In this document: one piece after another, positions 1-64,000 of the stretch | How the letters are laid out: every line of letters begins with the position of its first letter | Position numbering within the stretch: the first letter of the stretch is position 1 | Source: a virus | Reading direction: 5' to 3' (one strand) | IMG/VR virus record: IMGVR_UViG_3300025652_000002 | DNA length: 64,000 nt | Notes under the pieces: model-generated | What the model was told of the DNA's origin: nothing | The model's database searches: none | Seen by the model: the letters and a program-made list of their open reading frames with translations, nothing else | Position numbers and translations under genes: made by a program

Positions 1-1428
1 TCCTTTATAGCCGCTATGGCCCAAGGTGGTAACAGTGCTATCTTTGACTTTGGTGTTCGTTTAACAAGTACCCTTAAGGACATCTTCCAACAGGTTGCTG
101 ACTGGTTGGTGGGACCTATCGTAGACGCCTTCGCGGGCCTCTGGGACTCTATTGGTGCTGGTATGCCTAACTGGGCAAGAAAGTTCTTTGGTATTGACCC
201 TATTGACCTCGATGTTAATGTTAGGTTTTCAGGAGAAGAACTGGCGAACCCGCAAGGTGTTCAAGGACTGGATCCAAACGTTGTTTCACCCTTTGCGACA
301 GGAGGATATGTCTCTGGTGAGGGTGGCCCAACGGATGACAAGATTCCTGCCATGCTCTCTAATGGTGAGTACGTACTTAAAGCTTCTGCTGTTAGCAAGT
401 TTGGTACTGGTACTCTCGACATGCTCAACAGAGGTATGGTTCCTAAGTTCGCTACAGGAGGCCAAGTTGGTAATCCTCAAATTGGTCAACTTGAGAGTGA
501 TCTCCGCAGGTTACGTGGTGAACTCATAGCCGCTGAACAAAACAGAGATCCGGGTCAGATCTCTAACTTGAGAAGGATCATCAGTTCTACAGAAGTTAAG
601 CTTGCAGAACTCCGAGCGAATGACGCTGAAGTTTCCTTAGAAGGTGGCGCGACCTCTATCACTGAGGGCGGTTCATCTACTTCTGGTGGTAATGGTCCTA
701 GAGAAGCGCCTGAACAAACCGAAGCAGAGAAAGTTGCTGAAGGTTATGCTGACAACTTCCAAAATGCCTTCTCTGGTGCTCTGTTTGACATCCTTACAGG
801 GGAAGCTAGTAGTGAGACTTTCTTGGCCTTAGCACAGACTTGGGCCTATGATGTTCTTGACACCTTCTCTAAGAGTTTCACAGAGGCTCTCTTTGAGGGG
901 CTTGGTCTGGATACTTTCTTGGAGGACAGTTTCGAAGGAATTGCTGACTGGGCTAAAGGCTTAGGTGGTAAAACTAGTGAGACTATTTCTGAGAACCTCG
1001 GTGACGAGGGCGCTTTCTCTGGTGTCTTCTCTGGCCTCGGTGACTTCTTTAAAGGTATCTCAAGTACGCTTGGTGACCTTATGTCTTCCGTTATGGAAGG
1101 CTTTGGGGGTGGAGGTGGTATCGGCGGTGCAATTACTGCTGGCCTAGGTTTCTTGGGGTTCAGTGAAGGGGGTCTTGTACCCTCTATGGGAACTTCAAGG
1201 ACAGACATTGACTCTGTTCCTGCAATGCTAACCCCCGGTGAACTTGTTGTTCCTGCTGACAAGGTAAAAGGTTTCCTCTCTGGTAACGGTGGGGGTTCTA
1301 CCCAGACCTTCCAAATCAACGTCACAGGGGATATCTCTCGCCAAACTAAGCAAGAGATCATGAGTATGATTCCTCAGATTGCGGGTGGTGTGAACCGTCA
1401 GAACAAGGAGAACAACTTTAGAAGGTAA
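1..1428 (+). CDS. C-terminal part of a large virion/structural protein (5' end outside window). Gly-rich, with repeated 'PAML-x-GE-V' segments.
   Basis: Open frame runs to window position 1 (no upstream stop). Repeats IPAMLSNGEYVL / VPAMLTPGELVV. GGGGGIGG stretch. Confidence 0.5.
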   Translation, partial: SFIAAMAQGGNSAIFDFGVRLTSTLKDIFQQVADWLVGPIVDAFAGLWDSIGAGMPNWARKFFGIDPIDLDVNVRFSGEELANPQGVQGLDPNVVSPFATGGYVSGEGGPTDDKIPAMLSNGEYVLKASAVSKFGTGTLDMLNRGMVPKFATGGQVGNPQIGQLESDLRRLRGELIAAEQNRDPGQISNLRRIISSTEVKLAELRANDAEVSLEGGATSITEGGSSTSGGNGPREAPEQTEAEKVAEGYADNFQNAFSGALFDILTGEASSETFLALAQTWAYDVLDTFSKSFTEALFEGLGLDTFLEDSFEGIADWAKGLGGKTSETISENLGDEGAFSGVFSGLGDFFKGISSTLGDLMSSVMEGFGGGGGIGGAITAGLGFLGFSEGGLVPSMGTSRTDIDSVPAMLTPGELVVPADKVKGFLSGNGGGSTQTFQINVTGDISRQTKQEIMSMIPQIAGGVNRQNKENNFRR

Positions 1429-1431
1429 GCT

Positions 1432-1740
1432 ATGAAGAAATGGAAAAAGCTTTTCAAGCAACAAGGCGGAAAGCTGTATTGGAAGGAATCCCGTGGTCGA
1501 AAGGCTGCGGGTTCCGAGGCTGGCACTAATCATGGTGACGGTTACAAGACAGTCCGCATAGATGGTAAAGCACACTACGTCCATCGTATTGTAAAAGAAA
1601 TGACAACAGGAAAGAAGATTAGGACGGGGGATGTCGATCACAAAGACAGAAACCGCTCTAATAACTCTCCAACTAACCTACGCAAAGTGAGTCGTTCAGA
1701 TAATAACAAGAACAGACGCTCATGGAGTAAAAAGAAATGA
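1432..1740 (+). CDS. HNH endonuclease
   Basis: Basic 102-aa protein with HNH core 'DVDHKDRNRSNNSPTNLR' and upstream His 'HYVHRIV'. Confidence 0.6.
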   Translation: MKKWKKLFKQQGGKLYWKESRGRKAAGSEAGTNHGDGYKTVRIDGKAHYVHRIVKEMTTGKKIRTGDVDHKDRNRSNNSPTNLRKVSRSDNNKNRRSWSKKK

Positions 1741-1744
1741 AATT

Positions 1745-1770
1745 GGTTGCCCTTCGGGGTGGCCTTTTTT
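1745..1770. terminator. rho-independent terminator-like hairpin + T6
   Basis: ggttgcccttcggggtggcc followed by tttttt directly after the HNH gene. Confidence 0.45.
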
Positions 1771-1805
1771 AACATTTTGGGACTAAAAAAAGTGAGAAAA
1801 ACAGG

Positions 1806-1821
1806 GCATCTATAATAGAAA
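1806..1821 (+). promoter_or_regulatory. candidate early promoter motif GCATCTATAATAGAAA (contains TATAAT)
   Basis: Exact 16-nt repeat also at 2731-2746, both immediately upstream of early genes. Confidence 0.3.
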
Positions 1822-1839
1822 CCTAAACAGGATAAAAAG

Positions 1840-2079
1840 ATGTCTAAAGAAGAATTTGGAACCGTACTTGAGCTAGAACTACGTCTTGGTGATGTCGTAA
1901 AACTTATTGAGCCTATCGAGGAGAACATGAGACTTAAAGGTCACATCTACTCAGTTGCGTTTAATAATAAGCTCTATGACACCACCCCTGATAAACTTTG
2001 CCAGTACTATGGCTACACAACTGACACTGACCCTGATGTATTTGAGGTCCTCTACCACATCCCCCAAACAGAAAGCTGA
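1840..2079 (+). CDS. hypothetical protein
   Basis: ATG start with upstream A/G-rich RBS. + strand. Tight spacing. Confidence 0.5.
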   Translation: MSKEEFGTVLELELRLGDVVKLIEPIEENMRLKGHIYSVAFNNKLYDTTPDKLCQYYGYTTDTDPDVFEVLYHIPQTES

Positions 2080-2083
2080 ACAA

Positions 2084-2380
2084 ATGAGCTATGATATCTC
2101 AATCGGTAACATGAACCGGAACTACACAAGCAACGTTGTACCCCTGTGGGACGCTGCTATGCCTGAACTTAACTTGCGCGACATGCACAACATGATCGCC
2201 AGTGAGTGTGAGAACCATCTCCTTAACGGTATCCTCTCTATGGCGCAGAATCGTCACATGTATGAAAGCCTCGTTCGAGGGGAAGGTTGGGGAGACTATG
2301 CTGGCGCTCTGTCAGTCTTGGTCGAACTGTACTGTAACTGCGTGGACTGCCCTGATGACCACGTACGCGTCCACTGCTAA
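2084..2380 (+). CDS. hypothetical protein (Cys-containing)
   Basis: Internal ATG 2084 chosen because the longer ORF from 1955 overlaps the previous gene. Confidence 0.4.
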   Translation: MSYDISIGNMNRNYTSNVVPLWDAAMPELNLRDMHNMIASECENHLLNGILSMAQNRHMYESLVRGEGWGDYAGALSVLVELYCNCVDCPDDHVRVHC

Positions 2381-2390
2381 GGAAAAGAAA

Positions 2391-2720
2391 ATGGAATACT
2401 TCTCCTACGACCCTATCCAAAAGGGTTACCCACAATACAGTATGATGTTTCACTTCGGGTTCGAGAGAGAGCGGATACTTCGTACTTTCGAAGAATACAA
2501 GGAAGATGTTCTTATCATTCTTCCTGAAGAAGACAAGGATGGAAGCTACTACCAAAGTAGGACTTCTACAGAACTCACCTTTGCTCAAAGGCGTTCTAGC
2601 ATTGTTGCCCTCTCTATGGGTGATGACTTCTTTCTTGTGAAGAACCGCTACAACGGAAAGCTTGGCCACATGGGCCGCGACGAACTAGAAGCTGTAGTAA
2701 AACTCCTCAGAGGAAACTGA
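2391..2720 (+). CDS. hypothetical protein
   Basis: ATG at 2391 preceded by aaggaaaag. Longer ORF from 2202 overlaps the upstream gene. Confidence 0.45.
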   Translation: MEYFSYDPIQKGYPQYSMMFHFGFERERILRTFEEYKEDVLIILPEEDKDGSYYQSRTSTELTFAQRRSSIVALSMGDDFFLVKNRYNGKLGHMGRDELEAVVKLLRGN

Positions 2721-2730
2721 GAAAGCTAGC

Positions 2731-2746
2731 GCATCTATAATAGAAA
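2731..2746 (+). promoter_or_regulatory. second copy of GCATCTATAATAGAAA motif
   Basis: Identical to 1806-1821. Lies 30 nt upstream of gene 2777. Confidence 0.3.
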
Positions 2747-2776
2747 AACCAACCCAACCCTAACCGGAGAACTACA

Positions 2777-3256
2777 ATGATTGACTTTATCAAAACAAAA
2801 ACACTCGGCGTTGCTAAGGTAGTACTTGGCACTTTTGTTATGCTTCTGAGCATTGCGTCCTTCGGGACTGCTGCTTACAAGTACGGAGAAGTTGTTTCCT
2901 ACAACAAAACTTCGCTGGACTATGAGGAACTCATCGGAGAACAACAGCGCCGCAACTACGCGCAACTTGTTGCTATGGGTACTCAGTACCTTGCCTTAGT
3001 CGAAGAAGCGCGTGAAGAGGCGCGTCAGGAGTACCTTGCTCTAATCGAAGAAGCGCGTGAAGATACTAGCTCTGATGCTGTTATCAACTGGGAAGCAGTC
3101 GCTACCAAGTGGGAAAACACTACTACGAAAGTAGCAGATACTTCCTCACAAGCTTGGGGTGCAACAACAACGGCGACTAGCAACGCTTGGAATACAACCT
3201 CCTCTAAGACTCTTGAACTTTTTAACCAAGGCCGTAACTGGGTCTTAGCTGACTAA
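2777..3256 (+). CDS. membrane-anchored protein with internal repeat (LALVEEAREEARQEY / LALIEEARED)
   Basis: N-terminal hydrophobic helix. Tandem heptad-like repeat. Confidence 0.5.
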   Translation: MIDFIKTKTLGVAKVVLGTFVMLLSIASFGTAAYKYGEVVSYNKTSLDYEELIGEQQRRNYAQLVAMGTQYLALVEEAREEARQEYLALIEEAREDTSSDAVINWEAVATKWENTTTKVADTSSQAWGATTTATSNAWNTTSSKTLELFNQGRNWVLAD

Positions 3257-3269
3257 AGGAACTACTACT

Positions 3270-3581
3270 ATGATTACCTACATACTTCTGGAAGGAGTGG
3301 AGGGAGTCCTAATCAGACTCTTCTTTGCAATGATTACTGCAATGATCGTCCCTGCACCAAAAGGTGGTAAGGGCAAGAAGTCAACCCCTGTCTTCTTCAC
3401 ACTGCCCGGATTTATGGGGCCGATCGCGGTGGTTTACTACATGCTGTTCCCTGCTTTGGGTGCAGTCTCCTTAGCTTTTGCTATAGGTTTCTTTCTACCA
3501 GAGAACTTCAAGTTCTTTGTCCAAGTACTTAACTACTTCAACCCGCCTCCTGAAGAGGCCAAAAACAAAAAGAAAGGGTAA
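3270..3581 (+). CDS. small integral membrane protein
   Basis: Two or three hydrophobic helices. Lys-rich C-terminus. Confidence 0.5.
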   Translation: MITYILLEGVEGVLIRLFFAMITAMIVPAPKGGKGKKSTPVFFTLPGFMGPIAVVYYMLFPALGAVSLAFAIGFFLPENFKFFVQVLNYFNPPPEEAKNKKKG

Positions 3582-3738
3582 AAACCCTCATGATGACAAT
3601 TTTCTTAATCTGGAACGCCTACTACATTGTTGATTCTTTCAGCAAGAACCAGTAAGAAGTTTGTTGATAGTCAACCAGAGGCCGGAGTACTCTGTACAAA
3701 GTCCGGCACAATGACAACAACCCAACAAAGGACAAGTA

Positions 3739-4065
3739 ATGTTCAAGTTTTACCGTGGGACCACCTTCCCAGAAGCCATAGCTCTCGGTGAAGGGTGCCA
3801 ACACCATAACGATATATTTTGGTGTGACAGCTTTGAAGTGGCAGTCTATCTAAGTCAAGGGGCAGTCGCAGAGATCATCCTTGATGAACTACCACCCCAC
3901 TTCAATGACTACCAGAGCCTTGTAAAAATAAAGGGATACCCTGAACAACGTCCTTATAGGATTTGGGGCATCTCCTCCGACTACTACGAAAAAGATAAGG
4001 GTTTATATAACCACATCGAAGATTTCAAAATCCACTACGAAGGATCTGACTATGAAAAGTCTTGA
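3739..4065 (+). CDS. hypothetical protein
   Basis: ORF with ATG. 150-bp upstream gap holding hairpin gccggagtactctgtacaaagtccggc. Confidence 0.5.
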   Translation: MFKFYRGTTFPEAIALGEGCQHHNDIFWCDSFEVAVYLSQGAVAEIILDELPPHFNDYQSLVKIKGYPEQRPYRIWGISSDYYEKDKGLYNHIEDFKIHYEGSDYEKS

Positions 4066-4474
4066 GATTTTCAGGATAGAAAACCCTGAAACAAACGAGG
4101 GTATGTACTCTACAGCTTACATGGAACTACCTTTTTGGTTCCACGAGCAGACCCACTGCCCCGGCCCTCACAGGGAACAAGAAGAGCCAAAGCTAAGTAA
4201 GTTTTGGGAATACCTAGAACACCACGGAGAATCTTGGGATTGGTACTTTGGCTTTAGAACCCTAAAACAAGCCGCCAAGTGGATTTCTCCTGATCGTTGG
4301 CACATACCTGAAGAAAAGTGGTTCAAGAAAGCTAACCGGAAAGTGGTTGTCTCTAAGTACGCTGTAGACTGCGAAGACAACATTTTTCACGGTAACTCCC
4401 AGTCTATCTTTGTGCGTGAGCGGGCCGGAATAGTTGATACTACCCCTTTAATCAAACTACAAGACCTCATTTAG
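4052..4474 (+). CDS. hypothetical protein
   Basis: ATG start. Overlaps the upstream stop. Confidence 0.5.
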   Translation: MKSLEIFRIENPETNEGMYSTAYMELPFWFHEQTHCPGPHREQEEPKLSKFWEYLEHHGESWDWYFGFRTLKQAAKWISPDRWHIPEEKWFKKANRKVVVSKYAVDCEDNIFHGNSQSIFVRERAGIVDTTPLIKLQDLI

Positions 4475-4485
4475 GGAAACATAAC

Positions 4486-4815
4486 ATGTCTTTGAAACAC
4501 ACTGAGTACGAAACCTTTGACATTTGTAACATTAGAACTGTAAGGGAGTTCAAAAACTTCGTTGAAAACGTCTACAAAGAAGCCCAGCAGAAGGGTTGGA
4601 CAGACCTCAAGTGGGGGTTTACTACAACTACAGACTATGACGATTACTCTGAAGCTGCTATAGAGTTCTACGGAAGCCGCCCCAAAACCCCGGAAGAAGA
4701 AAAAGCAAGTATTAGAGAGGGGGCTGTTAGAAAGGTTGCTAGAGAAAAAGGCATCAGCTACCACGAAGCTTCTACCCTCTATAACCTCCGTGAACGTAAA
4801 AAGATTGACTTCTAA
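4486..4815 (+). CDS. hypothetical protein
   Basis: ATG start. Confidence 0.5.
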   Translation: MSLKHTEYETFDICNIRTVREFKNFVENVYKEAQQKGWTDLKWGFTTTTDYDDYSEAAIEFYGSRPKTPEEEKASIREGAVRKVAREKGISYHEASTLYNLRERKKIDF

Positions 4816-4832
4816 ACAAACTGGAGAACACA

Positions 4833-5507
4833 ATGGCTAACTTCCCGAACTACGTTGTAACAGAAAAAACTTGCTTTGTAGATGCAGACGCTTCTAAGAA
4901 GCTATCTTTCTTGGAGTCTATTGATTTCATGTACCATCTGAAAGAGGAAGGACACGGAGATAAAGTTTTTGTTGAGCTTGCAGCTTTTAACCATACCTTT
5001 ACCCTGACAAACCTAAAGAGTCTTCTTTTGCAAGGGAAAGTAGAGCTACTCCGCGCCTCCCTTGATAAGCACGGAGTCCCTATCCCAGCAGAGACAGAAG
5101 CAAATCTTAGTGCGGTTGGGGACCTTCTGACCTTCATCGAGTCCACTCGCTTTGCGAAGGTTTCGGATAAGTATAAGCTTGATGATCAAACTGAAGAGTT
5201 TAACCCAAAGGATAAGTTCCGTATCGGTACAAAAGATATCGCTATGGGTTATAGTCGCTCTGCTCATCACGTTGTTGAGCGGTTGTGGAAGAACGTCTCA
5301 CAGTCTTGGTTTGATACAGACAATGGCTTCAAGGGGCAGGCCAGCTTCAGTCAAAACATCGCTGGCCAAAACCACAACGTTTCAGTACAAAAGAACATGA
5401 TCCGTGTTGGTTGTAAGGACGTCCGTCGCTACGAACTAGAAGCCCTTGCCCTGAATATGGGTTGGAGCTTCCCTAACCAACTCTCCGAAGAATCTAAAAA
5501 CAAATAA
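4833..5507 (+). CDS. hypothetical protein
   Basis: 224-aa ORF, ATG start. Confidence 0.5.
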   Translation: MANFPNYVVTEKTCFVDADASKKLSFLESIDFMYHLKEEGHGDKVFVELAAFNHTFTLTNLKSLLLQGKVELLRASLDKHGVPIPAETEANLSAVGDLLTFIESTRFAKVSDKYKLDDQTEEFNPKDKFRIGTKDIAMGYSRSAHHVVERLWKNVSQSWFDTDNGFKGQASFSQNIAGQNHNVSVQKNMIRVGCKDVRRYELEALALNMGWSFPNQLSEESKNK

Positions 5508-5518
5508 GGAAAACTAAC

Positions 5519-5914
5519 ATGACCTCACTACTTTGTTTGGCTACGGCCATCTTTTTCGAAGCACGTAACGAACCCATTGATGCACAGTACTTTGTTGCAG
5601 AAGTGGTTATAAACCGTGTACAAGATGAACGCTACCCTGACACTGTGTGTGAGGTTGTGTTCGAGGATAAACAGTTCAGCTTTACCCACGATGGTAAGTC
5701 TGATGATATGGCTGAGTACGACACCTACTTTGATAGGGAGGCTCAACACATGTCTAAGCTAATTGCTGGGGATGTTATCAATGCTAACAGCACCTCTATC
5801 ACCTCAACCCACTACCACACTGCAAGCATTGATCCTTTTTGGAACGATGTCTACACCCTTGATGGTCAGTACGGCTATCACATTTTTTACACCAACGAAA
5901 CCCCTTGGAGGTAA
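5519..5914 (+). CDS. SleB/CwlJ-type cell wall hydrolase
   Basis: FFEARNEP...VAEVVINRV...YPDTVCEVV...QFSF matches the Hydrolase_2 (SleB) signature. Confidence 0.75.
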   Translation: MTSLLCLATAIFFEARNEPIDAQYFVAEVVINRVQDERYPDTVCEVVFEDKQFSFTHDGKSDDMAEYDTYFDREAQHMSKLIAGDVINANSTSITSTHYHTASIDPFWNDVYTLDGQYGYHIFYTNETPWR

Positions 5915-5916
5915 CT

Positions 5917-6282
5917 ATGAACCATCAAGAAGCCTTTGATAAAGCTGTGGCCCACCTTCGCAAACAAGGTGCTAAAGCTCACGATTCTTCACGCAGGACC
6001 GATGACGGTAGTCTGTTCTGTGCTTACCGTGGAGACAACGGTATGATGTGCGCAGTTGGTTGCCTCATTACCGATGAAGAATACACCAAATCTTTTGAGG
6101 GGAGGGCTGCCAGCTGGCTCCAAGAGAGACTCCCCGCTGGGAATAGCTTGGTGTTTTTGGACGGTCATTTCCTTGAAGGCCTCCAATCAATCCATGATAA
6201 CTCCCCTCCGGAGCAGTGGGAAGATCAACTTAAAAACCTCGCAATAGACTACAAACTAAAATACAATGGAGTAGAAGCATGA
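5917..6282 (+). CDS. hypothetical protein
   Basis: The listed ORF start at 5905 is TTG. ATG at 5917 follows ggaggtaact. Confidence 0.5.
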   Translation: MNHQEAFDKAVAHLRKQGAKAHDSSRRTDDGSLFCAYRGDNGMMCAVGCLITDEEYTKSFEGRAASWLQERLPAGNSLVFLDGHFLEGLQSIHDNSPPEQWEDQLKNLAIDYKLKYNGVEA

Positions 6283-6560
6283 AAATTACACGCACATCAA
6301 TGGTCTCAGGCAATACCAACACCTTGGACCTCGATATAACAATGGAACAACTCCGAGACTACGAAGCGGGGACGTTGCTTCAGGACGCCTTCCCAGACCT
6401 TGATGCGGATGACCGTGAGTTTCTCAAAACAGGGATCACTCCTGATGAGTGGGACAACATGTTCAAGTCAGAGGAAGTCGATGAGGACGATCTGTTGGGA
6501 GAAGAACTTCTCTCAGATGAAGACCTAGCTGTACTCTTAGAAGGGGTAAACGTACTATGA
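6279..6560 (+). CDS. acidic hypothetical protein
   Basis: ATGA overlap with the upstream gene. Confidence 0.5.
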   Translation: MKITRTSMVSGNTNTLDLDITMEQLRDYEAGTLLQDAFPDLDADDREFLKTGITPDEWDNMFKSEEVDEDDLLGEELLSDEDLAVLLEGVNVL

Positions 6561-6865
6561 CAACCGAGATCAGAAACAGCCGCTCAGACCACCTTCACAT
6601 CGAGTTTTCCAACGGGTTCACTCTCTCTGCTACTTGGCGGGAGGGTTCCTACACTAGGTTAAACGAGGTGGAACTTGGTTTGTGGGGTGAAGGACACCCT
6701 TGGGTTGTCCTCTCTGAGCACGATGACGTTGCTGGGTATGTTCCTATGCAACAGTGTTTAGAGATCGCCTACAAGCTTGGAGAACTTGCACCAACTTCTG
6801 GTGTAGATGAAGTTCGCCAAGTACTGAAAGAAACCCTTTGGAAAGGAACAGACTTTGAAGGTTAA
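6557..6865 (+). CDS. hypothetical protein
   Basis: ATGA overlap. Confidence 0.5.
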   Translation: MTTEIRNSRSDHLHIEFSNGFTLSATWREGSYTRLNEVELGLWGEGHPWVVLSEHDDVAGYVPMQQCLEIAYKLGELAPTSGVDEVRQVLKETLWKGTDFEG

Positions 6866-7163
6866 AGTAAACTTCCCTAACGGGACCTACATTATTGTTG
6901 ATCGCAGTATTGTAGGTAAGTTCTTCGAAAATGCAAACATTTCAACAGAGGACCTACCTGAAGACTTCGACCTTTCCGCGCCTGAAATCCGGCGTCATAA
7001 CAACGCCTTTAGCTCCTTGGTTGGGGCTATTGACGCAAAGTGGGGTTACTCTTACGAGCCTCTAAAAGCCAAACCTCAGCCTTACATGGCTGGGGACCTA
7101 CGACAGTACATGGATAACCTCATTGAACAGGAGTATGAGAATGACTATGACTACAATAACTGA
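6855..7163 (+). CDS. hypothetical protein (probable TTG start)
   Basis: No in-frame ATG near the 5' end. TTG at 6855 follows aaagga. Confidence 0.35.
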   Translation: MKVKVNFPNGTYIIVDRSIVGKFFENANISTEDLPEDFDLSAPEIRRHNNAFSSLVGAIDAKWGYSYEPLKAKPQPYMAGDLRQYMDNLIEQEYENDYDYNN

Positions 7164-7539
7164 GATCCTTGCCCGTTGCGTTGAACTTGAAGCGACTATG
7201 TCCGAAAAGGGTTTCACAGTTCCAGAGGTTGGGATTCACCTCCGAACTCACGGGCGCATTACAGTGGCCCTAGATTGTAGCTGCACAAGCCCTATTAAGT
7301 TTGATGGCGATCGTTCTTATGCGTTTGCTTATGGAGATACTATCGAAGAAGCTTTTGAAAAGGCCGAACTGTGTATCGAAGATATTGTAGATGTAGAAAC
7401 CCAAAACAAAAAGAGCTACACCAAGAAACTGGCAGACGCTATTGACTTTGGTATGGAAGTCGGAATTGAACGGGCCTTCATTGAACCAGTACGAGAAACA
7501 AAGAACTTGGTCCTTGAGACCCTTATCACAAAGCAGTAG
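7141..7539 (+). CDS. hypothetical protein
   Basis: The listed start at 7123 is TTG. ATG at 7141 sits 8 nt after aggag. Confidence 0.45.
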   Translation: MTMTTITEILARCVELEATMSEKGFTVPEVGIHLRTHGRITVALDCSCTSPIKFDGDRSYAFAYGDTIEEAFEKAELCIEDIVDVETQNKKSYTKKLADAIDFGMEVGIERAFIEPVRETKNLVLETLITKQ

Positions 7540-7547
7540 GAGAAACT

Positions 7548-8222
7548 ATGCTAGAAGTCAAACATGTAAACGAGGCTAAGACCCTTTTCGACCTCCAACC
7601 AGAAGTAGGCAGCTACGTCGATTGTTGGAACAACTCTCATAAAGGCACACTGTTCCTTATCCAAGATAACTGGAAGTCGTGGGGTGGTGTGGGCTGCCCT
7701 TGGTGGGTTCCTCATGGTACAGAGGTAACCCCTGTTAAAAAGCCTGTTCGGGAGGCAAAGTACAAGGACCCAGCAAAGACACGGTACATCCCAACAAACA
7801 AAGTTCTTCAAATGGAGCCTGTTCGGGAGGTGGAGCGTCACACTAAACGGCGAGGTTACACTCGTTTCTCAGAAAGCTTCCGCCGAAAGGTTTGTAAGAC
7901 AGCTATTATCCTTGGGGATATGAAAGAAGCCTCTGATCGTCATAAGGTTTGTCAAACTTCTGTCTGGAACTGGCTTAAAACCTACGGCTATGCTAATGAC
8001 TTTGTGCAGACTAAGTACAAGAAGCGCGGTCTAGAGGTAACAAGCACCCCTTATGATGTTCCAGCAAACAAAGGTTATCCTGATCAGATGCGTCTAGCAG
8101 CCGCCATGTATGCAGTTGATTACAGCCCTCAAGCAGCTGCTAATCGCTATGGTGTCTCTTTGAGTTCAGTGTACTACTGGATTCATAACTACAACTTGTC
8201 TCGTGCTTACGCGAACAAGTAA
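7548..8222 (+). CDS. putative DNA-binding protein with two transposase-like HTH motifs
   Basis: DRHKVCQTSVWNWLKTYG and NRYGVSLSSVYYWIHNY resemble IS630/Tc1-type HTH. Immediately upstream of the RNAP gene. Confidence 0.4.
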   Translation: MLEVKHVNEAKTLFDLQPEVGSYVDCWNNSHKGTLFLIQDNWKSWGGVGCPWWVPHGTEVTPVKKPVREAKYKDPAKTRYIPTNKVLQMEPVREVERHTKRRGYTRFSESFRRKVCKTAIILGDMKEASDRHKVCQTSVWNWLKTYGYANDFVQTKYKKRGLEVTSTPYDVPANKGYPDQMRLAAAMYAVDYSPQAAANRYGVSLSSVYYWIHNYNLSRAYANK

Positions 8223-8232
8223 ATAACCCTTG

Positions 8233-8280
8233 CCTCGCCCCTTCGGGGGCGGGGTTTCTCCTTAACCTTTTTTTTTTTTC
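8233..8280. terminator. rho-independent terminator
   Basis: cctcgcccc-ttcg-ggggcgggg hairpin followed by T12. Confidence 0.6.
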
Positions 8281-8296
8281 TTTTAGAAGGAGTAAG

Positions 8297-10489
8297 ATGA
8301 AAACAGCACTAGAACTGTTATGCGAAGACTTTGAATTTCGCCAACGATACCTGTTAGACAAAACGGGACAAAACGTGGACAAGCGCAAGAAATCTTGGAA
8401 GCTTTATGGTAAGGACGGTAAGGAAGCCATTGAGGCAACCTACGGACACATCCTTACCGCGTTAGAGAGTAACACCTCTCTGTCGGCCCTGACAGTAAAA
8501 ATGGGTGGAGTGATTAGTCGTCGTTTCAACTTGGACAGCGATGAGGTTGAGATGTCTCACCTCGGATGGTTCACCCTTGTCTCTTACTTTGAGATGGGCT
8601 ACCTTAAATACAAAGCAAAACACATAAAGAAGAGGAACGGAAAGAAGACAAAGTACCCAACCTACCACATCTATGTAACTAACACTGACGCAATTAACTC
8701 TCTCTTAGAGTCAGTAAATAGGGACAAAGTGGAACTATTTCCCTCGGCGGGACCTGTAGGTGATTGGGAAGAAGGGTTTCTTCACCCTATAACTAAGTAT
8801 CCTCTGATCAAGAACGCTTCAGAGGATACTATCCAAAAGGTAAAAAACCTTGAGTTGACCTACATTAAGGACACTCTCAACAAACTAAACAACACAGGCT
8901 GGCGTATTAACCAACCAGTATTCGAAGTGTTCAAGGCCAGTATGCACTGGGAAAAGACGCCTTTTAAGTTTTCAAGAGAGATCGATCCGGTAAAGAAAAC
9001 CTCTTTGCTAATTGAGATAAACGCTATCAAGGGGATAGCAGAAAGGCATAAAAATAACACATTCTACCACCTATACAACTTGGACTTTCGAGGAAGAATC
9101 TACCCTAACACAGCTTTCCTTCACGAGCAGTCCTCTGATAATGCCAAGGGCTTGCTTCTGCTTGAGGACTCCGTGCCGCTTGGAGAAGAAGGATACTACT
9201 GGCTCTGTGTCCACGCAGCCAACGTCTGGGGAAACGATAAAGTAGACCTAGATGATCGTGTAAAGTGGGTTCAGGACAACATAGACGATATACTACGCTG
9301 GGGTGCTCTTCCACAAGAGTTCCGTGGCTGGATGGAGGCTGATAAGCCTTTCTCTTTCCTTGCTGCCTGTGTTGAGATCAACATGTTGGATAGTTGGGTA
9401 CAGTCAGGTAACAACCCTCACGACTTCCCAAGCAACCTACCTGTTTACATTGACGGGTCAAACAATGGTGTTCAACACCTTGTTGCTATGTCTAAGGATG
9501 AGACTATTGCACCTTTGGTCAACCTAACTCCCTCAAAACTACCGGGAGATGTCTATCTTTACATTGCTGAAGCCGCCATGGCTAAAGTCAATGAAATGGT
9601 AAAAGCTTTAGACGAGGACGAGGTTGACAAGTTTGAGGGTCTTTTCTCTAAGTACGTTAGTCTTTTAAGGGTAATAGAAGCTGCCCCAGACAACTCTGAG
9701 AAGAAGGCTTTAGCTTGGAAGGCTATGCTTGAGTACAAGAACCACAACCACACCTTAAGGGAGAAGCTTTTTCCCGTCTACTGGTCCAAGATCAAAGACA
9801 AAAAGGTTTGGCGTAAAATGCTCAAGAGAAACGTCATGACCCTCGGTTACGGGGGTACACGTCAAGGTATGGGTGAACAAGTTGTAGAAGACACTCGTGG
9901 GATGAGTGACTACCTTAGAGACAAGGAACCCAAGTGGGGCTACATGCTTGGTAGTATGGTCTTTGACCTCTGCTATGAAAAGCTTGAGGGTCCCGCAAGG
10001 ATGCTCCAAATGTTTCAAGAGCTAGCTGTTAGGGAGAATGACCTTAATAGGCACCTGACTTACACCCTCCCTATAACTGGGTTCCCTTTCCAACACAACT
10101 ACAGGAAACCCAAAAGCAGAGATGTAAGCTTCTACTACGGGGAAGAGCGTATCCGTTTGACACTAAGTATCTGGCAGGAGGCCACCTTAGACAAACAGAA
10201 GCAGAAGACAGGTACAGCACCAAACATTGTACACAGCTTTGATGCTGTTCACCTAGCGAGTGTCGTCCATGATGCTCTCTACGTAATCACAGTTGTCCAT
10301 GATTCTTTTGGGTGCCATGCGGGTAACATGGGACAACTTTTCTACCACGTTAGAGAGAAGTTTATCGATCTTTACGAGTTGGAACCTTTAGAATATGTAA
10401 TGGCACAGTTAGATGCCTTAGACCTTATACCAGAGAAAGGGACATTGGATGTCACAAGAGTTCGATCTTCAGAGTTTTCATTCGCTTGA
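8297..10489 (+). CDS. T7-like single-subunit DNA-dependent RNA polymerase
   Basis: 730 aa. Motif C VVHDSFGC. Ends FSFA like T7 RNAP (FAFA). Overall T7 RNAP-like sequence. Confidence 0.9.
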   Translation: MKTALELLCEDFEFRQRYLLDKTGQNVDKRKKSWKLYGKDGKEAIEATYGHILTALESNTSLSALTVKMGGVISRRFNLDSDEVEMSHLGWFTLVSYFEMGYLKYKAKHIKKRNGKKTKYPTYHIYVTNTDAINSLLESVNRDKVELFPSAGPVGDWEEGFLHPITKYPLIKNASEDTIQKVKNLELTYIKDTLNKLNNTGWRINQPVFEVFKASMHWEKTPFKFSREIDPVKKTSLLIEINAIKGIAERHKNNTFYHLYNLDFRGRIYPNTAFLHEQSSDNAKGLLLLEDSVPLGEEGYYWLCVHAANVWGNDKVDLDDRVKWVQDNIDDILRWGALPQEFRGWMEADKPFSFLAACVEINMLDSWVQSGNNPHDFPSNLPVYIDGSNNGVQHLVAMSKDETIAPLVNLTPSKLPGDVYLYIAEAAMAKVNEMVKALDEDEVDKFEGLFSKYVSLLRVIEAAPDNSEKKALAWKAMLEYKNHNHTLREKLFPVYWSKIKDKKVWRKMLKRNVMTLGYGGTRQGMGEQVVEDTRGMSDYLRDKEPKWGYMLGSMVFDLCYEKLEGPARMLQMFQELAVRENDLNRHLTYTLPITGFPFQHNYRKPKSRDVSFYYGEERIRLTLSIWQEATLDKQKQKTGTAPNIVHSFDAVHLASVVHDALYVITVVHDSFGCHAGNMGQLFYHVREKFIDLYELEPLEYVMAQLDALDLIPEKGTLDVTRVRSSEFSFA

Positions 10490-10712
10490 GGAAGATGACG
10501 TGTTAATCTTAGACCCGATCGGGCTAGGAAACTCCGGTGGAGAATTCCTTGTCCACGAGAAATACCAAGGGCTGAACTTAGGGTCTGTAATCACAGGCTA
10601 TTTTTACCCCTTTGAAACAGGAAACCAGTACAAAAGTACAAGCTATTATGGAGAGATTATGGAAGAAGATTGGTACAAGATCAAAGAAGTAGTCCACAAG
10701 GTAGGAGCATAA
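10449..10712 (+). CDS. hypothetical protein
   Basis: ATG start. 41-nt overlap with the RNAP 3' end. Confidence 0.4.
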   Translation: MSQEFDLQSFHSLEEDDVLILDPIGLGNSGGEFLVHEKYQGLNLGSVITGYFYPFETGNQYKSTSYYGEIMEEDWYKIKEVVHKVGA

Positions 10713-10931
10713 ATGCAGGCTCAAACTACGGATGAACTAATCAAATACATGAACGAGGTAAATCGGCCTGTGCTTGTAATCTCAAAACCAGATTACGACG
10801 CAGAGCCAGAATTTCTTAGCGTTGAGTCCTTCGACGCAGAAGAAGAAGCATTTCAAGTACTTAACCCCGCTACAGGAGAGTGGGGTGAGTGGTATGTAAA
10901 TGATAAGTATCTCTATGATATCATTGTGTAA
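10713..10931 (+). CDS. hypothetical protein
   Basis: ATG immediately after the upstream stop. Confidence 0.45.
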   Translation: MQAQTTDELIKYMNEVNRPVLVISKPDYDAEPEFLSVESFDAEEEAFQVLNPATGEWGEWYVNDKYLYDIIV

Positions 10932-10954
10932 AAAATACTGCCGCCTAATGACCA
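10931..10954 (+). promoter_or_regulatory. candidate phage-RNAP promoter AAAAATACTGCCGCCTAATGACCA
   Basis: One of four intergenic copies of a conserved ~24-nt motif. Upstream of the SSB gene. Confidence 0.5.
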
Positions 10955-11014
10955 AGGCCAGTTGCCGACGCGGTCAAACAACAACAAAAATGAAAACAAA
11001 AGGAAAGCAAATTT

Positions 11015-11680
11015 ATGGCTGTAATTGAAAACGTAGAACTGTGGTGGGTAAAGTGTGATCCAGAGGATCCAGTAAAGAACGATGATGATGACAAACCAGA
11101 CTACTGGGAAGTCCAAGTTCGTACCACTGACAAAGAAAAGGCTCTACACTGGAAGAAGAATAATGTTCGTTTCAAACCTCTGAAGCGTATTGTTCGTGAT
11201 GACAAGGGCGAAAAAGTCCTAGATGAAATGAATGAGCCAGTTCGAGAGAACGTTCTAGATGAGGATACAGGTCTGCCTTACTTCGCAGTCACTCTTCGTC
11301 GCAAAGTCACAAAGGCTAACGGTAAGGAAATGCCCCCTGTTAGTGTTCGTGGTGGTATGGATACTCTTGATCCTAACATTATCGGTAACAAAACTATCGG
11401 TAACGTAAGTATCTTTCAGTACGACTACGTTTATAAGGGCGAGGAAGGTATTGCTACAATGCTAAAGGGCATTCAGGCAGTAAAACTCGTCAAGTTCGAG
11501 AAGACAGGTGGTGACGATGAGTTTAAACCTGTTGAAATGGAAATCGTTGGGGGTGGTAATATTGATGATATCAATGAGACTCCTTCTGCAAAGACCCCTG
11601 TTAAAGGGAAGTCTAAAGCGAAAGCTAAAGAAGAAGACTTCGACGATGACAATATGGACGACGAAATCCCTTTTAACTAA
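11015..11680 (+). CDS. putative ssDNA-binding protein (T7 gp2.5-like)
   Basis: 221 aa. Acidic C-terminal tail EEDFDDDNMDDEIPFN with an aromatic near the end. Positioned between RNAP and DNAP. Confidence 0.45.
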   Translation: MAVIENVELWWVKCDPEDPVKNDDDDKPDYWEVQVRTTDKEKALHWKKNNVRFKPLKRIVRDDKGEKVLDEMNEPVRENVLDEDTGLPYFAVTLRRKVTKANGKEMPPVSVRGGMDTLDPNIIGNKTIGNVSIFQYDYVYKGEEGIATMLKGIQAVKLVKFEKTGGDDEFKPVEMEIVGGGNIDDINETPSAKTPVKGKSKAKAKEEDFDDDNMDDEIPFN

Positions 11681-11692
11681 GGGAACTTGTCC

Positions 11693-11815
11693 ATGAGCAC
11701 CATTGAAAAATGGCGGCAGGTTCCTGATCTACCTATAAAAGCTTCGTCTTGGGGTAGAATCTGGAAAGAACCAAAAGAAGGCGTACCTCTCCCAAACGGA
11801 GGGGTGCGTCAGTAA
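11693..11815 (+). pseudogene. possible remnant of an HNH homing endonuclease (NUMOD4-like N-terminus only)
   Basis: MSTIEKWRQVPDLPIKASSWGRIWK resembles the NUMOD4 motif. The frame stops after 40 codons, with a similar coding-like frame continuing downstream. Confidence 0.3.
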
Positions 11816-11891
11816 ACCACCCAGACTTTATTGAATACTGTAAAAGTCGAACTGGGGAGTATAGCCCTTACCGAAAAGGGAAAGCACTAAT

Positions 11892-11920
11892 GGAGAACCT
11901 GTAATGGGTTCTCCTTTTTT
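11892..11920. terminator. rho-independent terminator
   Basis: ggagaacc-tgtaatg-ggttctcc followed by tttttt. Confidence 0.6.
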
Positions 11921-11942
11921 ATCATTTTAGGAATGAACAAGA

Positions 11943-12536
11943 ATGTATAAGAACGACTTACCAAAAATCAAGAAGTTTGTGCTCGAAGAAGGCATCAGCG
12001 GTATGGACCGTGTTTTCTACTTTATGTTGGGTTCTATCCGCGTAAAGTTTTTGACCCTCCCTTCAGTAACAGACTCGATCGTTAAAGAAGGTGCCCTCTC
12101 GCGCCATATTTGGGGCAACAAGGCTACGGCCTACAAAGACTACAACCGCTTAGACAAGATCAAGCTGTTTGAAGACGTGTTTGACCCAGCAAAGAGCACC
12201 ATAGATCTATCTCGTGAGCTAACGGATATCAGGGGCATCGGAGTCACCAAGTCGTCGTTCTTTCTGCAACTCTTGGGCAGAGACACTGCTTGCTTAGACG
12301 TACATAACCTCAAGAAGTTAGGGTTCCACCACAAGAAGTTTGCCAAGAAAGATATTGAGACCGCCAAGCAATACCACAAGACTGTAAACGAAAAGGGTGC
12401 AGCTTTCTGGTGGGATAGCTGGTGTGGAACAATCTTTGACGGTTATTCTGAATACTTCGAAAGCCCCGAACAGATTTCTAACCTCCACCTTGAAATCATT
12501 TCAGGTCAGGTTACTGACAACTTTAAGAAAGTATAA
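11943..12536 (+). CDS. hypothetical protein with HhH-GPD-like (DNA glycosylase superfamily) motif
   Basis: LTDIRGIGVTKSSFFLQLLGRDTACLDVHNLKKLG resembles the helix-hairpin-helix + VDTHV element. Confidence 0.35.
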   Translation: MYKNDLPKIKKFVLEEGISGMDRVFYFMLGSIRVKFLTLPSVTDSIVKEGALSRHIWGNKATAYKDYNRLDKIKLFEDVFDPAKSTIDLSRELTDIRGIGVTKSSFFLQLLGRDTACLDVHNLKKLGFHHKKFAKKDIETAKQYHKTVNEKGAAFWWDSWCGTIFDGYSEYFESPEQISNLHLEIISGQVTDNFKKV

Positions 12537-12541
12537 GTACA

Positions 12542-12757
12542 ATGACCAAAGTTTATCTAATCTACACTATGGGGGGAGAAGACCCTCTTTACACGACCTC
12601 TACCTTAGAGGTAGCTAACGAGGTAGTTGAACAACTACTTTTAGAAGACAACGAGCAACTTGGTTATCCTCTATCCTACTGGATAGTAGAACAACCCCTC
12701 GTTGAGAGTCTATCCGACACAGAATACACCCCCAAACTAGAGGACTTAACCCCATGA
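12542..12757 (+). CDS. small hypothetical protein (paralog of 12974-13180)
   Basis: YLIYTMGGEDPLYTTSTLEVANE vs ILVYRQGDEDPHFATTTPEIAQE. Confidence 0.45.
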   Translation: MTKVYLIYTMGGEDPLYTTSTLEVANEVVEQLLLEDNEQLGYPLSYWIVEQPLVESLSDTEYTPKLEDLTP

Positions 12758-12987
12758 AACCTAATTACAGTGAAGACCTACTCTATGAAGTCATGCTTAC
12801 TGAAATGAAAAACATAATTGAGTTCGAGGAGACAGAGGGTAACGACCCTTACGAAACAACCTACGAGAAGGCTATAATGATTGCCGCTGCGTACCGTATC
12901 CTGCGTCACTACACAAATGGCTCTGACTTCAAGGCTTTCTGCGAACTACGCCGCCTTGTACGGGAGAAACACTATGGCAACGACTAG
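12754..12987 (+). CDS. hypothetical protein
   Basis: ATGA overlap. Confidence 0.45.
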   Translation: MKPNYSEDLLYEVMLTEMKNIIEFEETEGNDPYETTYEKAIMIAAAYRILRHYTNGSDFKAFCELRRLVREKHYGND

Positions 12988-13180
12988 TATCATTCTTGTC
13001 TATCGGCAAGGTGATGAAGACCCACACTTTGCAACAACAACCCCAGAGATTGCTCAAGAGTGTTGTGACATACTTAACGCTGAAGAAAAAGAAAGTGGTT
13101 GGGCTGGTGCCTACGGACCCTTTGGGTGGGGTGCCTTAGAACTAATTGATTCAGTAGAAGACTTAGGGGGACTTATATAA
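12974..13180 (+). CDS. small hypothetical protein (paralog of 12542-12757)
   Basis: ATG at 12974 within the longer listed ORF. Sequence similarity to the upstream paralog. Confidence 0.4.
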   Translation: MATTSIILVYRQGDEDPHFATTTPEIAQECCDILNAEEKESGWAGAYGPFGWGALELIDSVEDLGGLI

Positions 13181-13431
13181 TGATGATCTCAGTCTGCAAG
13201 AACGTTATTGCAAGTAATAACAAAGCTGGCTGGCTCTTCCCTGAACCCGCTATTCGAGTCTCTACAACCAAGTCGGGGAAGGTAGTTCAGCGAGCACACA
13301 AGCTGGCTATCAAGGACAAAGACGGTAACATCGTTGCCACTATCTTGTCATCGACCGATGGAAACCCTGTCATCAAGTGTGGCGCTAAAGTCGCTATTGA
13401 TACGGTGTATGAAACAGAAGTATTGGAGTAA
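13180..13431 (+). CDS. hypothetical protein
   Basis: ATG start. Confidence 0.45.
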   Translation: MMISVCKNVIASNNKAGWLFPEPAIRVSTTKSGKVVQRAHKLAIKDKDGNIVATILSSTDGNPVIKCGAKVAIDTVYETEVLE

Positions 13432-13434
13432 ACT

Positions 13435-13641
13435 ATGGAAGAGTACCAAACAAGAACTCAGAGGCTTGTCTTTGTTGTCCTAAAGCAATACAAGTCTGGC
13501 TACCAAGAAGAAGTCATGCACTGTGCTTCTGCTGACTACGCACGAAGGTCTATCGAGGGCTTTGGTGGTGAAGGAGAGCATGAAGACTACCACGGCTGCT
13601 ATACCCTTCACTACTATGAGCGTTGGGAAGAAATCGAGTGA
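13435..13641 (+). CDS. hypothetical protein
   Basis: ATG start. Confidence 0.45.
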   Translation: MEEYQTRTQRLVFVVLKQYKSGYQEEVMHCASADYARRSIEGFGGEGEHEDYHGCYTLHYYERWEEIE

Positions 13642-14021
13642 AACAGTGTATCAACGAAGGTTGTGTTAACCCTGTTAAAAAGATATCCTTCTCAAAGTCT
13701 GGTTATGCAATAAAACACAACTTTTGTAACACTTGTATACAAACAAAGTCAAACTACGGCATAACTGTGCCTGAGAGAAATGCCCTTCTCGAAGAACAAT
13801 CAGGTACCTGTGCTTTGTGTGAAAAGGCCATAGAGTTCAAAGGTCAAACGAAAAAGGGTGACAGTAGTGAAGGTGTTGCGGTTGTTGACCACTGCCACGA
13901 CAAACAAGTTGTTAGAGGGATACTTTGTAGCAACTGTAACAGGGGTTTAGGTTTGTTTTATGAAAACAAAAACACACTTCTAAGAGCAATCAAATATTTG
14001 GAGAATACGGAAAATGACTAA
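13638..14021 (+). CDS. recombination endonuclease VII (T4 gp49-like)
   Basis: CALCEK...VVDHCHDKQVVRGILCSNCNRGLG matches the Endo VII Zn/H-N-H signature. Probable GTG start at 13638 overlapping the upstream TGA (the listed start at 13623 is TTG). Confidence 0.7.
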   Translation: MKQCINEGCVNPVKKISFSKSGYAIKHNFCNTCIQTKSNYGITVPERNALLEEQSGTCALCEKAIEFKGQTKKGDSSEGVAVVDHCHDKQVVRGILCSNCNRGLGLFYENKNTLLRAIKYLENTEND

Positions 14022-14466
14022 ATCTAAAGACCATGTGTATCTTTGCGGCCCGATGGAAGACGTATCAGTAGACCACATGACAAGCTGGCGGCGTCAGGCC
14101 TCTGAGCGATTTGATGCAGCAGGGATTGACAGCCTTGATCCAACGAGACGAGTATCCTTCCATGATCAACTTCAGGGTGTAGACCACCTACAAGAGGTTG
14201 TAAAGGGAATGAACATCTGCAAACGTATCTTCAAACAAGACCTTGAAGACATTGCCAACTCTAAGGTGATGCTTGTTGACGCTCGACGGTCGTCTGGCAA
14301 AGGAACCGGAACGGCTATGGAAGTCATGTTTGCTCACACAAAGAACAAGATCATTATCCTCTGGTGTGATGAAGATGATCACCCTCACCCGTTCTATGAG
14401 GCAATGTACTCAGAGAAACACTACAACCTTGAAGACGCTATTGAAGCTGTACTGGAGTACTTCTGA
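14014..14466 (+). CDS. nucleoside 2-deoxyribosyltransferase-like protein
   Basis: VYLCGPM near the N-terminus and GKGTGTAMEVMFA resemble PF05014-family motifs. Confidence 0.4.
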   Translation: MTKSKDHVYLCGPMEDVSVDHMTSWRRQASERFDAAGIDSLDPTRRVSFHDQLQGVDHLQEVVKGMNICKRIFKQDLEDIANSKVMLVDARRSSGKGTGTAMEVMFAHTKNKIIILWCDEDDHPHPFYEAMYSEKHYNLEDAIEAVLEYF

Positions 14467-14618
14467 TGATGTCACCTGAACGAGAGAAAGAGATTATAGC
14501 CGCTATCCGCCTTGTTGTTGAGGAACAGTCAGAGGGCGAGTGGGACGATTCAACTGTAGACTCTGATACTAACATGTTCTTCAACCAGCTTTGGGAGTAC
14601 TTTAGCGATGACAGTTAA
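14466..14618 (+). CDS. small acidic hypothetical protein (50 aa)
   Basis: ATGA overlap with the upstream gene. Fills an otherwise empty 140-nt gap. Confidence 0.25.
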   Translation: MMSPEREKEIIAAIRLVVEEQSEGEWDDSTVDSDTNMFFNQLWEYFSDDS

Positions 14619-14619
14619 G

Positions 14620-15051
14620 ATGAAAGACAACCGGATGGAAGATAGCTTTAAATCAAACGAAATGCGAGAGCTATACAAGAGTGTAATCAAGGAAGAAGGC
14701 TACATTGTTTACCACATCTTCTACGATGGCTTCTATGGTAGCCGTGACTGCCGTATGCCGGGACTCGGCTACGTTGGTTACACAAGCCTTCCAACAATTG
14801 AAGCTATTATGGAACGATACAGGATTGCGAAAAAGGAGATCGCTGCAGGGCTTGGTAAGCCGCGTATGGTCGATAAAATGATCAATCAGTGGGGCAAAAA
14901 GATTGGGTTCAAGGTCCTGTGTAAGGGTTTGACAGAAGCCTCTGCCCTCCAAGTTGAGGGTTTGCTTCGGCCACCTTGCCTCACTTACACCTACGATCGT
15001 TTTATCTGGAACACAAACCCCGGAGGGAAGATCTATGGGAAAGAGTCTTGA
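14620..15051 (+). CDS. hypothetical protein
   Basis: ATG at 14620 directly after the preceding stop. The listed ORF begins at 14608. Confidence 0.5.
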   Translation: MKDNRMEDSFKSNEMRELYKSVIKEEGYIVYHIFYDGFYGSRDCRMPGLGYVGYTSLPTIEAIMERYRIAKKEIAAGLGKPRMVDKMINQWGKKIGFKVLCKGLTEASALQVEGLLRPPCLTYTYDRFIWNTNPGGKIYGKES

Positions 15052-15220
15052 CGGACAAACTCTTGATGACCTGTTCGAAGAACGTGCAGCAATACTAGAG
15101 TACGATGCTGGCCGTAGTCGCTGGGAAGCCGAAACAATGGCGGCTCAGGCTTATGGTTTTAAAAATAAGTTCGACTTAAAACAAGAAGTACAGCGTAGAA
15201 AGGCTCAAAACAATGTATGA
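15035..15220 (+). CDS. small hypothetical protein
   Basis: ATG at 15035 inside the listed ORF 14954-15220. Confidence 0.35.
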   Translation: MGKSLDGQTLDDLFEERAAILEYDAGRSRWEAETMAAQAYGFKNKFDLKQEVQRRKAQNNV

Positions 15221-15578
15221 CCAAGTTGTAGAAGATATGATTGGCAAGGTACCAGAATCTATCACTGGAGCAGATAGAGACTCAGACTTACTTGAAATGA
15301 AGTTCAGTGATGGGAGTTCTATCTCCTTCTACCACAACCAAGACTGTTGTGAGAGTGTTGATATCAACGACGTTTACGGAGAGCTAAACGACTTGATCGG
15401 ACACCCAATTCTTGTTGCAGAAGAACGTTCCGAGGATGGGGATGAGTCCTATGAGTCTAGCACTTGGACCTTCTACACTTTCCGTAGCCTTGGTGGCACA
15501 CTAGAAATCCGGTGGTTGGGAACTTCCAATGGTTACTACTCAGAGAGTGTTACTTGGAGTTTCAAAAATGCAAAGTGA
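15213..15578 (+). CDS. hypothetical protein
   Basis: ATG start overlapping the upstream stop. Confidence 0.5.
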   Translation: MYDQVVEDMIGKVPESITGADRDSDLLEMKFSDGSSISFYHNQDCCESVDINDVYGELNDLIGHPILVAEERSEDGDESYESSTWTFYTFRSLGGTLEIRWLGTSNGYYSESVTWSFKNAK

Positions 15579-15690
15579 AGAAGAGGAGACTGTTTATGAT
15601 GAAGAACCCTGCTGTTGGTGTAACGACCAAGGGCCAGAAACAGAGGATGGTGAGAGCCACCCTTGCGCATTTTGTGGAGTAATGTCATGA
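15568..15690 (+). CDS. small zinc-ribbon protein (40 aa)
   Basis: Not in the ORF track. MQSEEEETVYDEEPCCWCNDQGPETEDGESHPCAFCGVMS with CxxC...CxxC. Confidence 0.3.
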   Translation: MQSEEEETVYDEEPCCWCNDQGPETEDGESHPCAFCGVMS

Positions 15691-15911
15691 ACAACCATCC
15701 AGCAAGTTTTGCTATGGGGTTTCTACTGGCGGTAATCGCCTTTAATGTATCTTTCAGTGTCGAAGAGAGTATCTGTCAAACAGACTATAACGTCGCTGAC
15801 TGTAGGTACACTTACATACCCTCTGGAAGCAACTTAACACTCACAGCACCCAATGAAATAACTTACGACTGGCCTATTGGAAGCTGGTACGGTAGAGAGG
15901 AACTTAAATGA
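15687..15911 (+). CDS. small secreted/membrane protein
   Basis: ATG 15687. Hydrophobic N-terminal segment. Confidence 0.4.
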   Translation: MNNHPASFAMGFLLAVIAFNVSFSVEESICQTDYNVADCRYTYIPSGSNLTLTAPNEITYDWPIGSWYGREELK

Positions 15912-16414
15912 CAGCAGATAATAAATTTCACGGTGACTTCAGCACCCTAACTGATGAAGAGAAAGACCTAGTCATCAACCCAAAGCACTATAAGATTCTT
16001 GGTGTTGAGGTGATGCAGCTGTTCCTCTATAAAGGTATGGAGTATATGGACATTATGAGGTACGCCCTGTCACGACATACAGGGGTTATTGCCCACGTCC
16101 TTGGTCAAGTCTTCAAGTATTCTTTCCGCTTAGGTGGGAAGGATGACGAACTACAAGACGCTACAAAGATTGCTTGGTACGGTAACCGTCTTGTTGAAGA
16201 GATCGAGTTCAAACGCGGTATCCGTAAAGAGGAACCTCGTGGTGACTTCCCAGAAGGGCTACTCTCAGATAGACAACGAGTCATTTCTCATCTTGAAGAA
16301 GCAGGTAGGCTTCTTGATAGACATGACGAAGTTAGAAGCCCAGACCTTGACGACGCGTTCGCTTTCATACAAAAAGCTAATAGTAAGATGGGCGACTTCG
16401 TAGGTGACTTTTAA
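15908..16414 (+). CDS. hypothetical protein
   Basis: ATGA overlap. Immediately upstream of DNAP. Confidence 0.5.
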   Translation: MTADNKFHGDFSTLTDEEKDLVINPKHYKILGVEVMQLFLYKGMEYMDIMRYALSRHTGVIAHVLGQVFKYSFRLGGKDDELQDATKIAWYGNRLVEEIEFKRGIRKEEPRGDFPEGLLSDRQRVISHLEEAGRLLDRHDEVRSPDLDDAFAFIQKANSKMGDFVGDF

Positions 16415-18399
16415 TGATCCTAGTTTTCGACACAGAGAATAACAACCTCCTACGAGGAGTTTCTAAGTTTCACTGCGGAGGGGCTATTGACGTTGCTTCA
16501 GGTAGAGAGTACTGGTACGGTCCAGACCAACTAGATGAGTTCCTAGCCTTGCTAGATGAAGCAGAAACTATTGTGGCCCACAACATCAACGGCTATGATA
16601 TTCCTGCTTTACAAAAGATCAAGGCACTCTCAGGGGAAAGCTGGGTTCCAAAAGCCCATATACAGTGTACCTTGGTCATGTCTCAGGTAATGAACTTCCA
16701 GAGGTTTAACGGTAAACACTCTCTGGGTGCTTGGGGTAAGTTTTTTGAAGAGCAGAACGAGGCTTCCTTAGCTAAAGCTATTCGTCAAGGTAACAAAACT
16801 AATGCTGAGAAGTTTAGGGAACTTAGAGGTACCTTCTACAAGGGTGACTATAAGGGCGGCTTCGAAACCTTCAACCCTGAGATGTTTGACTATATGAAGC
16901 AAGACGTGCGGCTTGGTCTTCTAGTTTACAAGTACCTCCGTAAAGAGATTGTTAAGTACATCAAGTCTTCAGGCTCTAAGGGCGTTCTGACAGCCTTAAC
17001 CAACGAAATTCGCATGGATGAAGTTATGACAAGGCAGTCTGAGAATGGCTGGCTTTTCAATAAAGAGGGCGCAGAGGAACTCCTCATTAAAGTTGAGGAA
17101 GAAATCCAAGCCACAAGAGACTTCATTAACCCCATGCTCAACCCTACAGTAAAAGTCATCGACCCTGACACAAAGACTGACTTTGAACCAATAACAGGAA
17201 AGCGCCATGGTCAAACGAAAACACCTACTTATACAAAAGCAGGAAAACTTAATCAGCACCTTATCAATTGGTTTGGCCTTCCTGATGACACCGATGTTAA
17301 TTCTAGCCCTTTCTTTCGGGAATCTCTGGGCTTTTGTCGGGTTGATTTTATTGATGGTGATGTTGGTAATACTACTACGGTTAAAAATCACCTGTACACC
17401 ATCGGGTGGAAGCCTGACGAGTGGAATTGGGAGAGGGTGGGACGACAGTTTGTAAAGAAGTCAGCTAAGCTCTCAGATAGCTCCTTAGAGCCTCTGGGAG
17501 AAATTGGCCAGCTTCTTATGAAGTACTACACCTTAAGATCAAGGAAGTCTATCATAGAAGGGTGGTTCACCCACATCGATGAAGAGGGTCGTCTCCACGG
17601 GGATGTCTTTAACATTGGTACTCCAACCTTTAGACAGACCCACAAGATTATTGCCAACCTACCTTCAGGTAAGGCGGAGTTAGGTCCTGAGATCAGGGCG
17701 CTCTTTATTGCTCCTCCGGGTCGTGTGTTGGTTTCTGGTGACTCCGCTGCTTGTCAGCTACGGTTGCTTGCTCACTACATGGAAGACCCAGAGTTCACAC
17801 AAGAGGTACTTACTGGAGACGTTCACCAGAAGAACGCAGACATTCTTTCTAAGGCTGTAAACAGTCTTAAGAGTAGTACCAGTCACATTGCCATTGAACG
17901 GGCCTTGGCTAAACCCTTTATCTTTGCCTTCCTGTATGGTGCTGGGGGTGCTAAGTTGGCCCGTATTCTTGGCCTCTCTGAGAGAATTGGTGCTGCCTTG
18001 AAAGAGCAGTTCCAGAAGGCTTACCCTAAGCTTGACTCTCTTATCAACGATACCAAGTTCGATGTCGCCAGCACAGGCTTCATTGTTGGGCTTGATGGGC
18101 GTCCTGTCTTCTGTGAAACGGAGCATAAGGCCCTTAACTACCTGATTCAGAGTGCTGAAGCGATCGTCATGAAACTGACTATCTTGATGATTGAAGAGCG
18201 TTTTAAGGAAGAACTCCCTAACGCTAAAATCTTGCTGTTCTACCACGATGAGGTAACTTATGAGGTAGACGAGGCCGACGCGGAACGAGCACGAGAGATT
18301 ATGATTGAATGCTTTGAAGAGGCACCTAAGGAGGTAGGTATTGATTTCATGACTTGTGGCGACTGCAAAATCGGAAACGACTACTACGAAGTTCACTAA
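16414..18399 (+). CDS. family A DNA polymerase (T7 gp5-like) with 3'-5' exonuclease domain
   Basis: N-terminal ExoI LVFDTEN. KPFIFAFLYGAG (motif B K...YG). YHDEVTYE (motif C). Confidence 0.85.
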   Translation: MILVFDTENNNLLRGVSKFHCGGAIDVASGREYWYGPDQLDEFLALLDEAETIVAHNINGYDIPALQKIKALSGESWVPKAHIQCTLVMSQVMNFQRFNGKHSLGAWGKFFEEQNEASLAKAIRQGNKTNAEKFRELRGTFYKGDYKGGFETFNPEMFDYMKQDVRLGLLVYKYLRKEIVKYIKSSGSKGVLTALTNEIRMDEVMTRQSENGWLFNKEGAEELLIKVEEEIQATRDFINPMLNPTVKVIDPDTKTDFEPITGKRHGQTKTPTYTKAGKLNQHLINWFGLPDDTDVNSSPFFRESLGFCRVDFIDGDVGNTTTVKNHLYTIGWKPDEWNWERVGRQFVKKSAKLSDSSLEPLGEIGQLLMKYYTLRSRKSIIEGWFTHIDEEGRLHGDVFNIGTPTFRQTHKIIANLPSGKAELGPEIRALFIAPPGRVLVSGDSAACQLRLLAHYMEDPEFTQEVLTGDVHQKNADILSKAVNSLKSSTSHIAIERALAKPFIFAFLYGAGGAKLARILGLSERIGAALKEQFQKAYPKLDSLINDTKFDVASTGFIVGLDGRPVFCETEHKALNYLIQSAEAIVMKLTILMIEERFKEELPNAKILLFYHDEVTYEVDEADAERAREIMIECFEEAPKEVGIDFMTCGDCKIGNDYYEVH

Positions 18400-18594
18400 C
18401 AGAACAAAGGAGCCTTTTATGGGCATGTACACAGAACTCTTTCTACAAGTTGGGGGGAGGCTTAAATAGACAATGAGCAGCTTTCCCTCTTTCAAGCACT
18501 ACCTAAGGCGGGGGTTCAATACAACGAGGAAATCCGCAATCGTATACGCCTCGCAGTTGCAGCCTACACCTATGAGTATGAGAATACCTCCATC

Positions 18595-18816
18595 ATGTCT
18601 GATGCAGAGTTCGATCGTATCTCGTATCTCATTCAGCCCGAAGTGAAGACTGGCAACATCAAGCTAGACAACTTCTTTAAAAAACACTTCGAACCCGCAA
18701 CTGGTATGTGGGTTCGGAAACACTCCAATAAGAAAGGTTTGAAGAACATTTATGAAAGATACTACAACAAAGGGGGTAAGTTCTACATCGGTCCCCGTGG
18801 GGTTCCACCTGATTGA
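18595..18816 (+). CDS. hypothetical protein
   Basis: First ATG of a frame that is open and coding-like for ~130 nt upstream (see findings). Confidence 0.4.
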   Translation: MSDAEFDRISYLIQPEVKTGNIKLDNFFKKHFEPATGMWVRKHSNKKGLKNIYERYYNKGGKFYIGPRGVPPD

Positions 18817-18964
18817 TCCAGCCACGGAAGCGGTAAGGGTTGCCAACCTGCAGACAGCTTTTTATGCAAACACAGGTCAGGAATACGAAGAAGCTATCAA
18901 CTACTTTTTAAGAATTGGCTCTGGCTACGGCACAGAGGTAGTAAACCTAGGGGCAGCAAAATGA
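18752..18964 (+). CDS. hypothetical protein
   Basis: Overlaps the previous gene in another frame. Start uncertain. Confidence 0.3.
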   Translation: MKDTTTKGVSSTSVPVGFHLIDPATEAVRVANLQTAFYANTGQEYEEAINYFLRIGSGYGTEVVNLGAAK

Positions 18965-19131
18965 CTAAATTCCAACCAGTAAACTTCTTCTACACCCCCA
19001 CAACGCAGGGCAACCTAGAAGACCTTTTACGTATACACAAGGATAACGGTATGATGTGCGCCATGTTCATGCACAACTACCTCTGCCAAGAGTTTAACAA
19101 AGAAATTGAGGCTAACTATGTTGAGAAATAA
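18961..19131 (+). CDS. small hypothetical protein (56 aa)
   Basis: Not in the ORF track. ATGA overlap upstream and an abutting ATG downstream. Confidence 0.35.
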   Translation: MTKFQPVNFFYTPTTQGNLEDLLRIHKDNGMMCAMFMHNYLCQEFNKEIEANYVEK

Positions 19132-19371
19132 ATGTACACAGTAGAGTTCTTTCAAAATGCTGCTGTTGTAACTGTTCTCGATGAGTATGACAACTTCGAG
19201 GACGTCCAGATTATCATTGATGAGGAGAATACAGTCTACCTGCGTCAGTGGAATGAAGATAAAAACGAGTATGATCTTTTGGAACTAGGCTACAAACAGT
19301 TCTTAGACATGGCTGCTTCCCTGAATTCCCCTGAAGGCTTCCACCAAATTCAACCAGAGGCTAAAGCATGA
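19132..19371 (+). CDS. hypothetical protein
   Basis: ATG start. Confidence 0.5.
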   Translation: MYTVEFFQNAAVVTVLDEYDNFEDVQIIIDEENTVYLRQWNEDKNEYDLLELGYKQFLDMAASLNSPEGFHQIQPEAKA

Positions 19372-19658
19372 CACCAGAAATGTATACTAAACTGGCGCTC
19401 AACTTTGTTGAGGAAGGCACCACAAAAGAAACCCTCTACGTTGGCTTTGCCAGCGAGTGCGGTGAAGTCATGAAGGAGCGGATGAAAGAAGTCCGTAAAG
19501 GGGAGCGTAAGACGGTAGAAATTGCTGATGAGCTAAGTGACGTTCTCTGGTACGTTGCTATTCTTGCTCATCAGCGTGGCTACACTCTTGAAAGCCTCAT
19601 GGAACACAGTATTGCTAAACTCGAAAACCGTCTTCTTAACCCAAAGAAAGGGTATTGA
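19368..19658 (+). CDS. mazG: MazG-like nucleotide pyrophosphohydrolase
   Basis: EVMKERMKEV...ELSDVLWYVAILA matches the MazG EExxE / DxLwY core. Confidence 0.7.
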   Translation: MTPEMYTKLALNFVEEGTTKETLYVGFASECGEVMKERMKEVRKGERKTVEIADELSDVLWYVAILAHQRGYTLESLMEHSIAKLENRLLNPKKGY

Positions 19659-19661
19659 ACC

Positions 19662-19850
19662 GTGGAAGAAATGACAGAACGAAGCAAGATCATAGACGCT
19701 GTAGGCTTGGCTGTAGACTTTGGCTGGATTGGCGGTGCTCACCATAAGGACTGGGTTATCGATCAGATGGTTCGTAAACTACAAACAGAACAAGAGTACA
19801 AAGACCTACGTCGAGCTATCCCGGATTGGGAAGAAGGTATTGCCCCTTAA
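19662..19850 (+). CDS. hypothetical protein
   Basis: Small ORF with ATG. Confidence 0.4.
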   Translation: MEEMTERSKIIDAVGLAVDFGWIGGAHHKDWVIDQMVRKLQTEQEYKDLRRAIPDWEEGIAP

Positions 19851-19870
19851 CCCCAAGTAAACAAAGGTGG

Positions 19871-19894
19871 AAAAATACTGCCGCCTAATGACCA
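19871..19894 (+). promoter_or_regulatory. candidate phage-RNAP promoter AAAAATACTGCCGCCTAATGACCA
   Basis: Second copy of the conserved motif. Upstream of the exonuclease operon. Confidence 0.5.
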
Positions 19895-19910
19895 TAGGAA
19901 AGGAAAATTT

Positions 19911-20039
19911 ATGTCTAACTGGTACGACGAAGCTATGAATGAACTCGAAGAAATGTTTGAGGAGGGGACCCTAGACGCCGAGGGTCTCCGGCGAGCAATT
20001 CGAGACCTTGATGAAGAGTTCGAAGAACACGGTGAATAA
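19911..20039 (+). CDS. small acidic protein (42 aa)
   Basis: Not in the ORF track. Sits between the promoter motif and the exonuclease gene. Confidence 0.3.
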   Translation: MSNWYDEAMNELEEMFEEGTLDAEGLRRAIRDLDEEFEEHGE

Positions 20040-20048
20040 GGAGAAAAA

Positions 20049-20897
20049 ATGATTGTTCTAATTGATGGAGATCCACTAATCTACCAAGCTTACTGGCCTG
20101 TGCAGGTTACTTATAAAAAGTATCTGAAAGGTCTAAAAGAGCGGCTGTTGATGGGTGAGCTTTCCCAAGAAAAATATGAGAAGAAGCTTGAAAGAGCAGA
20201 AACTTCTTTCCTCAAGAGAGGAAAAGTCAAAGCGATTGCTAACATCGATAGACTTATTGCTTCTATTTTAGAAGACAACTTTACTACAGAACATGTTATT
20301 GCTCTAGGCGGTCCAACCAACTTTCGAAAGGACTTATATCCTGAGTATAAGGTTTCCTCCACGCGTACAACAGTGCGTGACAACAAGCCACCTTTCTTTG
20401 ATGACTTGCATGAGCACATTGCTTCTATGGAAACCACTATTGTTTCTGAAGGGTGTGAAGCAGATGACCTAATTCGTATCTGGTCGTTAGAGTGTGAAAA
20501 GGAAAACAAAGAGTTCTTCATCTGTTCTATTGATAAAGACCTCGACTGTATTCCGGGTTGGCACTACTGTAACATCCACCCAACCAAAGGGCCTCACAGT
20601 TACGAGGTAACCCCTGAGTATGCCAACTGGTTCTACTGGAAACAAGCCCTCATGGGAGATAACGTTGATAACATACCGGGAATCTGGAGAGTTGGACCAA
20701 AGAAAGCTGAAGCTATTCTTGCTGAAGTTGAACCCGAAGACTATGAAAGGGCTGTCTGTAAAGCCTATGATAAAGCCTACGGAGAAGAAGGCTACGATAC
20801 AATGTTGTTGAACTGCCGACTACTTCACATTTGGCGCTACCAAGATGACCACTTCAAGGTCCCACGGGAGCGGTATGATGCTTTTATCAAAGACTGA
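20049..20897 (+). CDS. 5'-3' exonuclease / flap endonuclease (T7 gp6-like)
   Basis: N-terminus MIVLIDGDPLIYQAYW resembles the T7 gp6 LVMDGDWLVFQA PIN/FEN start. Acidic clusters throughout. Confidence 0.55.
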   Translation: MIVLIDGDPLIYQAYWPVQVTYKKYLKGLKERLLMGELSQEKYEKKLERAETSFLKRGKVKAIANIDRLIASILEDNFTTEHVIALGGPTNFRKDLYPEYKVSSTRTTVRDNKPPFFDDLHEHIASMETTIVSEGCEADDLIRIWSLECEKENKEFFICSIDKDLDCIPGWHYCNIHPTKGPHSYEVTPEYANWFYWKQALMGDNVDNIPGIWRVGPKKAEAILAEVEPEDYERAVCKAYDKAYGEEGYDTMLLNCRLLHIWRYQDDHFKVPRERYDAFIKD

Positions 20898-21366
20898 TTT
20901 AGGTCACTGGAAGTACTTTGGTCCCCTGCCAAAGGACGCTGATGATGAAACCTACTTTGGTTTTGTCTATGTTATTGAAAACAAGGCAACCAAACAGTTC
21001 TACTGTGGTAAGAAACAGTTCAGAGTTAGGGGTGCTAAACGTTCTAAGAACTACAACAAGTCTCACTCTTGGAGAACCTACACAGGCTCCTCCACCCACC
21101 TCAACGCAGACATCAAGGCTCAAGGTAAGGAGAACTTTGACTTTACAATGGTGTCCCTGTATAAGACCAAGGGTGGCTTGTACTATTCAGAGGCTTACTC
21201 TCAGATGGTCTTGGGAGTAATGACACACTACAAACCTTGTGGAAAGATTCCTGTCTGGTATAACGGACAGATTGGCCCTGTAAGGTTTGCTCCAAAAGAA
21301 GACATTTCAGAAAACAACCTTAAGTTTATAAGGAGTTTTATTAGGAACAAACGATGGCAAGAATAG
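20875..21366 (+). CDS. GIY-YIG homing endonuclease
   Basis: FVYVIENKATKQFYCGKK (GIY...YIG). ENFDFTMVSLYK (FxFxILE-like). Inserted between the exonuclease and primase genes. Confidence 0.55.
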   Translation: MMLLSKTDLGHWKYFGPLPKDADDETYFGFVYVIENKATKQFYCGKKQFRVRGAKRSKNYNKSHSWRTYTGSSTHLNADIKAQGKENFDFTMVSLYKTKGGLYYSEAYSQMVLGVMTHYKPCGKIPVWYNGQIGPVRFAPKEDISENNLKFIRSFIRNKRWQE

Positions 21367-23117
21367 TTGAACATATCTCATGCACCTTTTGCGGCAGTGA
21401 GGATAACAGAGCAGTCTACGATGATGGACACAGCTTTTGTTATACCCCTGACTGCCCTAAGGCTTATTTAAAAGGAGACTCAATGAGTGGTTACGAAGAC
21501 CTAGACGCAGAGTTCGATGAAGTCAAACCTTCCTCTCTACGATCAAACGACTCCAACACGGGCGATAATCGCGCTTGGTTGGTAGAGAAGGTAATTAACG
21601 AGTTCAAGAGTGAAGCGATGCCTAGTCGAAAGGTATCCAAGGCAACCTACGATTTCTATGGTGTAAAGGTTGCCTACAATAGTGCTGGGATTGTTAACGA
21701 ACAGTACTACCCCTACCACAAAACATCAGTCCAGACAACGGAGTATGAGGATCAGCCTCAAGGCTTCAAGATTCGAGTGCTCCCTAAAGACTTCAAGTCT
21801 AAGGGTTCGATTGGCAAGTGTGCTGGCCTCTTTGGTATGAACAAGTTTGGTTCAGGTGGTAAACGTCTGATCATTACAGAGGGTGAAGAAGACTGCTGTG
21901 CGCTTCAAGAGGCTACCTTCCAACATTACAAGAAGTACTACCCTATCGTTTCCCTACGTTCTTCAAGTATTACAGAGGATCTTCTAGAAGACCGTGACAA
22001 GATTCGCTCTTATGATGAAGTCATTCTTTGGATGGACAACGACGAGGCTGGTGAAAAGGCGCTACAGAAAGCAGCTAAGATCATCGGCTATGATAAGGTC
22101 AAGTACATTTCCTCTTCGGAGAATGATGCTTCAGACCTCTGGATAAAGAACAAAGCTGATGTCCTTAAAGCTGTCTGGAACGCTAAAGAATACACCCCCG
22201 CTGGAATCTTGACTAAAGAGGGCCTTTGGGCACAGCTGGAAGCCTACAACAAGATTGAGTCGGTTCCTTACCCTCCTTTTATGTCAGGGTTGAACGACAA
22301 ACTTAAAGGGATGCGCTTTGGCGAAATCACCCTTTGGACTTCTGGTACAGGCTCAGGTAAGTCTACCCTACTACGAGAAATTGTTCTCTGGCTTTTAGAG
22401 ACCACCCCTGACAAGGTTGGTATTATTAGTCTTGAAGAATCCCCTGCTGAGACCGCTCGAAAGATGTCTGGCATGTCTATTTACAAGAACCCTGCTGCCG
22501 AGGAACTCACTGATGAGGAGTTGAAAAGAGGGTTCGATACCGTCTTTGGTGACGATAGGGTTATTGTCCTTGATCACCACGGTAGTGTGGCGGACTCTCG
22601 TATTGTAGATCACCTTGAGTTTATGTGCCTGAAAGGAGTGAAGTACCTCTTTTTAGACCACATTACCTTACTTGTATCAGAGGGTGCAGATGGGCTTACT
22701 GGTAACGAAGCCACAGACAAGGTTATGAATGACCTTCTTCGAGTCGTTAAGAAACATGACTGCTGGCTTGGTCTTATCTCTCACCTACGAAAGACCCCTG
22801 ACAGTAAGGGTCAGTCGTTTGAAGAGGGCAAGCTACCAAGTCTTGATGACATCCGTGGCTCAGGTTCTATCAAACAGGTTTCTATGGACGTTATTGCCTT
22901 TGCAAGGGATGTTTCTGCAACAGACGAGACCGTAAGGAACACCATTAAGACGAAGGTTCTCAAGTGCCGCTACACTGGTCTTACAGGTCCGACAGGGAAC
23001 CTTAGCTATGACTATGAGACTGGCCGAATGACTTCTGCCAAGGGTGAGTTCAATGACGAGATCATGGAAGTAAAAACTAAATTAATCAATGTAAAAGAAG
23101 AAGAACTGGATTTTTAA
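21354..23117 (+). CDS. bifunctional DNA primase/helicase (T7 gp4-like)
   Basis: N-terminal Zn ribbon CTFCGS...CYTPDC. TOPRIM EGEEDC / WMDNDEAG. DnaB-type Walker A SGTGSGKST. Confidence 0.85.
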   Translation: MARIVEHISCTFCGSEDNRAVYDDGHSFCYTPDCPKAYLKGDSMSGYEDLDAEFDEVKPSSLRSNDSNTGDNRAWLVEKVINEFKSEAMPSRKVSKATYDFYGVKVAYNSAGIVNEQYYPYHKTSVQTTEYEDQPQGFKIRVLPKDFKSKGSIGKCAGLFGMNKFGSGGKRLIITEGEEDCCALQEATFQHYKKYYPIVSLRSSSITEDLLEDRDKIRSYDEVILWMDNDEAGEKALQKAAKIIGYDKVKYISSSENDASDLWIKNKADVLKAVWNAKEYTPAGILTKEGLWAQLEAYNKIESVPYPPFMSGLNDKLKGMRFGEITLWTSGTGSGKSTLLREIVLWLLETTPDKVGIISLEESPAETARKMSGMSIYKNPAAEELTDEELKRGFDTVFGDDRVIVLDHHGSVADSRIVDHLEFMCLKGVKYLFLDHITLLVSEGADGLTGNEATDKVMNDLLRVVKKHDCWLGLISHLRKTPDSKGQSFEEGKLPSLDDIRGSGSIKQVSMDVIAFARDVSATDETVRNTIKTKVLKCRYTGLTGPTGNLSYDYETGRMTSAKGEFNDEIMEVKTKLINVKEEELDF

Positions 23118-23119
23118 CT

Positions 23120-23341
23120 ATGAGTAAACAAGCAGATATTGTCAAGGCTATCACCACGATTCTCGTTGTAAAGCTTGCGGCAAAGATTGAACTATCACCC
23201 TTCGAAAAGGAATTCCTAGCAGGTATTGTTGAGGGGGTGAAGTCGATGGAGGGTGACGCCTACAACGAGTTTATGAACTTCCCAGACACCTATGCAGCGG
23301 CTTACACAGCCAAACTCAATGAAAATGAAACAAAGCACTAA
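23120..23341 (+). CDS. hypothetical protein
   Basis: ATG start. Confidence 0.45.
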   Translation: MSKQADIVKAITTILVVKLAAKIELSPFEKEFLAGIVEGVKSMEGDAYNEFMNFPDTYAAAYTAKLNENETKH

Positions 23342-23351
23342 GGAATACACA

Positions 23352-23606
23352 ATGAAAAAAGAAGATTACATGGAAAGTGAAACAGAACTAGACCCTAAGT
23401 TTAACCGCGCTTGGGAGTATGCAAACAGCTTCCTTTACAAGACAATGGTGGACGAGGCCCAACTTGACCGCTTCTTGGCTATGGACGACATTAAGAAAAA
23501 GTTCAGTGACGAAGAGCGTGAGTTCCTCAAGGTTGCTTGGCTGATGATTACTGGGGTAGAGGTCACACCGATCGAATACGTTGAAGTAGAAGACGAAAAA
23601 GAATAA
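23352..23606 (+). CDS. hypothetical protein
   Basis: ATG 23352 after aagga. The longer listed ORF overlaps upstream. Confidence 0.45.
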   Translation: MKKEDYMESETELDPKFNRAWEYANSFLYKTMVDEAQLDRFLAMDDIKKKFSDEEREFLKVAWLMITGVEVTPIEYVEVEDEKE

Positions 23607-23657
23607 CTACAAGAACATGGTCCAAAGAGACCCAATAATAATAAGAAACGGAACACT

Positions 23658-25526
23658 ATGGACAACTATCAAAAATTTATTCACCTCTCTCGTTACTCAC
23701 GCTTCCTCGACACAGAAGGTCGAAGGGAGTCGTGGGGAGAAACCGTTGACCGCGTTATCAACTTCTGGCGTAAGCAGATTGGTAACAACGTACTAACAGA
23801 GGCGGAATTCCAAGCTATTGAAGCTGCAATCTATGACCTAAAGGTTATGCCTTCAATGCGTTCTATGTGGGCGGCTGGTCCGGCCCTCGAAGCTAACCAC
23901 TTCCGTGGATATAACTGTAGCTTTGCGGCAGTGGATCACATTCGGGTCTTTGATGAGATTCTCTACATCCTCATGTCAGGGACAGGGGTTGGTTTCTCAG
24001 CCGAAGCAAAGTATGTGAACAAGCTACCAATTATCAATGACAACTTCACAAAGACTGAACGCGTTATCTCTATCGGCGACTCCTCTGAAGGCTGGGCTAA
24101 GGCTCTCCGCAAGCTGATTGCCGATCTTTACTTAGGAAATGAACATGAATGGGACTATACTCGAATTCGCGGTGAAGGTGCACGACTTAAGACTATGGGT
24201 GGAAGAGCTTCTGGTCCGAAACCACTTATGGATCTTTTTGCTTACGTAACAGCCGTATTTAAGAAGGCTGCTGGTCGTAAACTAACACCTCAAGAAGTAC
24301 ACGACATCGTGTGTAAGATTGCTGAGATTGTTGTTGTAGGAGGTGTACGCCGCTCTGCTCTTATCTCTCTGTCTGACCTCGGTGATCCAGAAATCCGTGA
24401 CTGCAAGTCTGGCCGTTGGTGGGAAACCGCTCCACACCGCTCTTTGTCAAATAACTCCGCTGTCTACGAGCAGAAGCCTACTATGGCTGTGTTCATGGAT
24501 GAGTGGGTTTCTTTGATGAAGTCTGGCTCTGGTGAACGCGGTATCTTTAACCGTGGTGGTGCTCGTGAGTTTGCTCCTGAGCGTCGTGATGCTGATCTTC
24601 TGGTTGGCACCAACCCTTGTGCTGAAATCCAGCTTCGTAACGCTCAACTCTGTAACCTAACAGAGGTGGTTGCTCGTGAAGGGGACAGTCTTAAAGACCT
24701 AGCAGAAAAGGTGCGCTTGGCTACTATCTTAGGAACCTTGCAGTCTTCTTTGACTGACTTCAAGTATGTTCGTAACATCTGGAAAAAGAACTGTGAAGAA
24801 GAGCGTCTACTTGGTGTTTCCCTAACAGGTATCCAAGACTGTGAACTTTTGCAGAACCCTCAGCAGGAAGACCTAGAGTTCCTTAAAGGTGTGGCGGTAA
24901 GAACTAACATTGAGTTTGCTGAACGTCTAGGTATCAACCCGTCTACAGCGGTAACAACCGTTAAGCCTTCTGGCACTGTCTCCCAACTGGTTGACTCTGC
25001 CTCTGGTATTCACGGTCGCTTTGACAAGTTCTACATCCGCTCTGTACGTCAGAGCAATAACGACCCTCTAACCCAGATGCTCAAGGACCAAGGCATCCGT
25101 AATGAACCTGACCTTATGAACCCAACAAAGACAACTGTGTTCTTCTTCCCTGTCAAGGCTCCGAGTAGGGCTGTCCTTGCGGGAAACCAAGGCGCTATCC
25201 AACAGCTTGAGAACTGGAAACTGTTCCAGAAGCACTGGTCAGAACACTCTGTCTCTGTCACTGTCTACGTCAAAGAAGACGAGTGGCTCAAGGTGGGTGA
25301 CTGGGTCTATCAGAACTTCGACTACATCACGGGTGTATCGTTTCTGCCGTACTCTGAGCATACCTACCAACAGGCCCCGTATGATAGCTGCACCGAGGCT
25401 GAGTATGAGGCCGCTCTCGAAACCATGCCTGAAATTGACTTCAGTAAACTCGCAGAGTATGAGTTTGAAGACAATACAGAAGGCTCCCAAACTTTAGCTT
25501 GTGGCGCAGGAGGTTGCGAAATCTAA
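23658..25526 (+). CDS. ribonucleotide reductase, probably class II (NrdJ-like)
   Basis: 622 aa. Active-site-like GTNPCAEIQL. Overall RNR-like. Confidence 0.6.
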   Translation: MDNYQKFIHLSRYSRFLDTEGRRESWGETVDRVINFWRKQIGNNVLTEAEFQAIEAAIYDLKVMPSMRSMWAAGPALEANHFRGYNCSFAAVDHIRVFDEILYILMSGTGVGFSAEAKYVNKLPIINDNFTKTERVISIGDSSEGWAKALRKLIADLYLGNEHEWDYTRIRGEGARLKTMGGRASGPKPLMDLFAYVTAVFKKAAGRKLTPQEVHDIVCKIAEIVVVGGVRRSALISLSDLGDPEIRDCKSGRWWETAPHRSLSNNSAVYEQKPTMAVFMDEWVSLMKSGSGERGIFNRGGAREFAPERRDADLLVGTNPCAEIQLRNAQLCNLTEVVAREGDSLKDLAEKVRLATILGTLQSSLTDFKYVRNIWKKNCEEERLLGVSLTGIQDCELLQNPQQEDLEFLKGVAVRTNIEFAERLGINPSTAVTTVKPSGTVSQLVDSASGIHGRFDKFYIRSVRQSNNDPLTQMLKDQGIRNEPDLMNPTKTTVFFFPVKAPSRAVLAGNQGAIQQLENWKLFQKHWSEHSVSVTVYVKEDEWLKVGDWVYQNFDYITGVSFLPYSEHTYQQAPYDSCTEAEYEAALETMPEIDFSKLAEYEFEDNTEGSQTLACGAGGCEI

Positions 25527-26137
25527 TGATAACGACTAAAGATAAGGTCTTTATTCACATACCCCGAACAGGGGGGAGTACCTTGAAACAGGCACTACGT
25601 CAAGAAAACAAGGCAGTGTGGGATCCTTTTCCACCTGTCCTTGACTTGGCGACTTGTAACGGTTGTCGTCCCTACTACTTTTGGGAAGACTCAAAACCAG
25701 CCCAACGTAAGACCCCTTACAGTATTGTTCGCTGCCCTTATGAACGGGCTGCAAGCATGTACGGCTACCTTACGACTAACTTCTACATGCAACAGTTTGT
25801 TGTTGGAAGTACCTTTAAAGAGGTCATGATGGATGGCCTAACTGGAGTTGGGCATCAATGGCTCGTTACCTCAACCCAGTCGGAGATTCTTTTCTCCCTT
25901 CTTGGCAAAGAGGTACAGGTCTACCACTACGAGGATGGTCTAAGCGACTTCTACGCCCTTTTTGGGGTGAACCCTAAAGAACGCGTCAATGCTAGTCCTT
26001 TTGACTACACGATGCTTGACCAAGAAGCACTCGATGTAATCCACCTTCTTTTCCTTGAAGACTTTGAAAGCTTCGGCTACACTCAAGTAAATACAGTCAA
26101 GGATCTAATTGAAATGAAAGCAGAAAATGGCACCTAA
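25526..26137 (+). CDS. sulfotransferase-family protein
   Basis: VFIHIPRTGGSTLKQAL matches the 5'-PSB P-loop of sulfotransferases. Confidence 0.5.
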   Translation: MITTKDKVFIHIPRTGGSTLKQALRQENKAVWDPFPPVLDLATCNGCRPYYFWEDSKPAQRKTPYSIVRCPYERAASMYGYLTTNFYMQQFVVGSTFKEVMMDGLTGVGHQWLVTSTQSEILFSLLGKEVQVYHYEDGLSDFYALFGVNPKERVNASPFDYTMLDQEALDVIHLLFLEDFESFGYTQVNTVKDLIEMKAENGT

Positions 26138-26543
26138 AGCTAAAATTAAAACCAAGGCGACTGGTACTGTTCAGCGCCGTAAAGTCAAACTTCGACCCCA
26201 CCCTGACGACGCTAAGAAGAAGTTCTTTACTCTTTTCAGTGAGGTGAGGGTTGTCTCTGTATTTGGAATTGATGACTTCACAGACGCCCTAATTGAGCAA
26301 GCTTGGAAGAACCCTCAGATTCAGGTGATCTACTGTACAGACCCTAACCAAGACAAGCTTGCGAGTATGAACCGACGCATCGGTGGAAGAAGTTTTTCTG
26401 TCTCCCGTTGGTCTCCCCAGTCAACCTCTGACTTCTTTGCTTACTCGGAGTCTGAAGTAATTGTGGTTGCTAAAAAGCATAGGGAAATGGCAGAGAAGAT
26501 GAACGTCTATAACTTCGAACTAGTATCCTTGGAAGAACTCTGA
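26127..26543 (+). CDS. hypothetical protein (basic N-terminus)
   Basis: ATG start. Confidence 0.5.
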   Translation: MAPKAKIKTKATGTVQRRKVKLRPHPDDAKKKFFTLFSEVRVVSVFGIDDFTDALIEQAWKNPQIQVIYCTDPNQDKLASMNRRIGGRSFSVSRWSPQSTSDFFAYSESEVIVVAKKHREMAEKMNVYNFELVSLEEL

Positions 26544-26761
26544 TGGAAGAAGAAGTAGTTTTCATACCTTACAACCAGAACATGGACTACCTTATCATGG
26601 AGTTTCATAGCCTTAAACGAGACGAAGAAACAAAAGCCCTTGACATTATGATGGTAAGGTACAAGGATAAGCTCTACCCCCTACACTACGACTATCGCTA
26701 CGAGTACTACGTAGGGAACGTAACACACAACAACAAACAAGTAAAAGGATATGTAGTATAA
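26543..26761 (+). CDS. hypothetical protein
   Basis: ATGA overlap. Confidence 0.45.
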   Translation: MEEEVVFIPYNQNMDYLIMEFHSLKRDEETKALDIMMVRYKDKLYPLHYDYRYEYYVGNVTHNNKQVKGYVV

Positions 26762-26988
26762 TGACAAAACAGTATTTAATCTCGTGGAACGCTGGCTACG
26801 GTAATAACTATGATGTAGTAGAAGCGGAGAGCGAAAAGGAAGCAGGAATTATGGCCTACGATGCTTGGAAGGACGAAGCAGAGTCTCAAGCAGACTATGA
26901 TGTTGAAGAGGCTAACTATGGCAATCTAGAAGATTTTGGGTTTGATCCAGAAGATTACGGTTTTACACTTGAAGAAGAAGAAGGATAA
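26761..26988 (+). CDS. acidic hypothetical protein
   Basis: ATGA overlap. Confidence 0.45.
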   Translation: MTKQYLISWNAGYGNNYDVVEAESEKEAGIMAYDAWKDEAESQADYDVEEANYGNLEDFGFDPEDYGFTLEEEEG

Positions 26989-26992
26989 GAAG

Positions 26993-27241
26993 ATGGCTAA
27001 CACAAACAACAACAATACTGGTAGCGGTGTAGGCTTCCTTGGCCTTCTCGCAATCCTCTTTATTGGTCTGAAGCTGGGTGGAGTTATCACTTGGTCTTGG
27101 TGGTGGGTGTTGTCCCCTCTCTGGGGTCCTCTTGCTATCCTTTTGGTCGTCATCTTGAGTTCAGCTTTTATTGCTGGTCTCGTTGCAGGGACAAGGGCTG
27201 TGAAAGGCGAAAAGCAGCGCCGCAAGAATAAGCTCAACTAA
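26993..27241 (+). CDS. small membrane protein
   Basis: ATG 26993. Two hydrophobic helices. Basic tail. Confidence 0.45.
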   Translation: MANTNNNNTGSGVGFLGLLAILFIGLKLGGVITWSWWWVLSPLWGPLAILLVVILSSAFIAGLVAGTRAVKGEKQRRKNKLN

Positions 27242-27257
27242 AGTTTTGGAGAACACT

Positions 27258-27404
27258 ATGGAAGAAGAAAAGAAGGTTTTCTACTGCAAAGACTGTGATG
27301 AAGAAGTAGACGAAGATGGTGATACACTAACTGACTTTGGTTGCTCTTACTGCCCCGTCTACTGTGATACCTGCGGGGATCATGGCTGTGATCAGTCCTG
27401 TTAA
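27258..27404 (+). CDS. small Cys-rich protein (48 aa)
   Basis: Not in the ORF track. YCKDC...CSYCPVYCDTCGDHGCDQSC. Confidence 0.35.
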   Translation: MEEEKKVFYCKDCDEEVDEDGDTLTDFGCSYCPVYCDTCGDHGCDQSC

Positions 27405-27673
27405 TGGACTACTCTGTTGGGGATGGCTACATCTTTGTGGAGAACACACAGGATTGTTTCTATGAAGTTTCCTTTGAGAACTGGTTGGCTCCTTCGCCGA
27501 CTGTTGAGACTGCTCTTGAACACGAAACTTTACAAATGCTAATTGTTCGGGGGTACTTTGATGCCCCCGACGAGGTGTTTATCTTTGACACCGCAACAAA
27601 GGTTTCCTACTACATGTTGGTAGAGGACAAAACAACGGGTACAGTCTGTATCCCTCACCCAATGCTGGGGTAA
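27404..27673 (+). CDS. hypothetical protein
   Basis: ATG overlapping the upstream stop. Confidence 0.45.
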   Translation: MDYSVGDGYIFVENTQDCFYEVSFENWLAPSPTVETALEHETLQMLIVRGYFDAPDEVFIFDTATKVSYYMLVEDKTTGTVCIPHPMLG

Positions 27674-27689
27674 AAGTAAAGGAAGTAAC

Positions 27690-27914
27690 ATGACCGATCG
27701 ACCCAACTGCCACAAATGCAAGTGGTCCAAACAGAGTGTCCTTAACTCCGGCACTCACCACCGAAGCTGTCATTTGAAGATCAAAGACACAGAGTTCTTG
27801 CCTGAAATTAACCTAAGTGAACACGGAATTATGAAGGGGTGGTGTAGTTGGCCTTATGACTTTGATCCAGTTTGGGTCGATCGTTGTACCGCCTTTGAGG
27901 AGAAACTAGGATGA
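27690..27914 (+). CDS. Cys/His-rich hypothetical protein
   Basis: CHKCKW...HHRSCH. Possible Zn binding. Confidence 0.4.
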   Translation: MTDRPNCHKCKWSKQSVLNSGTHHRSCHLKIKDTEFLPEINLSEHGIMKGWCSWPYDFDPVWVDRCTAFEEKLG

Positions 27915-28081
27915 AATACGCAGCAAAGGTATATAGCCCTAATGGTTCTGAATGGATCTTTTGTGTATCCCACTCAAAAAAGGCTTGCAAGAAGCAGTTC
28001 TGTGAATGGTATGCTAACGTTAGTTACGAGGATATCTGCGTTAAGTATATTGAGGTAGAAGTGACGGAGAAACTAAGATGA
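27911..28081 (+). CDS. small hypothetical protein (56 aa)
   Basis: Not in the ORF track. ATGA overlaps both sides. Confidence 0.3.
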   Translation: MKYAAKVYSPNGSEWIFCVSHSKKACKKQFCEWYANVSYEDICVKYIEVEVTEKLR

Positions 28082-28302
28082 ACTACGAAGAATACAAAGA
28101 GGCAGGTAGCCACTACACCTTTATAGACGACAAGTCAGGCTACGAATGTTACCCTCGCTGGCTTGTCCTCCTAGACGTAATGGTCCATCAACCTTCCCAA
28201 ATTACTGAGCCTCTCATGGGTATTGGTAAAGAGGGTCGCCCTGATGAAACGGACGTCCTTGTTTGTTTTGAGCAGCTTAAGAAGAAAGTGAACACACTAT
28301 GA
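28078..28302 (+). CDS. hypothetical protein
   Basis: ATG start. Confidence 0.45.
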   Translation: MNYEEYKEAGSHYTFIDDKSGYECYPRWLVLLDVMVHQPSQITEPLMGIGKEGRPDETDVLVCFEQLKKKVNTL

Positions 28303-28715
28303 CCGTTGAAGGTAAGCCTAACCTCTTCATTGTGAGGGGAGTTCCCGGATCAGGGAAAACCACTTTTGTAAAAAAGTCGAATGTCCAGTGCTTGCATCTT
28401 GAGGCTGACATGTTGTGTTACGTTCAGGGTGCCTACAACTGGCGTCCAGATCAAGTACGTCTTAACCATGAAGCTTGTTGGCAAATCGCTAAGATCACGA
28501 TGGACCGTGGCGCTGACATTGTGATCTCAAACACCTTCACACGTCGTTGGGAGTTTTGTAAATACGTTGACTATGCGGAGTCCCTTGGTTATAATGTTGA
28601 GGTGTACCGCATGATGGGTGACTTTGAAAACACCCACGATGTACCACCAGAAATAGTACAGTCAATGCGAGATCGCTTTGAGGACTTTGAAGGAGAAATT
28701 CGTGTCCAGCTTTAG
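28299..28715 (+). CDS. P-loop polynucleotide 5'-kinase-like protein
   Basis: VRGVPGSGKTTF plus DIVISNTFTRRWEFCKYVDYAESLGYNVEV parallels the T4 Pnk kinase domain (GCPGSGKST ... VIISDTNLNPERRLAW...GWKVE). Confidence 0.6.
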   Translation: MTVEGKPNLFIVRGVPGSGKTTFVKKSNVQCLHLEADMLCYVQGAYNWRPDQVRLNHEACWQIAKITMDRGADIVISNTFTRRWEFCKYVDYAESLGYNVEVYRMMGDFENTHDVPPEIVQSMRDRFEDFEGEIRVQL

Positions 28716-29244
28716 AAACGATATCTGGTTCATTTCAGATACTCACTTTCAACACACTAACATCCTGAAGTACTCTAAGTCTCGTGCTGCGTTGTTCAAC
28801 AATACAAAGCAGATGGATGAGGTGATGATTGATAACTGGAACAAGACTATCAAGCCAGAGGATAAAGTGTATCACCTCGGTGATGTTACTTTTGGGAGTA
28901 AGGAGTACTATGCAGACAACATCCACCCACGGTTGAACGGTAAGAAGCGTTTGATTGTAGGGAACCACGATAACATCAAGTTCTTTGCTGAACGTAACCT
29001 GTTCCAGAAGATCATGTTGTGGCGTGTTTTTAGTGACCCTGAGTACCCGTTCCTGTTTTCTCACGTCCCTGTCTTCCAGAGGGAGATAGATGACCGAGTA
29101 AAACAACCTAACGCCAAGAACATTCATGGCCACTTCCATGATGACCTACCTCCAACAAAGAACCATTTCTGTGTCTGTGTTGAGCAGATTAACTTTAAAC
29201 CTATCCATATTGAGGAAATTAAACATGAAGTGTCCAAACTGTAA
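28702..29244 (+). CDS. calcineurin-like metallophosphoesterase
   Basis: ISDTHFQH, YHLGDVTFG and IVGNHDN motifs. The listed start at 28678 is TTG. GTG at 28702 sits 8 nt after aaggag. Confidence 0.55.
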   Translation: MSSFRNDIWFISDTHFQHTNILKYSKSRAALFNNTKQMDEVMIDNWNKTIKPEDKVYHLGDVTFGSKEYYADNIHPRLNGKKRLIVGNHDNIKFFAERNLFQKIMLWRVFSDPEYPFLFSHVPVFQREIDDRVKQPNAKNIHGHFHDDLPPTKNHFCVCVEQINFKPIHIEEIKHEVSKL

Positions 29245-29515
29245 AGTAGAATTAACCGGAATTATCGACCAAGACGTAGAGGGTAAGATAGATATTAAAC
29301 TGAAAGTTAAACCCAAACTGTCTCAGGTTAAGGTAAAGTCGCAGCCGCTTGGCTTTTACATCTACAAGGGAGAGGGCTTAAATACACGGTATCTTGGCAC
29401 AGACTTAAATTTCCACAAGACCATGATGACAGACTTTACCCCTTATCTATCAAAACCTTACGCTGATAGGTTGGTTGATAATCTGCACAAAAAGGAAAAG
29501 AAGGTTCAACAGTAA
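29225..29515 (+). CDS. Zn-ribbon protein
   Basis: MKCPNCKVEL. ATG 29225 after gagga. Confidence 0.4.
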   Translation: MKCPNCKVELTGIIDQDVEGKIDIKLKVKPKLSQVKVKSQPLGFYIYKGEGLNTRYLGTDLNFHKTMMTDFTPYLSKPYADRLVDNLHKKEKKVQQ

Positions 29516-29805
29516 TGAAAGTCAAAGAGCTAATCAACATCTTAAAGACCCTACCACAGGAGGTAGAGGTGGTTATGCAGTTAGGCCAAGAAGGTAACTA
29601 CTATGAAGCCCTTTGGAGTGAACCCGCTCTCAAAACAGCTGATGGTTACCAAGAAGACGGTTATGGCTATAGTGATTGTATCTTCCGAGACCCTGAACTT
29701 ACTCTCGAAGAATACAACGAAGAAACAGAAATCTTCGATGACCCTTACGAAGTCATGGAAGAGTGGCTTGAGTATGTTGCATCACCAAAAGTGGTTGTGC
29801 TATGA
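29515..29805 (+). CDS. hypothetical protein
   Basis: ATGA overlap. Confidence 0.45.
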   Translation: MKVKELINILKTLPQEVEVVMQLGQEGNYYEALWSEPALKTADGYQEDGYGYSDCIFRDPELTLEEYNEETEIFDDPYEVMEEWLEYVASPKVVVL

Positions 29806-29984
29806 ACGGCCAAGGACAACCACTACCTTTAGTGTCTATCCATCAACAATCAGATGGGTGGCGTATCGAAGTTAACAACCGGAGCTACAGCTGGAATCAC
29901 AACGAACCAGACTTGGGTGTTTTCGCACTACAGGTCTTTCTTTCTGACTTGGGCTTCAACACAGAACTAGTAGAGGAATACTAA
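29802..29984 (+). CDS. hypothetical protein
   Basis: ATGA overlap. Confidence 0.4.
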   Translation: MNGQGQPLPLVSIHQQSDGWRIEVNNRSYSWNHNEPDLGVFALQVFLSDLGFNTELVEEY

Positions 29985-30904
29985 TGGACTATGTAAGATT
30001 TCTTTCACTATCCCGTATGGGAAAGGCTGAGGTTGAGGGGATTGAGGCAGGAACCTGCCACGTTTTCCCTAAGCTAGATGGTACCAATGCCTCCCTATTT
30101 TGGGATGATGCAAACTACGGGTTAGGTGCAGGGTCTCGTAACCGAAAACTCTCTGTTGACGCTGACAATGCTGGTTTCCTGAACCACATGAAGGACCACC
30201 CGACTGCTAACGAGTTGGTAAAGTCTTTCTCCGAGTGGAACATTTTTGGTGAGTGGCTTGTACCCCACAGCCTAAAGAGTTACCGTGAAGAAGCTTGGCG
30301 TCAGTTCTACATCTTCGACGTCTGGGATCAAAACAAAGAGTGCTACCTTCACTACGATGAGTACAACGCTGCTCTTTCCCCTATTCTCCAGTCAGTTCCT
30401 TGCAACGACATTAAGATCATTCCGCCTATGGCGATTGTGACTAATGGTGATGCAATCAAGTTCCAGCATCTTGCTGAACAGAACACCTACATGATTGAAG
30501 ACGGTAAGGGTTGTGGTGAAGGGGTTGTTATCAAGAACTACAGCTATGTCTCTAAGTTCGGTAACTATCAGGCTGCAAAGCTTGTAACAAACCTATTCAA
30601 AGAAGTCAATGCCGAAGCCTTCGGACCTCGTGAGATCAACCAAGAAGTCGTTGAACAACTGATTGCCGAAGCCTACGTAACAAAGGGCCGAGTCGAAAAG
30701 ATTGTTCACAAGATCGAAGATGAAATGGGTCAGAAGTTCGACTCAAAGTCTATTCCACGGCTACTCAACTCTGTCTACCATGACATTATTGTTGAAGAGT
30801 CTTGGGAGTTCATTAAGAAGTTCAAGCAACCAACAGTAAACTATAAACTTCTGCAGCGGTATGTTATCATGCAGATCAAGACAGTATCACAGGAGTTATT
30901 TTAA
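29984..30904 (+). CDS. ATP-dependent RNA ligase, Rnl2-like (possibly a polynucleotide ligase)
   Basis: Motif I FPKLDGTNASL (K-x-D-G-T-N as in Rnl2). Motif IV EGVVIKN. Motif V AAKLV. Confidence 0.55.
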   Translation: MDYVRFLSLSRMGKAEVEGIEAGTCHVFPKLDGTNASLFWDDANYGLGAGSRNRKLSVDADNAGFLNHMKDHPTANELVKSFSEWNIFGEWLVPHSLKSYREEAWRQFYIFDVWDQNKECYLHYDEYNAALSPILQSVPCNDIKIIPPMAIVTNGDAIKFQHLAEQNTYMIEDGKGCGEGVVIKNYSYVSKFGNYQAAKLVTNLFKEVNAEAFGPREINQEVVEQLIAEAYVTKGRVEKIVHKIEDEMGQKFDSKSIPRLLNSVYHDIIVEESWEFIKKFKQPTVNYKLLQRYVIMQIKTVSQELF

Positions 30905-31230
30905 TGGATAAAGCAAAATTCGATGCGGGGCGAATCATCCTAGATGTCCCGATGCAAGAAAACGATGCAGGGGCAGACACGATCGGAGACTATTTAATCC
31001 TACTCGCTGAAGGTGTTTGGATGGGGGGAGAGAGCTTCTCAGGTAAACGTCCCTTCGGTAACTCTGGCTGGCAGGGAGAGGTGTTCTACGCACTCGTTGC
31101 AGAGGGCCAAATTGAAGGAGAGATTGACCCAGAGTATGGTGATATTTTAGACTACGACAAAGATCATGGGAGAAAGCTAATCCTTATGGCCTTCCACGCA
31201 CTATACCACCTAAACAAGGAACTACTATGA
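30904..31230 (+). CDS. hypothetical protein
   Basis: ATGA overlap. Confidence 0.45.
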   Translation: MDKAKFDAGRIILDVPMQENDAGADTIGDYLILLAEGVWMGGESFSGKRPFGNSGWQGEVFYALVAEGQIEGEIDPEYGDILDYDKDHGRKLILMAFHALYHLNKELL

Positions 31231-31394
31231 TGAAAGTATACAAGGCAACAGGATTCTGCCGGGAGTCACTAGATGGGGGTGGTTGGCAAGTTTTTCACTC
31301 GGAGGGTACTATCCGCACAGCAACAGCAAAGCCAATGGAGAAGGATCAGCTATTCTTCATCGATGACTACGGTCGTTGGTGGGTACCAGCATGA
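31227..31394 (+). CDS. small hypothetical protein (55 aa)
   Basis: Not in the ORF track. The listed ORF 31273-31464 is in another frame and looks spurious. Confidence 0.3.
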   Translation: MMKVYKATGFCRESLDGGGWQVFHSEGTIRTATAKPMEKDQLFFIDDYGRWWVPA

Positions 31395-31534
31395 CAGCCC
31401 TAGAAGTGATCAAGGGCATCCTCATCGATCAGGAACCGGGTGCTGGCTACTTTGGTGGTGCTGAAGGCGCAGTCCGCGTACTTCTGCTCACTGTTCTCCT
31501 ACTAACAATCGGACTCCTCTGTCTATTCATCTAA
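31391..31534 (+). CDS. small membrane protein (47 aa)
   Basis: C-terminal hydrophobic helix LLLTVLLLTIGLLCLFI. Confidence 0.3.
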   Translation: MTALEVIKGILIDQEPGAGYFGGAEGAVRVLLLTVLLLTIGLLCLFI

Positions 31535-31552
31535 ATAAAAAGGACTATCCTT

Positions 31553-32470
31553 ATGAAATTCTTTACAAAACTTGCTATCCTCGGCGTTCTCCTGACTTCC
31601 CTCGCTGGTTGTTGGGGTGAAAAAGTAGAAGTTCCACCCGCATCGGTTGGTCTTGTCCTCGGTAAGAATGGTTACCAAGGTGACCTCGTACCACCCTCCC
31701 GTTTCCGCCTGACACCGTGTATCTTTAACTGTGACAAACTAGTTGTTATCGAAGCAGGTGACATCGGTATGGTTGAATCAATGAACGTCCTCATGCCACG
31801 AGACAACCTTGATCTTGGTGTTGACGTGCGCTTTACTCTAGCCCTAAGCCAAGATCGGGGGGAAATCCTCTCTGTCTTTGATCGTGTTGTCCCTACTCGT
31901 TTGAGTGGTGATGGTATCTTCGGTGGAGGTAACTTCGGAACTAACCTCACAATGATCTATGATACCTATGGTAAGGCCGTGGTACGTAACGTTGTACGAT
32001 CGAAACTGTCAGAGTATACTATTGATGAGATTGCCAATAACCAAGGTCGTGTCTCTGAAGAACTACGTCAGGCCGTTGCTTCTGCTCTTGAGAAAACACC
32101 TCTTGAAGTAAAGCAGTTTGGTCTAGCAAGTATCAGCTACCCAACAACAATTACAGAAGCCCGTGAGAGTGCTGCTCGTCGTGAGATTGACATTCAACGT
32201 GCCGATGCTGATGCTCAGGTGAAGATCCGTGAAGCCCAAGCCCGTCTTGAGGTTACTCGTGCTGAACGTGAAGCAGACATCCTTGCTGCCCAGACCATTG
32301 CTGAACAGAACCTCATTCTTGCTAATGGTGTGACACCAGAAGTCCTCCGCTACATGGAACTTGAAGTGATGAAAGAAATGGCCCGTAACAAGAACACTAT
32401 CTTCTTCCCCCTCGATATGATGGGATCAGAAGCCCTTGACTACCGAGTACTGAATACACAAACACAGTAA
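31553..32470 (+). CDS. SPFH/band-7 (stomatin/HflC-like) lipoprotein
   Basis: Lipobox LTSLAGC. Ala/Glu-rich coiled region DIQRADADAQVKIREAQARLEVTRAEREADILAAQTIAE typical of SPFH proteins. Confidence 0.55.
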   Translation: MKFFTKLAILGVLLTSLAGCWGEKVEVPPASVGLVLGKNGYQGDLVPPSRFRLTPCIFNCDKLVVIEAGDIGMVESMNVLMPRDNLDLGVDVRFTLALSQDRGEILSVFDRVVPTRLSGDGIFGGGNFGTNLTMIYDTYGKAVVRNVVRSKLSEYTIDEIANNQGRVSEELRQAVASALEKTPLEVKQFGLASISYPTTITEARESAARREIDIQRADADAQVKIREAQARLEVTRAEREADILAAQTIAEQNLILANGVTPEVLRYMELEVMKEMARNKNTIFFPLDMMGSEALDYRVLNTQTQ

Positions 32471-32617
32471 TGAGAACCTTAGCTCATATCGCTAAAGCTT
32501 GGCTTGCCAAGAGGCGTGTCAATAAGCTAATTGATTTGTGCGGGGAGACGGGGGGTGAGAACTCTCCGTTCTTCGAAGACCTACAGGAAGCGATTAACCA
32601 AGAGAAGGCTTACAAAA

Positions 32618-33001
32618 ATGTTCGGAATTGAGTTCCTATCAACAATGTTTCTTATCCATGCGTTCAAGTCAGCGATTGCTTCCCTCATTATCTGGGGTTT
32701 CCTTCGCTACATCTTGAGCCTGTTTTACTTTGACCTGAGTCACATGTATGACATGGAAGGTGCTGACCCCTACTTCAAGAAGATCATTAACATGTTTGGT
32801 CTTCTGCTGTTCGTTATCCTCTTGTTCTTCGGGACAGTGGGTAACACCCGTATTGTAATTGATCCGGTACAGAACTATGAACTACGTCAGTATCAAGAGA
32901 ACGAAGCCCTGCCTGAGTTTGTTACACCAGAAGAACGGTATGAACAGCTACAGTGGTACACCCCACCTACAAGTGTAACTACGCTCTCTTTGGAACTATA
33001 A
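32618..33001 (+). CDS. membrane protein (possible NfeD-like partner of the SPFH protein)
   Basis: ATG 32618. Two or three TM helices then a soluble C-terminal domain. Position directly after the SPFH gene. Confidence 0.4.
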   Translation: MFGIEFLSTMFLIHAFKSAIASLIIWGFLRYILSLFYFDLSHMYDMEGADPYFKKIINMFGLLLFVILLFFGTVGNTRIVIDPVQNYELRQYQENEALPEFVTPEERYEQLQWYTPPTSVTTLSLEL

Positions 33002-33022
33002 CAAAGGTTAGTGAGTACAACT

Positions 33023-33193
33023 ATGGAAGATTTCGAAACAGTAGCCCTCGATATTGGCTTACTAGAACAGCTTCTTGATGACGGTATCCACTATGGAACC
33101 TTAACTAAGAAGGCTAGGCAAGACCTAGAAACACGAATAGAGGAGTTGAAGCTTTACAAAAAGCAAGGCTCAGTCTTTATACCTCAATTTTAA
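33023..33193 (+). CDS. small hypothetical protein
   Basis: ATG 33023 (the listed start at 33011 is GTG). Confidence 0.4.
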   Translation: MEDFETVALDIGLLEQLLDDGIHYGTLTKKARQDLETRIEELKLYKKQGSVFIPQF

Positions 33194-33203
33194 AGGAGAT
33201 ACC

Positions 33204-33494
33204 ATGAAATCACCTCAACACTACATCCGATATATTTTACAGGCTATTCTAAGACTCTTGCTTATGATCCCTGCCCTCTATATGATGGTTATCGTTTCAG
33301 TCGTCTCAGGAGTGGGCCTTTTTTGCCTTTGGGTGTTTAAAGACCTGATGTACACCCCCAACTACCTCAACTGGATGGATGACTTGGAAGAGTTCTTTTT
33401 CTTGTACCTAACCATTACCCTTTGGACGGTTGGCATTACCCTTAATCCAAGCTTGCTTGAGAAGGGAGTGGGTGGCTATTATGGACGACACTGA
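33204..33494 (+). CDS. small membrane protein
   Basis: Hydrophobic helices. Confidence 0.45.
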   Translation: MKSPQHYIRYILQAILRLLLMIPALYMMVIVSVVSGVGLFCLWVFKDLMYTPNYLNWMDDLEEFFFLYLTITLWTVGITLNPSLLEKGVGGYYGRH

Positions 33495-33696
33495 TAACCC
33501 TTTTGAAATCGTAAACCTACCCGTGTATGTCTTTTTGCTCGTCAAAGGTGACAACCCTAAGAAGCGGGTTGGGACAGTGGTTAGTGGCCACACAAACCTT
33601 ACCTCTGCCGATAAGGCTTTGTACGACCTTGTTCACGAAGAAAGGAACGCCCCTGCAGGGTACTACCGTGTAGAGGTGATCGCTCTTGATCAATAA
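33481..33696 (+). CDS. hypothetical protein
   Basis: ATG 33481 within the listed ORF 33430-33696. Confidence 0.4.
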   Translation: MDDTDNPFEIVNLPVYVFLLVKGDNPKKRVGTVVSGHTNLTSADKALYDLVHEERNAPAGYYRVEVIALDQ

Positions 33697-33742
33697 ACAG
33701 CTTAGACCAATCATCCTACAACACGTCTTGAAGGCACTAGGG

Positions 33743-33913
33743 ATGGCCTCCTTTCTTTGGGTTGCTGTCCTGTTTCCCTTGAAGGCGGCGGCCTTAGTAA
33801 TATCTATCGTTATTGCTGTATCCATACTAATTATTTTAATCGCAGAAACTAACTACGCTTTGAAGGAAAACAGCGTAGAGGACCCTGCAGAAGAAGAGGA
33901 AGAAGAACTATGA
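33743..33913 (+). CDS. small membrane protein with acidic tail
   Basis: The listed start at 33686 is TTG. ATG at 33743. Confidence 0.3.
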   Translation: MASFLWVAVLFPLKAAALVISIVIAVSILIILIAETNYALKENSVEDPAEEEEEEL

Positions 33914-34077
33914 CAGAAGAAAACATGATCGACATTGAAATTAACTACTACGATGGTCTGGTAGGAGCCATTGTTATGGCCCGACACTTTGCACCAGAAA
34001 TGACCTCAGAGGAGGTGATCACTCTCTATGACTCCTTGAGCGAAAAGCAAGAAGAAACCGTAGAAACCGTAGACTAG
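33910..34077 (+). CDS. small acidic protein (55 aa)
   Basis: Not in the ORF track. ATGA overlap. Confidence 0.3.
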   Translation: MTEENMIDIEINYYDGLVGAIVMARHFAPEMTSEEVITLYDSLSEKQEETVETVD

Positions 34078-34124
34078 ACCTTTTAAAAGGAATGGGTGGG
34101 GACTCAACCTTAAAGGATAAACTA

Positions 34125-34562
34125 ATGAAAACTTACATGAAACTCTCACTTGCTGCTCTCGTTGTTGCTTTCGTAGCAGCCTGTACTCCTCCTGTTCAAA
34201 CGATTTGTAAGGACGAGTACATCGATAAGCTTAACCCTTCCGTTCAGGTCTGTTCAGACGTGGCTGTTGGGTGGTCTTACTTTATGCAGCCTACAGTGAC
34301 AACCACGGACGGTGACAATGACCGAGACCTTCCTAAGCTACCTACCGGAACACCTACAGGAGAAGATAATGACGTTCCAGACGAACCGGGAAAAGACACA
34401 ACAGAGGATGACAACACAGAAACCGACGACACCACTACAACAACTCCTGACCGAGTACGCGGAGATAACTCCGATGCTAACGGTAAGGGAGGAAACCGAC
34501 ATGATCGAAATGACTTTACCCATGGCGGCACAGAAGTGGCAGAAGATAAAAAAGATAGTTGA
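34125..34562 (+). CDS. acidic low-complexity lipoprotein
   Basis: MKTYMKLSLAALVVAFVAAC lipobox signal peptide. Asp/Thr-rich repeats. Confidence 0.45.
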   Translation: MKTYMKLSLAALVVAFVAACTPPVQTICKDEYIDKLNPSVQVCSDVAVGWSYFMQPTVTTTDGDNDRDLPKLPTGTPTGEDNDVPDEPGKDTTEDDNTETDDTTTTTPDRVRGDNSDANGKGGNRHDRNDFTHGGTEVAEDKKDS

Positions 34563-34713
34563 GTCCAAACCTGTTGAGGGTTGGCACTACTACGTCCACC
34601 AATCTGAGTGGGACTACCTCGTACTACTTTATGGAGAGGACTGGGTGAACACTCGTTGTGTGCTCATTCAACCTCTTCCCTACTGGGACCAAAATAAGGA
34701 AGAAAACAAATGA
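34522..34713 (+). CDS. small hypothetical protein
   Basis: C-terminal part of the listed ORF 34312-34713 looks globular (WHYYVHQSEWDYLVLLYGEDW). Overlaps the lipoprotein gene 3' end. Confidence 0.3.
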   Translation: MAAQKWQKIKKIVESKPVEGWHYYVHQSEWDYLVLLYGEDWVNTRCVLIQPLPYWDQNKEENK

Positions 34714-34940
34714 AACTTTACGTTGTTTTTGGTCGTGAGTACTGCTCACACTGTGACTCAGCAAAAGAACTCTTAGAGACAAAGGGGCTAGACTACCTCT
34801 ACTATGATGTCTCCCTTCCTAAAAATAGTCGTCTACGGGAAGTTCTTGTAAGTGATGTGGGGGCAGTGACCGTACCTCAAATCTTCCAACTTGTTGGAGG
34901 GGCTGACGACCTACTATTAAAACTACTCAAAGAGGAATAA
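34710..34940 (+). CDS. glutaredoxin
   Basis: YCSHC active site. TVPQIF-x-GG motif. Confidence 0.7.
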   Translation: MKLYVVFGREYCSHCDSAKELLETKGLDYLYYDVSLPKNSRLREVLVSDVGAVTVPQIFQLVGGADDLLLKLLKEE

Positions 34941-34944
34941 AACT

Positions 34945-35376
34945 ATGGACTCGACCCTAACGTTAGAACACGCCTACCTACCTTGTTTCTTTTCAAAGGA
35001 ACTTCACGTCATGGCTAAAGCTTTCCGAGCCTTAGACACCGCACGGGCTATGAGCCTCTTAAAGTCCCCGGTTGACCTCCATACAGGTCGTATTGAGGGG
35101 CGGGATGTAACGATTTTAGGTATGGCTTTCCTTGACTCTCTTGAGTTTATGGGGTCTTCTAAAAATATTAAGTCAGCCCTTGGTATTAGTTACCCTTACG
35201 TCTACCGTATTAATGGCAACCATAAACAACCTAGCCATCAGGTTATAATGTATGCTGGCACCAAGGAAATAGATATCATCAAGGGTGTCAAGCCTGTAAG
35301 ACAGAACACACAACCTGTTGAAGGGGACTACGTTAAGGTCTCCCCTACTAACTACATCACGTTCATCAAACCATAA
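34945..35376 (+). CDS. hypothetical protein
   Basis: ATG start. Confidence 0.5.
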   Translation: MDSTLTLEHAYLPCFFSKELHVMAKAFRALDTARAMSLLKSPVDLHTGRIEGRDVTILGMAFLDSLEFMGSSKNIKSALGISYPYVYRINGNHKQPSHQVIMYAGTKEIDIIKGVKPVRQNTQPVEGDYVKVSPTNYITFIKP

Positions 35377-35391
35377 TAAAGGAATAATAGT

Positions 35392-35604
35392 ATGACTAAC
35401 AAGACAATTAGCCTTGAAGTTAAGACAGAGATAACCTGTTCAATTAAAGGAGGATCTACTACCCCAGCGGAAAACCATGCTATGTTGGATGTTATCTTTG
35501 GTCGTATGAGTCGGAACGACGTGGAAGAGTACCTGTATAAGTACTCTAGGCACAAGAACATCTTTGCTAATTTACTACCCGAAGAGAACCTGTTGATGGT
35601 TTAA
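35392..35604 (+). CDS. hypothetical protein
   Basis: ATG start. Confidence 0.45.
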   Translation: MTNKTISLEVKTEITCSIKGGSTTPAENHAMLDVIFGRMSRNDVEEYLYKYSRHKNIFANLLPEENLLMV

Positions 35605-35640
35605 CTACTTACTATATAGAACATCGTTAGTAGTCGTTAG

Positions 35641-35718
35641 CCCCTCCCTCACCCCTCCCTTGATGCCCTAGCGGGTGTCTTGGTTGGGGTGAGGGAGGGG
35701 TAACCTTTTTTTTTTTTT
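35641..35718. terminator. strong rho-independent terminator
   Basis: 15-bp perfect inverted repeat cccctccctcacccc / ggggtgagggagggg followed by T13. Confidence 0.7.
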
Positions 35719-35760
35719 CGTAAAAGAGGGCCTTAAAAAGACCCTTGTTTATAAGGAAGA

Positions 35761-35784
35761 AAAAATACTGCCGACTAATGAAGA
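35761..35784 (+). promoter_or_regulatory. candidate phage-RNAP promoter AAAAATACTGCCGACTAATGAAGA (late-type variant)
   Basis: Third copy of the conserved motif. Shares the downstream CTAATGAAGAAGGGGG with the copy at 58050. Confidence 0.5.
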
Positions 35785-35967
35785 AGGGGGACTTTAGGGG
35801 GTAGCCCCCCCGAAGGGTCTTTTAGACCCCTTATTAAGGTTTTAGTAAGGCTCCAAAGGAGACCTTAAAGTTAGACAATAATTGCTATAGATAGCTAAAA
35901 AAGAAATAAAAAGAGACCTTGGTAAGGTCCTTATAAAGACCCTTAATAAGGAGGCTCAAAAACTAAA

Positions 35968-36216
35968 ATGGTAAACGCTCACGAAACAAACAGTTTTTAT
36001 GATCGCCTCATGGCACTAGAAAAAGAACTAAAAGAGGCTCGAACAGCTGTAGCAGAGCTAGACACTAAGTTAGCTGTCGCTCACGTTCAACGGGATAACG
36101 TTGAGAAACGCTTATTCGCAATCGAAGACACCCTACGGTGGTTGGTAAGGCTTATTGTAAGCTTCTTACTTTTATCAGCGTTAGGCTTTATAGTAGCTGG
36201 AGGGTTGGTACTCTAA
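35968..36216 (+). CDS. coiled-coil protein with C-terminal transmembrane helix
   Basis: ATG. LVRLIVSFLLLSALGFIVAGGLVL. Confidence 0.5.
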   Translation: MVNAHETNSFYDRLMALEKELKEARTAVAELDTKLAVAHVQRDNVEKRLFAIEDTLRWLVRLIVSFLLLSALGFIVAGGLVL

Positions 36217-36738
36217 ATGAACTTTGACCACAAACCCTTATACAACACCCGGAGTAAGATTTTCTCTGCCTTAGAGCAGTTAGTGATTTCTTTATCGTTG
36301 GTGTTCTTTCTCTTTGTAAGCAGCTTCTTTGTTATAGACTCAGACACGTTCTTAGAGACCAAGACAATGACAGTCTTTACTGATGGTCAGGTAGTGGCCG
36401 TTGAGGACCCTGCTTGGACGGGTATCACCCTAGACTACTACGCAGAACTTGTTACAATTGATGGCAAGGTCTGTACAACAGGACGGTTAATTCGTTCTTA
36501 TGAAGACCTAGACGTAGCCCATACCTACCAACTTGAGCAGAGTCTTTTACCCTGCTTAGAGGAGGGCGCTCTGCACACTATCACTCGTCAGTACGGCTTC
36601 TTTAGACCTACACAGTTCACTACCACAGTGGTCTCGTATGAGGATATTTCTCAAAGACTTCGAGGAACGACTTCTTTAGGAAGCTGGAGAGGGTCTGAAA
36701 TAGGTACAAAGTGGACTTACTGGAAAGAGGAAAGATAA
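36217..36738 (+). CDS. membrane-anchored hypothetical protein
   Basis: N-terminal TM helix. Confidence 0.5.
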   Translation: MNFDHKPLYNTRSKIFSALEQLVISLSLVFFLFVSSFFVIDSDTFLETKTMTVFTDGQVVAVEDPAWTGITLDYYAELVTIDGKVCTTGRLIRSYEDLDVAHTYQLEQSLLPCLEEGALHTITRQYGFFRPTQFTTTVVSYEDISQRLRGTTSLGSWRGSEIGTKWTYWKEER

Positions 36739-36830
36739 AGGTTTTCAAGGAGATAAGCTGAAAGGTCTTTAAAATAAGGACTTTTTATGAGATTTTTAAA
36801 CAAGCGAAAAACAAGAAAGGAGGTCCAATC

Positions 36831-37271
36831 ATGGAACCTAAAAATGATTCCCCACCAGAGGCCCCGGTAAAACGTGGGAGAGGTCGCCCCAAAGGCACCT
36901 TCACTACCCCTGACTGTGTCCGTAATAAGGTCCGAGAAGGTGGTGGTAAGAACGGTGGAGCAAGGAAGGCAGCAGGTCGTCCCAAAGGCTCTAAGAACAT
37001 CTACTCCCACGAGTCAGTAAAGAAGCTTCAAGACCTAAAGTTCGACCCTATTGAAAAGATGGTAGCCGAGTATGAGGCCATTACAGAGGTCATAGAGAGT
37101 GGCGAAGTAAGGATCGGTTCAGGAGCCTACTCCCAGCTTATTGCTACCAAGGCTGTTCTAATCAACAACCTTATGCAGTATGGCTATAAGAAGATTCCTG
37201 AGAGAACAGAAACAGAAGAAATCAACAAGAAGCCGATTGCTATTACCTTGGCACGGCGTAAAGAGGAATAA
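36831..37271 (+). CDS. putative terminase small subunit with AT-hook DNA-binding motifs
   Basis: Two RGRPKG / GRPKGS AT-hooks. Immediately upstream of the large terminase. Confidence 0.45.
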   Translation: MEPKNDSPPEAPVKRGRGRPKGTFTTPDCVRNKVREGGGKNGGARKAAGRPKGSKNIYSHESVKKLQDLKFDPIEKMVAEYEAITEVIESGEVRIGSGAYSQLIATKAVLINNLMQYGYKKIPERTETEEINKKPIAITLARRKEE

Positions 37272-37276
37272 CCTAA

Positions 37277-38614
37277 ATGACAGAGATTGCCCTACATGAG
37301 GCTCAGTCAGATGTTATTGGAGACCTGTTTTTAGATAACGTTTGTCGTTACGCGGTAGTGAATGCCAGCCGTGGCCTTGGTAAGTCCTACATGGGCGCAA
37401 CCGCTGCGGGGATCGCTGTCCAAGAGTTAATGGAGTTAGATGAGAGTGTTCCTAACAAGAACGTTGCTCTTATTGCTCCTACCTACAGTCAAGCCATTGA
37501 CATTTACTTTCCTCTCTTAGCGTATCAGCTAGGACTAGAGTCCTTCTGCACTAAGAGTTCTCGAACAGCGGGCACCTTCTGGTTCCCTAACAACGTCCAA
37601 CTCAAGATTTGGTCCTATGAAGCCTCAGAACGTATGCGAGGCACAGGCCAGTACTTTGTAGTAGCCGATGAGGTTACTTCTTGGAAGGGCGCTGGGATGA
37701 ACCTTAAAGAGTCTTGGGAAAGTATTATCCAGCCCTGTGTGTCTACACGTTGGTCAAGGAAGAACGCCGTTAAGTGGGGCGCTCAACCGGGAAAGTCACT
37801 TATTATTAGCACACCAAAAGGCTATGACTATTTCTACGAAATGTATAACAGACAGGAAGTTGATGATGACTGGAAAAGCTACACCTACACCTACCGAGAC
37901 TCCCCTTATCTCGACGAAGACGAAATCAATCGAGTCAAGTCTACACTTGATCCTCTCAAGTTTGCTAGAGAATATGAAGCCTCCTTTGAGGACTCTGGAA
38001 ACAACGTCTTTTACTGCTTCAACAGAAAAGAGCACATTTCTAACGACCTACCTTATTTCGAAGCGGGTGAAGATGTTCACATTGCGATTGACTTTAACGT
38101 GGGTATTATGGCAAGTGTGGCTTTTGCGTTGCGTGGTGGACAAGTCCACATCCTCGACGAGTTCCAAGGACACCCAGACACCGAAAGTCTAGCTAAGGAC
38201 CTCTATGCAAAATACAAAGGGCATAAGATTATTTCTTACCCTGACCCTAGTGGTAGAGCACGTAAGACCTCTGCTGCTGTAGGGATTACTGACTTTAAGA
38301 TTCTAGAGAGTCCTCCTTATAGGATTCAGACTAGAGCACACCAAAAGGCCCCTCCGATCATTGACTCGGTAGCCGCAGTAAACAAGAAGTTTAAGAACGC
38401 CAACGGTGACATTGATATGTTTGTTCACCCTCGTTGCGTAAACACAATTCGTTCACTAGAGAGAACTCAGTGGACCGAAACTAACCCTGATACTGCTACT
38501 ATCGATAAGAAAGAGGGAGTAGAACACTGGTCTGACGGTATCCGTTATGCTATTGAGTATCTCTTCCCTATTCGTTCTGGTACGATTAACACAGCGAGAG
38601 GGTTTAGTTTCTAA
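37277..38614 (+). CDS. terminase large subunit
   Basis: Walker A NASRGLGKS. Walker B YFVVADEV. Nuclease-domain acidic motifs VHIAIDFNVG, ILDEF. Confidence 0.85.
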   Translation: MTEIALHEAQSDVIGDLFLDNVCRYAVVNASRGLGKSYMGATAAGIAVQELMELDESVPNKNVALIAPTYSQAIDIYFPLLAYQLGLESFCTKSSRTAGTFWFPNNVQLKIWSYEASERMRGTGQYFVVADEVTSWKGAGMNLKESWESIIQPCVSTRWSRKNAVKWGAQPGKSLIISTPKGYDYFYEMYNRQEVDDDWKSYTYTYRDSPYLDEDEINRVKSTLDPLKFAREYEASFEDSGNNVFYCFNRKEHISNDLPYFEAGEDVHIAIDFNVGIMASVAFALRGGQVHILDEFQGHPDTESLAKDLYAKYKGHKIISYPDPSGRARKTSAAVGITDFKILESPPYRIQTRAHQKAPPIIDSVAAVNKKFKNANGDIDMFVHPRCVNTIRSLERTQWTETNPDTATIDKKEGVEHWSDGIRYAIEYLFPIRSGTINTARGFSF

Positions 38615-38632
38615 TCATAAAGGAAAACTAAA

Positions 38633-39202
38633 ATGTCCATTATTGGAAGAGTAGGTAGAGCCGCTGTTAAGAGGTTTGGCCGAGGAGCCGCTAGAGGAGG
38701 TGCTATGAGCGCCGCCCAGAAACGAGCCTTGGCTAAAGCTGTTAAAGCTTCTGCCTTAGCCCGTACAAAGAACGCTGGAGCAACAGTTGCTAAAGGAGCC
38801 TCTCGACGGGTTGCTAAAAAGGCTGCTCGTGCCTCCGCTATTAAGAATACCGAATCCCTAGCTTTAAGACGAGTCACTAGGGGCTTCAAGATGAGTGGCC
38901 TTCGTCGTGTTGACAGTGCTCAGTTTAGCGGCACTACTGGGCGTGCTTTAAAGAAGGCTTCGTATAGTGCCCGTCTAGCTAGTTCTAGGGCACAGTATGT
39001 ACAATCCTCTGTTGCTAACAGGGTGGGTCAAAAGGCCCTTGGTGTTGGCGTCACTGGTAACGTTATGAGACGCCGCTACTCTGACCTCACTACAGGTGAG
39101 AATGTTCGTCGTAACATTTCACGGTATCTTAAAGTTGCTATCCCTGTAAACGCCACTGTAGGTACTGCCTACTACACGAATATGTCAAGAAACAAAATAT
39201 AA
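38633..39202 (+). CDS. highly basic Ala/Lys/Arg-rich protein (paralog 1)
   Basis: AAQKRALAKAVKASALARTKNAGATVAKGASRRVAKKAARASAI. Confidence 0.55.
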   Translation: MSIIGRVGRAAVKRFGRGAARGGAMSAAQKRALAKAVKASALARTKNAGATVAKGASRRVAKKAARASAIKNTESLALRRVTRGFKMSGLRRVDSAQFSGTTGRALKKASYSARLASSRAQYVQSSVANRVGQKALGVGVTGNVMRRRYSDLTTGENVRRNISRYLKVAIPVNATVGTAYYTNMSRNKI

Positions 39203-39213
39203 GGATACCCCCG

Positions 39214-39813
39214 ATGCTTAAAAGACTCATAGCCAAAAAGCTTGGCCGAAGAATTGGACGGAGTGCCGCTACTGGCGTCCGAAGTGCTGCCCAAAAACGG
39301 GCCTTGATGAAAGCTGTTAAGGCTTCTGCCTTGGCCCGCTCTAAGACCGTTGCTAGGTCTGGGGTAGGTCGTGTAGCCGCTGTTGGTGTTGCCGCCACTA
39401 CAGCTACCGTTGCTGTCAATGCTGCAACTCGACGTAAGGCAAACAACCCAAGAAACAAGAGTATGGCTGTGGCCCAACTTAACCGAGGCACTACCTTTGC
39501 AAGAGTTACTGCAAGAGGTCTCGGCGATGTTGCTAAGGCTAAGGTAGCGACTACTGTTGCTGTTGCACGAGGGGACTTGAACCCCGTTGTAGGCAACGCT
39601 ATGGTAGGGGCTGTTTCTCTTCGTGCCCTTGCGAGGGTCACTACTTCTAGTGCAGCAACCCGTGGTAACGTTAATCGGGCAAGAGCAAACAACGCTCGCA
39701 GTGGAGCTTCCCAAATGAAAGAGGGGCTTCAGGCCCTAGCACGGAACGCTGGCACTCTAGCAAGTTATTCTCGTGCCACTCGCCCTTTAACTAACTATCT
39801 CAACAATAAATGA
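39214..39813 (+). CDS. highly basic Ala/Lys/Arg-rich protein (paralog 2)
   Basis: AAQKRALMKAVKASALARSKTVARSGVGRVAAVGVAATTA. Same N-terminal architecture as 38633. Confidence 0.55.
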   Translation: MLKRLIAKKLGRRIGRSAATGVRSAAQKRALMKAVKASALARSKTVARSGVGRVAAVGVAATTATVAVNAATRRKANNPRNKSMAVAQLNRGTTFARVTARGLGDVAKAKVATTVAVARGDLNPVVGNAMVGAVSLRALARVTTSSAATRGNVNRARANNARSGASQMKEGLQALARNAGTLASYSRATRPLTNYLNNK

Positions 39814-39828
39814 TATGAGGGCTAAGAA

Positions 39829-40140
39829 ATGGCTGCTTATGAATTCAACCTAGACACCTCTAGCCCTCGTTATGAGGTTACTCTTGAGAGAATAGGTCCT
39901 CAAGGTCCTGCTGGCCCCGCTGGAAGTGCTGGTTGGTTAACCTTCGCTACAGCCTTCTCCTCTACTCCGACCTTGACTGCCACCTTAGTTTCTGGCGAAG
40001 TATACACCTACCTTTATAACAACGATACCTTTACTCTGTACAGGCATATCACAACCTCTAGTGATACCTTCTACACAGACTTCGACGGAACAACCCTCTC
40101 AGGACTTGTCTCCAGTAAACAAATAACAATAACAATCTAA
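39829..40140 (+). CDS. small virion-associated hypothetical protein
   Basis: ATG. Sits within the structural block. Confidence 0.5.
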   Translation: MAAYEFNLDTSSPRYEVTLERIGPQGPAGPAGSAGWLTFATAFSSTPTLTATLVSGEVYTYLYNNDTFTLYRHITTSSDTFYTDFDGTTLSGLVSSKQITITI

Positions 40141-40155
40141 TTTGGAGAACAAACA

Positions 40156-42087
40156 ATGGCTTTTGTATCTACTGACTGGTCCATCGCTGCTAACGGAGAT
40201 ATTCGTTACATTGGTGATGACCACAATGGGGCGGCTCCGTCCTATTCTACTGTAATCGACTTTCACCGCGCTTTGCAAGACTTCGCGGATGATGCTGCTG
40301 CTGCTGGTGATGACCTGCTGGACATCTCTAGCTTAACACCTTCTGATCGTTCGACTGACAACATTATTACGCTGCTTAACGGCTTTAACATTAATGCTAC
40401 GGGAAGTGAACACCTCTTTGACGGTACTATCGTACAGACAGGTGGCAACGACGTTTATGATGGTATCGTTAACTTCGGCAACCCTGAAGTAGAACTTGGT
40501 ATCGTCCAAAATGGCGGTGTCCTCTCTGATGACTGGTGGAACCTTGGTGGTTTTCACGGTGCAGTCACAGGCGGATCTACCTCTACTCTTGTTGACACTG
40601 GCGCTGGCTGGACTGTTGATGCGTGGGTTGGCTATGTCGTTCGTAACGTAACTGACGGGTCTCAGGGCCTAGTAACTTCTAACACTGCCGATACTCTGAC
40701 TATTGATGGTCTGATGTATGGCGGTACTACTAATACTAACACGGCTGCTGCTGTGTATTACATTGCTAAAGGCTTGAATGCTGATGCAAACAACGGTATT
40801 TCACACCGCTTCATGGTACCTGTTATTGTTGGTGGAACCCCTACAGATAACCGTAAGATCATTGGCTTTGCTCGTACCTTTGGTAAGACACACTCCGAGT
40901 TTACCATTAACTCAACCAACAACGGTAACAACGTTCTAGCTGTGTCTGACTCTTCGGACCTTAACAACGCCACACCTCCTAATGATGTATACAACTCTGT
41001 TGGTACTGTCTTTGTTGCTCCTTTCGACTCCATCGTAAACCTTACTACTGGTTACATTGGCTTGGACGTTAACAACGATACAGTCAATGAGTTCTTCTGG
41101 TCTCAGTGGGATCGTGGTACAGCCTCTATTAACCAGTTCTATGAGTACACTAAGTATGTAACTCGCTACAAGGCGGAAACAGGCACCCTTTACGGTATTG
41201 CTGGCGATCTGTTCCGTGGTGTTACTACTGAGCTTACTGTTACTGGTATTGGTGGTACTTGGGTTGAACCCGAGGCAGTCTCTTGGACAGGCGGTACTGG
41301 TCAGCTCTTTGCTGTAGATAACACTGCTGGTGCTTCTACTACGAAGGTATGGATTCAGGTCTTGACAGGCTCAGCCCCTACTTCCGGTACACTCACTGGT
41401 GCAGGCGGTGCTACGGCTACTGTGACCGCTGCTACGGCTCGTGCGCTTAGCTATCCCTTCTCTGGTCAGTCTACTGGCTCGGCTCTGATTGGTGGCTATG
41501 GTGTTGGTATTGATACTAATGACCTTAGTGCTTCGGACTTGCTGCGTGCTCTTGACAACCTTACCTATCAGCCGCCTAACAACGTTTCTTTCTCTGTTGG
41601 TGGCCTAGTCATTGGCGAAGATACTGTCCTTGTTACTTCCGAAAGTGGTGGTACTATTAATAAGACACAACTGCTGTTGAATACTAGCTTGGTTACTGCT
41701 ACAGAGAACTCTGTTGTTACAACTGCACCTATTCCTACAGACACACCGTCTACTGGTACAATCCGTGTTGTAAACGATTCAGGCTTTGATGTACCATTGG
41801 TTTACACTTCTTTCTCTGGTAGCACGTTCACCCTCGATACAAACTATGTGTTTAACGGGACTAGTGAAACTGATGCTGCTACCGCTGGTAATGGTGTCTA
41901 TATCACCTACCTCGATAAAGTTGCAGGGGCTTCTACTGAAAGCTTCACTGTTGTTTATGACGCAGATCGTCCACTGTTTATCCGTGTTCGTGATGGTGGT
42001 GGTACTCCGATTAAGACATTTGAAACCACAGGTTCTATTGGTTCTGCTGGTGGTTCTACTACAGCAATCCGTACTTCTGACGAATAA
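40156..42087 (+). CDS. large structural protein (tail/spike-like, Gly/Thr/Asn-rich)
   Basis: 643 aa. Composition typical of fibre/spike proteins. Confidence 0.5.
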   Translation: MAFVSTDWSIAANGDIRYIGDDHNGAAPSYSTVIDFHRALQDFADDAAAAGDDLLDISSLTPSDRSTDNIITLLNGFNINATGSEHLFDGTIVQTGGNDVYDGIVNFGNPEVELGIVQNGGVLSDDWWNLGGFHGAVTGGSTSTLVDTGAGWTVDAWVGYVVRNVTDGSQGLVTSNTADTLTIDGLMYGGTTNTNTAAAVYYIAKGLNADANNGISHRFMVPVIVGGTPTDNRKIIGFARTFGKTHSEFTINSTNNGNNVLAVSDSSDLNNATPPNDVYNSVGTVFVAPFDSIVNLTTGYIGLDVNNDTVNEFFWSQWDRGTASINQFYEYTKYVTRYKAETGTLYGIAGDLFRGVTTELTVTGIGGTWVEPEAVSWTGGTGQLFAVDNTAGASTTKVWIQVLTGSAPTSGTLTGAGGATATVTAATARALSYPFSGQSTGSALIGGYGVGIDTNDLSASDLLRALDNLTYQPPNNVSFSVGGLVIGEDTVLVTSESGGTINKTQLLLNTSLVTATENSVVTTAPIPTDTPSTGTIRVVNDSGFDVPLVYTSFSGSTFTLDTNYVFNGTSETDAATAGNGVYITYLDKVAGASTESFTVVYDADRPLFIRVRDGGGTPIKTFETTGSIGSAGGSTTAIRTSDE

Positions 42088-42102
42088 CAAAAGGAAATAA
42101 TT

Positions 42103-43710
42103 ATGGCCGCTCCCATTTATACAACTGACCTAGTTGATATCACTACTGCTGAGACCGTCACAGGTTGGTCTGCCCTTGGGGGTGGCCAAGCTGGTCTCTC
42201 TGATGAAACTGATTACTTTATCGAAGGAACCCAGTGTGTTTCTAAGTCAGGCTTTACTGCTTCTACCCGTGGTATGATCTTCTCTGCTGGCGCTACTACT
42301 ATTGCTGCAGGGGACGCTGTCTTTGTGTGGTCTAAACAAAACAACCGTAACCTTATGGACCTCCAAGCTAATGGTGGTGCTCAGTTCCTTATTGGGGATG
42401 GCACCTCCGCTTTTGATCAGTTCTATATCGATGGTAGTGATAGTGAAGGCTCTGCCCTAGCTGGTTGGAGAAACTATGCTGTTGACCCTACTGCTACACC
42501 TTCTGCCACTACAGGCACTCCTGCTGCAACATCTTTCTTTGGTATGCAGTGGGCTATCCTTGGTGCTGGTTCTTTGAAGGGTTCACCTAATGGAATTGAT
42601 GTTGTCCGACACGGTCGTGAGCTAAGGGTGACAGATGGGGACTTGGCTAGTGGCTATGCAACCTTTGCTGGTGCTGCTGCCTTTGACTCCGCTACAACTC
42701 GCGCTTGGGGTCTCTTGACTCCTATTCAGGGTGGTAACCTTTTCCACGGCCACTTGGTCCTTGGTCAAGCAGGTGTTCCTGTTGACTTCCGAGATAGTAA
42801 CCGTTCTATCATCGTTCTTGATGACACCTTCCTTCCTTCCACCTTCAACGAGATTTCTATTGTTGATGCTGCTTCCAACGTAGAGTGGACAGGAATTACT
42901 CTTTCTCACCTTGGTACGACTTCCCCTACTGTTCTAAACTTGAATGTAGGAACCTTTGTTGGTAGAAACTGCCGCTTCTCTAGGGCAGGTATCACTACCT
43001 TTAGTTTGGGCCAGACCTGCACAGACTCCGCTTGGGAAATTTGTGGTCAGGTGGTTGCTGGAGGCGCTACTCTAACAAACAGTAGCATTTCTGGTTATGA
43101 AGGCGTGGCTAACACCTCTGCTATGCTTTATGCTGTTGCTGCTGATCCTGATGGTGAGCTTGATGGTATGTCCTTTGAAAAGGGGGTTGCTGCTACTCAT
43201 GCTATTGAATTCGGGGCCACTAGCCCTCTAACAATGACGCTACGTAACTGTGACTTCTCTGGTTATAACGCGGCTAACAATGTCAACGATAGTATGTTCC
43301 ACATTAAGCGAACTACAGGAACCGTTACGATTAACCTCGTTGGTTGTTCCACAGATTCCGCTTTCTCTTACCGTACTGATGGTGCAGCCGTGGTCTTTGT
43401 TATTGACCCTGTTACAACTCTCATTAAGGTTGTGGATGCTACAACTAAAGCAAACCTTGCAGGCTCTCGCGTTCTTATTCTTGCTGATGCGGGTGGACCT
43501 CTTGCCCAAGGTACTGTTATTATCTCCGGAGACACAGATAGCAATGGTGAGATCACCGACTCAAGGACTTTAGCAGCCAGCCAGCCAATCACAGGTCGTG
43601 TTCGACTTTCAACCACTCCCGGTAGTCTTTATAAGACAGGGGATGTAGTTGGTACAATTAACTCGCTGACAGGGTTTAGTACTACTGTTCAGCTTATCCC
43701 AGACGAGTAA
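42103..43710 (+). CDS. structural protein with beta-helix-like repeats (tailspike-like)
   Basis: Repetitive NCxFS / SISG / GxT periodicity. Confidence 0.5.
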   Translation: MAAPIYTTDLVDITTAETVTGWSALGGGQAGLSDETDYFIEGTQCVSKSGFTASTRGMIFSAGATTIAAGDAVFVWSKQNNRNLMDLQANGGAQFLIGDGTSAFDQFYIDGSDSEGSALAGWRNYAVDPTATPSATTGTPAATSFFGMQWAILGAGSLKGSPNGIDVVRHGRELRVTDGDLASGYATFAGAAAFDSATTRAWGLLTPIQGGNLFHGHLVLGQAGVPVDFRDSNRSIIVLDDTFLPSTFNEISIVDAASNVEWTGITLSHLGTTSPTVLNLNVGTFVGRNCRFSRAGITTFSLGQTCTDSAWEICGQVVAGGATLTNSSISGYEGVANTSAMLYAVAADPDGELDGMSFEKGVAATHAIEFGATSPLTMTLRNCDFSGYNAANNVNDSMFHIKRTTGTVTINLVGCSTDSAFSYRTDGAAVVFVIDPVTTLIKVVDATTKANLAGSRVLILADAGGPLAQGTVIISGDTDSNGEITDSRTLAASQPITGRVRLSTTPGSLYKTGDVVGTINSLTGFSTTVQLIPDE

Positions 43711-43714
43711 GTAA

Positions 43715-43933
43715 ATGACAACTGAACTTCAAAGAGAAATCACCCATCAAAACGTTGAGAAGCTTGTTTCCACTATCCGTGGAGAACGTGAAGCAAGAGA
43801 GGCGTTATACAAAAAGATCGTATTACTGGAACAACATGTTCAAATGTTAACAGGGCGGCTACAACAAGCTGAGTCTAATGCTCACGCCGCCTTAGCGATC
43901 GTCCGAAACATGAACGGAAGTTCAACAACATAA
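43715..43933 (+). CDS. small coiled-coil protein
   Basis: Heptad pattern. Confidence 0.45.
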   Translation: MTTELQREITHQNVEKLVSTIRGEREAREALYKKIVLLEQHVQMLTGRLQQAESNAHAALAIVRNMNGSSTT

Positions 43934-43948
43934 AGGAGGACAAGAACC

Positions 43949-45805
43949 ATGCCTATTTCAATTGATTGGGGTACGAAGGTTATCTCTATCCCTCGGTCTG
44001 ATATGATCCTGCTCCAATCTATGCCCACAGAAATCAGGGAACTTGACCTCAACTCTTTTCGGCTAGCCCTTAAGGATATCGAAGATAGTGATCTTGGTAT
44101 GACGCAAGACACGACACATAACCACGTTGCTCCTATTGGGGTTGGTGGTGTTACTCTTGCGCGGGTGGTAGAGATCATTAACAACTATACTGTGACCTTT
44201 GAAGATGGCCAGTACGCTGTAAACCTTTCTGGCGCTAACACAAACCTTGCCGACAAGGTGAACGTTAACCAAGTTTCTGTCCGCTCTGCTAACTCTGCGG
44301 GTCTTGTTCAGACTTCCGAGATTGAATACTCTTCTTTCCAGAACTCAGTTTCTCTTGACGTTGTTAATGGTGGGGCGGGTCAGGCTTACCCCTTAGGTAC
44401 AGCCCAGTTTCCTGTAAACAACCTTGCAGACGCTAAGTTCATTGCTCAACTTCGAGGCTTTGATACCATTAAGGTCAAAGGAGACTTTACCTTTGGGGTT
44501 GCGGATACTATTGATAACTTTGAGTTTATCGGTCAGTCCTTGACTAAAACACACATTGGCCTCACAAACGAGGCAGTAATTACTAACTGTATTTTCAGAG
44601 ACGCTACAATAAGTGGATTCTTGGATGGGGATAGTAACCTCATCGACTGTCGCCTTGAAGGGATCAACTACGTAGACGGTAACGTTACAGGGTGTGAAAT
44701 TGGTGTCGGGGATATCATTCTAAACGGTCAACTCGCGGTCCTTGTAAACTGCTACTCCGGTATTCCCGGGGGTCTTGCAAACCAGACTGCTACTATTGAC
44801 CTTGGTGGTGGGGGTACAGACCTTATTGTCCGTAACTACACAGGCGGTATGACGCTTAAGAACCACACCTTTGGCGATGATGACGTCTCCGTTGACATTC
44901 TCTCAGGCCAAATTGTCTTTGACGAGACTATCACCTCTGGAACCTACGTGGTACGAGGTGTAGGTAAAGTAGTCAACAACTCTTCAGGAACAGCTATTGT
45001 TAACGTAGAGGTGCTTGATAGCCAGAATATCAACAGAACTACCTTCACAGATGGAGGTGTTTACCTTACCCAAGGCTCTGCCTTTAGTACGGAAACCTAC
45101 CCTATCGGTACGCCTGCTAAGCCTGTAAACAACCTAACCACAGCTATTGCTATTGCTCAACGTGAAGGGCTTTCTAAGATTTTCTTGTCAGGCTTCTTTA
45201 CAGCCCTATCAACAGACGACCTCTCTGGTATTACTGTTGTCGGTGGTTCAGGCTCAGGTAACGTTCTCCTACTTCAGGCAGGAGTAACAACAGTTTCTTC
45301 GGGCTTTGAGAAGCTTATTATTGCTGGACAACTTGGGGGTCTCTCTCGAATTGTTAACTGTATCCTTGGGGTTAGTGGTCTCGGTGCCTTTACAGAGTGT
45401 GAAGGACGTGTTGTTGATTGTATCATCAATACTACTGCTGGTGTAACCCAAAAGACAACAGGGGCAGGAACTCTCTTTGACAACTGTAGTTTTATTACAC
45501 CAAACGACTTACAAGTAACCTTAGATGCTAACGGTAAGGCTTTCTCTCTAAGAAAGTGTACTGGTCACATCCTCATTGCAAACGGCACCTCTACGGAGGC
45601 TCAAGAAATAAACCTTCAAGGTGGCCGTCTTGAGATTGCTTCTAGTTGCACAGCAGGTGCTTTCTATGTCTCCGGTGATGCTGTTCTCACAGATAACTCT
45701 AACGGAACCACAGTAACTAACGTCTTGACTACAGGCAACCTAAACGTAGTAAATACAGGGGTACAGAAGGCTTCTCTTCTCATTCCTCATACAACTAACC
45801 TGTAA
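43949..45805 (+). CDS. right-handed beta-helix protein (tailspike/depolymerase-like)
   Basis: NCIFRDATISGFLDGDSNLIDCRLEGINYVDGNVTGCEIG-type coils. Confidence 0.5.
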   Translation: MPISIDWGTKVISIPRSDMILLQSMPTEIRELDLNSFRLALKDIEDSDLGMTQDTTHNHVAPIGVGGVTLARVVEIINNYTVTFEDGQYAVNLSGANTNLADKVNVNQVSVRSANSAGLVQTSEIEYSSFQNSVSLDVVNGGAGQAYPLGTAQFPVNNLADAKFIAQLRGFDTIKVKGDFTFGVADTIDNFEFIGQSLTKTHIGLTNEAVITNCIFRDATISGFLDGDSNLIDCRLEGINYVDGNVTGCEIGVGDIILNGQLAVLVNCYSGIPGGLANQTATIDLGGGGTDLIVRNYTGGMTLKNHTFGDDDVSVDILSGQIVFDETITSGTYVVRGVGKVVNNSSGTAIVNVEVLDSQNINRTTFTDGGVYLTQGSAFSTETYPIGTPAKPVNNLTTAIAIAQREGLSKIFLSGFFTALSTDDLSGITVVGGSGSGNVLLLQAGVTTVSSGFEKLIIAGQLGGLSRIVNCILGVSGLGAFTECEGRVVDCIINTTAGVTQKTTGAGTLFDNCSFITPNDLQVTLDANGKAFSLRKCTGHILIANGTSTEAQEINLQGGRLEIASSCTAGAFYVSGDAVLTDNSNGTTVTNVLTTGNLNVVNTGVQKASLLIPHTTNL

Positions 45806-45837
45806 TCTCCATCTGAGGATCGAGAAAGGAAAACATA

Positions 45838-46314
45838 ATGCCTAGAATTACCAATGAGGTAACGAGTCAGCCTATGGGCCGTTCTCGTATCACCTCCCCT
45901 TCTAAGGATTCTGTTACCGATAACGGTACAGCCCTTATTTCTATCGTAGATGGAGAACAAATCCAAATTACAATTACTCTCTCTTGGATGACAAGCCTCG
46001 CCTCTGCTACAGTTTTTGCTAAGATCGTAGAGGGAAATAATGACGGTCTAGGGACAGTCCCAAACACTGCTCAAGCGGCAGGAGTTGTTACTACCCTCCC
46101 TATTATCGATGTCAACCCAGCAGACAACACCTTCAATATTGTAATCCCTGAGACCCTAATCGATGGTTGGGCAGTGCAGCCTAACGCAGACTCACCAGTC
46201 TATGGTTTCATTGGCCTAGAAGTTGATGATGGTGGCGTCGGTGATGCTCGTCAGGTTTGGAAACCAATGCGTGGCCTTGTAGAGGTTCTGTACAGCCCTT
46301 CAGAGGCGGTATAA
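45838..46314 (+). CDS. structural hypothetical protein
   Basis: ATG. Confidence 0.5.
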   Translation: MPRITNEVTSQPMGRSRITSPSKDSVTDNGTALISIVDGEQIQITITLSWMTSLASATVFAKIVEGNNDGLGTVPNTAQAAGVVTTLPIIDVNPADNTFNIVIPETLIDGWAVQPNADSPVYGFIGLEVDDGGVGDARQVWKPMRGLVEVLYSPSEAV

Positions 46315-46317
46315 AAA

Positions 46318-47517
46318 ATGAGCACCTACGGCCTAACAGTTGAAAACAAAACCTATAACCTAACACTTTCTCCAACTGAGTTGACCGTAACCCTAGTCCC
46401 ACCGAGTGACTACGTTGTAAACATAGACAACCCAAACCTAGTAACCAGCATCGAGACCCAAGACTATAATGTTTCTCTTTCAAGGGTGGGTGCTCAAGGG
46501 GCTGATGCTGACCTTACAAACATAGACTATTTGGGTTTTGATCTAGCCTCCACCCACGAAGTTTTGGAAGGGGAACTAGCTTGGAACGTAGATGACGGAA
46601 CCCTAGACCTCGGTTTGGGTTTTGGGGTTGTGAACCAACTCGGTCAAGAGACCCATATCTATGTTAAGGCAAAAGAAGCTATCTCAAATGGAGAAGTGGT
46701 TTACGTTAGTGGCAGTCCCGGAAATAGTGGTAAGCTTGAAGTTTTAAAGTACATTGCCAATGCTACAATCGATGAACTCTATGTTTCAGGGGTTGCTACC
46801 CACGATATTGCCGTAGGTGACTTTGGCTACATCACTGTCTTTGGTGCTGTTAGAGGTCTACCTACAGATGGCGCACTACAAGGTGAAACTTGGGTTGCTG
46901 GTACTATCTTGTATGCTTCCCCTATTGTTGCGGGAGGTATGACAAACATTTTACCCGTTGCTCCAAACCAGAAAATCCCTGTAGCTATTGTTCTAAACCC
47001 TAGCCCAAATAACGGGGCTATCTTTGCAAGAGCACACGAACTCGGCTATCACTTAGGTGAACTGCATGACGTCAATATCTCGGATATCACAGATGGTGAA
47101 CTTATCCGCTGGGATGGTACAAGGTTTGTAAACAACACTCTTACTGAAGCAGGTATCCAACCCGCTGGTTCTTACTCTGTCGTAGGTCACACCCATCCCT
47201 TTTCTGATATAACAGACACCCCAACAACCCTAGCAGGGTATGGTATTACAGATGGTGGTAGCGGGTCTGGCGCAACAGAATTAAACGGGCTTAGTGACGT
47301 CACTGTGGCTGTTCTACAAGAAGGTGATGCCTTACTCTTTGATAGCGCTTCTGGTGACTTTCAAAACTATCAACTCACAACTACTCGCTTGGGAGATATA
47401 GACAACACTAACAGAGCCGATGGTTCTGTCCTTGTTTATAACGGTACAACCACTAAATACGTTGCAACCAACTCCCTAGAAAACCCAAACTTAACAGTAA
47501 TCGGAGGTAGCTTTTAA
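46318..47517 (+). CDS. tail fibre protein
   Basis: Fibre-like composition. ATGA junctions with its neighbours. Confidence 0.5.
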   Translation: MSTYGLTVENKTYNLTLSPTELTVTLVPPSDYVVNIDNPNLVTSIETQDYNVSLSRVGAQGADADLTNIDYLGFDLASTHEVLEGELAWNVDDGTLDLGLGFGVVNQLGQETHIYVKAKEAISNGEVVYVSGSPGNSGKLEVLKYIANATIDELYVSGVATHDIAVGDFGYITVFGAVRGLPTDGALQGETWVAGTILYASPIVAGGMTNILPVAPNQKIPVAIVLNPSPNNGAIFARAHELGYHLGELHDVNISDITDGELIRWDGTRFVNNTLTEAGIQPAGSYSVVGHTHPFSDITDTPTTLAGYGITDGGSGSGATELNGLSDVTVAVLQEGDALLFDSASGDFQNYQLTTTRLGDIDNTNRADGSVLVYNGTTTKYVATNSLENPNLTVIGGSF

Positions 47518-48641
47518 TGGCAACCAAAATTATTATCAAAAAGAGCAGCACTGCTGGTGCCGTTCCCCTCTCCGGTAATCTGGATCAGGGTGAAGTCGCG
47601 GTCAACCTAGCTGATCGTAAAATTTACACAAAGGATAACTCCAACGCTATCGTCTCCCTTGGTGGCGCTTACGTTGACTCTGTGGCCCCATCCACTCCCG
47701 CCGAAGGTGACATTTGGTATGACACTGTTGCTAACGCACTAAAAGCTTATAACGGTTCTGCTTGGATCGCTGCAGGGGTAAGCTCCCTCGCCGCTCTTTC
47801 TGATGTAACTATCACCACAGTTGCTTCTGGGGAAGTGCTTAAGTATGACGGTGCAGGTTGGATTAACAACACCCTAGCAGAGGCAGGTATTGCAGCAACA
47901 GGGGATATCCCAACAAACAACAACCAGCTTACTAACGGTGCTGGCTATATCACAGGGATTACTGGGGAAAACCTCCAAAGCCTGAATGATGTAAACATCA
48001 CCTCTATTGCTTCTGGTGAACTCCTGAAGTGGACAGGTACCGAGTGGGTCAATAACACCTTAGTTGAAGCTGGAGTTGCTTCCGTTGCTTCTGTCCCAAC
48101 AAACAACAACCAACTTACTAACGGTGCAGGGTATATCACTACCTATACAGTCACCCAAGGAGACGTTACAGCACATCAAGCTGCACTCTCTATCACAGAG
48201 TCTCAAATCAGTGACCTTCAGGCTTACCTGACTGCTGAAGCGGATACTCTTGCTACGGTTATGTCTCGTGGTGCTACTACTGCAACCGCTATGACTATCA
48301 CAAACGCCACGGCCTCCACTACTACAGGTACAGGCGCTCTTAAGGTAACAGGCGGCGCTGGTATCGGTGGAAACGTAAACGTTGGTGGTAATGTCGTCGT
48401 TGCAGGTGACTTGACAGTAAACGGTACAACCACTTCTGTTAACTCCAACACAGTAAACATCGGTGACTCTATTATCACCCTTAACTCTGATGAGGTAGGT
48501 GTTCCTTCGCAGAACGCTGGCTTTGAGGTTGAGCGTGGTACGTCAGCTAATGTTTCCTTCTTCTGGAATGAAGCTAACGATGCTTGGGATATGGGAGACT
48601 ATAACCTTCAAAACGTCGTTATCGACGGTGGTACTTACTAA
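47517..48641 (+). CDS. tail fibre protein (shares N-terminal domain with 48680)
   Basis: MATKIIIKKSSTAGAVPLSGNLDQGEVAVNLADRKIYTK vs MATKIIPKKSTVAAKVPLVGDLDQGELAINLTDKKIYSK. Confidence 0.55.
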   Translation: MATKIIIKKSSTAGAVPLSGNLDQGEVAVNLADRKIYTKDNSNAIVSLGGAYVDSVAPSTPAEGDIWYDTVANALKAYNGSAWIAAGVSSLAALSDVTITTVASGEVLKYDGAGWINNTLAEAGIAATGDIPTNNNQLTNGAGYITGITGENLQSLNDVNITSIASGELLKWTGTEWVNNTLVEAGVASVASVPTNNNQLTNGAGYITTYTVTQGDVTAHQAALSITESQISDLQAYLTAEADTLATVMSRGATTATAMTITNATASTTTGTGALKVTGGAGIGGNVNVGGNVVVAGDLTVNGTTTSVNSNTVNIGDSIITLNSDEVGVPSQNAGFEVERGTSANVSFFWNEANDAWDMGDYNLQNVVIDGGTY

Positions 48642-48679
48642 CACACTAACCCTTACTCTATAGTAAAAGGATAAGCCTT

Positions 48680-49957
48680 ATGGCAACTAAGATTATTCCA
48701 AAGAAAAGTACGGTAGCAGCAAAGGTTCCCTTGGTCGGCGATCTCGATCAAGGTGAGCTTGCTATCAACCTTACAGATAAAAAGATTTACTCTAAAAACG
48801 GCTCAAATGCTATTGTTGAAATGGGGTTTGATGGTGCCTACGGCTCTCTCTCCGGTGTACCCGGAACCTTTCCGCCAACAATCACTGGTACTAGCTTCAG
48901 CGGGACCTACCCTGTTCTTTTTAACGTTACAGGGGACTTACTATACAGTGACACCGACATAACCTTCACAGGTACTACTGGTGTACTTTCTGTTCCCGCT
49001 GTAGATGCTGGTACTGGTTATGGTACTGGCTTTACCTTAGAAGGTAACACGCACCAGATTAACTCAAATGATGGTGGGGGAAACTTCAACATCCGTGTTG
49101 CTAACGACTTTATTACAGGCTGTACAGAGGCAGGGTATGCTTCCCACTGGGTATATTCACAGTCCACAGGTGTTTGGTCGTTCAATGGCAGCACAGCAAC
49201 CTTGGCTGTAGGTAACGCACCAACTTGGCAGACTAACATGTCCCTTGACGCCAATGGAAATTTGGGTATACTTGGAACAGTGGACGGACGAAACGTCGCT
49301 GTGGATGGGTCCAAGCTTGATGGTATTGAAGCTGGCGCTACAGCAGGTCTACCCTCAACAGGTACAATGACAAGCCTAACCATCGGTGCAGGTGTAACTC
49401 TAAAAGAGTCCACTGACCGACCAGATCTCCTACAGATTGAGTCGCTTACAGGAACTTGGTCTGGTATGCAGATTTATAATAGCGTAGACAACCTCCGTTG
49501 TAGCTTCTTTTGTGATGGTACAACAGCAGGCTTTTATGATGATGTTGTGAACCAGTGGATGTGTAAGTTTGAGGCAGCGGGTCAGGTAGAACTCTTCCAC
49601 GCTAACTTAATTAAGTTTGCAACAACCTCCACAGGCATCACCGTAACAGGTGACGTCAACTCAACCTCTGACCGTGCTCTCAAAGAGAACATTGTAAAGC
49701 TGGAAGACCCGATTGTCAAGCTAAGGGCTATCAATGGCTACACCTATAACTTCATCGAAAACGGTGAGCGTTCTGTTGGTGTTATTGCTCAAGAAGTCGA
49801 AGCTATTCTCCCTGACGCTGTAAGAGGTGAAGAGGGTGAAAAGACAGTAAACTATAACGCTCTGATTGGTCTTCTTGTGGAAGTCAACAAAGAGCAACAA
49901 AGTAAAATAGAAAGTCTAGAGGCTCGTTTAGAAGCCCTAGAAGAACGCCTAGTTTAA
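48680..49957 (+). CDS. tail fibre protein with C-terminal intramolecular chaperone (peptidase S74-like) domain
   Basis: C-terminus DRALKENIVKLEDPIVKLRAINGYTYNF...VGVIAQEVEAILPDAV...NYNALIGLLVEVNKEQQ is typical of the autoproteolytic chaperone. Confidence 0.6.
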   Translation: MATKIIPKKSTVAAKVPLVGDLDQGELAINLTDKKIYSKNGSNAIVEMGFDGAYGSLSGVPGTFPPTITGTSFSGTYPVLFNVTGDLLYSDTDITFTGTTGVLSVPAVDAGTGYGTGFTLEGNTHQINSNDGGGNFNIRVANDFITGCTEAGYASHWVYSQSTGVWSFNGSTATLAVGNAPTWQTNMSLDANGNLGILGTVDGRNVAVDGSKLDGIEAGATAGLPSTGTMTSLTIGAGVTLKESTDRPDLLQIESLTGTWSGMQIYNSVDNLRCSFFCDGTTAGFYDDVVNQWMCKFEAAGQVELFHANLIKFATTSTGITVTGDVNSTSDRALKENIVKLEDPIVKLRAINGYTYNFIENGERSVGVIAQEVEAILPDAVRGEEGEKTVNYNALIGLLVEVNKEQQSKIESLEARLEALEERLV

Positions 49958-49975
49958 CTCGAAAGGAAAACGAAA

Positions 49976-50551
49976 ATGGCTATTCAAATTAGTGGAACCA
50001 CTGTTATTGACAACAGTAGGAACCTTACAAACATCGTGGCACTTAACGGTACAACCGTTTCTCTTTTAGCCACAACCACGGGCACACAGACCCTTACAAA
50101 CAAGACACTTACATCACCTACTCTTACATCACCTACTCTTACAGGTACTCCAACAGCACCTACAGCTACCCTTGGTACAAATTCAACACAGATTGCCACG
50201 ACAGCCTTTGTGCAAGCAAGCAAAGGTTGGGTTAGTCCTGACTTCACAGATACTATTACAGGTGCAGCAACTTGGGACGGTAATTTAACAACAGTGGCGC
50301 ATGGTCTTGGCACAATACCTTCATTTGTTTGGGGGTTCTTGCGTTGCAGGGTAGCTAATAGTGGCTATTTGGTGGGGGATAGAATCTCTGCCATGACGGG
50401 GCTGGGAAACTCTCAGGCTATTGGTATGTCTTACGATGCGACTAATGTTTACCTTGTCTCTTTCAACCCCGTATACTTCCGAAATGATGGGGTAGTATCC
50501 TTTGTAGTAGACGACTCATTTTGGGATTTTGAATTGGAGGTTTGGGCATGA
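49976..50551 (+). CDS. tail fibre-like protein
   Basis: TNKTLTSPTLTSPTLTG repeats and TQIATTAFV motif common in fibre proteins. Confidence 0.5.
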   Translation: MAIQISGTTVIDNSRNLTNIVALNGTTVSLLATTTGTQTLTNKTLTSPTLTSPTLTGTPTAPTATLGTNSTQIATTAFVQASKGWVSPDFTDTITGAATWDGNLTTVAHGLGTIPSFVWGFLRCRVANSGYLVGDRISAMTGLGNSQAIGMSYDATNVYLVSFNPVYFRNDGVVSFVVDDSFWDFELEVWA

Positions 50552-50838
50552 GGGTAACTAGGCACGTTTACCGTAATGGAGAATACGCTGGCGTTTTCCG
50601 TGGTGAGGAATCTGACCTAACCGCACAGGGTTTTGTAGAAGGATCACCGAGAAATCAAGAGGAAATAAGCAGCTTGCGAGCTGAGTCTGTAAAGCAAGAG
50701 TTGGATAATCAGAACAGCGTCAACAGGGTGCTGCTCAAGATTGGCTTCTTACAGGAGAACCGCATCCGTGTACTTGAGGGGCAACCTGAGATTACAGCAG
50801 CCCAATTCCGCACTTGGGTAGACGCCCAAATCGAATAA
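50548..50838 (+). CDS. hypothetical protein
   Basis: The listed start at 50542 is TTG. ATG 50548 overlaps the upstream TGA. Confidence 0.4.
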   Translation: MRVTRHVYRNGEYAGVFRGEESDLTAQGFVEGSPRNQEEISSLRAESVKQELDNQNSVNRVLLKIGFLQENRIRVLEGQPEITAAQFRTWVDAQIE

Positions 50839-50862
50839 CTTAACTCTAACCAAGGAACTTAC

Positions 50863-51555
50863 ATGGCCAAACTAACAAAATCCCGCTACCGTAAGAAAAC
50901 AGAGAACTCTGTAACAGAACTCTATAGTTTCAACGTGGTTCCAAAGAACCAAAAGCAGGACCTCCTAATTCGTTCTATTAAGGAAAACCCTATTGTCGTG
51001 ACTATTGGTTGCGCTGGAACAGGGAAAACTTATTGCAGTACGGGCACTGTTGCTCACCTCTTTCTTAAGGGTGGCTACGACCGTATTGTACTTACGCGTC
51101 CAAACATCGCAACGGGTAAGTCTCTGGGAAGTTTTCCCGGTGATATCAAAGATAAAATGACGCCGTGGTTGATGCCTATGCTTGAAGTGCTACGTAAGGC
51201 ATTGAAGGGTAAGTATAACTATATGTTGGAGAAGGGTCAGATTGAGATTCAGCCTTTGGAAACCATCCGAGGCCGTTCTTACGAGAGGACTCTTATTCTT
51301 GTAGATGAGGCACAAAACCTTACAATGGATGAACTTAAGGCCATAACCACCCGCATTGGTGAGAACTCTAAACTGGTTCTAATGGGTGATCCGGCTCAGT
51401 CCGACCACAAAAATGGCCAAGACCTACTTACTTTCTGCAAGAAGGTGAATGACGCAGGTATCGGTGTGCCTGTAATCCAGTTTAATGTCAGCGAAATTGT
51501 CCGCTCGGATATCGTAGCCGACCTAGTTAGGCTCTTTATGCAAGAGAGTATGTAA
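50863..51555 (+). CDS. phoH: PhoH-like ATPase
   Basis: Walker A GCAGTGKTY. LILVDEAQN. LVLMGDPAQSD. Confidence 0.85.
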   Translation: MAKLTKSRYRKKTENSVTELYSFNVVPKNQKQDLLIRSIKENPIVVTIGCAGTGKTYCSTGTVAHLFLKGGYDRIVLTRPNIATGKSLGSFPGDIKDKMTPWLMPMLEVLRKALKGKYNYMLEKGQIEIQPLETIRGRSYERTLILVDEAQNLTMDELKAITTRIGENSKLVLMGDPAQSDHKNGQDLLTFCKKVNDAGIGVPVIQFNVSEIVRSDIVADLVRLFMQESM

Positions 51556-51682
51556 ACTGCACCAGAGAGCTATAGGGTGCAACTCTGTATATAAGCCCCC
51601 ATCTAACACCCTAAACGTTGCCCTCTGTGGCTCTCTGACAGTATTTCACTGTATTAGATAACTCTCAAGATTGGAGAAAATC

Positions 51683-52276
51683 ATGACTACCTACCTTTAC
51701 AACGGGAACCTTATTGCGGCTCCCGTAACCTTTCTGAGCAATAAACCTGTCTTTGCTGTTGACAGTATCTCTCTAAAGCAGTATAGAACAGCCCAAGACG
51801 CCCAACGATGGGAGGTTTCCTTCGGCGCTTTGACAAACGATAACGTTGCGGAAACCTTTTTAGCTTCTATTACTGAAATGGACGCAACATCTTCTATGAT
51901 CATGCCTCAACTTAAAGAGGTAGATGATCGGCGAACTGCGTCAGGGAGTATGGTAGCTGCAGCGGAAGCCGTAGCTGGTGCCGATACAGTAACCTTTGCA
52001 CTTTCAAACACAGGACTGCTACCTAAAGGCTCTTTTGTTAAGTTTGCCAACCATACAAAGGTCTACATTACGACGGCTGACTTTATCTTTGGCTCTAACA
52101 CTGTTTTGAATATCTTTCCAAAGCTGGTGGCAACGGTTCCGAGTTCTACTGCCTTTAACTATGGTAGCGGTTGTGTTTTAACCTACTTCCGCAGCATAAA
52201 TAACTCAGCAGGTATCACCTACGTAGATGGTGTTCTAGCAGATGTTGGGACAATCACCGTTGTGGAGGCAATCTAA
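51683..52276 (+). CDS. tail-associated hypothetical protein
   Basis: ATG 51683 (the listed start at 51671 is TTG). Upstream of the J-like gene. Confidence 0.45.
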   Translation: MTTYLYNGNLIAAPVTFLSNKPVFAVDSISLKQYRTAQDAQRWEVSFGALTNDNVAETFLASITEMDATSSMIMPQLKEVDDRRTASGSMVAAAEAVAGADTVTFALSNTGLLPKGSFVKFANHTKVYITTADFIFGSNTVLNIFPKLVATVPSSTAFNYGSGCVLTYFRSINNSAGITYVDGVLADVGTITVVEAI

Positions 52277-52839
52277 TGAGAACTTACTCTGCCGCAACCC
52301 TAGCCGCCTTAGCCGACGCAACTGTTTCTTTCTTTTATTTAATAGAACTTGAGTTGAACAACGCTACTTACTACTTTACTACCTACCCTCGCGACCTTGT
52401 GGTTGGGGGCCAAACGTATCTAGGTAATGGCCTAGTACTAGACACCTCCACACCAACCCAGAATACTGTTGTGAACCGTGCTGCCTACACCCTAACCCTC
52501 GCTGATCCTAACGATGAGTTGAGAACAGAAATAAAACAAGGTATTGTTGGTAAGAATCTCAGAATTCGGGCTGGGTTTGCAACTGAAGCAGCAGGTCCGT
52601 TACTTGATGAGGCTGATCTGATCTTTGCTTACAGGGGTTACATTGACTCTCCAAAGACTACCAACGATTTTTACTCAAAGGTAGTAGTTTTAGAAGGTTC
52701 TTCTCCTATGTCTGATCTCGATCTAGTAAAACCGTACTTTACAAGTAAGTATGGTGTAAGTCAATTTGACCCAACTGACACCTGTTTTGACAGGATTTCA
52801 GAGGGTTACGCAATTCAAGTAAGGTGGGGTAAAATCTAA
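52276..52839 (+). CDS. tail-associated hypothetical protein
   Basis: ATGA overlap. Confidence 0.45.
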   Translation: MRTYSAATLAALADATVSFFYLIELELNNATYYFTTYPRDLVVGGQTYLGNGLVLDTSTPTQNTVVNRAAYTLTLADPNDELRTEIKQGIVGKNLRIRAGFATEAAGPLLDEADLIFAYRGYIDSPKTTNDFYSKVVVLEGSSPMSDLDLVKPYFTSKYGVSQFDPTDTCFDRISEGYAIQVRWGKI

Positions 52840-55800
52840 TGCCATTTTTTCAATTTGTCTTCGCTGTTGCTGTAGGACTTTATACTTCTTCTAAGCAAAA
52901 AGCCGCATTAAAGAAGGCCCAGCGGGAACAAGAAGCCGCCGCTGATAAACGACGCGGTAGTGAGTTTGAGGTAAAGAATGATGTTATCTCTTTACCTATC
53001 GCTTACGGTCGAACAATTATTGCAGGGGTCCAGTATGACCACCGCGTGAGCAAAGACTATAACTATGTGGTTCCTGAAAACGGCACCTATATCTTTGACT
53101 CTCAAGACCTCATCCCATCGGTTGTTGATGAAAGACTAGACTCAGGGTTTTCTCTAGCAACCTTCTTTGACCGCTTTGCACTTCTTGGTTCCATCTACTC
53201 TCTCCTTGAAAATTTGACTGAGGAGGAGAATAAGACAGACAAGGGTGGATTAGCTGCCACAGTTACCGGGACAAAAGATGAGTTTCTGTTCTGTAAGCGA
53301 GCAATTTGTCATGCAGGTATCAGTGAAGTGATTCATGCTGTTGTTGATAACAAGGCTTACAGCCATAAAGACTATAAGTTTGGTCAACGATTTGTTGTTT
53401 ACCCTAACGGAGGTCCTAGTGCCCTTCTTCAGGATAACGGCTACCCTGATTCCGAGTCGTTTACTAACGTTTGCCATGCCGCAGAGGTCTTTCGCCTAGA
53501 CCGTGAAGAGGCTAACTACAGTTCAGCCCCTCAAGTCCAGTACCTTGTCAAGGGTCAGGCGGTCTACTCTATCGAGGAGAACGTTGGGGTCTACACCCTT
53601 AGTGCTTCTAAGGCTTACAGCAATAACCCTGCCTACGTCTTGCTTGACTACCTAACCAACACCGTTTACGGTCGTGGTATGCCCTTGTCAGAGATCAACC
53701 TTGAAAGCTTTTACAACGCTGCTCTGGTTTGTGACACAGTTGTTCTAACTGCAGCACAGGTTGCAGGTAATATTTGGGGTTCACGCCCTCTTTCTCGCTA
53801 CCCAACTTTTGCAGACTTTCCTAATCCAAATGCTTTCGGCTTCGAAGATATCTTGCTGATGGATGACCAACTGAATGTGCCTTACTACTGGAACAAGGTT
53901 AGTGAAGATGAGGATAAAGGAACTGTAGTTGGTGAGTTTGTGGCTACAACACTTCCTACTGCCGACATCAAGCTTTTCGAGTGTAACCTCACTCTTGAGA
54001 CACAAACTTCAATTCGTGATAACATTGAGGAAATCCTCTCAACAATGGGGGAAGCAGAACTTACTTGGGACGCTAGTGGGTCTTACAAACTCCTTTTGGA
54101 CTACCCAACAACCCAAGGAGAGTCCGACGCCCTCGTTACCCAAACCTTCACTGAAGATGACTTGCTAAGAACTAACGTTGAAACCACGTTCCCAAACGCA
54201 GTTGAACGCTACAACTTTGTAACGGTTAGCTTTAAAAATGAGAACAAGAACTTCAAGTCAGATACTGTTTCTTGGCCACAAAAGGGTGATTCGGTTTACG
54301 CAACCTACCTCGCCGAGGATAACGGTCAACCTTTCGAAACCTCTGTGTCTCCAAAAGGTATCACAGATGCTTACCACGCCTTAGCCTACGCTGAACAGTT
54401 GGTTCGTGCTAGCCGCTCTCTGTATACAATTTCTGTAGACACCAATCGAAAAGGTGTCTTAACAGAACCGGGCGACTTTATCAGAATTGATACCCCTACA
54501 GCGGATATAGCCTCTACTGACATCTTTCTGGTGAAGGAAGTGCAAATTGGTAAAGACTTTAATACGAGGCTTATAGCTAACAAGTTTGACTTCACAACCT
54601 TAGCTTGGAACATCGCAGATGGTACAGCCTACCCTGAAACAGATAACTATGATTTCAGAGTGCCGCCTGTAACCAACCTTCAGATTGGTGTTGTACCTGT
54701 CGTTACTAGCGCAGGGGTCACAAACCTCTCTTGGGATTTTGCTGAAGGTTCTTCTTATAACTTTGAAGTAAGCTATCGTGCGACAGGGGGTACAGATTTT
54801 CTTGCCTATGGCACAACCCGAAACAACTACTTTGAAGTTGGGGCACTAGAAGGGTTTGAAACAACTACCCAGTACGACTTCAGGGTAGTAGTAATTTCTG
54901 CTTTAGGAACTCGTTCCCTAGCCTCCTTCTTAGAAAACGTGGAAGTCCTCTCTAAGCCGGGTTCTGCCCAGAACCTCGCTGTCGCTGATGAAATCTACAA
55001 TACCAACACTGCAGCGGGTATCAAGTCACGAGCAATACTTAGCTGGTCCACAGGTTCCTCAGGGACAGCTGCCGACTACTACACTATTGAGTACAAGCTC
55101 GCTACAGACGTCGCCTACACTAACGTAGGGGTGACAAATAATCTGAGCTTCACTTTCTTTGATTTGAAGCCTGACATCTACAACTTTAAGGTAACACCTA
55201 CTTCTTACCTCGGTTTGAACGGGACTTCTGCTATAGTTGCAAAGCTTGTACAAGGTCTTCTAGCTGACCCTCAAGACCCAACAGGCTTTTCTGCAAACGT
55301 CAACGAGGGACAGATTCAACTTAGTTGGGATGTTCCAACAGACCTAGATGTTTTGACAGGTGGACGTACTGAGATTAGGACTCACCCTGATATCACTGCT
55401 TCTGCTACTTGGGAAACCGCTACTACCCTAGTGGAGTCTGTCGCTGGTAACAACAACAACAAAACTATCCCGGCAATCAGAGGCACTTACTTCATTAAGC
55501 ACATCGACTCCTCTAATAGACTTTCGGTGAATGCTGCTTCGGCTGTTAACTTGTTTGTTGATAACACCTTTAGAACTGTTACGTTTATAAACGAAGATGC
55601 CAGTAACTTTGCTGGGGTAAAGACTAACTGTAACTATAACTCCCTCACAGGTAACCTAGAGATCGATGCGGGTCAAACTTCTATGACCTATGATTTCGAA
55701 AACGTTCTAGACTTCGGTGAAATTGAGCAGTTCAGGGTCACTCCTAGCATTACCGCAACTGTCAGTGAGGCGGGTGTAAACGTTGCAGACTATGTCAGTA

Positions 55801-56273
55801 TTGCGGACTTGGTTCGGTTTGTCGGTGACTTCACTGACGCGGCGCTTCGTTTTGAGATTTCTCAAACTCAAGATGATCCTACAGGTTCACCTGTCTGGAC
55901 CCCTTACGAGACCTTCCACATTGGTAGCTATACCGCTCGTGCTCTTAGGTTCCGTTTCGTTGGAACAGCCCTCAACAATAGTACCCTGATCGCTGTACAA
56001 AACCTAGACTTGTTAGTTGAACGTGCTGCTCTCTTTAAAACAGGGCAGACGACAAGTAGCTCGTCCGGGGATGTCACAGTGACTTATACAGACCCTTTCT
56101 ATGGGGGACTAGACGGTCTCTTTACACCTAGTATCGCTCTACAAATCATCGGTGGAAGCCAAGGTGACGAAATCATCATAACCAGCAAAGACAAGGATGG
56201 CTTTACTTACTCTGTTTATAACAGTGCTAGCCGAGTTGTAAGAACCCTAGACTGGCAAGCACTAGGACAATAA
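52839..56273 (+). CDS. lambda gpJ-like host-specificity / tail tip protein with fibronectin type III-like domains
   Basis: YVLLDYLTNTVYGRGMPLSEINLESFYNAALVCD parallels lambda J NMAWCLWDMLTHPRYGMGKRLGAADVDKWALYVIGQYCD. PGDFIRIDTP vs PGDVIEICDD. FN3-like SW...Y...V..R repeats. Confidence 0.5.
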   Translation: MPFFQFVFAVAVGLYTSSKQKAALKKAQREQEAAADKRRGSEFEVKNDVISLPIAYGRTIIAGVQYDHRVSKDYNYVVPENGTYIFDSQDLIPSVVDERLDSGFSLATFFDRFALLGSIYSLLENLTEEENKTDKGGLAATVTGTKDEFLFCKRAICHAGISEVIHAVVDNKAYSHKDYKFGQRFVVYPNGGPSALLQDNGYPDSESFTNVCHAAEVFRLDREEANYSSAPQVQYLVKGQAVYSIEENVGVYTLSASKAYSNNPAYVLLDYLTNTVYGRGMPLSEINLESFYNAALVCDTVVLTAAQVAGNIWGSRPLSRYPTFADFPNPNAFGFEDILLMDDQLNVPYYWNKVSEDEDKGTVVGEFVATTLPTADIKLFECNLTLETQTSIRDNIEEILSTMGEAELTWDASGSYKLLLDYPTTQGESDALVTQTFTEDDLLRTNVETTFPNAVERYNFVTVSFKNENKNFKSDTVSWPQKGDSVYATYLAEDNGQPFETSVSPKGITDAYHALAYAEQLVRASRSLYTISVDTNRKGVLTEPGDFIRIDTPTADIASTDIFLVKEVQIGKDFNTRLIANKFDFTTLAWNIADGTAYPETDNYDFRVPPVTNLQIGVVPVVTSAGVTNLSWDFAEGSSYNFEVSYRATGGTDFLAYGTTRNNYFEVGALEGFETTTQYDFRVVVISALGTRSLASFLENVEVLSKPGSAQNLAVADEIYNTNTAAGIKSRAILSWSTGSSGTAADYYTIEYKLATDVAYTNVGVTNNLSFTFFDLKPDIYNFKVTPTSYLGLNGTSAIVAKLVQGLLADPQDPTGFSANVNEGQIQLSWDVPTDLDVLTGGRTEIRTHPDITASATWETATTLVESVAGNNNNKTIPAIRGTYFIKHIDSSNRLSVNAASAVNLFVDNTFRTVTFINEDASNFAGVKTNCNYNSLTGNLEIDAGQTSMTYDFENVLDFGEIEQFRVTPSITATVSEAGVNVADYVSIADLVRFVGDFTDAALRFEISQTQDDPTGSPVWTPYETFHIGSYTARALRFRFVGTALNNSTLIAVQNLDLLVERAALFKTGQTTSSSSGDVTVTYTDPFYGGLDGLFTPSIALQIIGGSQGDEIIITSKDKDGFTYSVYNSASRVVRTLDWQALGQ

Positions 56274-56285
56274 AAGGAAAACATT

Positions 56286-57023
56286 ATGCCAAGTAATAGT
56301 CGAGTAATCAGTGCCCTACAAGGGGGTACACCCTACACCGCTGACCTCAACCTAGCCTTAGAGGCTATAGACACCTGTCACTCAGGGGTATCAGCGCCAA
56401 CAGACGACCTAGCTAACGGTAAGCTTTGGTTGGATACAACCATTTCTGGTAGCTATCGTTTGAAAATGTATAGAGGCGGCGTTTGGTTGGAACTTTTCCA
56501 GCTAACGGGCACCACAGTAAACATGAGTATTGGTGCAATCACGGGCACAACCCTTACCTCCTCGGGTTCTGTGAACGGCGCTACGGGGGTTTTCACGACC
56601 TCTGTAGCGGCCCCTGCTCATACAGGATCAACAGTTAACGTAACTACTTCTGTAACGGCTCCTTCTGGGTCTTTTACCTCTATCTCAGGAACTACCTGTA
56701 CCTACACCACAGTAAATTCTACCTCGGATGAACGCCTAAAAAGCAATATCAGTATGATGAATAGCACAGAAGCTCTTGATAAGGTATGTTCTTTACAAGG
56801 TGTAAGTTATATCATGGAAGGTAAGCCCAACGTAGGTCTTATCGCCCAGCGCGTTGAGGAGGTTGTACCTGAAGTTGTAACGACAAACGAAGACGGGTAC
56901 AAGTCAGTGGCCTACGGAAACATTGTTGCTCTCTTAGTAGAAGCAGTCAAGGACCAACAGGATCAAATCAACGAGCTGAAATATGAAGTAAACAATCTTA
57001 AACAAGAATTGGAAAGAAAGTAA
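56286..57023 (+). CDS. tail fibre/spike protein with C-terminal intramolecular chaperone (S74-like) domain
   Basis: SDERLKSNISMMNSTEALDKVCSLQGVSYIMEGKPNVGLIAQRVEEVVPEVV...AYGNIVALLVEAVKDQQ. Confidence 0.55.
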   Translation: MPSNSRVISALQGGTPYTADLNLALEAIDTCHSGVSAPTDDLANGKLWLDTTISGSYRLKMYRGGVWLELFQLTGTTVNMSIGAITGTTLTSSGSVNGATGVFTTSVAAPAHTGSTVNVTTSVTAPSGSFTSISGTTCTYTTVNSTSDERLKSNISMMNSTEALDKVCSLQGVSYIMEGKPNVGLIAQRVEEVVPEVVTTNEDGYKSVAYGNIVALLVEAVKDQQDQINELKYEVNNLKQELERK

Positions 57024-57430
57024 TGTCAACAGCACTTATCACCCTGCTAGCCCCTATTATCTCCGACATCGTAAAGCGAGTCGCACCAGATAGGGACCAA
57101 GCAGCAAACATTGAGAGGGAAGTTAAGCTGACCCTCCTAGACAAAGAAGAAGCCCTGCAAAACATGGCAGGTAAGATCGTCCTAGCGGAGGCCCAGTCAG
57201 GGAACTGGCTAACCGCCTCTTGGCGTCCTCTCCTCATGCTCACAGTTGTGGCAATTATTGCCTGTAACTACCTACTCTTCCCCATTATCGGTATTTTCTA
57301 CCCCGCTATGATCACCCTAGCCTTACCTGCTGAACTTTGGAATCTCCTCACTATTGGTGTTGGTGGTTACGTCGTAGGACGCTCAGGTGAGAAGATGGTA
57401 AATTCCTACACACAAGGGGGCCAGAAATGA
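57023..57430 (+). CDS. putative holin
   Basis: Two TM helices. Immediately upstream of the endolysin. ATGA overlaps. Confidence 0.45.
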   Translation: MSTALITLLAPIISDIVKRVAPDRDQAANIEREVKLTLLDKEEALQNMAGKIVLAEAQSGNWLTASWRPLLMLTVVAIIACNYLLFPIIGIFYPAMITLALPAELWNLLTIGVGGYVVGRSGEKMVNSYTQGGQK

Positions 57431-57969
57431 TGGAGTTTTCTAGACTAAAGCTAACTTCCTTATTTCCGAGCCGTGAACCTGACGTACAAAAGGAGCCTAC
57501 AAGTGGTTTCAAGTTCGGCAAGCGTTCACGGCGTGAAATGAAAGGAGTTCACCCAACCCTCATCGCGGTTACAACACGAGCCTTAGAAATCAGTGACGTG
57601 GACTTCGGAGTGACTGCAGGTCTTCGTACTCTTGAAGAGCAGAAACGACTCGTAGCCCTCGGACGCAGCCAGACAATGAAGTCTAAGCACCTTCCTCAAG
57701 AGGATGGGTGGAGCCATGCAATCGACCTACTTGCCTACGACAACGGCAAGGTTACGTGGGAGATCAGCATGTATGCTGCTATTGCTGACGCCATGAAACA
57801 AGCTTGTATCGAACAGAACGTGAGTGCTCGCTGGGGTGCCGCTTGGCATCAACAGACAATTGGTATGTGGAAAGGTCCTATGGAGGAGTTGATGAACCAG
57901 TATGTGGACATCCGACGCTCTCAGGGACGGACCCCGTTCATCGACGGTCCTCACTTCGAACTTACCTAA
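57427..57969 (+). CDS. endolysin, peptidase M15 (L-Ala-D-Glu peptidase / VanY-like)
   Basis: GLRTLEEQKRLVALGRS...SKHLPQEDGWSHAIDL matches the M15_3 Zn-binding H/D/H arrangement. Confidence 0.7.
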   Translation: MMEFSRLKLTSLFPSREPDVQKEPTSGFKFGKRSRREMKGVHPTLIAVTTRALEISDVDFGVTAGLRTLEEQKRLVALGRSQTMKSKHLPQEDGWSHAIDLLAYDNGKVTWEISMYAAIADAMKQACIEQNVSARWGAAWHQQTIGMWKGPMEELMNQYVDIRRSQGRTPFIDGPHFELT

Positions 57970-57982
57970 AAAGAGATCAGAA

Positions 57983-58041
57983 AGCCATGAAAATGTTGAT
58001 TTTGGAGATATAGCTTTTCCTTATAGTTTTCATGGCCTTTT
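57983..58041. terminator. terminator-like long hairpin
   Basis: agccatgaaaa ... ttttcatggc 10-11-bp stem followed by cttttg, directly after the endolysin gene. Confidence 0.4.
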
Positions 58042-58049
58042 GACAAACC

Positions 58050-58079
58050 AAAAATACTGCCGCCTAATGAAGAAGGGGG
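58050..58079 (+). promoter_or_regulatory. candidate phage-RNAP promoter AAAAATACTGCCGCCTAATGAAGAAGGGGG (late-type variant)
   Basis: Fourth copy of the motif. Upstream of the portal gene. Confidence 0.5.
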
Positions 58080-58179
58080 TACCCCTTAATAAGGTCCCTT
58101 CAAGTGATTTTAGAGGACCCGAAATGAGAATTGACTACTATGAGTCGATCAAACAACAACCATTTATAAGGAGACTTAG

Positions 58180-59751
58180 ATGGCTAAACTAACGAAGTCA
58201 CCAAAGGCCCTAAAAAGGTCCGTGGCAGACCCAACAGATAGTTATATCGCTATCAAGCCTCTTTGGAAACGAGCACGAGCAGTCCTTCAAGGTCAGGCTA
58301 TGGCTAAAGCCCACGATGTTTATGTTTCCGATTTTGAAACAAACCTACTGATTCCCTTCTCTAACAACATGAGCGATGCACAGTATTCCTTTTATAAGGC
58401 TGAGGCAGAACTTCCGGGGCTTACAGCACAATATTCTAAGGTTCTTATCAACGCGCTTCTACGAAAACGCTCTGTCCTAGAACTACCTGAGTCTATCCCA
58501 GCTGATGCTAAGGAGTGGATTGAGAGCGACTTCACCATTGAAGGTCAGTCACTTTTCAACTTCCTAGACAACGCTTTGTGGGAAGAACTACAAACCTCCC
58601 GCGCTTGGGTCTACGTGGACTATCCCTCTATTACAGAGGAAGACTGGACCGCTATGGATGCCGATCAACGGAAAGCCGTTGCCCCTTACCCCATCTTGGT
58701 TAAGGCTGAAAGCATTATTAACGTTCAAACAAACCTCCACCCTATTACCCGAACTAAAACTGTTACACGGTTCATTACACGGTATCTGACGGAGAAGTTT
58801 ACTGAAGCAAACCCTTGGCACGCAGAACACGTTGACACTGTGGTTGACCACTACCTTGACGAGTCCGGTTACCTAGTAATCAACTACTATGAAAGCCCAG
58901 ACTCAGCTAACACCATCACTATCACAAACGGGGAAGTTGCCCAAGAGTATAATGATACTGCCCAAGATTCAAACTTTGTTCTTGTAAATACGATTCGTCC
59001 AACAATGGCTGGGGAACCTATTAAACGTATTCCTGCTTGGCCCTTGAATGGTCAAATTGAACCAATGGAGCCTATTCTTATGCCCTTGGTTGATCGTGAG
59101 ATTGCTCTGTATAACAAGATTTCTCGTCGTAACCACCTGCTATACGGTGCCGCAACCTACACACCTATTGTCAAGTCTGACATGGGAGACGATGAGTTCC
59201 AAGAACTTGTTAACTCCGGTCTAGGTTCTTGGCTTCGTGTTCGTGTGGGCGAAGACATTACTGTTCTTGAAACTCCCACCGCAGCCCTCGCTGACATGGA
59301 TCGTGCTATCGAAGCCACCATTGAAGAAATGGCTAAAATGGGTATTCGTATGCTCACACCGGAGCCAGCTGCTTCAGGTGTCGCCCTAGAGATTCGAAAC
59401 GCTTCTCAGACAGCTCAGCTAGGAGCCTTGAATACTAAGGTGTCTAGTACCATGCAAGAGGTTATCGCCTTCATGGTTGACTGGCGTTATGGTATTGAGA
59501 TTGACAGCAGCGAGATTAGCTTCGAAATGTCTTCTGACTTCTCACCTATGGTTGGTGGAGAGGGGGCTATGCGCCTTGTTGGAGAATGGTACCAAACTGG
59601 TCTTATTCCACGGTCTGTTTTTGTCAACATCGCTAAGTACAACGACTTCTTACCCTCAGACTATGATGATGATAATGCAATTCAAGAAATCCAGACTGAT
59701 CCTTTAGCAGCGCAGGTTGCAGGGAACCAAGAGGTAGACCTCGAAGAGTAA
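58180..59751 (+). CDS. portal (head-to-tail connector) protein
   Basis: 523 aa. Size and loose similarity to T7 gp8. Followed by a MuF-domain gene, the canonical portal-MuF order. Confidence 0.5.
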   Translation: MAKLTKSPKALKRSVADPTDSYIAIKPLWKRARAVLQGQAMAKAHDVYVSDFETNLLIPFSNNMSDAQYSFYKAEAELPGLTAQYSKVLINALLRKRSVLELPESIPADAKEWIESDFTIEGQSLFNFLDNALWEELQTSRAWVYVDYPSITEEDWTAMDADQRKAVAPYPILVKAESIINVQTNLHPITRTKTVTRFITRYLTEKFTEANPWHAEHVDTVVDHYLDESGYLVINYYESPDSANTITITNGEVAQEYNDTAQDSNFVLVNTIRPTMAGEPIKRIPAWPLNGQIEPMEPILMPLVDREIALYNKISRRNHLLYGAATYTPIVKSDMGDDEFQELVNSGLGSWLRVRVGEDITVLETPTAALADMDRAIEATIEEMAKMGIRMLTPEPAASGVALEIRNASQTAQLGALNTKVSSTMQEVIAFMVDWRYGIEIDSSEISFEMSSDFSPMVGGEGAMRLVGEWYQTGLIPRSVFVNIAKYNDFLPSDYDDDNAIQEIQTDPLAAQVAGNQEVDLEE

Positions 59752-59896
59752 ACTAATACAAACTGTACGCATGGTTTGTTAACAACCTTGGCTAGCTAGG
59801 TCGGTATAAAAAACAACAGCAATTGGGACTAGCCTTCGGGACCTCCCTTTAAGACCTCACGGCAGCGGTATCTTTCCGTGTCAGGGGGCAACTTCT

Positions 59897-59968
59897 TCCT
59901 CCCTAGCTTAGCGGTAAAGCACCCGACTGTTAATCGGACGAGGCTTGGTTCGAGTCCAAGGGGAGGAG
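59897..59968 (+). tRNA. tRNA-Asn (GTT), CCA encoded
   Basis: Manual cloverleaf. Acceptor tcctccc/gggagga. Anticodon loop ctGTTaa. T-loop ttcgagt. Confidence 0.65.
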
Positions 59969-59973
59969 CCAAT

Positions 59974-60046
59974 CTTGGTGTAGCTCAGAGGGTAGAGTGG
60001 CTGCTTTGGAAGCAGAGAGTCGGAGGTTCGAGTCCTCCTACCGAGA
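59974..60046 (+). tRNA. tRNA-Pro (TGG), CCA encoded
   Basis: Manual cloverleaf. Anticodon loop ttTGGaa. T arm ggagg-ttcgagt-cctcc. Acceptor stem has two G-U pairs. Confidence 0.55.
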
Positions 60047-60051
60047 CCAAG

Positions 60052-60124
60052 GCCGTTGTAACTCAGTTGGTAGAGTGCCTGACTTGTAATCAGGATGTCC
60101 GGAGTTCGATCCTTCGCGGCGGCA
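60052..60124 (+). tRNA. tRNA-Thr (TGT), CCA encoded
   Basis: Manual cloverleaf. Anticodon stem cctga/tcagg with loop ctTGTaa. T-loop ttcgatc. Confidence 0.6.
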
Positions 60125-60130
60125 CCATAC

Positions 60131-60201
60131 AGGGGTATAGCTTAGTGGTAAAGCAGGGGTCTCCAAAACCCCGTACGGGAGTTCGATTCTCCCTACTTTT
60201 G
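60131..60201 (+). tRNA. tRNA-Trp (CCA), CCA encoded; G-U-rich acceptor stem
   Basis: Starts AGGGGTA like bacterial tRNA-Trp. Anticodon stem ggggt/acccc with loop ctCCAaa. T arm gggag-ttcgatt-ctccc. Acceptor 3' strand tactttt gives three G-U pairs. Confidence 0.45.
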
Positions 60202-60238
60202 CCAACAACCAGTCACTTACTACTCAGGAGAGTACAAG

Positions 60239-63200
60239 ATGAACGCTAATGATAAACTGTTTGATCGTATTGTTGACAATATGACAGACGTAAGACTCTA
60301 TGAAAATGGAGTGCAAGTTGAGAACGGGCGGATACTAAACCGTCACAGAAAGCGCCTTAGGTCGTTACTTTCTCAGAACATCAAAGCTGATGTGAAACCA
60401 GAGATTACTCGCTTTGGTAAGGAACTCCTTACTAACACTGAACGTAGTGTTCGAGAGTTTTCCACCTCACAGTTAGACTTTCATTCTGACAACCTTCATA
60501 AAGAAGTTACACGCTTCTATAGGGTTCAACGACCAAGGACTAAAGAACTCCTTGCAGAAATTACAGGACCTAGCATCAAAGGCCCTTCAACCCTCTCTCG
60601 GAACTTATCAAACATTTCTTCCGGAGAACTCGTAAGAATTCAAACAAAGGTCAGTCTCGGACTAGCTGAAGGTCTTTCTCAACAAAAGATCATCAACAAC
60701 GTCTTGAAGACTACCCGTCTAACAGAAATTCAGGCTAAGACCCTGACACGTACTTCTATTACCTCTACCCAGACAGCAGCCTTAAACAAGGTCATGGAGA
60801 ACAACGCCGACATTCTCGATGGTTACATGTTCACTGCTATTCTCGACTCAAGAACTAGTGCAATCTGTAGCTTCCACAACGGTAAAGTCTACAAGATTGA
60901 CGACATGTCCTATCGGCCTCCGCTGCACTGGAACTGTCGTTCTTCTATGGTTCCTGTCCTTAAGTCTAAGGAACAGTTAGCTGAAACGGAGTCGGCTCGT
61001 CTTAAAAGGAAAGAGGTAGCTAAGCTTGACGAAGGTCTTTTCAACGGAAAGCCCGCTCAAATCATGAACTTTGGGAACTGGCTACGACGTCAGACCTCAG
61101 ACATCCAAGAGAAACTCCTTGGCAGTGAAGACGCTGTTTCAATGTTTCGACAAGGAAAGCTTAAAGCAGAAGAATTCATTTCTCCTGTTGGCAAGGCCCT
61201 GAGTATTCAGGCACTCCGCCGCAGAGCCGCAGCTGCCACCGCTGTATTCCACCCTCGTCAGAGAAACGTGGTGTCTTCTATTGACATTCCTGCCCAAAGA
61301 CCTTCTACCCTTATTAATAACCCTGCCCATAAAGCGAGTTTACGCAACCTCTTTATTGATGATGCTGATAACTTCACTTCGACCTATGCCTTGACAGACT
61401 TCAAAGGTACGTCCTTGGTGGGTAAACAGGCCTCTCGTAGACGCGTGGGCAATCAGTTTGATGAACGTAACTTCTCCTCCGATCCTTTGACCGGAGAGAT
61501 TAGGAACAACAATCTTTATGACCCCGATTTTAACCTGTACCAAGAGCGTATTGACTTTATGCGTAACTCAAAGGACCTTACACCAGATCAAAAGAACTTC
61601 ATTGAAAGCACCGTAGCTGCTCTTGACGACAAGGTTTCTGTTAATCAACAAACAGTTGCAATAGAAAACTTGAGAGTCGTCTTCCAACGGTATAACAATA
61701 ACAAGGAGCCTTGGGGTGACTTTTCTGCTGTAGTCCGTGCTGAGAACAGGTTTGCTGTTCAGAACGTATCACGTCTACTTGACACCCGTTCACGAGAACG
61801 CTCCAAAATGTTTGTCAGCTACCTTTCTAAGGACACCCCACAGGTGCAAATCTTAGGTAAGTACTACAACCTTGAGGACCTTACAAAGGGCCAACTTGCT
61901 GACCAACGCTTCATTGACGCTTGGCGGCGTACACAAGGTGCTAGTCTTGCAAGAGGTGTCTACTTCAAAGGACGTGCTCCTCTGAGAACCTACTTTAACC
62001 GCTTCCTTACAACGGAAAAGCAGATAAAGAAGTTCAAGGAGGACCTCTTAAACAAGATCATTCCTTTACGGAAAGAGTACCTTGCTTTCAAGAAACTCTT
62101 TAATCGAGACCCTACAGACCGTTGGTGGACTAAACAGTTTGCCAAGCTAAGAGAGGCTCAACGTAAGATTCTGGACTATGAGTTCCTACAGTTTGATAAG
62201 AAGCCTACTTCCAAGATCATGGATGAAGAAGCCCTTAACTCCCTTACAAAGATTTTCAAGTTAGTCGCTTCAGGCCAATCAACAGACTATGATAGTCTCG
62301 CTATCGGTATTGGTAAGAAACTAGCAGAGGATATTGGTGACCTAGTTCCGGGTATGACACATACTTTAAAGGACTACCACGCTGAAGGTTCTAAAATCCT
62401 AGAGTACATGCGTGAGCAAGGAATGATCCGTATCAACTTCCGTGGTAAGACCCGTCGAGGTGTCTATGATGTGGACACAGGCCGCGCTTCAGGTGGTTGG
62501 GGTGATACTGTGAGCCGTGAGGTTCAGGTGATAGACAAGACCCTTTTGAAGCTACAGGAAGCAGAACGTAGGACTGTCATTGCTCGTCGTTTAGGCGTTG
62601 TCAGTGAGCGCGATCGTCTTTATGTCAAGGCAGGTAAGAAAACCTTCTTTGATGCTAGGGGTAATGACAGTGGAATCCCTATTATTTCTTCCAGCAAGTT
62701 TGCTGACTATGACCCTAAGCAAATTGACCGCGAAATGGCTCAGATGATGAACCACGTAATGGATGTTGAGTACTCTGTTGATAACGAGTTCTTTGACTTC
62801 ATGGATGACCTTGTTAGGTTCCGAGACCCTCGTGGTAACTCTAAGTACTATGACAGTATCAATGAGTTTCGGCATGAGATTCTACAACGTGGAGAGCAAG
62901 GTTACGGTATGATGGCTACGGCTAAGTACCATAGACAGCGCAGTGCTAACTTCCGTACACAGGTCTTTATTGACTCCCGTGGTCGGGTTTATCACCGTGG
63001 CTACCTTACTCCTACAGGCGGTGAGCTAGTGCGTCCCTTCCTCAACTCTGGAAGAGCCGTGGCTATGAACGCTAAGGCTTACCGTGAACTACGTATTCAG
63101 ATTGGTGCCCTTATTGGCTCAGGTACAGAGATTCTTTCTCAGGCTGGGCGGATTGACACCTTTAATCGTAAGCGTAAACAGTTACTTGAACTTGGTGGTC

Positions 63201-64000
63201 TGCTTCAAGCAAAGACCCAAAGAGACAGACGCATCCGTGAGTTTCTTGAACACCCTTTAGTGAGAGAACTCGAAGGTGCTGAAGTAGCAAAGCTTGCTCG
63301 TATGGCTTTAGAATTGAAACGCCTAGATGATTTCATGGGTGGAGACTACTCTGACCTTGCTAAACTCGCAGGGTTTAAGACTCGCCTAATGATTGAGAAT
63401 GACGCTTCCTCTAGTGGTGCTCAAATTATCGCCCTGTCTACAGGGGACCGCGCTATTGCTAACGTTTCTAACGTCCTTGCTACACGCCAAAAGAACAGAC
63501 TCTATGACCTCGTTGCTCAGGACACTATCAACGACCCTGAGTTTCTAAAGATTGCTGCTCTTCGTAACTCCGGCCTCGATTGGGAAGACCTTGCTAAGGC
63601 TGCTAAAGCCCAGAACATGGTTACCTTCTATGGTGCTGGTGAAGCAACCAAGACAGCAAACGTGGCTAACAAACTATCCAAGCTTCTTGACGAGAAGGGT
63701 TTCCTTACAATCACTAAGGCTACACTTAACGACAACACTCGCTTAATTGACAACCAAATCAAACTTGCTACGCGCTTAGGCGCTACAAGAACAGTAGATG
63801 ACTTGACTGCGTTCCGTAAGGAACTCATTGAGTTAGTAAACAATAGTGCCCCCGTAGGTAGACACCTACTAACGGAGGCTATGGACATTCACCCAGACGT
63901 AGGTGACTTTGTACAGAGTATGATGAACGCAAGACGTGGAATTGTAGGACCAAAAGACTTCGAGGCTGTGTCTCGTATTATGTCTTCTAACCTAGCTCAA
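60239..64000 (+). CDS. giant virion protein: N-terminal Mu-F/SPP1 gp7 head-morphogenesis domain fused to a T7/N4-like single-subunit RNA polymerase domain (3' end outside window)
   Basis: MuF motif ILDSRTSAICSFHNGKVYKIDDMSYRPPLHWNCRSS. ssRNAP signatures: FIDSRGRVYHRGYLTPTGGELVRPFL (T7 DWRGRVYAVSMFNPQG), motif A MIENDASSSGAQIIALS (T7 FDGSCSGIQHFSA), motif B QNMVTFYGAGEATK (T7 RSVMTLAYGSKE). No stop before the window end. Confidence 0.65.
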   Translation, partial: MNANDKLFDRIVDNMTDVRLYENGVQVENGRILNRHRKRLRSLLSQNIKADVKPEITRFGKELLTNTERSVREFSTSQLDFHSDNLHKEVTRFYRVQRPRTKELLAEITGPSIKGPSTLSRNLSNISSGELVRIQTKVSLGLAEGLSQQKIINNVLKTTRLTEIQAKTLTRTSITSTQTAALNKVMENNADILDGYMFTAILDSRTSAICSFHNGKVYKIDDMSYRPPLHWNCRSSMVPVLKSKEQLAETESARLKRKEVAKLDEGLFNGKPAQIMNFGNWLRRQTSDIQEKLLGSEDAVSMFRQGKLKAEEFISPVGKALSIQALRRRAAAATAVFHPRQRNVVSSIDIPAQRPSTLINNPAHKASLRNLFIDDADNFTSTYALTDFKGTSLVGKQASRRRVGNQFDERNFSSDPLTGEIRNNNLYDPDFNLYQERIDFMRNSKDLTPDQKNFIESTVAALDDKVSVNQQTVAIENLRVVFQRYNNNKEPWGDFSAVVRAENRFAVQNVSRLLDTRSRERSKMFVSYLSKDTPQVQILGKYYNLEDLTKGQLADQRFIDAWRRTQGASLARGVYFKGRAPLRTYFNRFLTTEKQIKKFKEDLLNKIIPLRKEYLAFKKLFNRDPTDRWWTKQFAKLREAQRKILDYEFLQFDKKPTSKIMDEEALNSLTKIFKLVASGQSTDYDSLAIGIGKKLAEDIGDLVPGMTHTLKDYHAEGSKILEYMREQGMIRINFRGKTRRGVYDVDTGRASGGWGDTVSREVQVIDKTLLKLQEAERRTVIARRLGVVSERDRLYVKAGKKTFFDARGNDSGIPIISSSKFADYDPKQIDREMAQMMNHVMDVEYSVDNEFFDFMDDLVRFRDPRGNSKYYDSINEFRHEILQRGEQGYGMMATAKYHRQRSANFRTQVFIDSRGRVYHRGYLTPTGGELVRPFLNSGRAVAMNAKAYRELRIQIGALIGSGTEILSQAGRIDTFNRKRKQLLELGGLLQAKTQRDRRIREFLEHPLVRELEGAEVAKLARMALELKRLDDFMGGDYSDLAKLAGFKTRLMIENDASSSGAQIIALSTGDRAIANVSNVLATRQKNRLYDLVAQDTINDPEFLKIAALRNSGLDWEDLAKAAKAQNMVTFYGAGEATKTANVANKLSKLLDEKGFLTITKATLNDNTRLIDNQIKLATRLGATRTVDDLTAFRKELIELVNNSAPVGRHLLTEAMDIHPDVGDFVQSMMNARRGIVGPKDFEAVSRIMSSNLAQ

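What the first reader, a model, noticed from the sequence alone, without database searches (positions are those of the whole stretch)
38633..39813. Tandem paralogous, extremely basic Ala/Lys/Arg-rich proteins directly downstream of the large terminase
Two adjacent genes (189 and 199 aa) share an N-terminal segment (…AAQKRALAKAVKASALAR…). Both are dominated by Ala, Arg, Lys, Val, Thr and Gly, with pI probably above 11, and neither has a recognisable enzymatic motif.

Their position is where a portal gene normally sits, after terminase and before tail genes. Their histone/protamine-like composition suggests packaged DNA-condensing or ejection proteins. They could alternatively be scaffolds for the terminase-DNA complex.

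The minus strand of this GC-skewed low-complexity region also produces long spurious ORFs.
Basis: seen in the sequence. Interest (0 to 1): 0.55.

Follow-up and report, generated by a model that had tools for sequence, protein, structure and literature searches.

The report
Motif-tagged basic phage head proteins
Two real, extremely positively charged genes sit just after the DNA-packaging enzyme of an uncultured marine phage; they carry a 20-residue helix "tag" also found on unexplained virion proteins of mycobacteriophage Patience, so they are most likely proteins loaded into the phage head with the DNA.

Summary
B1 (38633-39202, 189 aa) and B2 (39214-39813, 199 aa) are real + strand genes directly after TerL. 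Both have pI 12 and net charges of +37 and +35. Similarity is confined to about 34 N-terminal residues; otherwise they belong to different subfamilies.

The shared segment is a portable motif ([MLF][TS]xAxKxALxKAxxASAxxR). In relatives of this Naomviridae-like phage, zero to five such genes follow TerL (40 loci: 0 in 11, 1 in 7, 2 in 11, 3 in 10, 5 in 1). The nearest relative with sequence beyond TerL lacks the cassette precisely.

The same motif heads tandem basic genes after the portal gene in mycobacteriophages Patience and Barnyard and in metagenomic contigs with up to 12 copies. The marine and actinophage motif profiles match with 98% probability. The Patience motif proteins were detected in purified virions, and gp15 is probably one of the three major bands.

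Best reading (confidence 0.5): late, helical polycations loaded into the head with the DNA, analogous to T4 internal proteins. Nothing was measured on this phage, and the link rests on a short motif, composition and gene context. A NUMOD3 (DNA minor-groove helix) resemblance holds only for some relatives. Function is unknown in all databases searched.

The parts
38633..39202 (+). B1: 189-aa polycationic protein (net +37, pI 12). It belongs to a narrow orthologous family with a conserved C-terminal box.
   Evidence: ORF; composition. 20 homologues at 45-59% identity and alignment A1. Only 24 hits among 1.84 billion representative proteins. AF2 model: pLDDT 73, all-helical plus a small hairpin.
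39214..39813 (+). B2: 199-aa polycationic protein (net +35, pI 12). It is a different subfamily from B1.
   Evidence: No homologue other than itself in the 5.8-billion-protein search. Distant relatives in L006/L007 and L073. Single-sequence AF2 model is all-helical, pLDDT 64.5.
38705..38770 (+). Conserved tag helix of B1 (residues 25-46, MSAAQKRALAKAVKASALARTK).
   Evidence: HMM hit at 25-46. 20.7 bits with a leave-out HMM, against at most 4.6 bits in 300 shuffles. AF2 helix 27-46.
39280..39345 (+). Conserved tag helix of B2 (residues 23-44, RSAAQKRALMKAVKASALARSK).
   Evidence: HMM hit at 23-44. 17.9 bits against at most 6.9 bits in shuffles. 7 synonymous and 2 non-synonymous codon differences from B1.
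38639..38677 (+). B1 N-terminal basic amphipathic helix (residues 3-15, IIGRVGRAAVKRF).
   Evidence: AF2 helix 3-15. Similar N-termini recur across array members.
39217..39267 (+). B2 N-terminal basic amphipathic helix (residues 2-18).
   Evidence: AF2 helix 2-18.
39373..39426 (+). B2 Ala/Val/Gly/Thr hydrophobic segment (residues 54-71, VAAVGVAATTATVAVNAA), about 10 residues after the tag.
   Evidence: Kyte-Doolittle 18-residue mean is 1.63, equal to the segments after the tag in Patience gp13, gp14 and gp15 (1.55-1.65).
39068..39124 (+). B1 invariant box (residues 146-164, RRxYxDLTxGENVRRNxxR).
   Evidence: Invariant columns R146 R147 Y149 L152 T153 G155 E156 N157 V158 R159 R160 N161 R164 across 21 sequences.
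38621..38624 (+). AGGA ribosome-binding site of B1.
   Evidence: Upstream sequence printed.
39201..39205 (+). AAGGA ribosome-binding site of B2, overlapping the B1 stop codon.
   Evidence: Upstream sequence printed.
37277..38614 (+). Large terminase subunit. The array is attached to its 3' end.
   Evidence: Pfam Terminase_6N and PHROG 2. 67% identity to DSS3_PM1 TerL.
36831..37271 (+). Probable small terminase (146 aa, two GRP AT-hook-like motifs); start of the same late gene string. It is context, not part of the array.
   Evidence: Position and weak AT_hook/DUF5681 hits. Conserved upstream of TerL in L005 and L006. The assignment is inferred.
39138..39714 (-). Two overlapping antisense ORFs (39138-39692, 184 aa; 39172-39714, 180 aa). 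They are artefacts and not part of the system.
   Evidence: Listed. The + frame is the conserved one.

Best explanation
B1 and B2 are late-expressed, alpha-helical polycations belonging to a widespread but unnamed class of phage proteins. The class is defined by a single roughly 20-residue Ala/Lys helix ([MLF][TS]xAxKxALxKAxxASAxxR). These genes sit as variable tandem arrays inside the DNA-packaging/head gene module.

Most likely sequence of events:
1. They are made together with terminase.
2. They are incorporated into the head. Because terminase threads naked DNA through the portal, loading must happen at the procapsid stage. The shared helix, with or without the N-terminal amphipathic helix, would be the common loading or DNA-contact element.
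3. They lie among the packaged DNA, where their +35 to +37 charges neutralise phosphates.
4. They leave with the DNA at infection. B2's hydrophobic segment possibly engages the membrane.

Shown: gene reality, composition, the motif, array variability, module position, and virion presence of the Patience motif proteins.
Inferred: virion presence of B1/B2, DNA contact, what the helix does, and ejection.
For: 1. Real, conserved genes in a tight late string with terS and terL. Spacers are 18 and 11 nt, each gene has its own RBS, and no terminator-like site lies between TerL and B1.
2. The motif occurs once per protein in 68 of 83 distinct array proteins from TerL-clade contigs. Degenerate copies are visible by eye in most of the rest.
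3. Array size varies from 0 to 5 in 40 non-redundant loci. L005 shows a clean presence/absence of the B1-B2 cassette. The array stays next to TerL whatever module follows.
4. The same motif heads tandem basic genes directly after the portal in several lineages: Patience gp11, 13, 14, 15, 17 (HMM E 1e-7 to 3e-10); Barnyard gp13-15; L101 with 6 copies (portal 60% identical to Patience); and L091 with at least 12 copies. Motif genes are also scattered among scaffold, capsid and neck genes in L089 and L099.
5. The marine and actinophage motif profiles match: hhalign 98%, E 1.6e-13.
6. Patience gp10-gp18 are listed as virion proteins by particle HPLC-MS/MS, and gp15 'likely' is one of the three major SDS-PAGE species (PMC4324244). 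The 2.4 A capsid study models the major capsid protein, a minor capsid protein and gp4, and never mentions gp15 (PMC11965321). That fits a non-shell location.
7. B2 shares the two-part layout (tag, then a hydrophobic Gly/Ala/Val segment) and a net charge in the range of the Patience proteins.
8. The tag is portable. It is fused to a PHROG 1106 domain just upstream of TerL in L052 and in P0034/36/38/39, and to an acidic domain in L099.
9. [quoted passage not shown]
Against: - There is no direct evidence for this phage or any member of its clade. No cultured relative carries the genes: tblastn of B1, B2 and two other subfamilies found nothing in 50,697 phage records. Low-complexity masking may contribute to that result.
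- The link to Patience is a short, compositionally biased motif plus context. Outside it the proteins are unrelated.
- B1 lacks the hydrophobic segment (KD 0.74).
- In some marine members the motif is C-terminal, unlike a classical cleaved N-terminal targeting signal.
- The DSS3 phages and 11 of 40 related loci do without the genes, so any role is accessory.
- Very basic proteins can co-purify with particles. The internal location of gp15 is inferred from its absence in capsid models, not shown.
Confidence: 0.5

Rival explanations
1. They are cytoplasmic DNA-coating proteins. They would bind replicated or concatemeric phage DNA (or host DNA) late in infection, for example to compact or shield it before packaging, and would not be part of the virion.
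For: Extreme positive charge. Late co-expression with terminase. A NUMOD3-like helix in some relatives: 6 of 37 motif windows, best E 4.2e-5. An orthologous pair links that form to the B1/B2 form.
Against: The motif-bearing Patience proteins are found in particles. Protein-coated DNA would obstruct translocation through the portal (established mechanism; inference). B1, B2 and all 16 actinophage motifs fail to hit NUMOD3.
Confidence: 0.15
2. They are membrane-active proteins that are not packaged. Possible roles are lysis accessory (disruptin- or holin-regulator-like), superinfection exclusion or envelope remodelling, using the cationic amphipathic N-terminus and the Gly/Ala hydrophobic segment.
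For: N-terminal amphipathic basic helices. Borderline transmembrane-like segment in B2 and in the Patience, L091 and L101 proteins. Weak glycine-zipper Pfam hits in some relatives. Weak PHROG 'membrane protein' cross-hits for the Patience proteins.
Against: The holin and endolysin genes lie elsewhere (57023-57969). B1 and many other members lack a hydrophobic segment. The genes sit in packaging/head modules in four lineages. Patience homologues are particle-associated. A virion-borne, membrane-inserting ejection role is compatible with the best explanation rather than with this rival.
Confidence: 0.12
3. They are injected anti-defence effectors. The charge and the tag would serve only for delivery, as with T4 IPI*. 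The variable bodies would each neutralise a host nuclease or sensor, which would explain the rapid turnover of array content.
For: Hyperplastic arrays with many subfamilies and singletons. The tag is fused to unrelated domains. Precedent in T4 (PMC3012670). The cultured relatives of this phage family have dU-substituted DNA, which is a defence-related trait (PMC8323127).
Against: No similarity to any known anti-defence protein was seen in Pfam or PHROGs; PADLOC-type searches were not run. Most bodies are low-complexity polycations rather than folded inhibitors, apart from the predicted core of B1. This is a sub-case of the best explanation as far as packaging goes.
Confidence: 0.12
4. They are decayed or domesticated DNA-binding modules of homing endonucleases that invaded the conserved terminase region and now persist as selfish or neutral passengers.
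For: NUMOD3 is a homing-endonuclease DNA-binding motif and is weakly detected in some members. The cassette is present or absent next to TerL. TerL of DSS3_VP1 carries an intron with an endonuclease. The TerS-TerL gap also collects accessory genes.
Against: No nuclease domain was found in any member. Several subfamilies are under clear purifying selection with invariant non-motif residues. The proteins are abundant virion components in Patience. The inserted genes in L005 and L006 are not endonucleases.
Confidence: 0.05
5. They are not genes: chance ORFs in a low-complexity, GC-richer stretch.
For: Low-complexity composition, and long ORFs on both strands.
Against: RBS before each ORF, a 7:2 synonymous to non-synonymous ratio in the shared motif, 20 homologues with invariant positions, and a confident AF2 core.
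Confidence: 0.01

Closest known systems
Mycobacteriophage Patience gp11, gp13, gp14, gp15, gp17 (and Barnyard gp13-15): 'virion proteins' of unknown function between the portal and protease genes (PHROGs 28158, 31200, 32101, 32594, 38146)
   Same: One copy of the same helix motif (profile-profile match 98%). Net charge +30 to +46. Tandem array in the packaging/head module. A hydrophobic Gly/Ala/Val segment about 10 residues after the motif (in B2). No annotated function.
   Different: The hosts are actinobacteria, and the arrays follow the portal rather than TerL. In these proteins the motif is always at the extreme N-terminus. Sequence outside the motif is unrelated. B1 has no hydrophobic segment but has its own invariant C-terminal box. 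Virion presence is shown only for Patience.
Bacteriophage T4 internal proteins IPI, IPII, IPIII and the polymorphic IP loci of T-even phages
   Same: Tandem, highly variable sets of small head-internal proteins that share only a short terminal sequence. They are loaded into the head before DNA, contact the DNA and are injected (PMC3012670).
   Different: There is no sequence similarity. The T4 signal is an N-terminal sequence used for the scaffolding core, whereas here the motif can be N- or C-terminal and processing is unknown. Packaging of B1 and B2 is not shown.
NUMOD3 motif (PF07460) of GIY-YIG/HNH homing endonucleases; from memory, the minor-groove alpha-helix of I-TevI
   Same: An 18-residue basic helix pattern, h-[ST]-x-x-x-K-x-x-[IL]-S-x-A-x-K-G-[KR]. 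Array members of the L047/L048/L061 type hit the model on exactly this element.
   Different: Scores are below the Pfam cut-off for whole proteins. B1, B2 and the actinophage proteins do not hit. There is a single copy, no nuclease domain, and the rest of each protein is polycationic.
Adenovirus core protein VII, protamines and other viral DNA-condensing polycations
   Same: Arg/Ala/Lys-rich, very high pI, and presumed charge neutralisation of encapsidated DNA.
   Different: No homology: zero Pfam hits at E<=10. The virus lineage and the packaging mechanism (motor-driven into a preformed capsid) are different.
Minor head proteins encoded next to the portal (SPP1 gp7 / Mu F family)
   Same: Encoded beside packaging genes and carried in the head.
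   Different: No similarity. Patience has a separate MuF-like gp20, and L101 has a separate Phage_Mu_F gene.

Membership tests
Patience-type motif-tagged virion proteins (unnamed; PHROGs 28158/31200/32101/32594/38146) | One copy of the helix motif [MLF][TS]xAxKxALxKAxxASAxxR | tested here: met
   With an HMM built without B1, B2 or Patience sequences, B1 scores 20.7 bits and B2 17.9 bits; shuffle maxima are 4.6 and 6.9. Patience proteins score 22-30 bits. hhalign of A2 against A3: 98%, E 1.6e-13.
Patience-type motif-tagged virion proteins | Polycationic composition (net charge about +30 to +46; D+E only a few per cent) | tested here: met
   B1 +37 and B2 +35, against +30 to +46 for the Patience proteins.
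Patience-type motif-tagged virion proteins | Hydrophobic Gly/Ala/Val segment shortly after the motif | tested here: inconclusive
   B2 residues 54-71 give KD 1.63, like gp13-15 (1.55-1.65). B1 has none (maximum 0.74). Barnyard gp13 and gp14 also show no such segment by eye, so it may not be defining.
Patience-type motif-tagged virion proteins | Tandem genes inside the terminase-portal-capsid module, on the same strand | tested here: met
   B1 and B2 directly follow TerL. Arrays follow the portal in Patience, Barnyard, L091 and L101.
Patience-type motif-tagged virion proteins | Physical presence in purified virions | not testable with these tools
   Shown only for Patience (PMC4324244). No cultured phage carries B1/B2-type genes.
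T4-type internal proteins | Sequence homology to the IP families or to the T4 capsid-targeting sequence | tested here: not met
   No Pfam or PHROG hit of that kind for B1 or B2.
T4-type internal proteins | A short shared terminal sequence on otherwise diverse proteins in a polymorphic tandem locus | tested here: met
   One motif per protein across at least 23 sequence clusters. Copy number 0-5, and up to 12 elsewhere. This is an analogy, not homology.
T4-type internal proteins | Loaded into the prohead, processed by the prohead protease and injected | not testable with these tools
   No experimental data exist for this clade.
NUMOD3 (PF07460) | Score above the Pfam gathering cut-off (20.4 bits) on the motif | tested here: not met
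   B1 and B2 give no hit at E<=10. Relatives reach 15-19 bits as whole proteins. 6 of 37 isolated marine motif windows hit, best E 4.2e-5, and 0 of 16 actinophage windows. The 73%-identical pair L048_8257 and L061_2322 aligns the NUMOD3-like form with the B1/B2-like form, so relatedness is plausible but membership is not established.
NUMOD3 (PF07460) | Association with a homing-endonuclease catalytic domain | tested here: not met
   No nuclease domain in B1 or B2, or in any array member scanned.
Histone-like, protamine or adenovirus protein VII families | Profile match to the corresponding Pfam families or solved structures | tested here: not met
Holins, glycine-zipper membrane proteins | Profile match, or an unambiguous transmembrane helix | tested here: inconclusive
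   B1 and B2 have no hits. Some relatives give sub-threshold Gly-zipper hits. The B2 segment is borderline (KD 1.63). No dedicated transmembrane predictor was available.

The most novel reading that the evidence does not exclude
The roughly 20-residue helix is a general, cross-lineage head-loading tag. It would be shared by phages of Proteobacteria and Actinobacteria. Any protein carrying it would be loaded into the procapsid and delivered into the host with the DNA, whether it is a polycation, a PHROG 1106 domain or an acidic domain. The variable arrays next to terminase or portal would then be a cargo locus comparable to the T4 IP locus, but far more widespread and previously unrecognised.
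Probability: 0.2. Interest if true: 0.8.

Novelty: new variant of a known kind. Interest (0 to 1): 0.6.

Why it matters
What tailed phages carry inside the head besides DNA is poorly known outside T4, P22/T7-like and jumbo phages.

If correct, this result does three things.
- It gives a simple sequence signature for finding candidate internal or ejected proteins in metagenomic phages.
- It offers an explanation for a block of unexplained virion proteins in Patience, including one probable major virion band.
- It points to a possible portable loading tag, which could be tested and might be usable for packaging foreign proteins.

It also shows that the terminase/portal junction is a hot spot for fast-evolving accessory genes in an abundant marine phage group related to the dU-DNA Naomviridae.

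Tried and rejected
Searches that found nothing or little:
- Pfam and PHROG scans of B1 and B2: nothing.
- tblastn of B1, B2 and two other subfamily members against 50,697 phage records: no match. Low-complexity masking may contribute.
- The 5.8-billion-protein search with B2: only B2 itself.
- B1 family profile against PDB sequences: nothing.
- The afdb50 library was unavailable.
- Motif profile against PDB: only designed or unrelated helices, and I-TevI was not recovered.
- The fusion family (tag plus PHROG 1106 domain): no Pfam or PDB hit.
- Literature searches for NUMOD3 in virion proteins, or for polycationic internal phage proteins of this kind: nothing relevant.
- Supplementary spectral counts for Patience are not held.

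Ideas rejected:
- These replace a portal: the portal is at 58180-59751.
- They belong to the downstream fibre module: arrays precede different modules in different contigs.
- The genes inserted between TerS and TerL in relatives are homing endonucleases: they are not.
- I looked for the dU-DNA enzymes of DSS3_VP1 (dCMP-deaminase-like Dcd, HD-family Dtm). None was found among the ORFs scanned, but not all ORFs were scanned.
Full report
**1. The observation**

B1 is 38633-39202 (189 aa) and B2 is 39214-39813 (199 aa), both on the + strand. They follow a 445-aa protein that matches Terminase_6N and PHROG 2, terminase large subunit, at E 2e-31.

Composition is as described. Ala, Arg, Lys, Val, Gly, Ser and Thr dominate. 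There are 41 and 38 basic residues against 4 and 3 acidic ones. Computed pI is 12.0 for both, and net charges are +37 and +35.

BLASTP aligns only B1 13-46 with B2 12-44 (25/34 identical, E 1e-8). The two proteins therefore share a module rather than being full-length paralogues.

Both are real genes:
- Each has an AGGA-type ribosome-binding site.
- The spacers are 18 and 11 nt.
- Across the 21 codons of the shared motif, B1 and B2 differ at 7 synonymous and only 2 non-synonymous codons.
- B1 has 20 homologues, with 27 invariant columns in the alignment.

The long minus-strand ORFs at 38611-38889, 39138-39692 and 39172-39714 are antisense artefacts.

**2. The phage**

The window comes from an uncultured siphovirus. 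One contig carrying B1 and B2 is 72,324 bp (JGI 3300007276).

Its TerL is 67% identical to those of the roseophages DSS3_PM1 and DSS3_VP1, family Naomviridae. That family has dU-substituted DNA (PMC8323127).

The window also encodes:
- a single-subunit RNA polymerase, a family A DNA polymerase, a primase-helicase and ribonucleotide reductase;
- PhoH, distal-tail and J-like tail proteins, a holin and an endolysin;
- a portal at 58180-59751.

In the DSS3 phages TerL is followed directly by PhoH. Relative to them, window 38615-50551 is extra. It contains B1 and B2, then about 10.7 kb of fibre-like genes.

**3. A variable array attached to TerL**

IMG/VR holds at least 229 relatives of this TerL; the 80 loci kept are 77-100% identical.

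In 40 non-redundant loci with at least 2.5 kb after TerL, the number of consecutive ORFs with K+R >=18% and D+E <=8% was 0 in 11 loci, 1 in 7, 2 in 11, 3 in 10 and 5 in 1.

The modules that follow differ between contigs. Some have a 147-150-aa acidic protein plus large fibres, others have 208-aa and 334-aa proteins. The array therefore goes with TerL, not with the fibres.

In L005 the TerL stop is followed 25 nt later by the homologue of the window's 103-aa gene, with 78% nucleotide identity continuing through the 643-aa gene. B1-B2 is thus a clean 1.2-kb presence/absence cassette.

The proteins fall into at least 5 recurrent subfamilies and many singletons.
- B1 belongs to a narrow family: 24 hits at E<=0.001 among 1.84 billion representatives, 18 of them below 1e-10. 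It has an invariant box, RRxYxDLTxGENVRRN.
- B2 has only distant relatives, in L006/L007 and L073.

**4. The shared element**

Nearly every array protein carries one copy of a gapless motif, [MLF][TS]xAxKxALxKAxxASAxxR. My HMM finds it in 68 of 83 distinct proteins, and degenerate forms are visible in most others.

It is near the N-terminus in most proteins, usually after a basic amphipathic helix. In some it is at the extreme C-terminus.

In the window it occurs only in B1 and B2. It is far above composition: 20.7 and 17.9 bits with a leave-out HMM, against at most 6.9 bits in 300 shuffles.

Variants of the form LSEAHKKAISRALKGRKR hit Pfam NUMOD3, but below its cut-off: 15-19 bits as whole proteins, and 6 of 37 isolated motif windows with best E 4.2e-5. 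A 73%-identical pair aligns that form with the B1/B2 form.

B1, B2 and all actinophage versions do not hit NUMOD3, and a PDB profile search did not recover I-TevI. I treat NUMOD3 as a lead for DNA contact, not as an established membership.

**5. Structure**

AlphaFold2 with the 21-sequence alignment gives B1 a mean pLDDT of 73, rising to 85-92 over about residues 60-165. The model has:
- an N-terminal helix at 3-15 and the motif helix at 27-46;
- further helices at 51-75, 100-124, 127-139 and 154-187;
- a small hairpin between residues 80 and 93.

B2 folded alone is all-helical at pLDDT 64.5. It has a hydrophobic Ala/Val/Gly/Thr stretch at residues 54-71 (KD 1.63).

**6. The link to experimentally studied phages**

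A DNA pattern for the motif found contigs outside the TerL clade.
- L091 has TerL, then a portal, then at least 12 tandem basic genes. Each starts with the motif followed by a Gly/Ala-rich hydrophobic segment.
- Its portal is 67% identical to that of mycobacteriophage Patience.
- In Patience, gp11, gp13, gp14, gp15 and gp17 begin with the motif (22-30 bits) followed by such a segment. They lie between portal gp8 and the protease/MuF genes and have net charges of +30 to +46.
- Barnyard gp13-15 show the same pattern.
- L101, whose portal is 60% identical to Patience's, has six such genes.
- In L089 and L099 motif genes are scattered among scaffold-like, SU10-type capsid and neck genes.

Profile-profile comparison of the marine and actinophage motif alignments gives 98% probability and E 1.6e-13.

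PHROGs list each Patience protein as its own family of unknown function.

**7. What is known about the Patience proteins**

Pope et al. analysed purified particles by HPLC-MS/MS.
- Table 1 lists genes 10-18 as virion proteins.
- The text states that, apart from gp9, all genes that are insertions in the canonical structural operon are present in particles.
- It also states that gp15 (32 kDa) likely is one of the three major SDS-PAGE species, with the capsid and major tail proteins (PMC4324244).

A 2020 cryo-EM paper tried gp15 as a capsid accessory protein, but its model did not fit the density (PMC7150772).

The 2.4 A structure models the major capsid protein, a trimeric minor capsid protein and gp4. 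It does not mention gp15, and it notes an unmodelled small helix under the local three-folds (PMC11965321).

An abundant virion protein that is not part of the ordered shell is what an internal protein would look like. That is my inference, not a published result.

**8. Mechanism**

The best-supported reading is that B1 and B2 are accessory head-internal polycations.

- Shown: late-operon position, charge, helical propensity, the conserved tag, array plasticity, the head-module context in four lineages, and virion presence of the Patience members.
- Inferred: that B1 and B2 are in the virion; that they are loaded at the procapsid stage; that the tag is the common loading or DNA-contact element; and that they exit with the DNA.

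Procapsid-stage loading is required because terminase moves naked DNA through the portal. T4 internal proteins enter through the scaffolding core (PMC3012670).

As arithmetic only: 72,324 bp carries 144,648 phosphates. One hundred copies each of B1 and B2 would neutralise about 5% of them, and 400 copies each about 20%.

The tag also occurs on non-polycationic bodies. Examples are a PHROG 1106 domain just upstream of TerL in L052 and in P0034/36/38/39, and an acidic domain in L099. This favours a loading or docking role over simple charge.

**9. Rivals and limits**

Four rivals remain possible: cytoplasmic DNA coating, unpackaged membrane-active proteins, injected anti-defence effectors, and endonuclease-derived passengers. 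They are weighed in the rival list above. 'Not a gene' is rejected.

The main weaknesses are:
- no data exist from this clade;
- the homology rests on a short, biased motif plus context;
- B1 lacks the hydrophobic segment;
- the motif is C-terminal in some members;
- the genes are dispensable in relatives.

**10. Novelty and score**

Basic internal head proteins are a known kind. This motif-defined class has no annotation in Pfam or PHROGs. It links marine Naomviridae-like phages to actinophage virion proteins, and I found no description of it in the literature searched.

I rate it a new variant of a known kind, with interest 0.6 and confidence 0.5 in the packaged-polycation reading.

Noticed in passing
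window 38615-50551: Relative to the cultured Naomviridae (DSS3_PM1, DSS3_VP1), where TerL is followed by PhoH, this phage has about 12 kb of extra genes. They are B1 and B2, then proteins of 103, 643, 535, 72, 618, 158, 399, 374, 425 and 191 aa. Several of these hit tail-fibre PHROGs. Its J-like protein is 1144 aa, against about 2575 aa in the DSS3 phages.
   Followed up: partly
window 39829-40140: A 103-aa protein with a short collagen-like run (GPQGPAGPAGSAG) lies directly before three large Thr/Gly/Ser-rich proteins (643, 535 and 618 aa). Those three have no Pfam or PHROG match.
   Followed up: no
L091 158-5478 (minus strand): At least 12 tandem motif-tagged basic genes lie directly after a portal gene that is 67% identical to the Patience portal. 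This is the largest array seen.
   Followed up: partly
L052 201-848; proteins P0034, P0036, P0038, P0039: A recurrent 211-222-aa protein fuses the N-terminal amphipathic helix and the tag to a PHROG 1106 domain of unknown function. In L052 its stop overlaps the TerL start.
   Followed up: partly
L099 6429-6767: The tag (MTAARRAAIRKWQAAGAKAH) is fused to an acidic C-terminal domain. The motif is therefore not restricted to polycations.
   Followed up: no
L099 8386-9249: A type IB topoisomerase gene (Top1B_N_bact, Topoisom_I) sits inside a head-gene region, between motif-tagged small genes and the scaffold-like and SU10-type capsid genes.
   Followed up: no
L005 886-1774; L006 3204-4309: In close relatives, 1-1.2 kb of accessory genes is inserted between the small and large terminase genes. 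The genes include a 198-213-aa protein with a hydrophobic segment and small proteins. Both flanks of TerL are therefore insertion hot spots.
   Followed up: partly
window 36831-37271: The probable small terminase has two AT-hook-like GRP motifs (RGRGRPKG, GRPKGSKN) and a weak DUF5681 hit.
   Followed up: no
window 8297-10489: A single-subunit (T7/N4-type) RNA polymerase is encoded in a phage with siphovirus-type tail genes.
   Followed up: no
window 20845-21366 and 13623-14021: A free-standing SegE-like GIY-YIG homing endonuclease lies just upstream of the primase-helicase gene. A separate endonuclease VII gene is also present.
   Followed up: no
window 28299-30904: A possible RNA-repair cluster: an AAA_33/zeta-toxin-like kinase, a metallophosphoesterase (sub-threshold hit) and an RNA ligase.
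   Followed up: no
window 14014-14466: A nucleoside 2-deoxyribosyltransferase-like gene. No dCMP-deaminase or HD-hydrolase homologue of the DSS3_VP1 dU pathway was found among the ORFs scanned, so whether this phage has dU-DNA is open.
   Followed up: partly
motif windows of Patience gp11, P0039 and one member of A2: Repeated weak Pfam hits (E 0.06-0.1) to DUF7645 fall on the tag region. This may be a related, uncharacterised family.
   Followed up: no
L036 12595-12975, L047 4727-5158, L053 2711-3091: A 126-143-aa basic protein (MGRSNPRLWESAKK...) with a weak DUF5872 hit often ends the array but lacks the tag. A related small family (MAKDPKLEKVGVSGYNKPKRTP...) sits upstream of TerL in L006, L093 and L096.
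   Followed up: no

Follow-up and report, generated by a model that had tools for sequence, protein, structure and literature searches.

A reading frame that starts just downstream of the portal gene in a 64,000-nt stretch of viral DNA (IMG/VR record IMGVR_UViG_3300025652_000002; hereafter the window) raises the question of whether a phage has joined a head protein to an RNA polymerase and, if so, what such a protein would do. A preliminary description, made from the letters of the window, had proposed a MuF capsid domain fused to a T7-type single-subunit RNA polymerase (RNAP). Judged from sequence, this reading was confirmed: the source is a marine tailed phage, and in one protein of 1,458 residues a MuF head protein of the portal-associated kind is continuous with a T7-type RNA polymerase that is complete. 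Probably the virion brings this polymerase along, so that early transcription can begin with the phage's own enzyme.

A Head-Module Gene Combining MuF and Polymerase Parts

The fusion gene, its parts and its upstream neighbours are located as follows.

58180..59751, plus strand: portal protein gene, immediately 5' of the tRNAs and the fusion gene (PHROG 145 portal, E = 7.2e-45; Pfam DUF4055)
59897..60204, plus strand: four tRNA genes (Asn-GTT, Pro-TGG, Thr-TGT, Trp-CCA) between the portal and fusion genes (ARAGORN; Rfam tRNA, 57-64 bits)
60239..64000, plus strand: MuF-RNAP fusion gene, codons 1-1254 in the window; the frame runs 615 nt past the window end to give 1,458 aa
60638..60949, plus strand: MuF / SPP1 gp7 head-morphogenesis domain, aa 134-237, containing LDSRT...PPLHWNCRS (Pfam PF04233, E = 1.8e-14)
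60956..62230, plus strand: family-specific middle region, mostly alpha-helical, aa ~240-664, between the MuF domain and the polymerase
62231..64000, plus strand: single-subunit RNA polymerase module of the T7/mitochondrial type, aa ~665-1254 in the window, ending at aa 1458 outside it

The frame from 60239 is preceded by an AGGAG ribosome-binding site 6-7 nt 5' of its start and contains no stop over all 1,254 codons up to the window end, in agreement with its earlier description as at least 1,254 aa long and still open. The last 3,544 nt of the window overlap another IMG/VR contig, IMGVR_UViG_3300006396_000175, with 0 mismatches, and this contig places the stop codon 615 nt beyond the window end. 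The MuF signature reported near the N terminus was found at aa 202-235; Pfam Phage_Mu_F (PF04233) scores 54.8 bits on the window protein against a cut-off of 29.6, and PHROG 241 "head morphogenesis" matches aa 20-333 (E = 1.9e-44). The polypeptide is composed of this N-terminal MuF/SPP1-gp7-type domain, a family-specific helical region of ~400 aa and a complete single-subunit RNAP.

The gene also occupies the portal-MuF position attributed to it, the order of the head module being portal (58180-59751), tRNAs, MuF-RNAP, a 255-aa ORF, the major head protein and the head-tail adaptor. The same order is found in the isolated phage DSS3_VP1. Gene order and a promoter-like motif upstream of the portal gene (class 2, below) identify the fusion gene as part of the head module.

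The Polymerase Module

The C-terminal module is a complete enzyme of ~830 aa with an N-terminal domain, and so more than a central catalytic region. Three of its motifs lie within the window.

62966..63004, plus strand: DxRGR motif FIDSRGRVYHRGY, aa 910-922, counterpart of T7 D421-R425
63389..63439, plus strand: motif A MIENDASSSGAQIIALS, aa 1051-1067, with the catalytic Asp, counterpart of T7 D537
63596..63643, plus strand: putative motif B / O-helix KAAKAQNMVTFYGAGE, aa 1120-1135, with K-x3-M-x3-Y-G as in T7 K631...Y639-G640

The preliminary description had assigned all three to the palm and fingers. For the DxRGR motif and motif A this is borne out by profile-profile and HMM alignment: both hhalign and hmmsearch align IDSRGRVY to T7 NMDWRGRVYAV, and hhalign and HMMER align motif A to T7 LAFDGSCSGIQHFSA (ENDASSSGAQ vs. 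FDGSCSGIQ). Across 29 homologues, the D, R and R of the former and the D, A, S, S and Q of the latter are invariant. The motif B segment (KAQNMVTFYG) was aligned to T7 by neither hhalign nor HMMER; its assignment is supported by a spacing identical to that in T7 and by the invariance of K, M, Y, G and G in the same 29 homologues, and in the predicted model a helix ends at this position. Motif C, anticipated past the window end as HDSFG, is present there at aa 1369-1378 (GTIHDAFFTN, 343-372 nt beyond the window end) but reads HDAFF; its TIHDAFF is aligned by hhalign and HMMER to T7 LIHDSFG, where D812 is preceded by H811. In 29 diverse homologues, both catalytic aspartates (D1055 and D1373) and the His preceding the second of them show no or almost no variation. 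The pre-C HSxD is likewise aligned to T7 and conserved, and the specificity-loop hairpin before motif C, PWVTFDGK...QRYRPK, aligns to T7 HWVTPDGF...QEYKKP with both programs and coincides with beta strands in the AlphaFold model. Given these residues, the fused polymerase would be catalytically intact.

Extension of the frame had been expected to give Pfam matches to both parts. MuF passes, and RNA_pol (PF00940) passes marginally on the full 1,458-aa protein (22.5 bits vs. a cut-off of 22), whereas the window-truncated protein stays below threshold at 12.7 bits; the DSS3_VP1 orthologue scores 27.1 bits. The polymerase call is therefore based on the full-length Pfam score, on the match of the window protein to PHROG 414 "RNA polymerase" (E = 1.2e-13) and on the fold, as the truncated Pfam score alone falls short. 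Alignment of profiles with hhalign gave a probability of 97.5% for T7 RNAP (E = 7e-12), and a profile search of PDB sequences recovered T7 RNAP (2e-11), yeast mitochondrial RNAP (7e-6) and also N4 RNAPII. The AlphaFold model (pLDDT 82.8) predicts a right-hand single-subunit RNAP fold with an N-terminal domain, and its best Foldseek matches are all T7 RNAP.

Conservation of the Fusion

More than 30 IMG/VR loci retain the fusion, as do distant relatives and the Naomviridae isolates DSS3_VP1 and DSS3_PM1, in which the gene is annotated as a head protein only. The DSS3_VP1 orthologue (QGH74596.1; 1,463 aa, 59% identical) has Pfam matches to both MuF and RNA_pol. Of the 33 IMG/VR loci whose upstream DNA was long enough, 31 have one continuous frame of 1,400-1,590 aa with MuF and motif C; the remaining two are a locus with an upstream interruption and a locus cut off by its contig end. 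An N-terminal MuF domain is present in 6/6 distant full-length members tested, and among the full-length proteins in the best 150 of 1,033 matches we found no stand-alone version of this polymerase lineage.

In many relatives, group I introns are inserted exactly in motifs B and C, and as a result their database proteins are truncated and the polymerase is hidden: many database homologues are ~1,140 or ~800 aa long. Homing into indispensable sequence typically places introns at such sites. A search of 185,579 species genomes found the family absent except in one MAG (a 74-kb and a 3.2-kb contig). This near-absence fits lytic phages, which the carriers apparently are.

A Second Polymerase and Two Classes of Promoter-Like Motifs

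The window contains a separate polymerase gene and two classes of repeated motif.

1793..1821, plus strand: early promoter-like motif, copy 1 (TGAGAAAAACAGGGCATCTATAATAGAAA), 3' of a terminator-like hairpin at 1745-1764
2718..2746, plus strand: early promoter-like motif, copy 2
8297..10489, plus strand: conventional T7-like RNA polymerase, 730 aa (Pfam RNA_pol, E = 1.9e-74)
10931..10951, plus strand: first copy of the class-2 promoter-like 21-mer, shortly after the end of the T7-like RNAP gene
19871..19891 and 35761..35781: further copies of the class-2 21-mer
58050..58070, plus strand: copy of the promoter-like 21-mer of class 2 (phage-specific) ahead of the portal and MuF-RNAP genes

The gene at 8297-10489 does encode the additional T7-like RNAP of conventional type that had been recognized there. 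This enzyme shares 46% identity with the RNAP annotated in DSS3_VP1. Its similarity to the fused module (hhalign 78%) does not exceed that of T7 RNAP, and the MuF-RNAP is thus not its recent duplicate.

The early motif spans ~35 nt (aAAAAAgTGAGAAAA-N5-GCATCTATAAT) and is nearly invariant across the phage group. Its two copies in the window come directly after the terminator ending the tail genes. DSS3_VP1 has it too, as do 94 IMG/VR stretches, frequently with 2-5 copies in tandem; 92 of the 94 contain homologues of the genes neighbouring it in the window. The motif includes a perfect TATAAT (-10 hexamer) preceded by an A-tract; inspection of the sequence showed neither a -35 element of the sigma-70 type at 17 nt nor a TG extension. 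Outside the hexamer, ~30 positions are nearly invariant among phages whose proteins are just 35-60% identical. The first 12 kb show no excess of sigma-70-like sites (10 vs. 13.4 expected). A covarying hairpin of 5-7 bp follows 57 of 109 copies of the early motif, downstream of the TATAAT, and is absent from both window copies.

The class-2 21-mer AAAAATACTGCCGCCTAATGA occurs four times in the window vs. 0.00 expected, and at the equivalent places in DSS3_VP1 another motif, SP6-like, is repeated. Between these two phages, the specificity-loop region is 81% identical in the MuF-RNAPs and 49% identical in the T7-like RNAPs, the hairpin core of the latter being largely different. In this comparison of two genomes only, the conserved MuF-RNAP loop matches the conserved early motif and the divergent T7-like RNAP loop the divergent class-2 motif, which suggests that each polymerase may read the motif class that varies with it.

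Comparison with Known Systems

The earlier comparison with the encapsidated vRNAP of N4 (gp50, Schitoviridae) holds for strategy and not for ancestry. We detected no sequence relation between the two (hhalign probability 0.4%; no match in the PDB-sequence profile search), and the MuF-RNAP is closer in fold to T7 and mitochondrial RNAPs. N4 gp50 has ~3,500 aa, with its own N- and C-terminal ejection/encapsidation domains and without MuF, whereas the fusion protein has 1,458 aa, MuF at the N terminus and the polymerase at the extreme C terminus. N4, a podovirus, possesses a dedicated ejectosome, and its promoters are DNA hairpins (5-7 bp stem, 3-nt loop) on a single-stranded template; the candidate promoter here is a long linear conserved sequence, with the 5-7 bp hairpin described above following part of its copies.

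The fold of T7 and mitochondrial RNAPs (PF00940) recurs in ~600 residues of the module and takes in the N-terminal domain, thumb, palm and fingers as well as the specificity-loop hairpin. The features shared with T7 RNAP by alignment are DxRGR, motif A, the pre-C HSxD, the HD of motif C and the C-terminal DIL segment, although identity is only 14-17%. Unlike T7 RNAP, the polymerase lies behind ~660 aa of head-protein sequence and is encoded in the head module, not among the early genes; its motif A-to-B spacing is shorter, a stretch of ~150 aa follows motif B, it ends in WYGIGP and not FAFA, and its phage additionally encodes a normal T7-like RNAP.

MuF is a hub fused to many effector domains that are presumed to be injected (PMC5512222). 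The known MuF-cargo fusions (MuF polymorphic toxins, polyvalent proteins) share with ours an N-terminal PF04233, a gene directly after the portal and a C-terminal enzymatic cargo. Their cargos are toxins or small effectors (RNases, ADP-ribosyltransferases, (p)ppApp synthetases, PRTases), mostly in temperate phages, in contrast to the transcription enzyme of ~830 aa in apparently lytic phages found here. MuF polymorphic toxins have a variable C-terminal toxin, an adjacent immunity gene and a temperate phage as carrier; we rejected this identity, as the cargo is a polymerase and conserved, the next gene belongs to the head module and bacterial genomes are almost devoid of the family. The literature that we searched, full texts included, contained no report of a polymerase as MuF cargo and no description of a MuF-ssRNAP fusion, in line with the novelty claimed for it, and the paper describing the closest isolates mentions neither RNA polymerase nor MuF.

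The virion RNAPs of crAss-like phages and of phiKZ/AR9-type jumbo phages embody a similar strategy, with a capsid-packed polymerase (packaging being presumed in our case) and early transcription independent of the host enzyme. They are two-barrel enzymes of the multisubunit type, unrelated in fold to the right-hand, T7-type MuF-RNAP. AR9 and PBS2 have uracil DNA. Uracil DNA is also present in the Naomviridae isolates carrying the MuF-RNAP gene (PMC8323127). The window phage has no homologues of the dU-pathway genes of DSS3_VP1, so that uracil DNA as a rationale for a carried polymerase does not generalize.

Proposed Mechanism and Alternatives

We propose, with moderate confidence in the model as a whole, that an injected MuF-RNAP transcribes the early genes and the T7-like RNAP then takes over. 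The fusion protein would be made late, from the head-gene operon, and enter the procapsid at the portal by way of its MuF part, the route by which MuF proteins bring in other C-terminal cargo. It would leave the virion together with the DNA and, in the new cell, transcribe the early region from the ~35-nt early motif. The early genes include that of the second, ordinary T7-like RNAP, which would read the phage-specific class-2 promoters before the middle and late genes, among them the portal-MuF-RNAP operon. Among the points against this model, the perfect TATAAT of the early motif could be read by host sigma-70 RNAP, and a folded polymerase of ~95 kDa with an N-terminal part of 70 kDa would have to pass, presumably unfolded, through a long siphovirus tail.

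The former point leads to the alternative that the fusion is packaged but host sigma-70 RNAP reads the early genes, the carried polymerase acting otherwise at entry, e.g., by pulling in the genome through transcription or by making a primer. T7 itself uses the host RNAP for its early genes, and transcription by T7 RNAP helps to internalize its genome. The -10 hexamer after an A-tract fits this alternative, but the near-invariance of the ~30 further positions, the missing -35 hexamer and TG extension and the unenriched sigma-70-like sites speak against it, and so does the conserved specificity loop of the polymerase, which calls for a promoter that is conserved as well; we regard it as unlikely. 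Somewhat less likely still is that nothing is ejected: MuF would serve in head assembly only and the polymerase, possibly cleaved from it, would act late in the infected cell as a transcriptase or in replication or packaging. This agrees with the position of the gene in a late head operon behind a class-2 motif, and packaging is presumed from the MuF domain. Yet the fusion is kept in every full-length member, very distant ones included, with no stand-alone form among the full-length proteins of the best 150 of 1,033 matches; injected cargo is found time and again on MuF domains (PMC5512222); the motifs of the T7-like RNAP already cover the late genes; and a late enzyme that depended on transcribing its own operon could never start.

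The polymerase fold might also have been kept and catalysis lost, leaving a DNA-binding pilot or plug at the portal. The 14-17% identity to T7 RNAP would allow this, and SPP1 gp7, as cited in PMC5512222, binds DNA and affects ejection. We consider it improbable, since across the 29 diverse homologues little or no variation is seen in the catalytic aspartates, in Lys, Tyr and Gly of motif B, in the arginines of DxRGR or in the His that precedes the Asp of motif C, and homing introns target the same codons. That the long frame is an assembly or frameshift artefact joining two genes is hardly credible: a frame change near aa 610 in one related contig and the many short database homologues could be taken to suggest it, but the latter are explained by the group I introns, two independent assemblies agree over 3,544 nt, and the frame is continuous in cultured DSS3_VP1 and DSS3_PM1 and in 31 of the 33 IMG/VR loci.

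With injection followed by handover as the preferred reading, we give even chances to the broader view that the MuF-RNAPs form an independent lineage of virion-delivered RNAP alongside the single-subunit enzymes of the N4 type and the two-barrel ones known from crAss-like and jumbo phages. Such a lineage would be of the T7/mitochondrial type, tethered by MuF to the portal in long-tailed marine phages, including the uracil-DNA Naomviridae, with a near-invariant early promoter of ~35 nt and a handover to an ordinary T7-like RNAP. If this is true, the entire transcription programme of these phages would run on two single-subunit phage polymerases and on none of the host's.

Structure and genomic position of the fusion gene

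Translation of the window from 60239 to 64000 in frame 1 gave 1254 stop-free codons, and the ATG is preceded, at a distance of 6-7 nt, by an AGGAG ribosome-binding site. With an exact 45-nt probe taken from the window end, we located an extension contig, IMGVR_UViG_3300006396_000175, that shares the final 3544 nt of the window with 0 mismatches. On this contig the ORF reaches a stop 615 nt past the window end, giving a protein of 1458 aa, and the motif C that the preliminary description had expected beyond the window end is present there. The main features of the region are:

58180-59751, portal gene upstream of the fusion gene (PHROG portal E=7e-45, Pfam DUF4055)
59897-60204, four tRNA genes between the portal and fusion genes
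aa 202-235 of the fusion protein, MuF signature
aa 910-922, DSRGRVYHRGY
aa 1051-1067, motif A
aa 1120-1135, candidate motif B
aa 1369-1378, motif C (GTIHDAFFTN), in the extension beyond the window

Pfam Phage_Mu_F matched aa 134-237 (E=1.8e-14, 54.8 bits, cut-off 29.6), and PHROG head-morphogenesis families span aa 20-333. The fusion gene is followed by a 255-aa ORF, a major head protein and a head-tail adaptor; with portal and head genes on its two sides, it thus occupies the usual portal-MuF-scaffold-capsid position. The 255-aa ORF had no match in Pfam or PHROG, and no prohead protease could be named. Megablast with the fusion region matched none of 50,697 phage records. Elsewhere in the window, a 70-nt direct repeat (38708-38777 and 39283-39352; 80% identity, 575 nt apart) has its copies within the adjacent ORFs 38633-39202 and 39214-39813, directly 3' of the large terminase gene, which look like tandem paralogues.

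The C-terminal part resembles a complete T7-type RNA polymerase

Pfam RNA_pol was sub-threshold on the window-truncated protein (12.7 bits) and barely passed on the full 1458 aa (22.5 vs cut-off 22), while PHROG 414 'RNA polymerase' matched aa 883-1153 of the truncated protein with E=1.2e-13. With the truncated protein as query, phmmer found no match among PDB sequences, T7 RNAP being recovered only with a family profile. For the family alignment of 29 sequences, hhalign against T7 RNAP residues 398-877 gave 97.5% probability (E=7e-12); as an HMM searched against PDB sequences, the same alignment matched T7 RNAP (2e-11), yeast mtRNAP (7e-6), human mtRNAP and N4 RNAPII, with N4 vRNAP absent among the matches. 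hhalign and HMMER alike aligned the following catalytic motifs, whose residues are invariant or almost so across the 29 sequences.

Catalytic-motif correspondences (fusion protein; T7 RNAP)
IDSRGRVY; MDWRGRVY
ENDASSSGAQ; FDGSCSGIQ (D537)
NRLYDLVA; QDIYGIVA
PWVTFDGK; HWVTPDGF (specificity loop start)
VNGNHSNDA; PNFVHSQDG
TIHDAFF; LIHDSFG (H811-D812)

Motif B was left unaligned to T7 RNAP by both programs because the spacing between motifs A and B differs. Judged from its sequence, KAQNMVTFYG is likely, though not proven, to be this motif: it is family-invariant, ends a predicted helix and has the K-x3-M-x3-Y-G spacing of T7 K631...Y639-G640.

To compare folds, we used an AlphaFold model (pLDDT 82.8, pTM 0.76) of P0002, a separately called polymerase module of 833 aa that is 68% identical to aa 627-1458 of the window-phage fusion. 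In Foldseek, full-length T7 RNAP took every top position (E=1e-20, TM up to 0.60), and mitochondrial RNAPs came next.

Fold comparison of the modelled polymerase module
yeast mtRNAP, 27.0
T7 RNAP, 25.8 (612 residues aligned)
human mtRNAP, 24.7
N4 mini-vRNAP, 18.7
N4 RNAPII, 18.6
family-A DNA polymerases, ~10

With T7 and mitochondrial RNAPs scoring highest, the model indicates that the C-terminal ~830 aa of the fusion protein constitute an entire T7-type enzyme with its N-terminal domain. P0002 was called as a separate protein owing to a frame change at ~484-493 of its locus (L004, IMGVR_UViG_3300025853_012171), near fusion aa 610, where the N-terminal part meets the polymerase module; the change may reflect either a sequencing error or a genuine split.

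Two origins of the module were considered. The likeness to the N4 virion polymerase raised in the preliminary description did not extend to descent, as hhalign against N4 mini-vRNAP showed no relation and an N4-family origin was rejected. A recent internal duplication of the T7-like RNAP encoded at 8297-10489 was also rejected, the two polymerases aligning in hhalign with only 78% probability. The T7-like RNAP is itself short (730 aa), with an N-terminal domain reduced in comparison with T7.

Group I introns truncate the polymerase in database sequences

Of 41 database homologues of the N-terminal half, about 30 have lengths of 1129-1202 aa, and the five truncated homologues examined end right after KAAKAQN, within motif B. 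The many homologues of ~1140 aa or ~800 aa prompted the reading that the long ORF is an artefact, which we rejected since the short proteins end at intron insertion sites. In one related locus (L085, JGI 3300025655 Ga0208795_1000223), tblastn recovered three exons covering aa 4-1127, 1133-1373 and 1374-1458, and Rfam identified three group I introns at 9377-12160 (79.8, 64 and 88.7 bits). Two of these lie in tandem in motif B, with a micro-exon of ~17 nt encoding VTFYG between them, and the third interrupts motif C, falling between HD and AFF. ORFs of HNH type are found inside or beside the introns. In EBPR siphovirus 1 the fusion gene is split into gp47, the HNH gene gp48 and gp49. The split site coincides with motif B within one residue (tblastn, window aa 1128/1129), and the junction, in the region 9179-10127 of that locus, has a sub-threshold group I match of 40.5 bits. 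The window fusion gene is intron-free, Rfam finding no intron and only the four tRNAs in the window.

That introns home into the codons of motifs B and C further points to these sequences being indispensable. Because the introns truncate most database versions of the protein, domain surveys miss the polymerase. GenBank, RefSeq and JGI label the gene only as 'head morphogenesis' or 'minor head protein'; public annotation tables already carry the domain matches, unremarked (e.g., PF00940 flags). The window also has a free-standing HNH endonuclease ORF at 1432-1740 (PHROG 99, E=3e-29), between a tape-measure-like gene (16-1428) and the early region, with homologues in 41 of the 94 loci carrying the early motif described below.

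Conservation of the fusion

tblastn found full-length matches with 59% identity in the roseophages DSS3_VP1 and DSS3_PM1 (Naomviridae), where the gene encodes 1463 aa annotated as 'minor head protein-like protein' or 'head morphogenesis'; the DSS3_VP1 orthologue matches Pfam MuF and RNA_pol, the latter with 27.1 bits. A scan of IMG/VR identified 574 related stretches, showing the phage group to be abundant in marine metagenomes, and 31 of the 33 loci with enough upstream DNA had a single open frame of 1400-1590 aa with both the MuF signature and motif C. Among 1.84 billion cluster representatives, 98 clusters matched at E<=1e-30. In the full-length members (1400-2073 aa) among the best 150 of 1033 matches, the polymerase always follows ~650-750 aa of N-terminal sequence, and Pfam MuF was found N-terminally in all six distant full-length members (6/6).

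Among bacterial and archaeal genomes, one per species (185,579), the fusion family occurs in one MAG only, for which reason the phage group appears to be lytic. The MAG, 'Gammaproteobacteria bacterium', has matches on a 3.2-kb contig and on a 74,179-nt contig (JAOUJT010000001.1). The latter, which matches in size an entire genome of the phage group, is probably a phage binned with the bacterial MAG, and the MAG may point to the phage host.

The DNA of DSS3_VP1 and DSS3_PM1 contains uracil, and Rihtman et al. tie a putative deaminase (066) and phosphatase (050) of DSS3_VP1 to dU-DNA (PMC8323127). tblastn with these two proteins found no homologue in the window, and a uracil-DNA rationale for the window phage was dropped. 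The nucleotide-metabolism region of the window includes a nucleoside 2-deoxyribosyltransferase-like ORF at 14014-14466 (Pfam E=3e-7).

Two promoter-like motifs and two polymerases

The promoter-like motifs were located as follows:

1793-1821 and 2718-2746, early motif TGAGAAA-N6-GCATCTATAATAGAAA, two window copies
1780-1822, 2227-2269 and 33794-33814, early promoter-like motif in locus L088
10931-10951, 19871-19891, 35761-35781 and 58050-58070, + strand, phage-specific 21-mer AAAAATACTGCCGCCTAATGA in the window (4 copies, 0 expected)

The early motif lies 3' of a terminator-like hairpin closing the tail genes and 5' of the first early ORFs, and is found in the syntenic place in DSS3_VP1. It occurred in 94 IMG/VR stretches, commonly in tandem arrays of 2-5 copies spaced 0.3-0.5 kb apart, and 92 of the stretches contain homologues of the window's neighbouring genes. 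The consensus, aAAAAAgTGAGAAAA.taa.GCATCTATAATGAta.AA, is longer than the bases searched, and a motif of ~35 nt, aAAAAAgTGAGAAAA-N5-GCATCTATAATGA, is almost invariant across the phage group. Directly 3' of 57 of the 109 unique copies we observed a covarying hairpin of 5-7 bp (2.4 expected from shuffling); both window copies are without it.

The first copy of AAAAATACTGCCGCCTAATGA is directly 3' of the T7-like RNAP gene and the last, which has a GC hairpin on its 3' side, directly 5' of the portal and MuF-RNAP genes; the T7-like RNAP probably uses the 21-mer as its promoter. In DSS3_VP1, a different, SP6-like repeat, ATAGGGTGCGTTAAAG, has 5 copies in equivalent places. Between the window phage and DSS3_VP1, the specificity-loop region of MuF-RNAP is 81% identical and that of the T7-like RNAP 49%, its hairpin core being largely different. 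For these two genomes, the loop identities suggest that the conserved MuF-RNAP pairs with the conserved motif and the divergent T7-like RNAP with the divergent one. At 8232-8297, directly 5' of the T7-like RNAP gene, lie a strong GC hairpin, GCCTCGCCCCTTCGGGGGCGGGGT, and a long T-run, which may form an attenuating terminator separating the early genes from that gene.

A model for delivery of the polymerase

The simplest scheme fitting all observations has three stages. MuF-RNAP would be made late, its MuF part bringing the whole protein into the procapsid; released with the DNA, it would read the early genes from the conserved motif; the phage-specific motif would then direct transcription of the middle and late genes by the early-encoded T7-like RNAP. 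The packaging of MuF-RNAP, its ejection through the long tail, its enzymatic activity and the promoter assignments are what we infer from these data.

The main rival explanation is that the host RNAP reads the early motif, which contains TATAAT, and that the carried enzyme serves some other function when the virus enters the cell. As read from the sequence, the motif lacks both a -35 hexamer at 17 nt and a TG extension, and sigma-70-like sites showed no enrichment within the first 12 kb of the window. The host of DSS3_VP1 and DSS3_PM1, Ruegeria pomeroyi, is tractable, and host-RNAP independence of infection can thus be tested directly in these cultured members.

Virion RNAPs are known from N4, crAss-like phages and phiKZ/AR9. 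Early transcription by an injected MuF-RNAP would follow the same logic as in N4, with unrelated parts. MuF-cargo fusions are already known (PMC5512222). We found no description of a MuF-RNA polymerase fusion in the full-text literature searched, whose incomplete coverage makes the absence no proof, and a text search of the DSS3_VP1 and DSS3_PM1 paper (PMC8323127) found RNA polymerase, MuF and virion proteins nowhere mentioned. The presence in one genome of a compact polymerase together with a long, highly conserved promoter, and of a second, orthogonal polymerase-promoter pair, may be useful for orthogonal expression. If the scheme is true, the packaging of a polymerase evolved a further time, using another branch of the single-subunit RNAPs and a packaging handle of a different kind, and the idea of MuF cargo would widen from toxins to a core information-processing enzyme.
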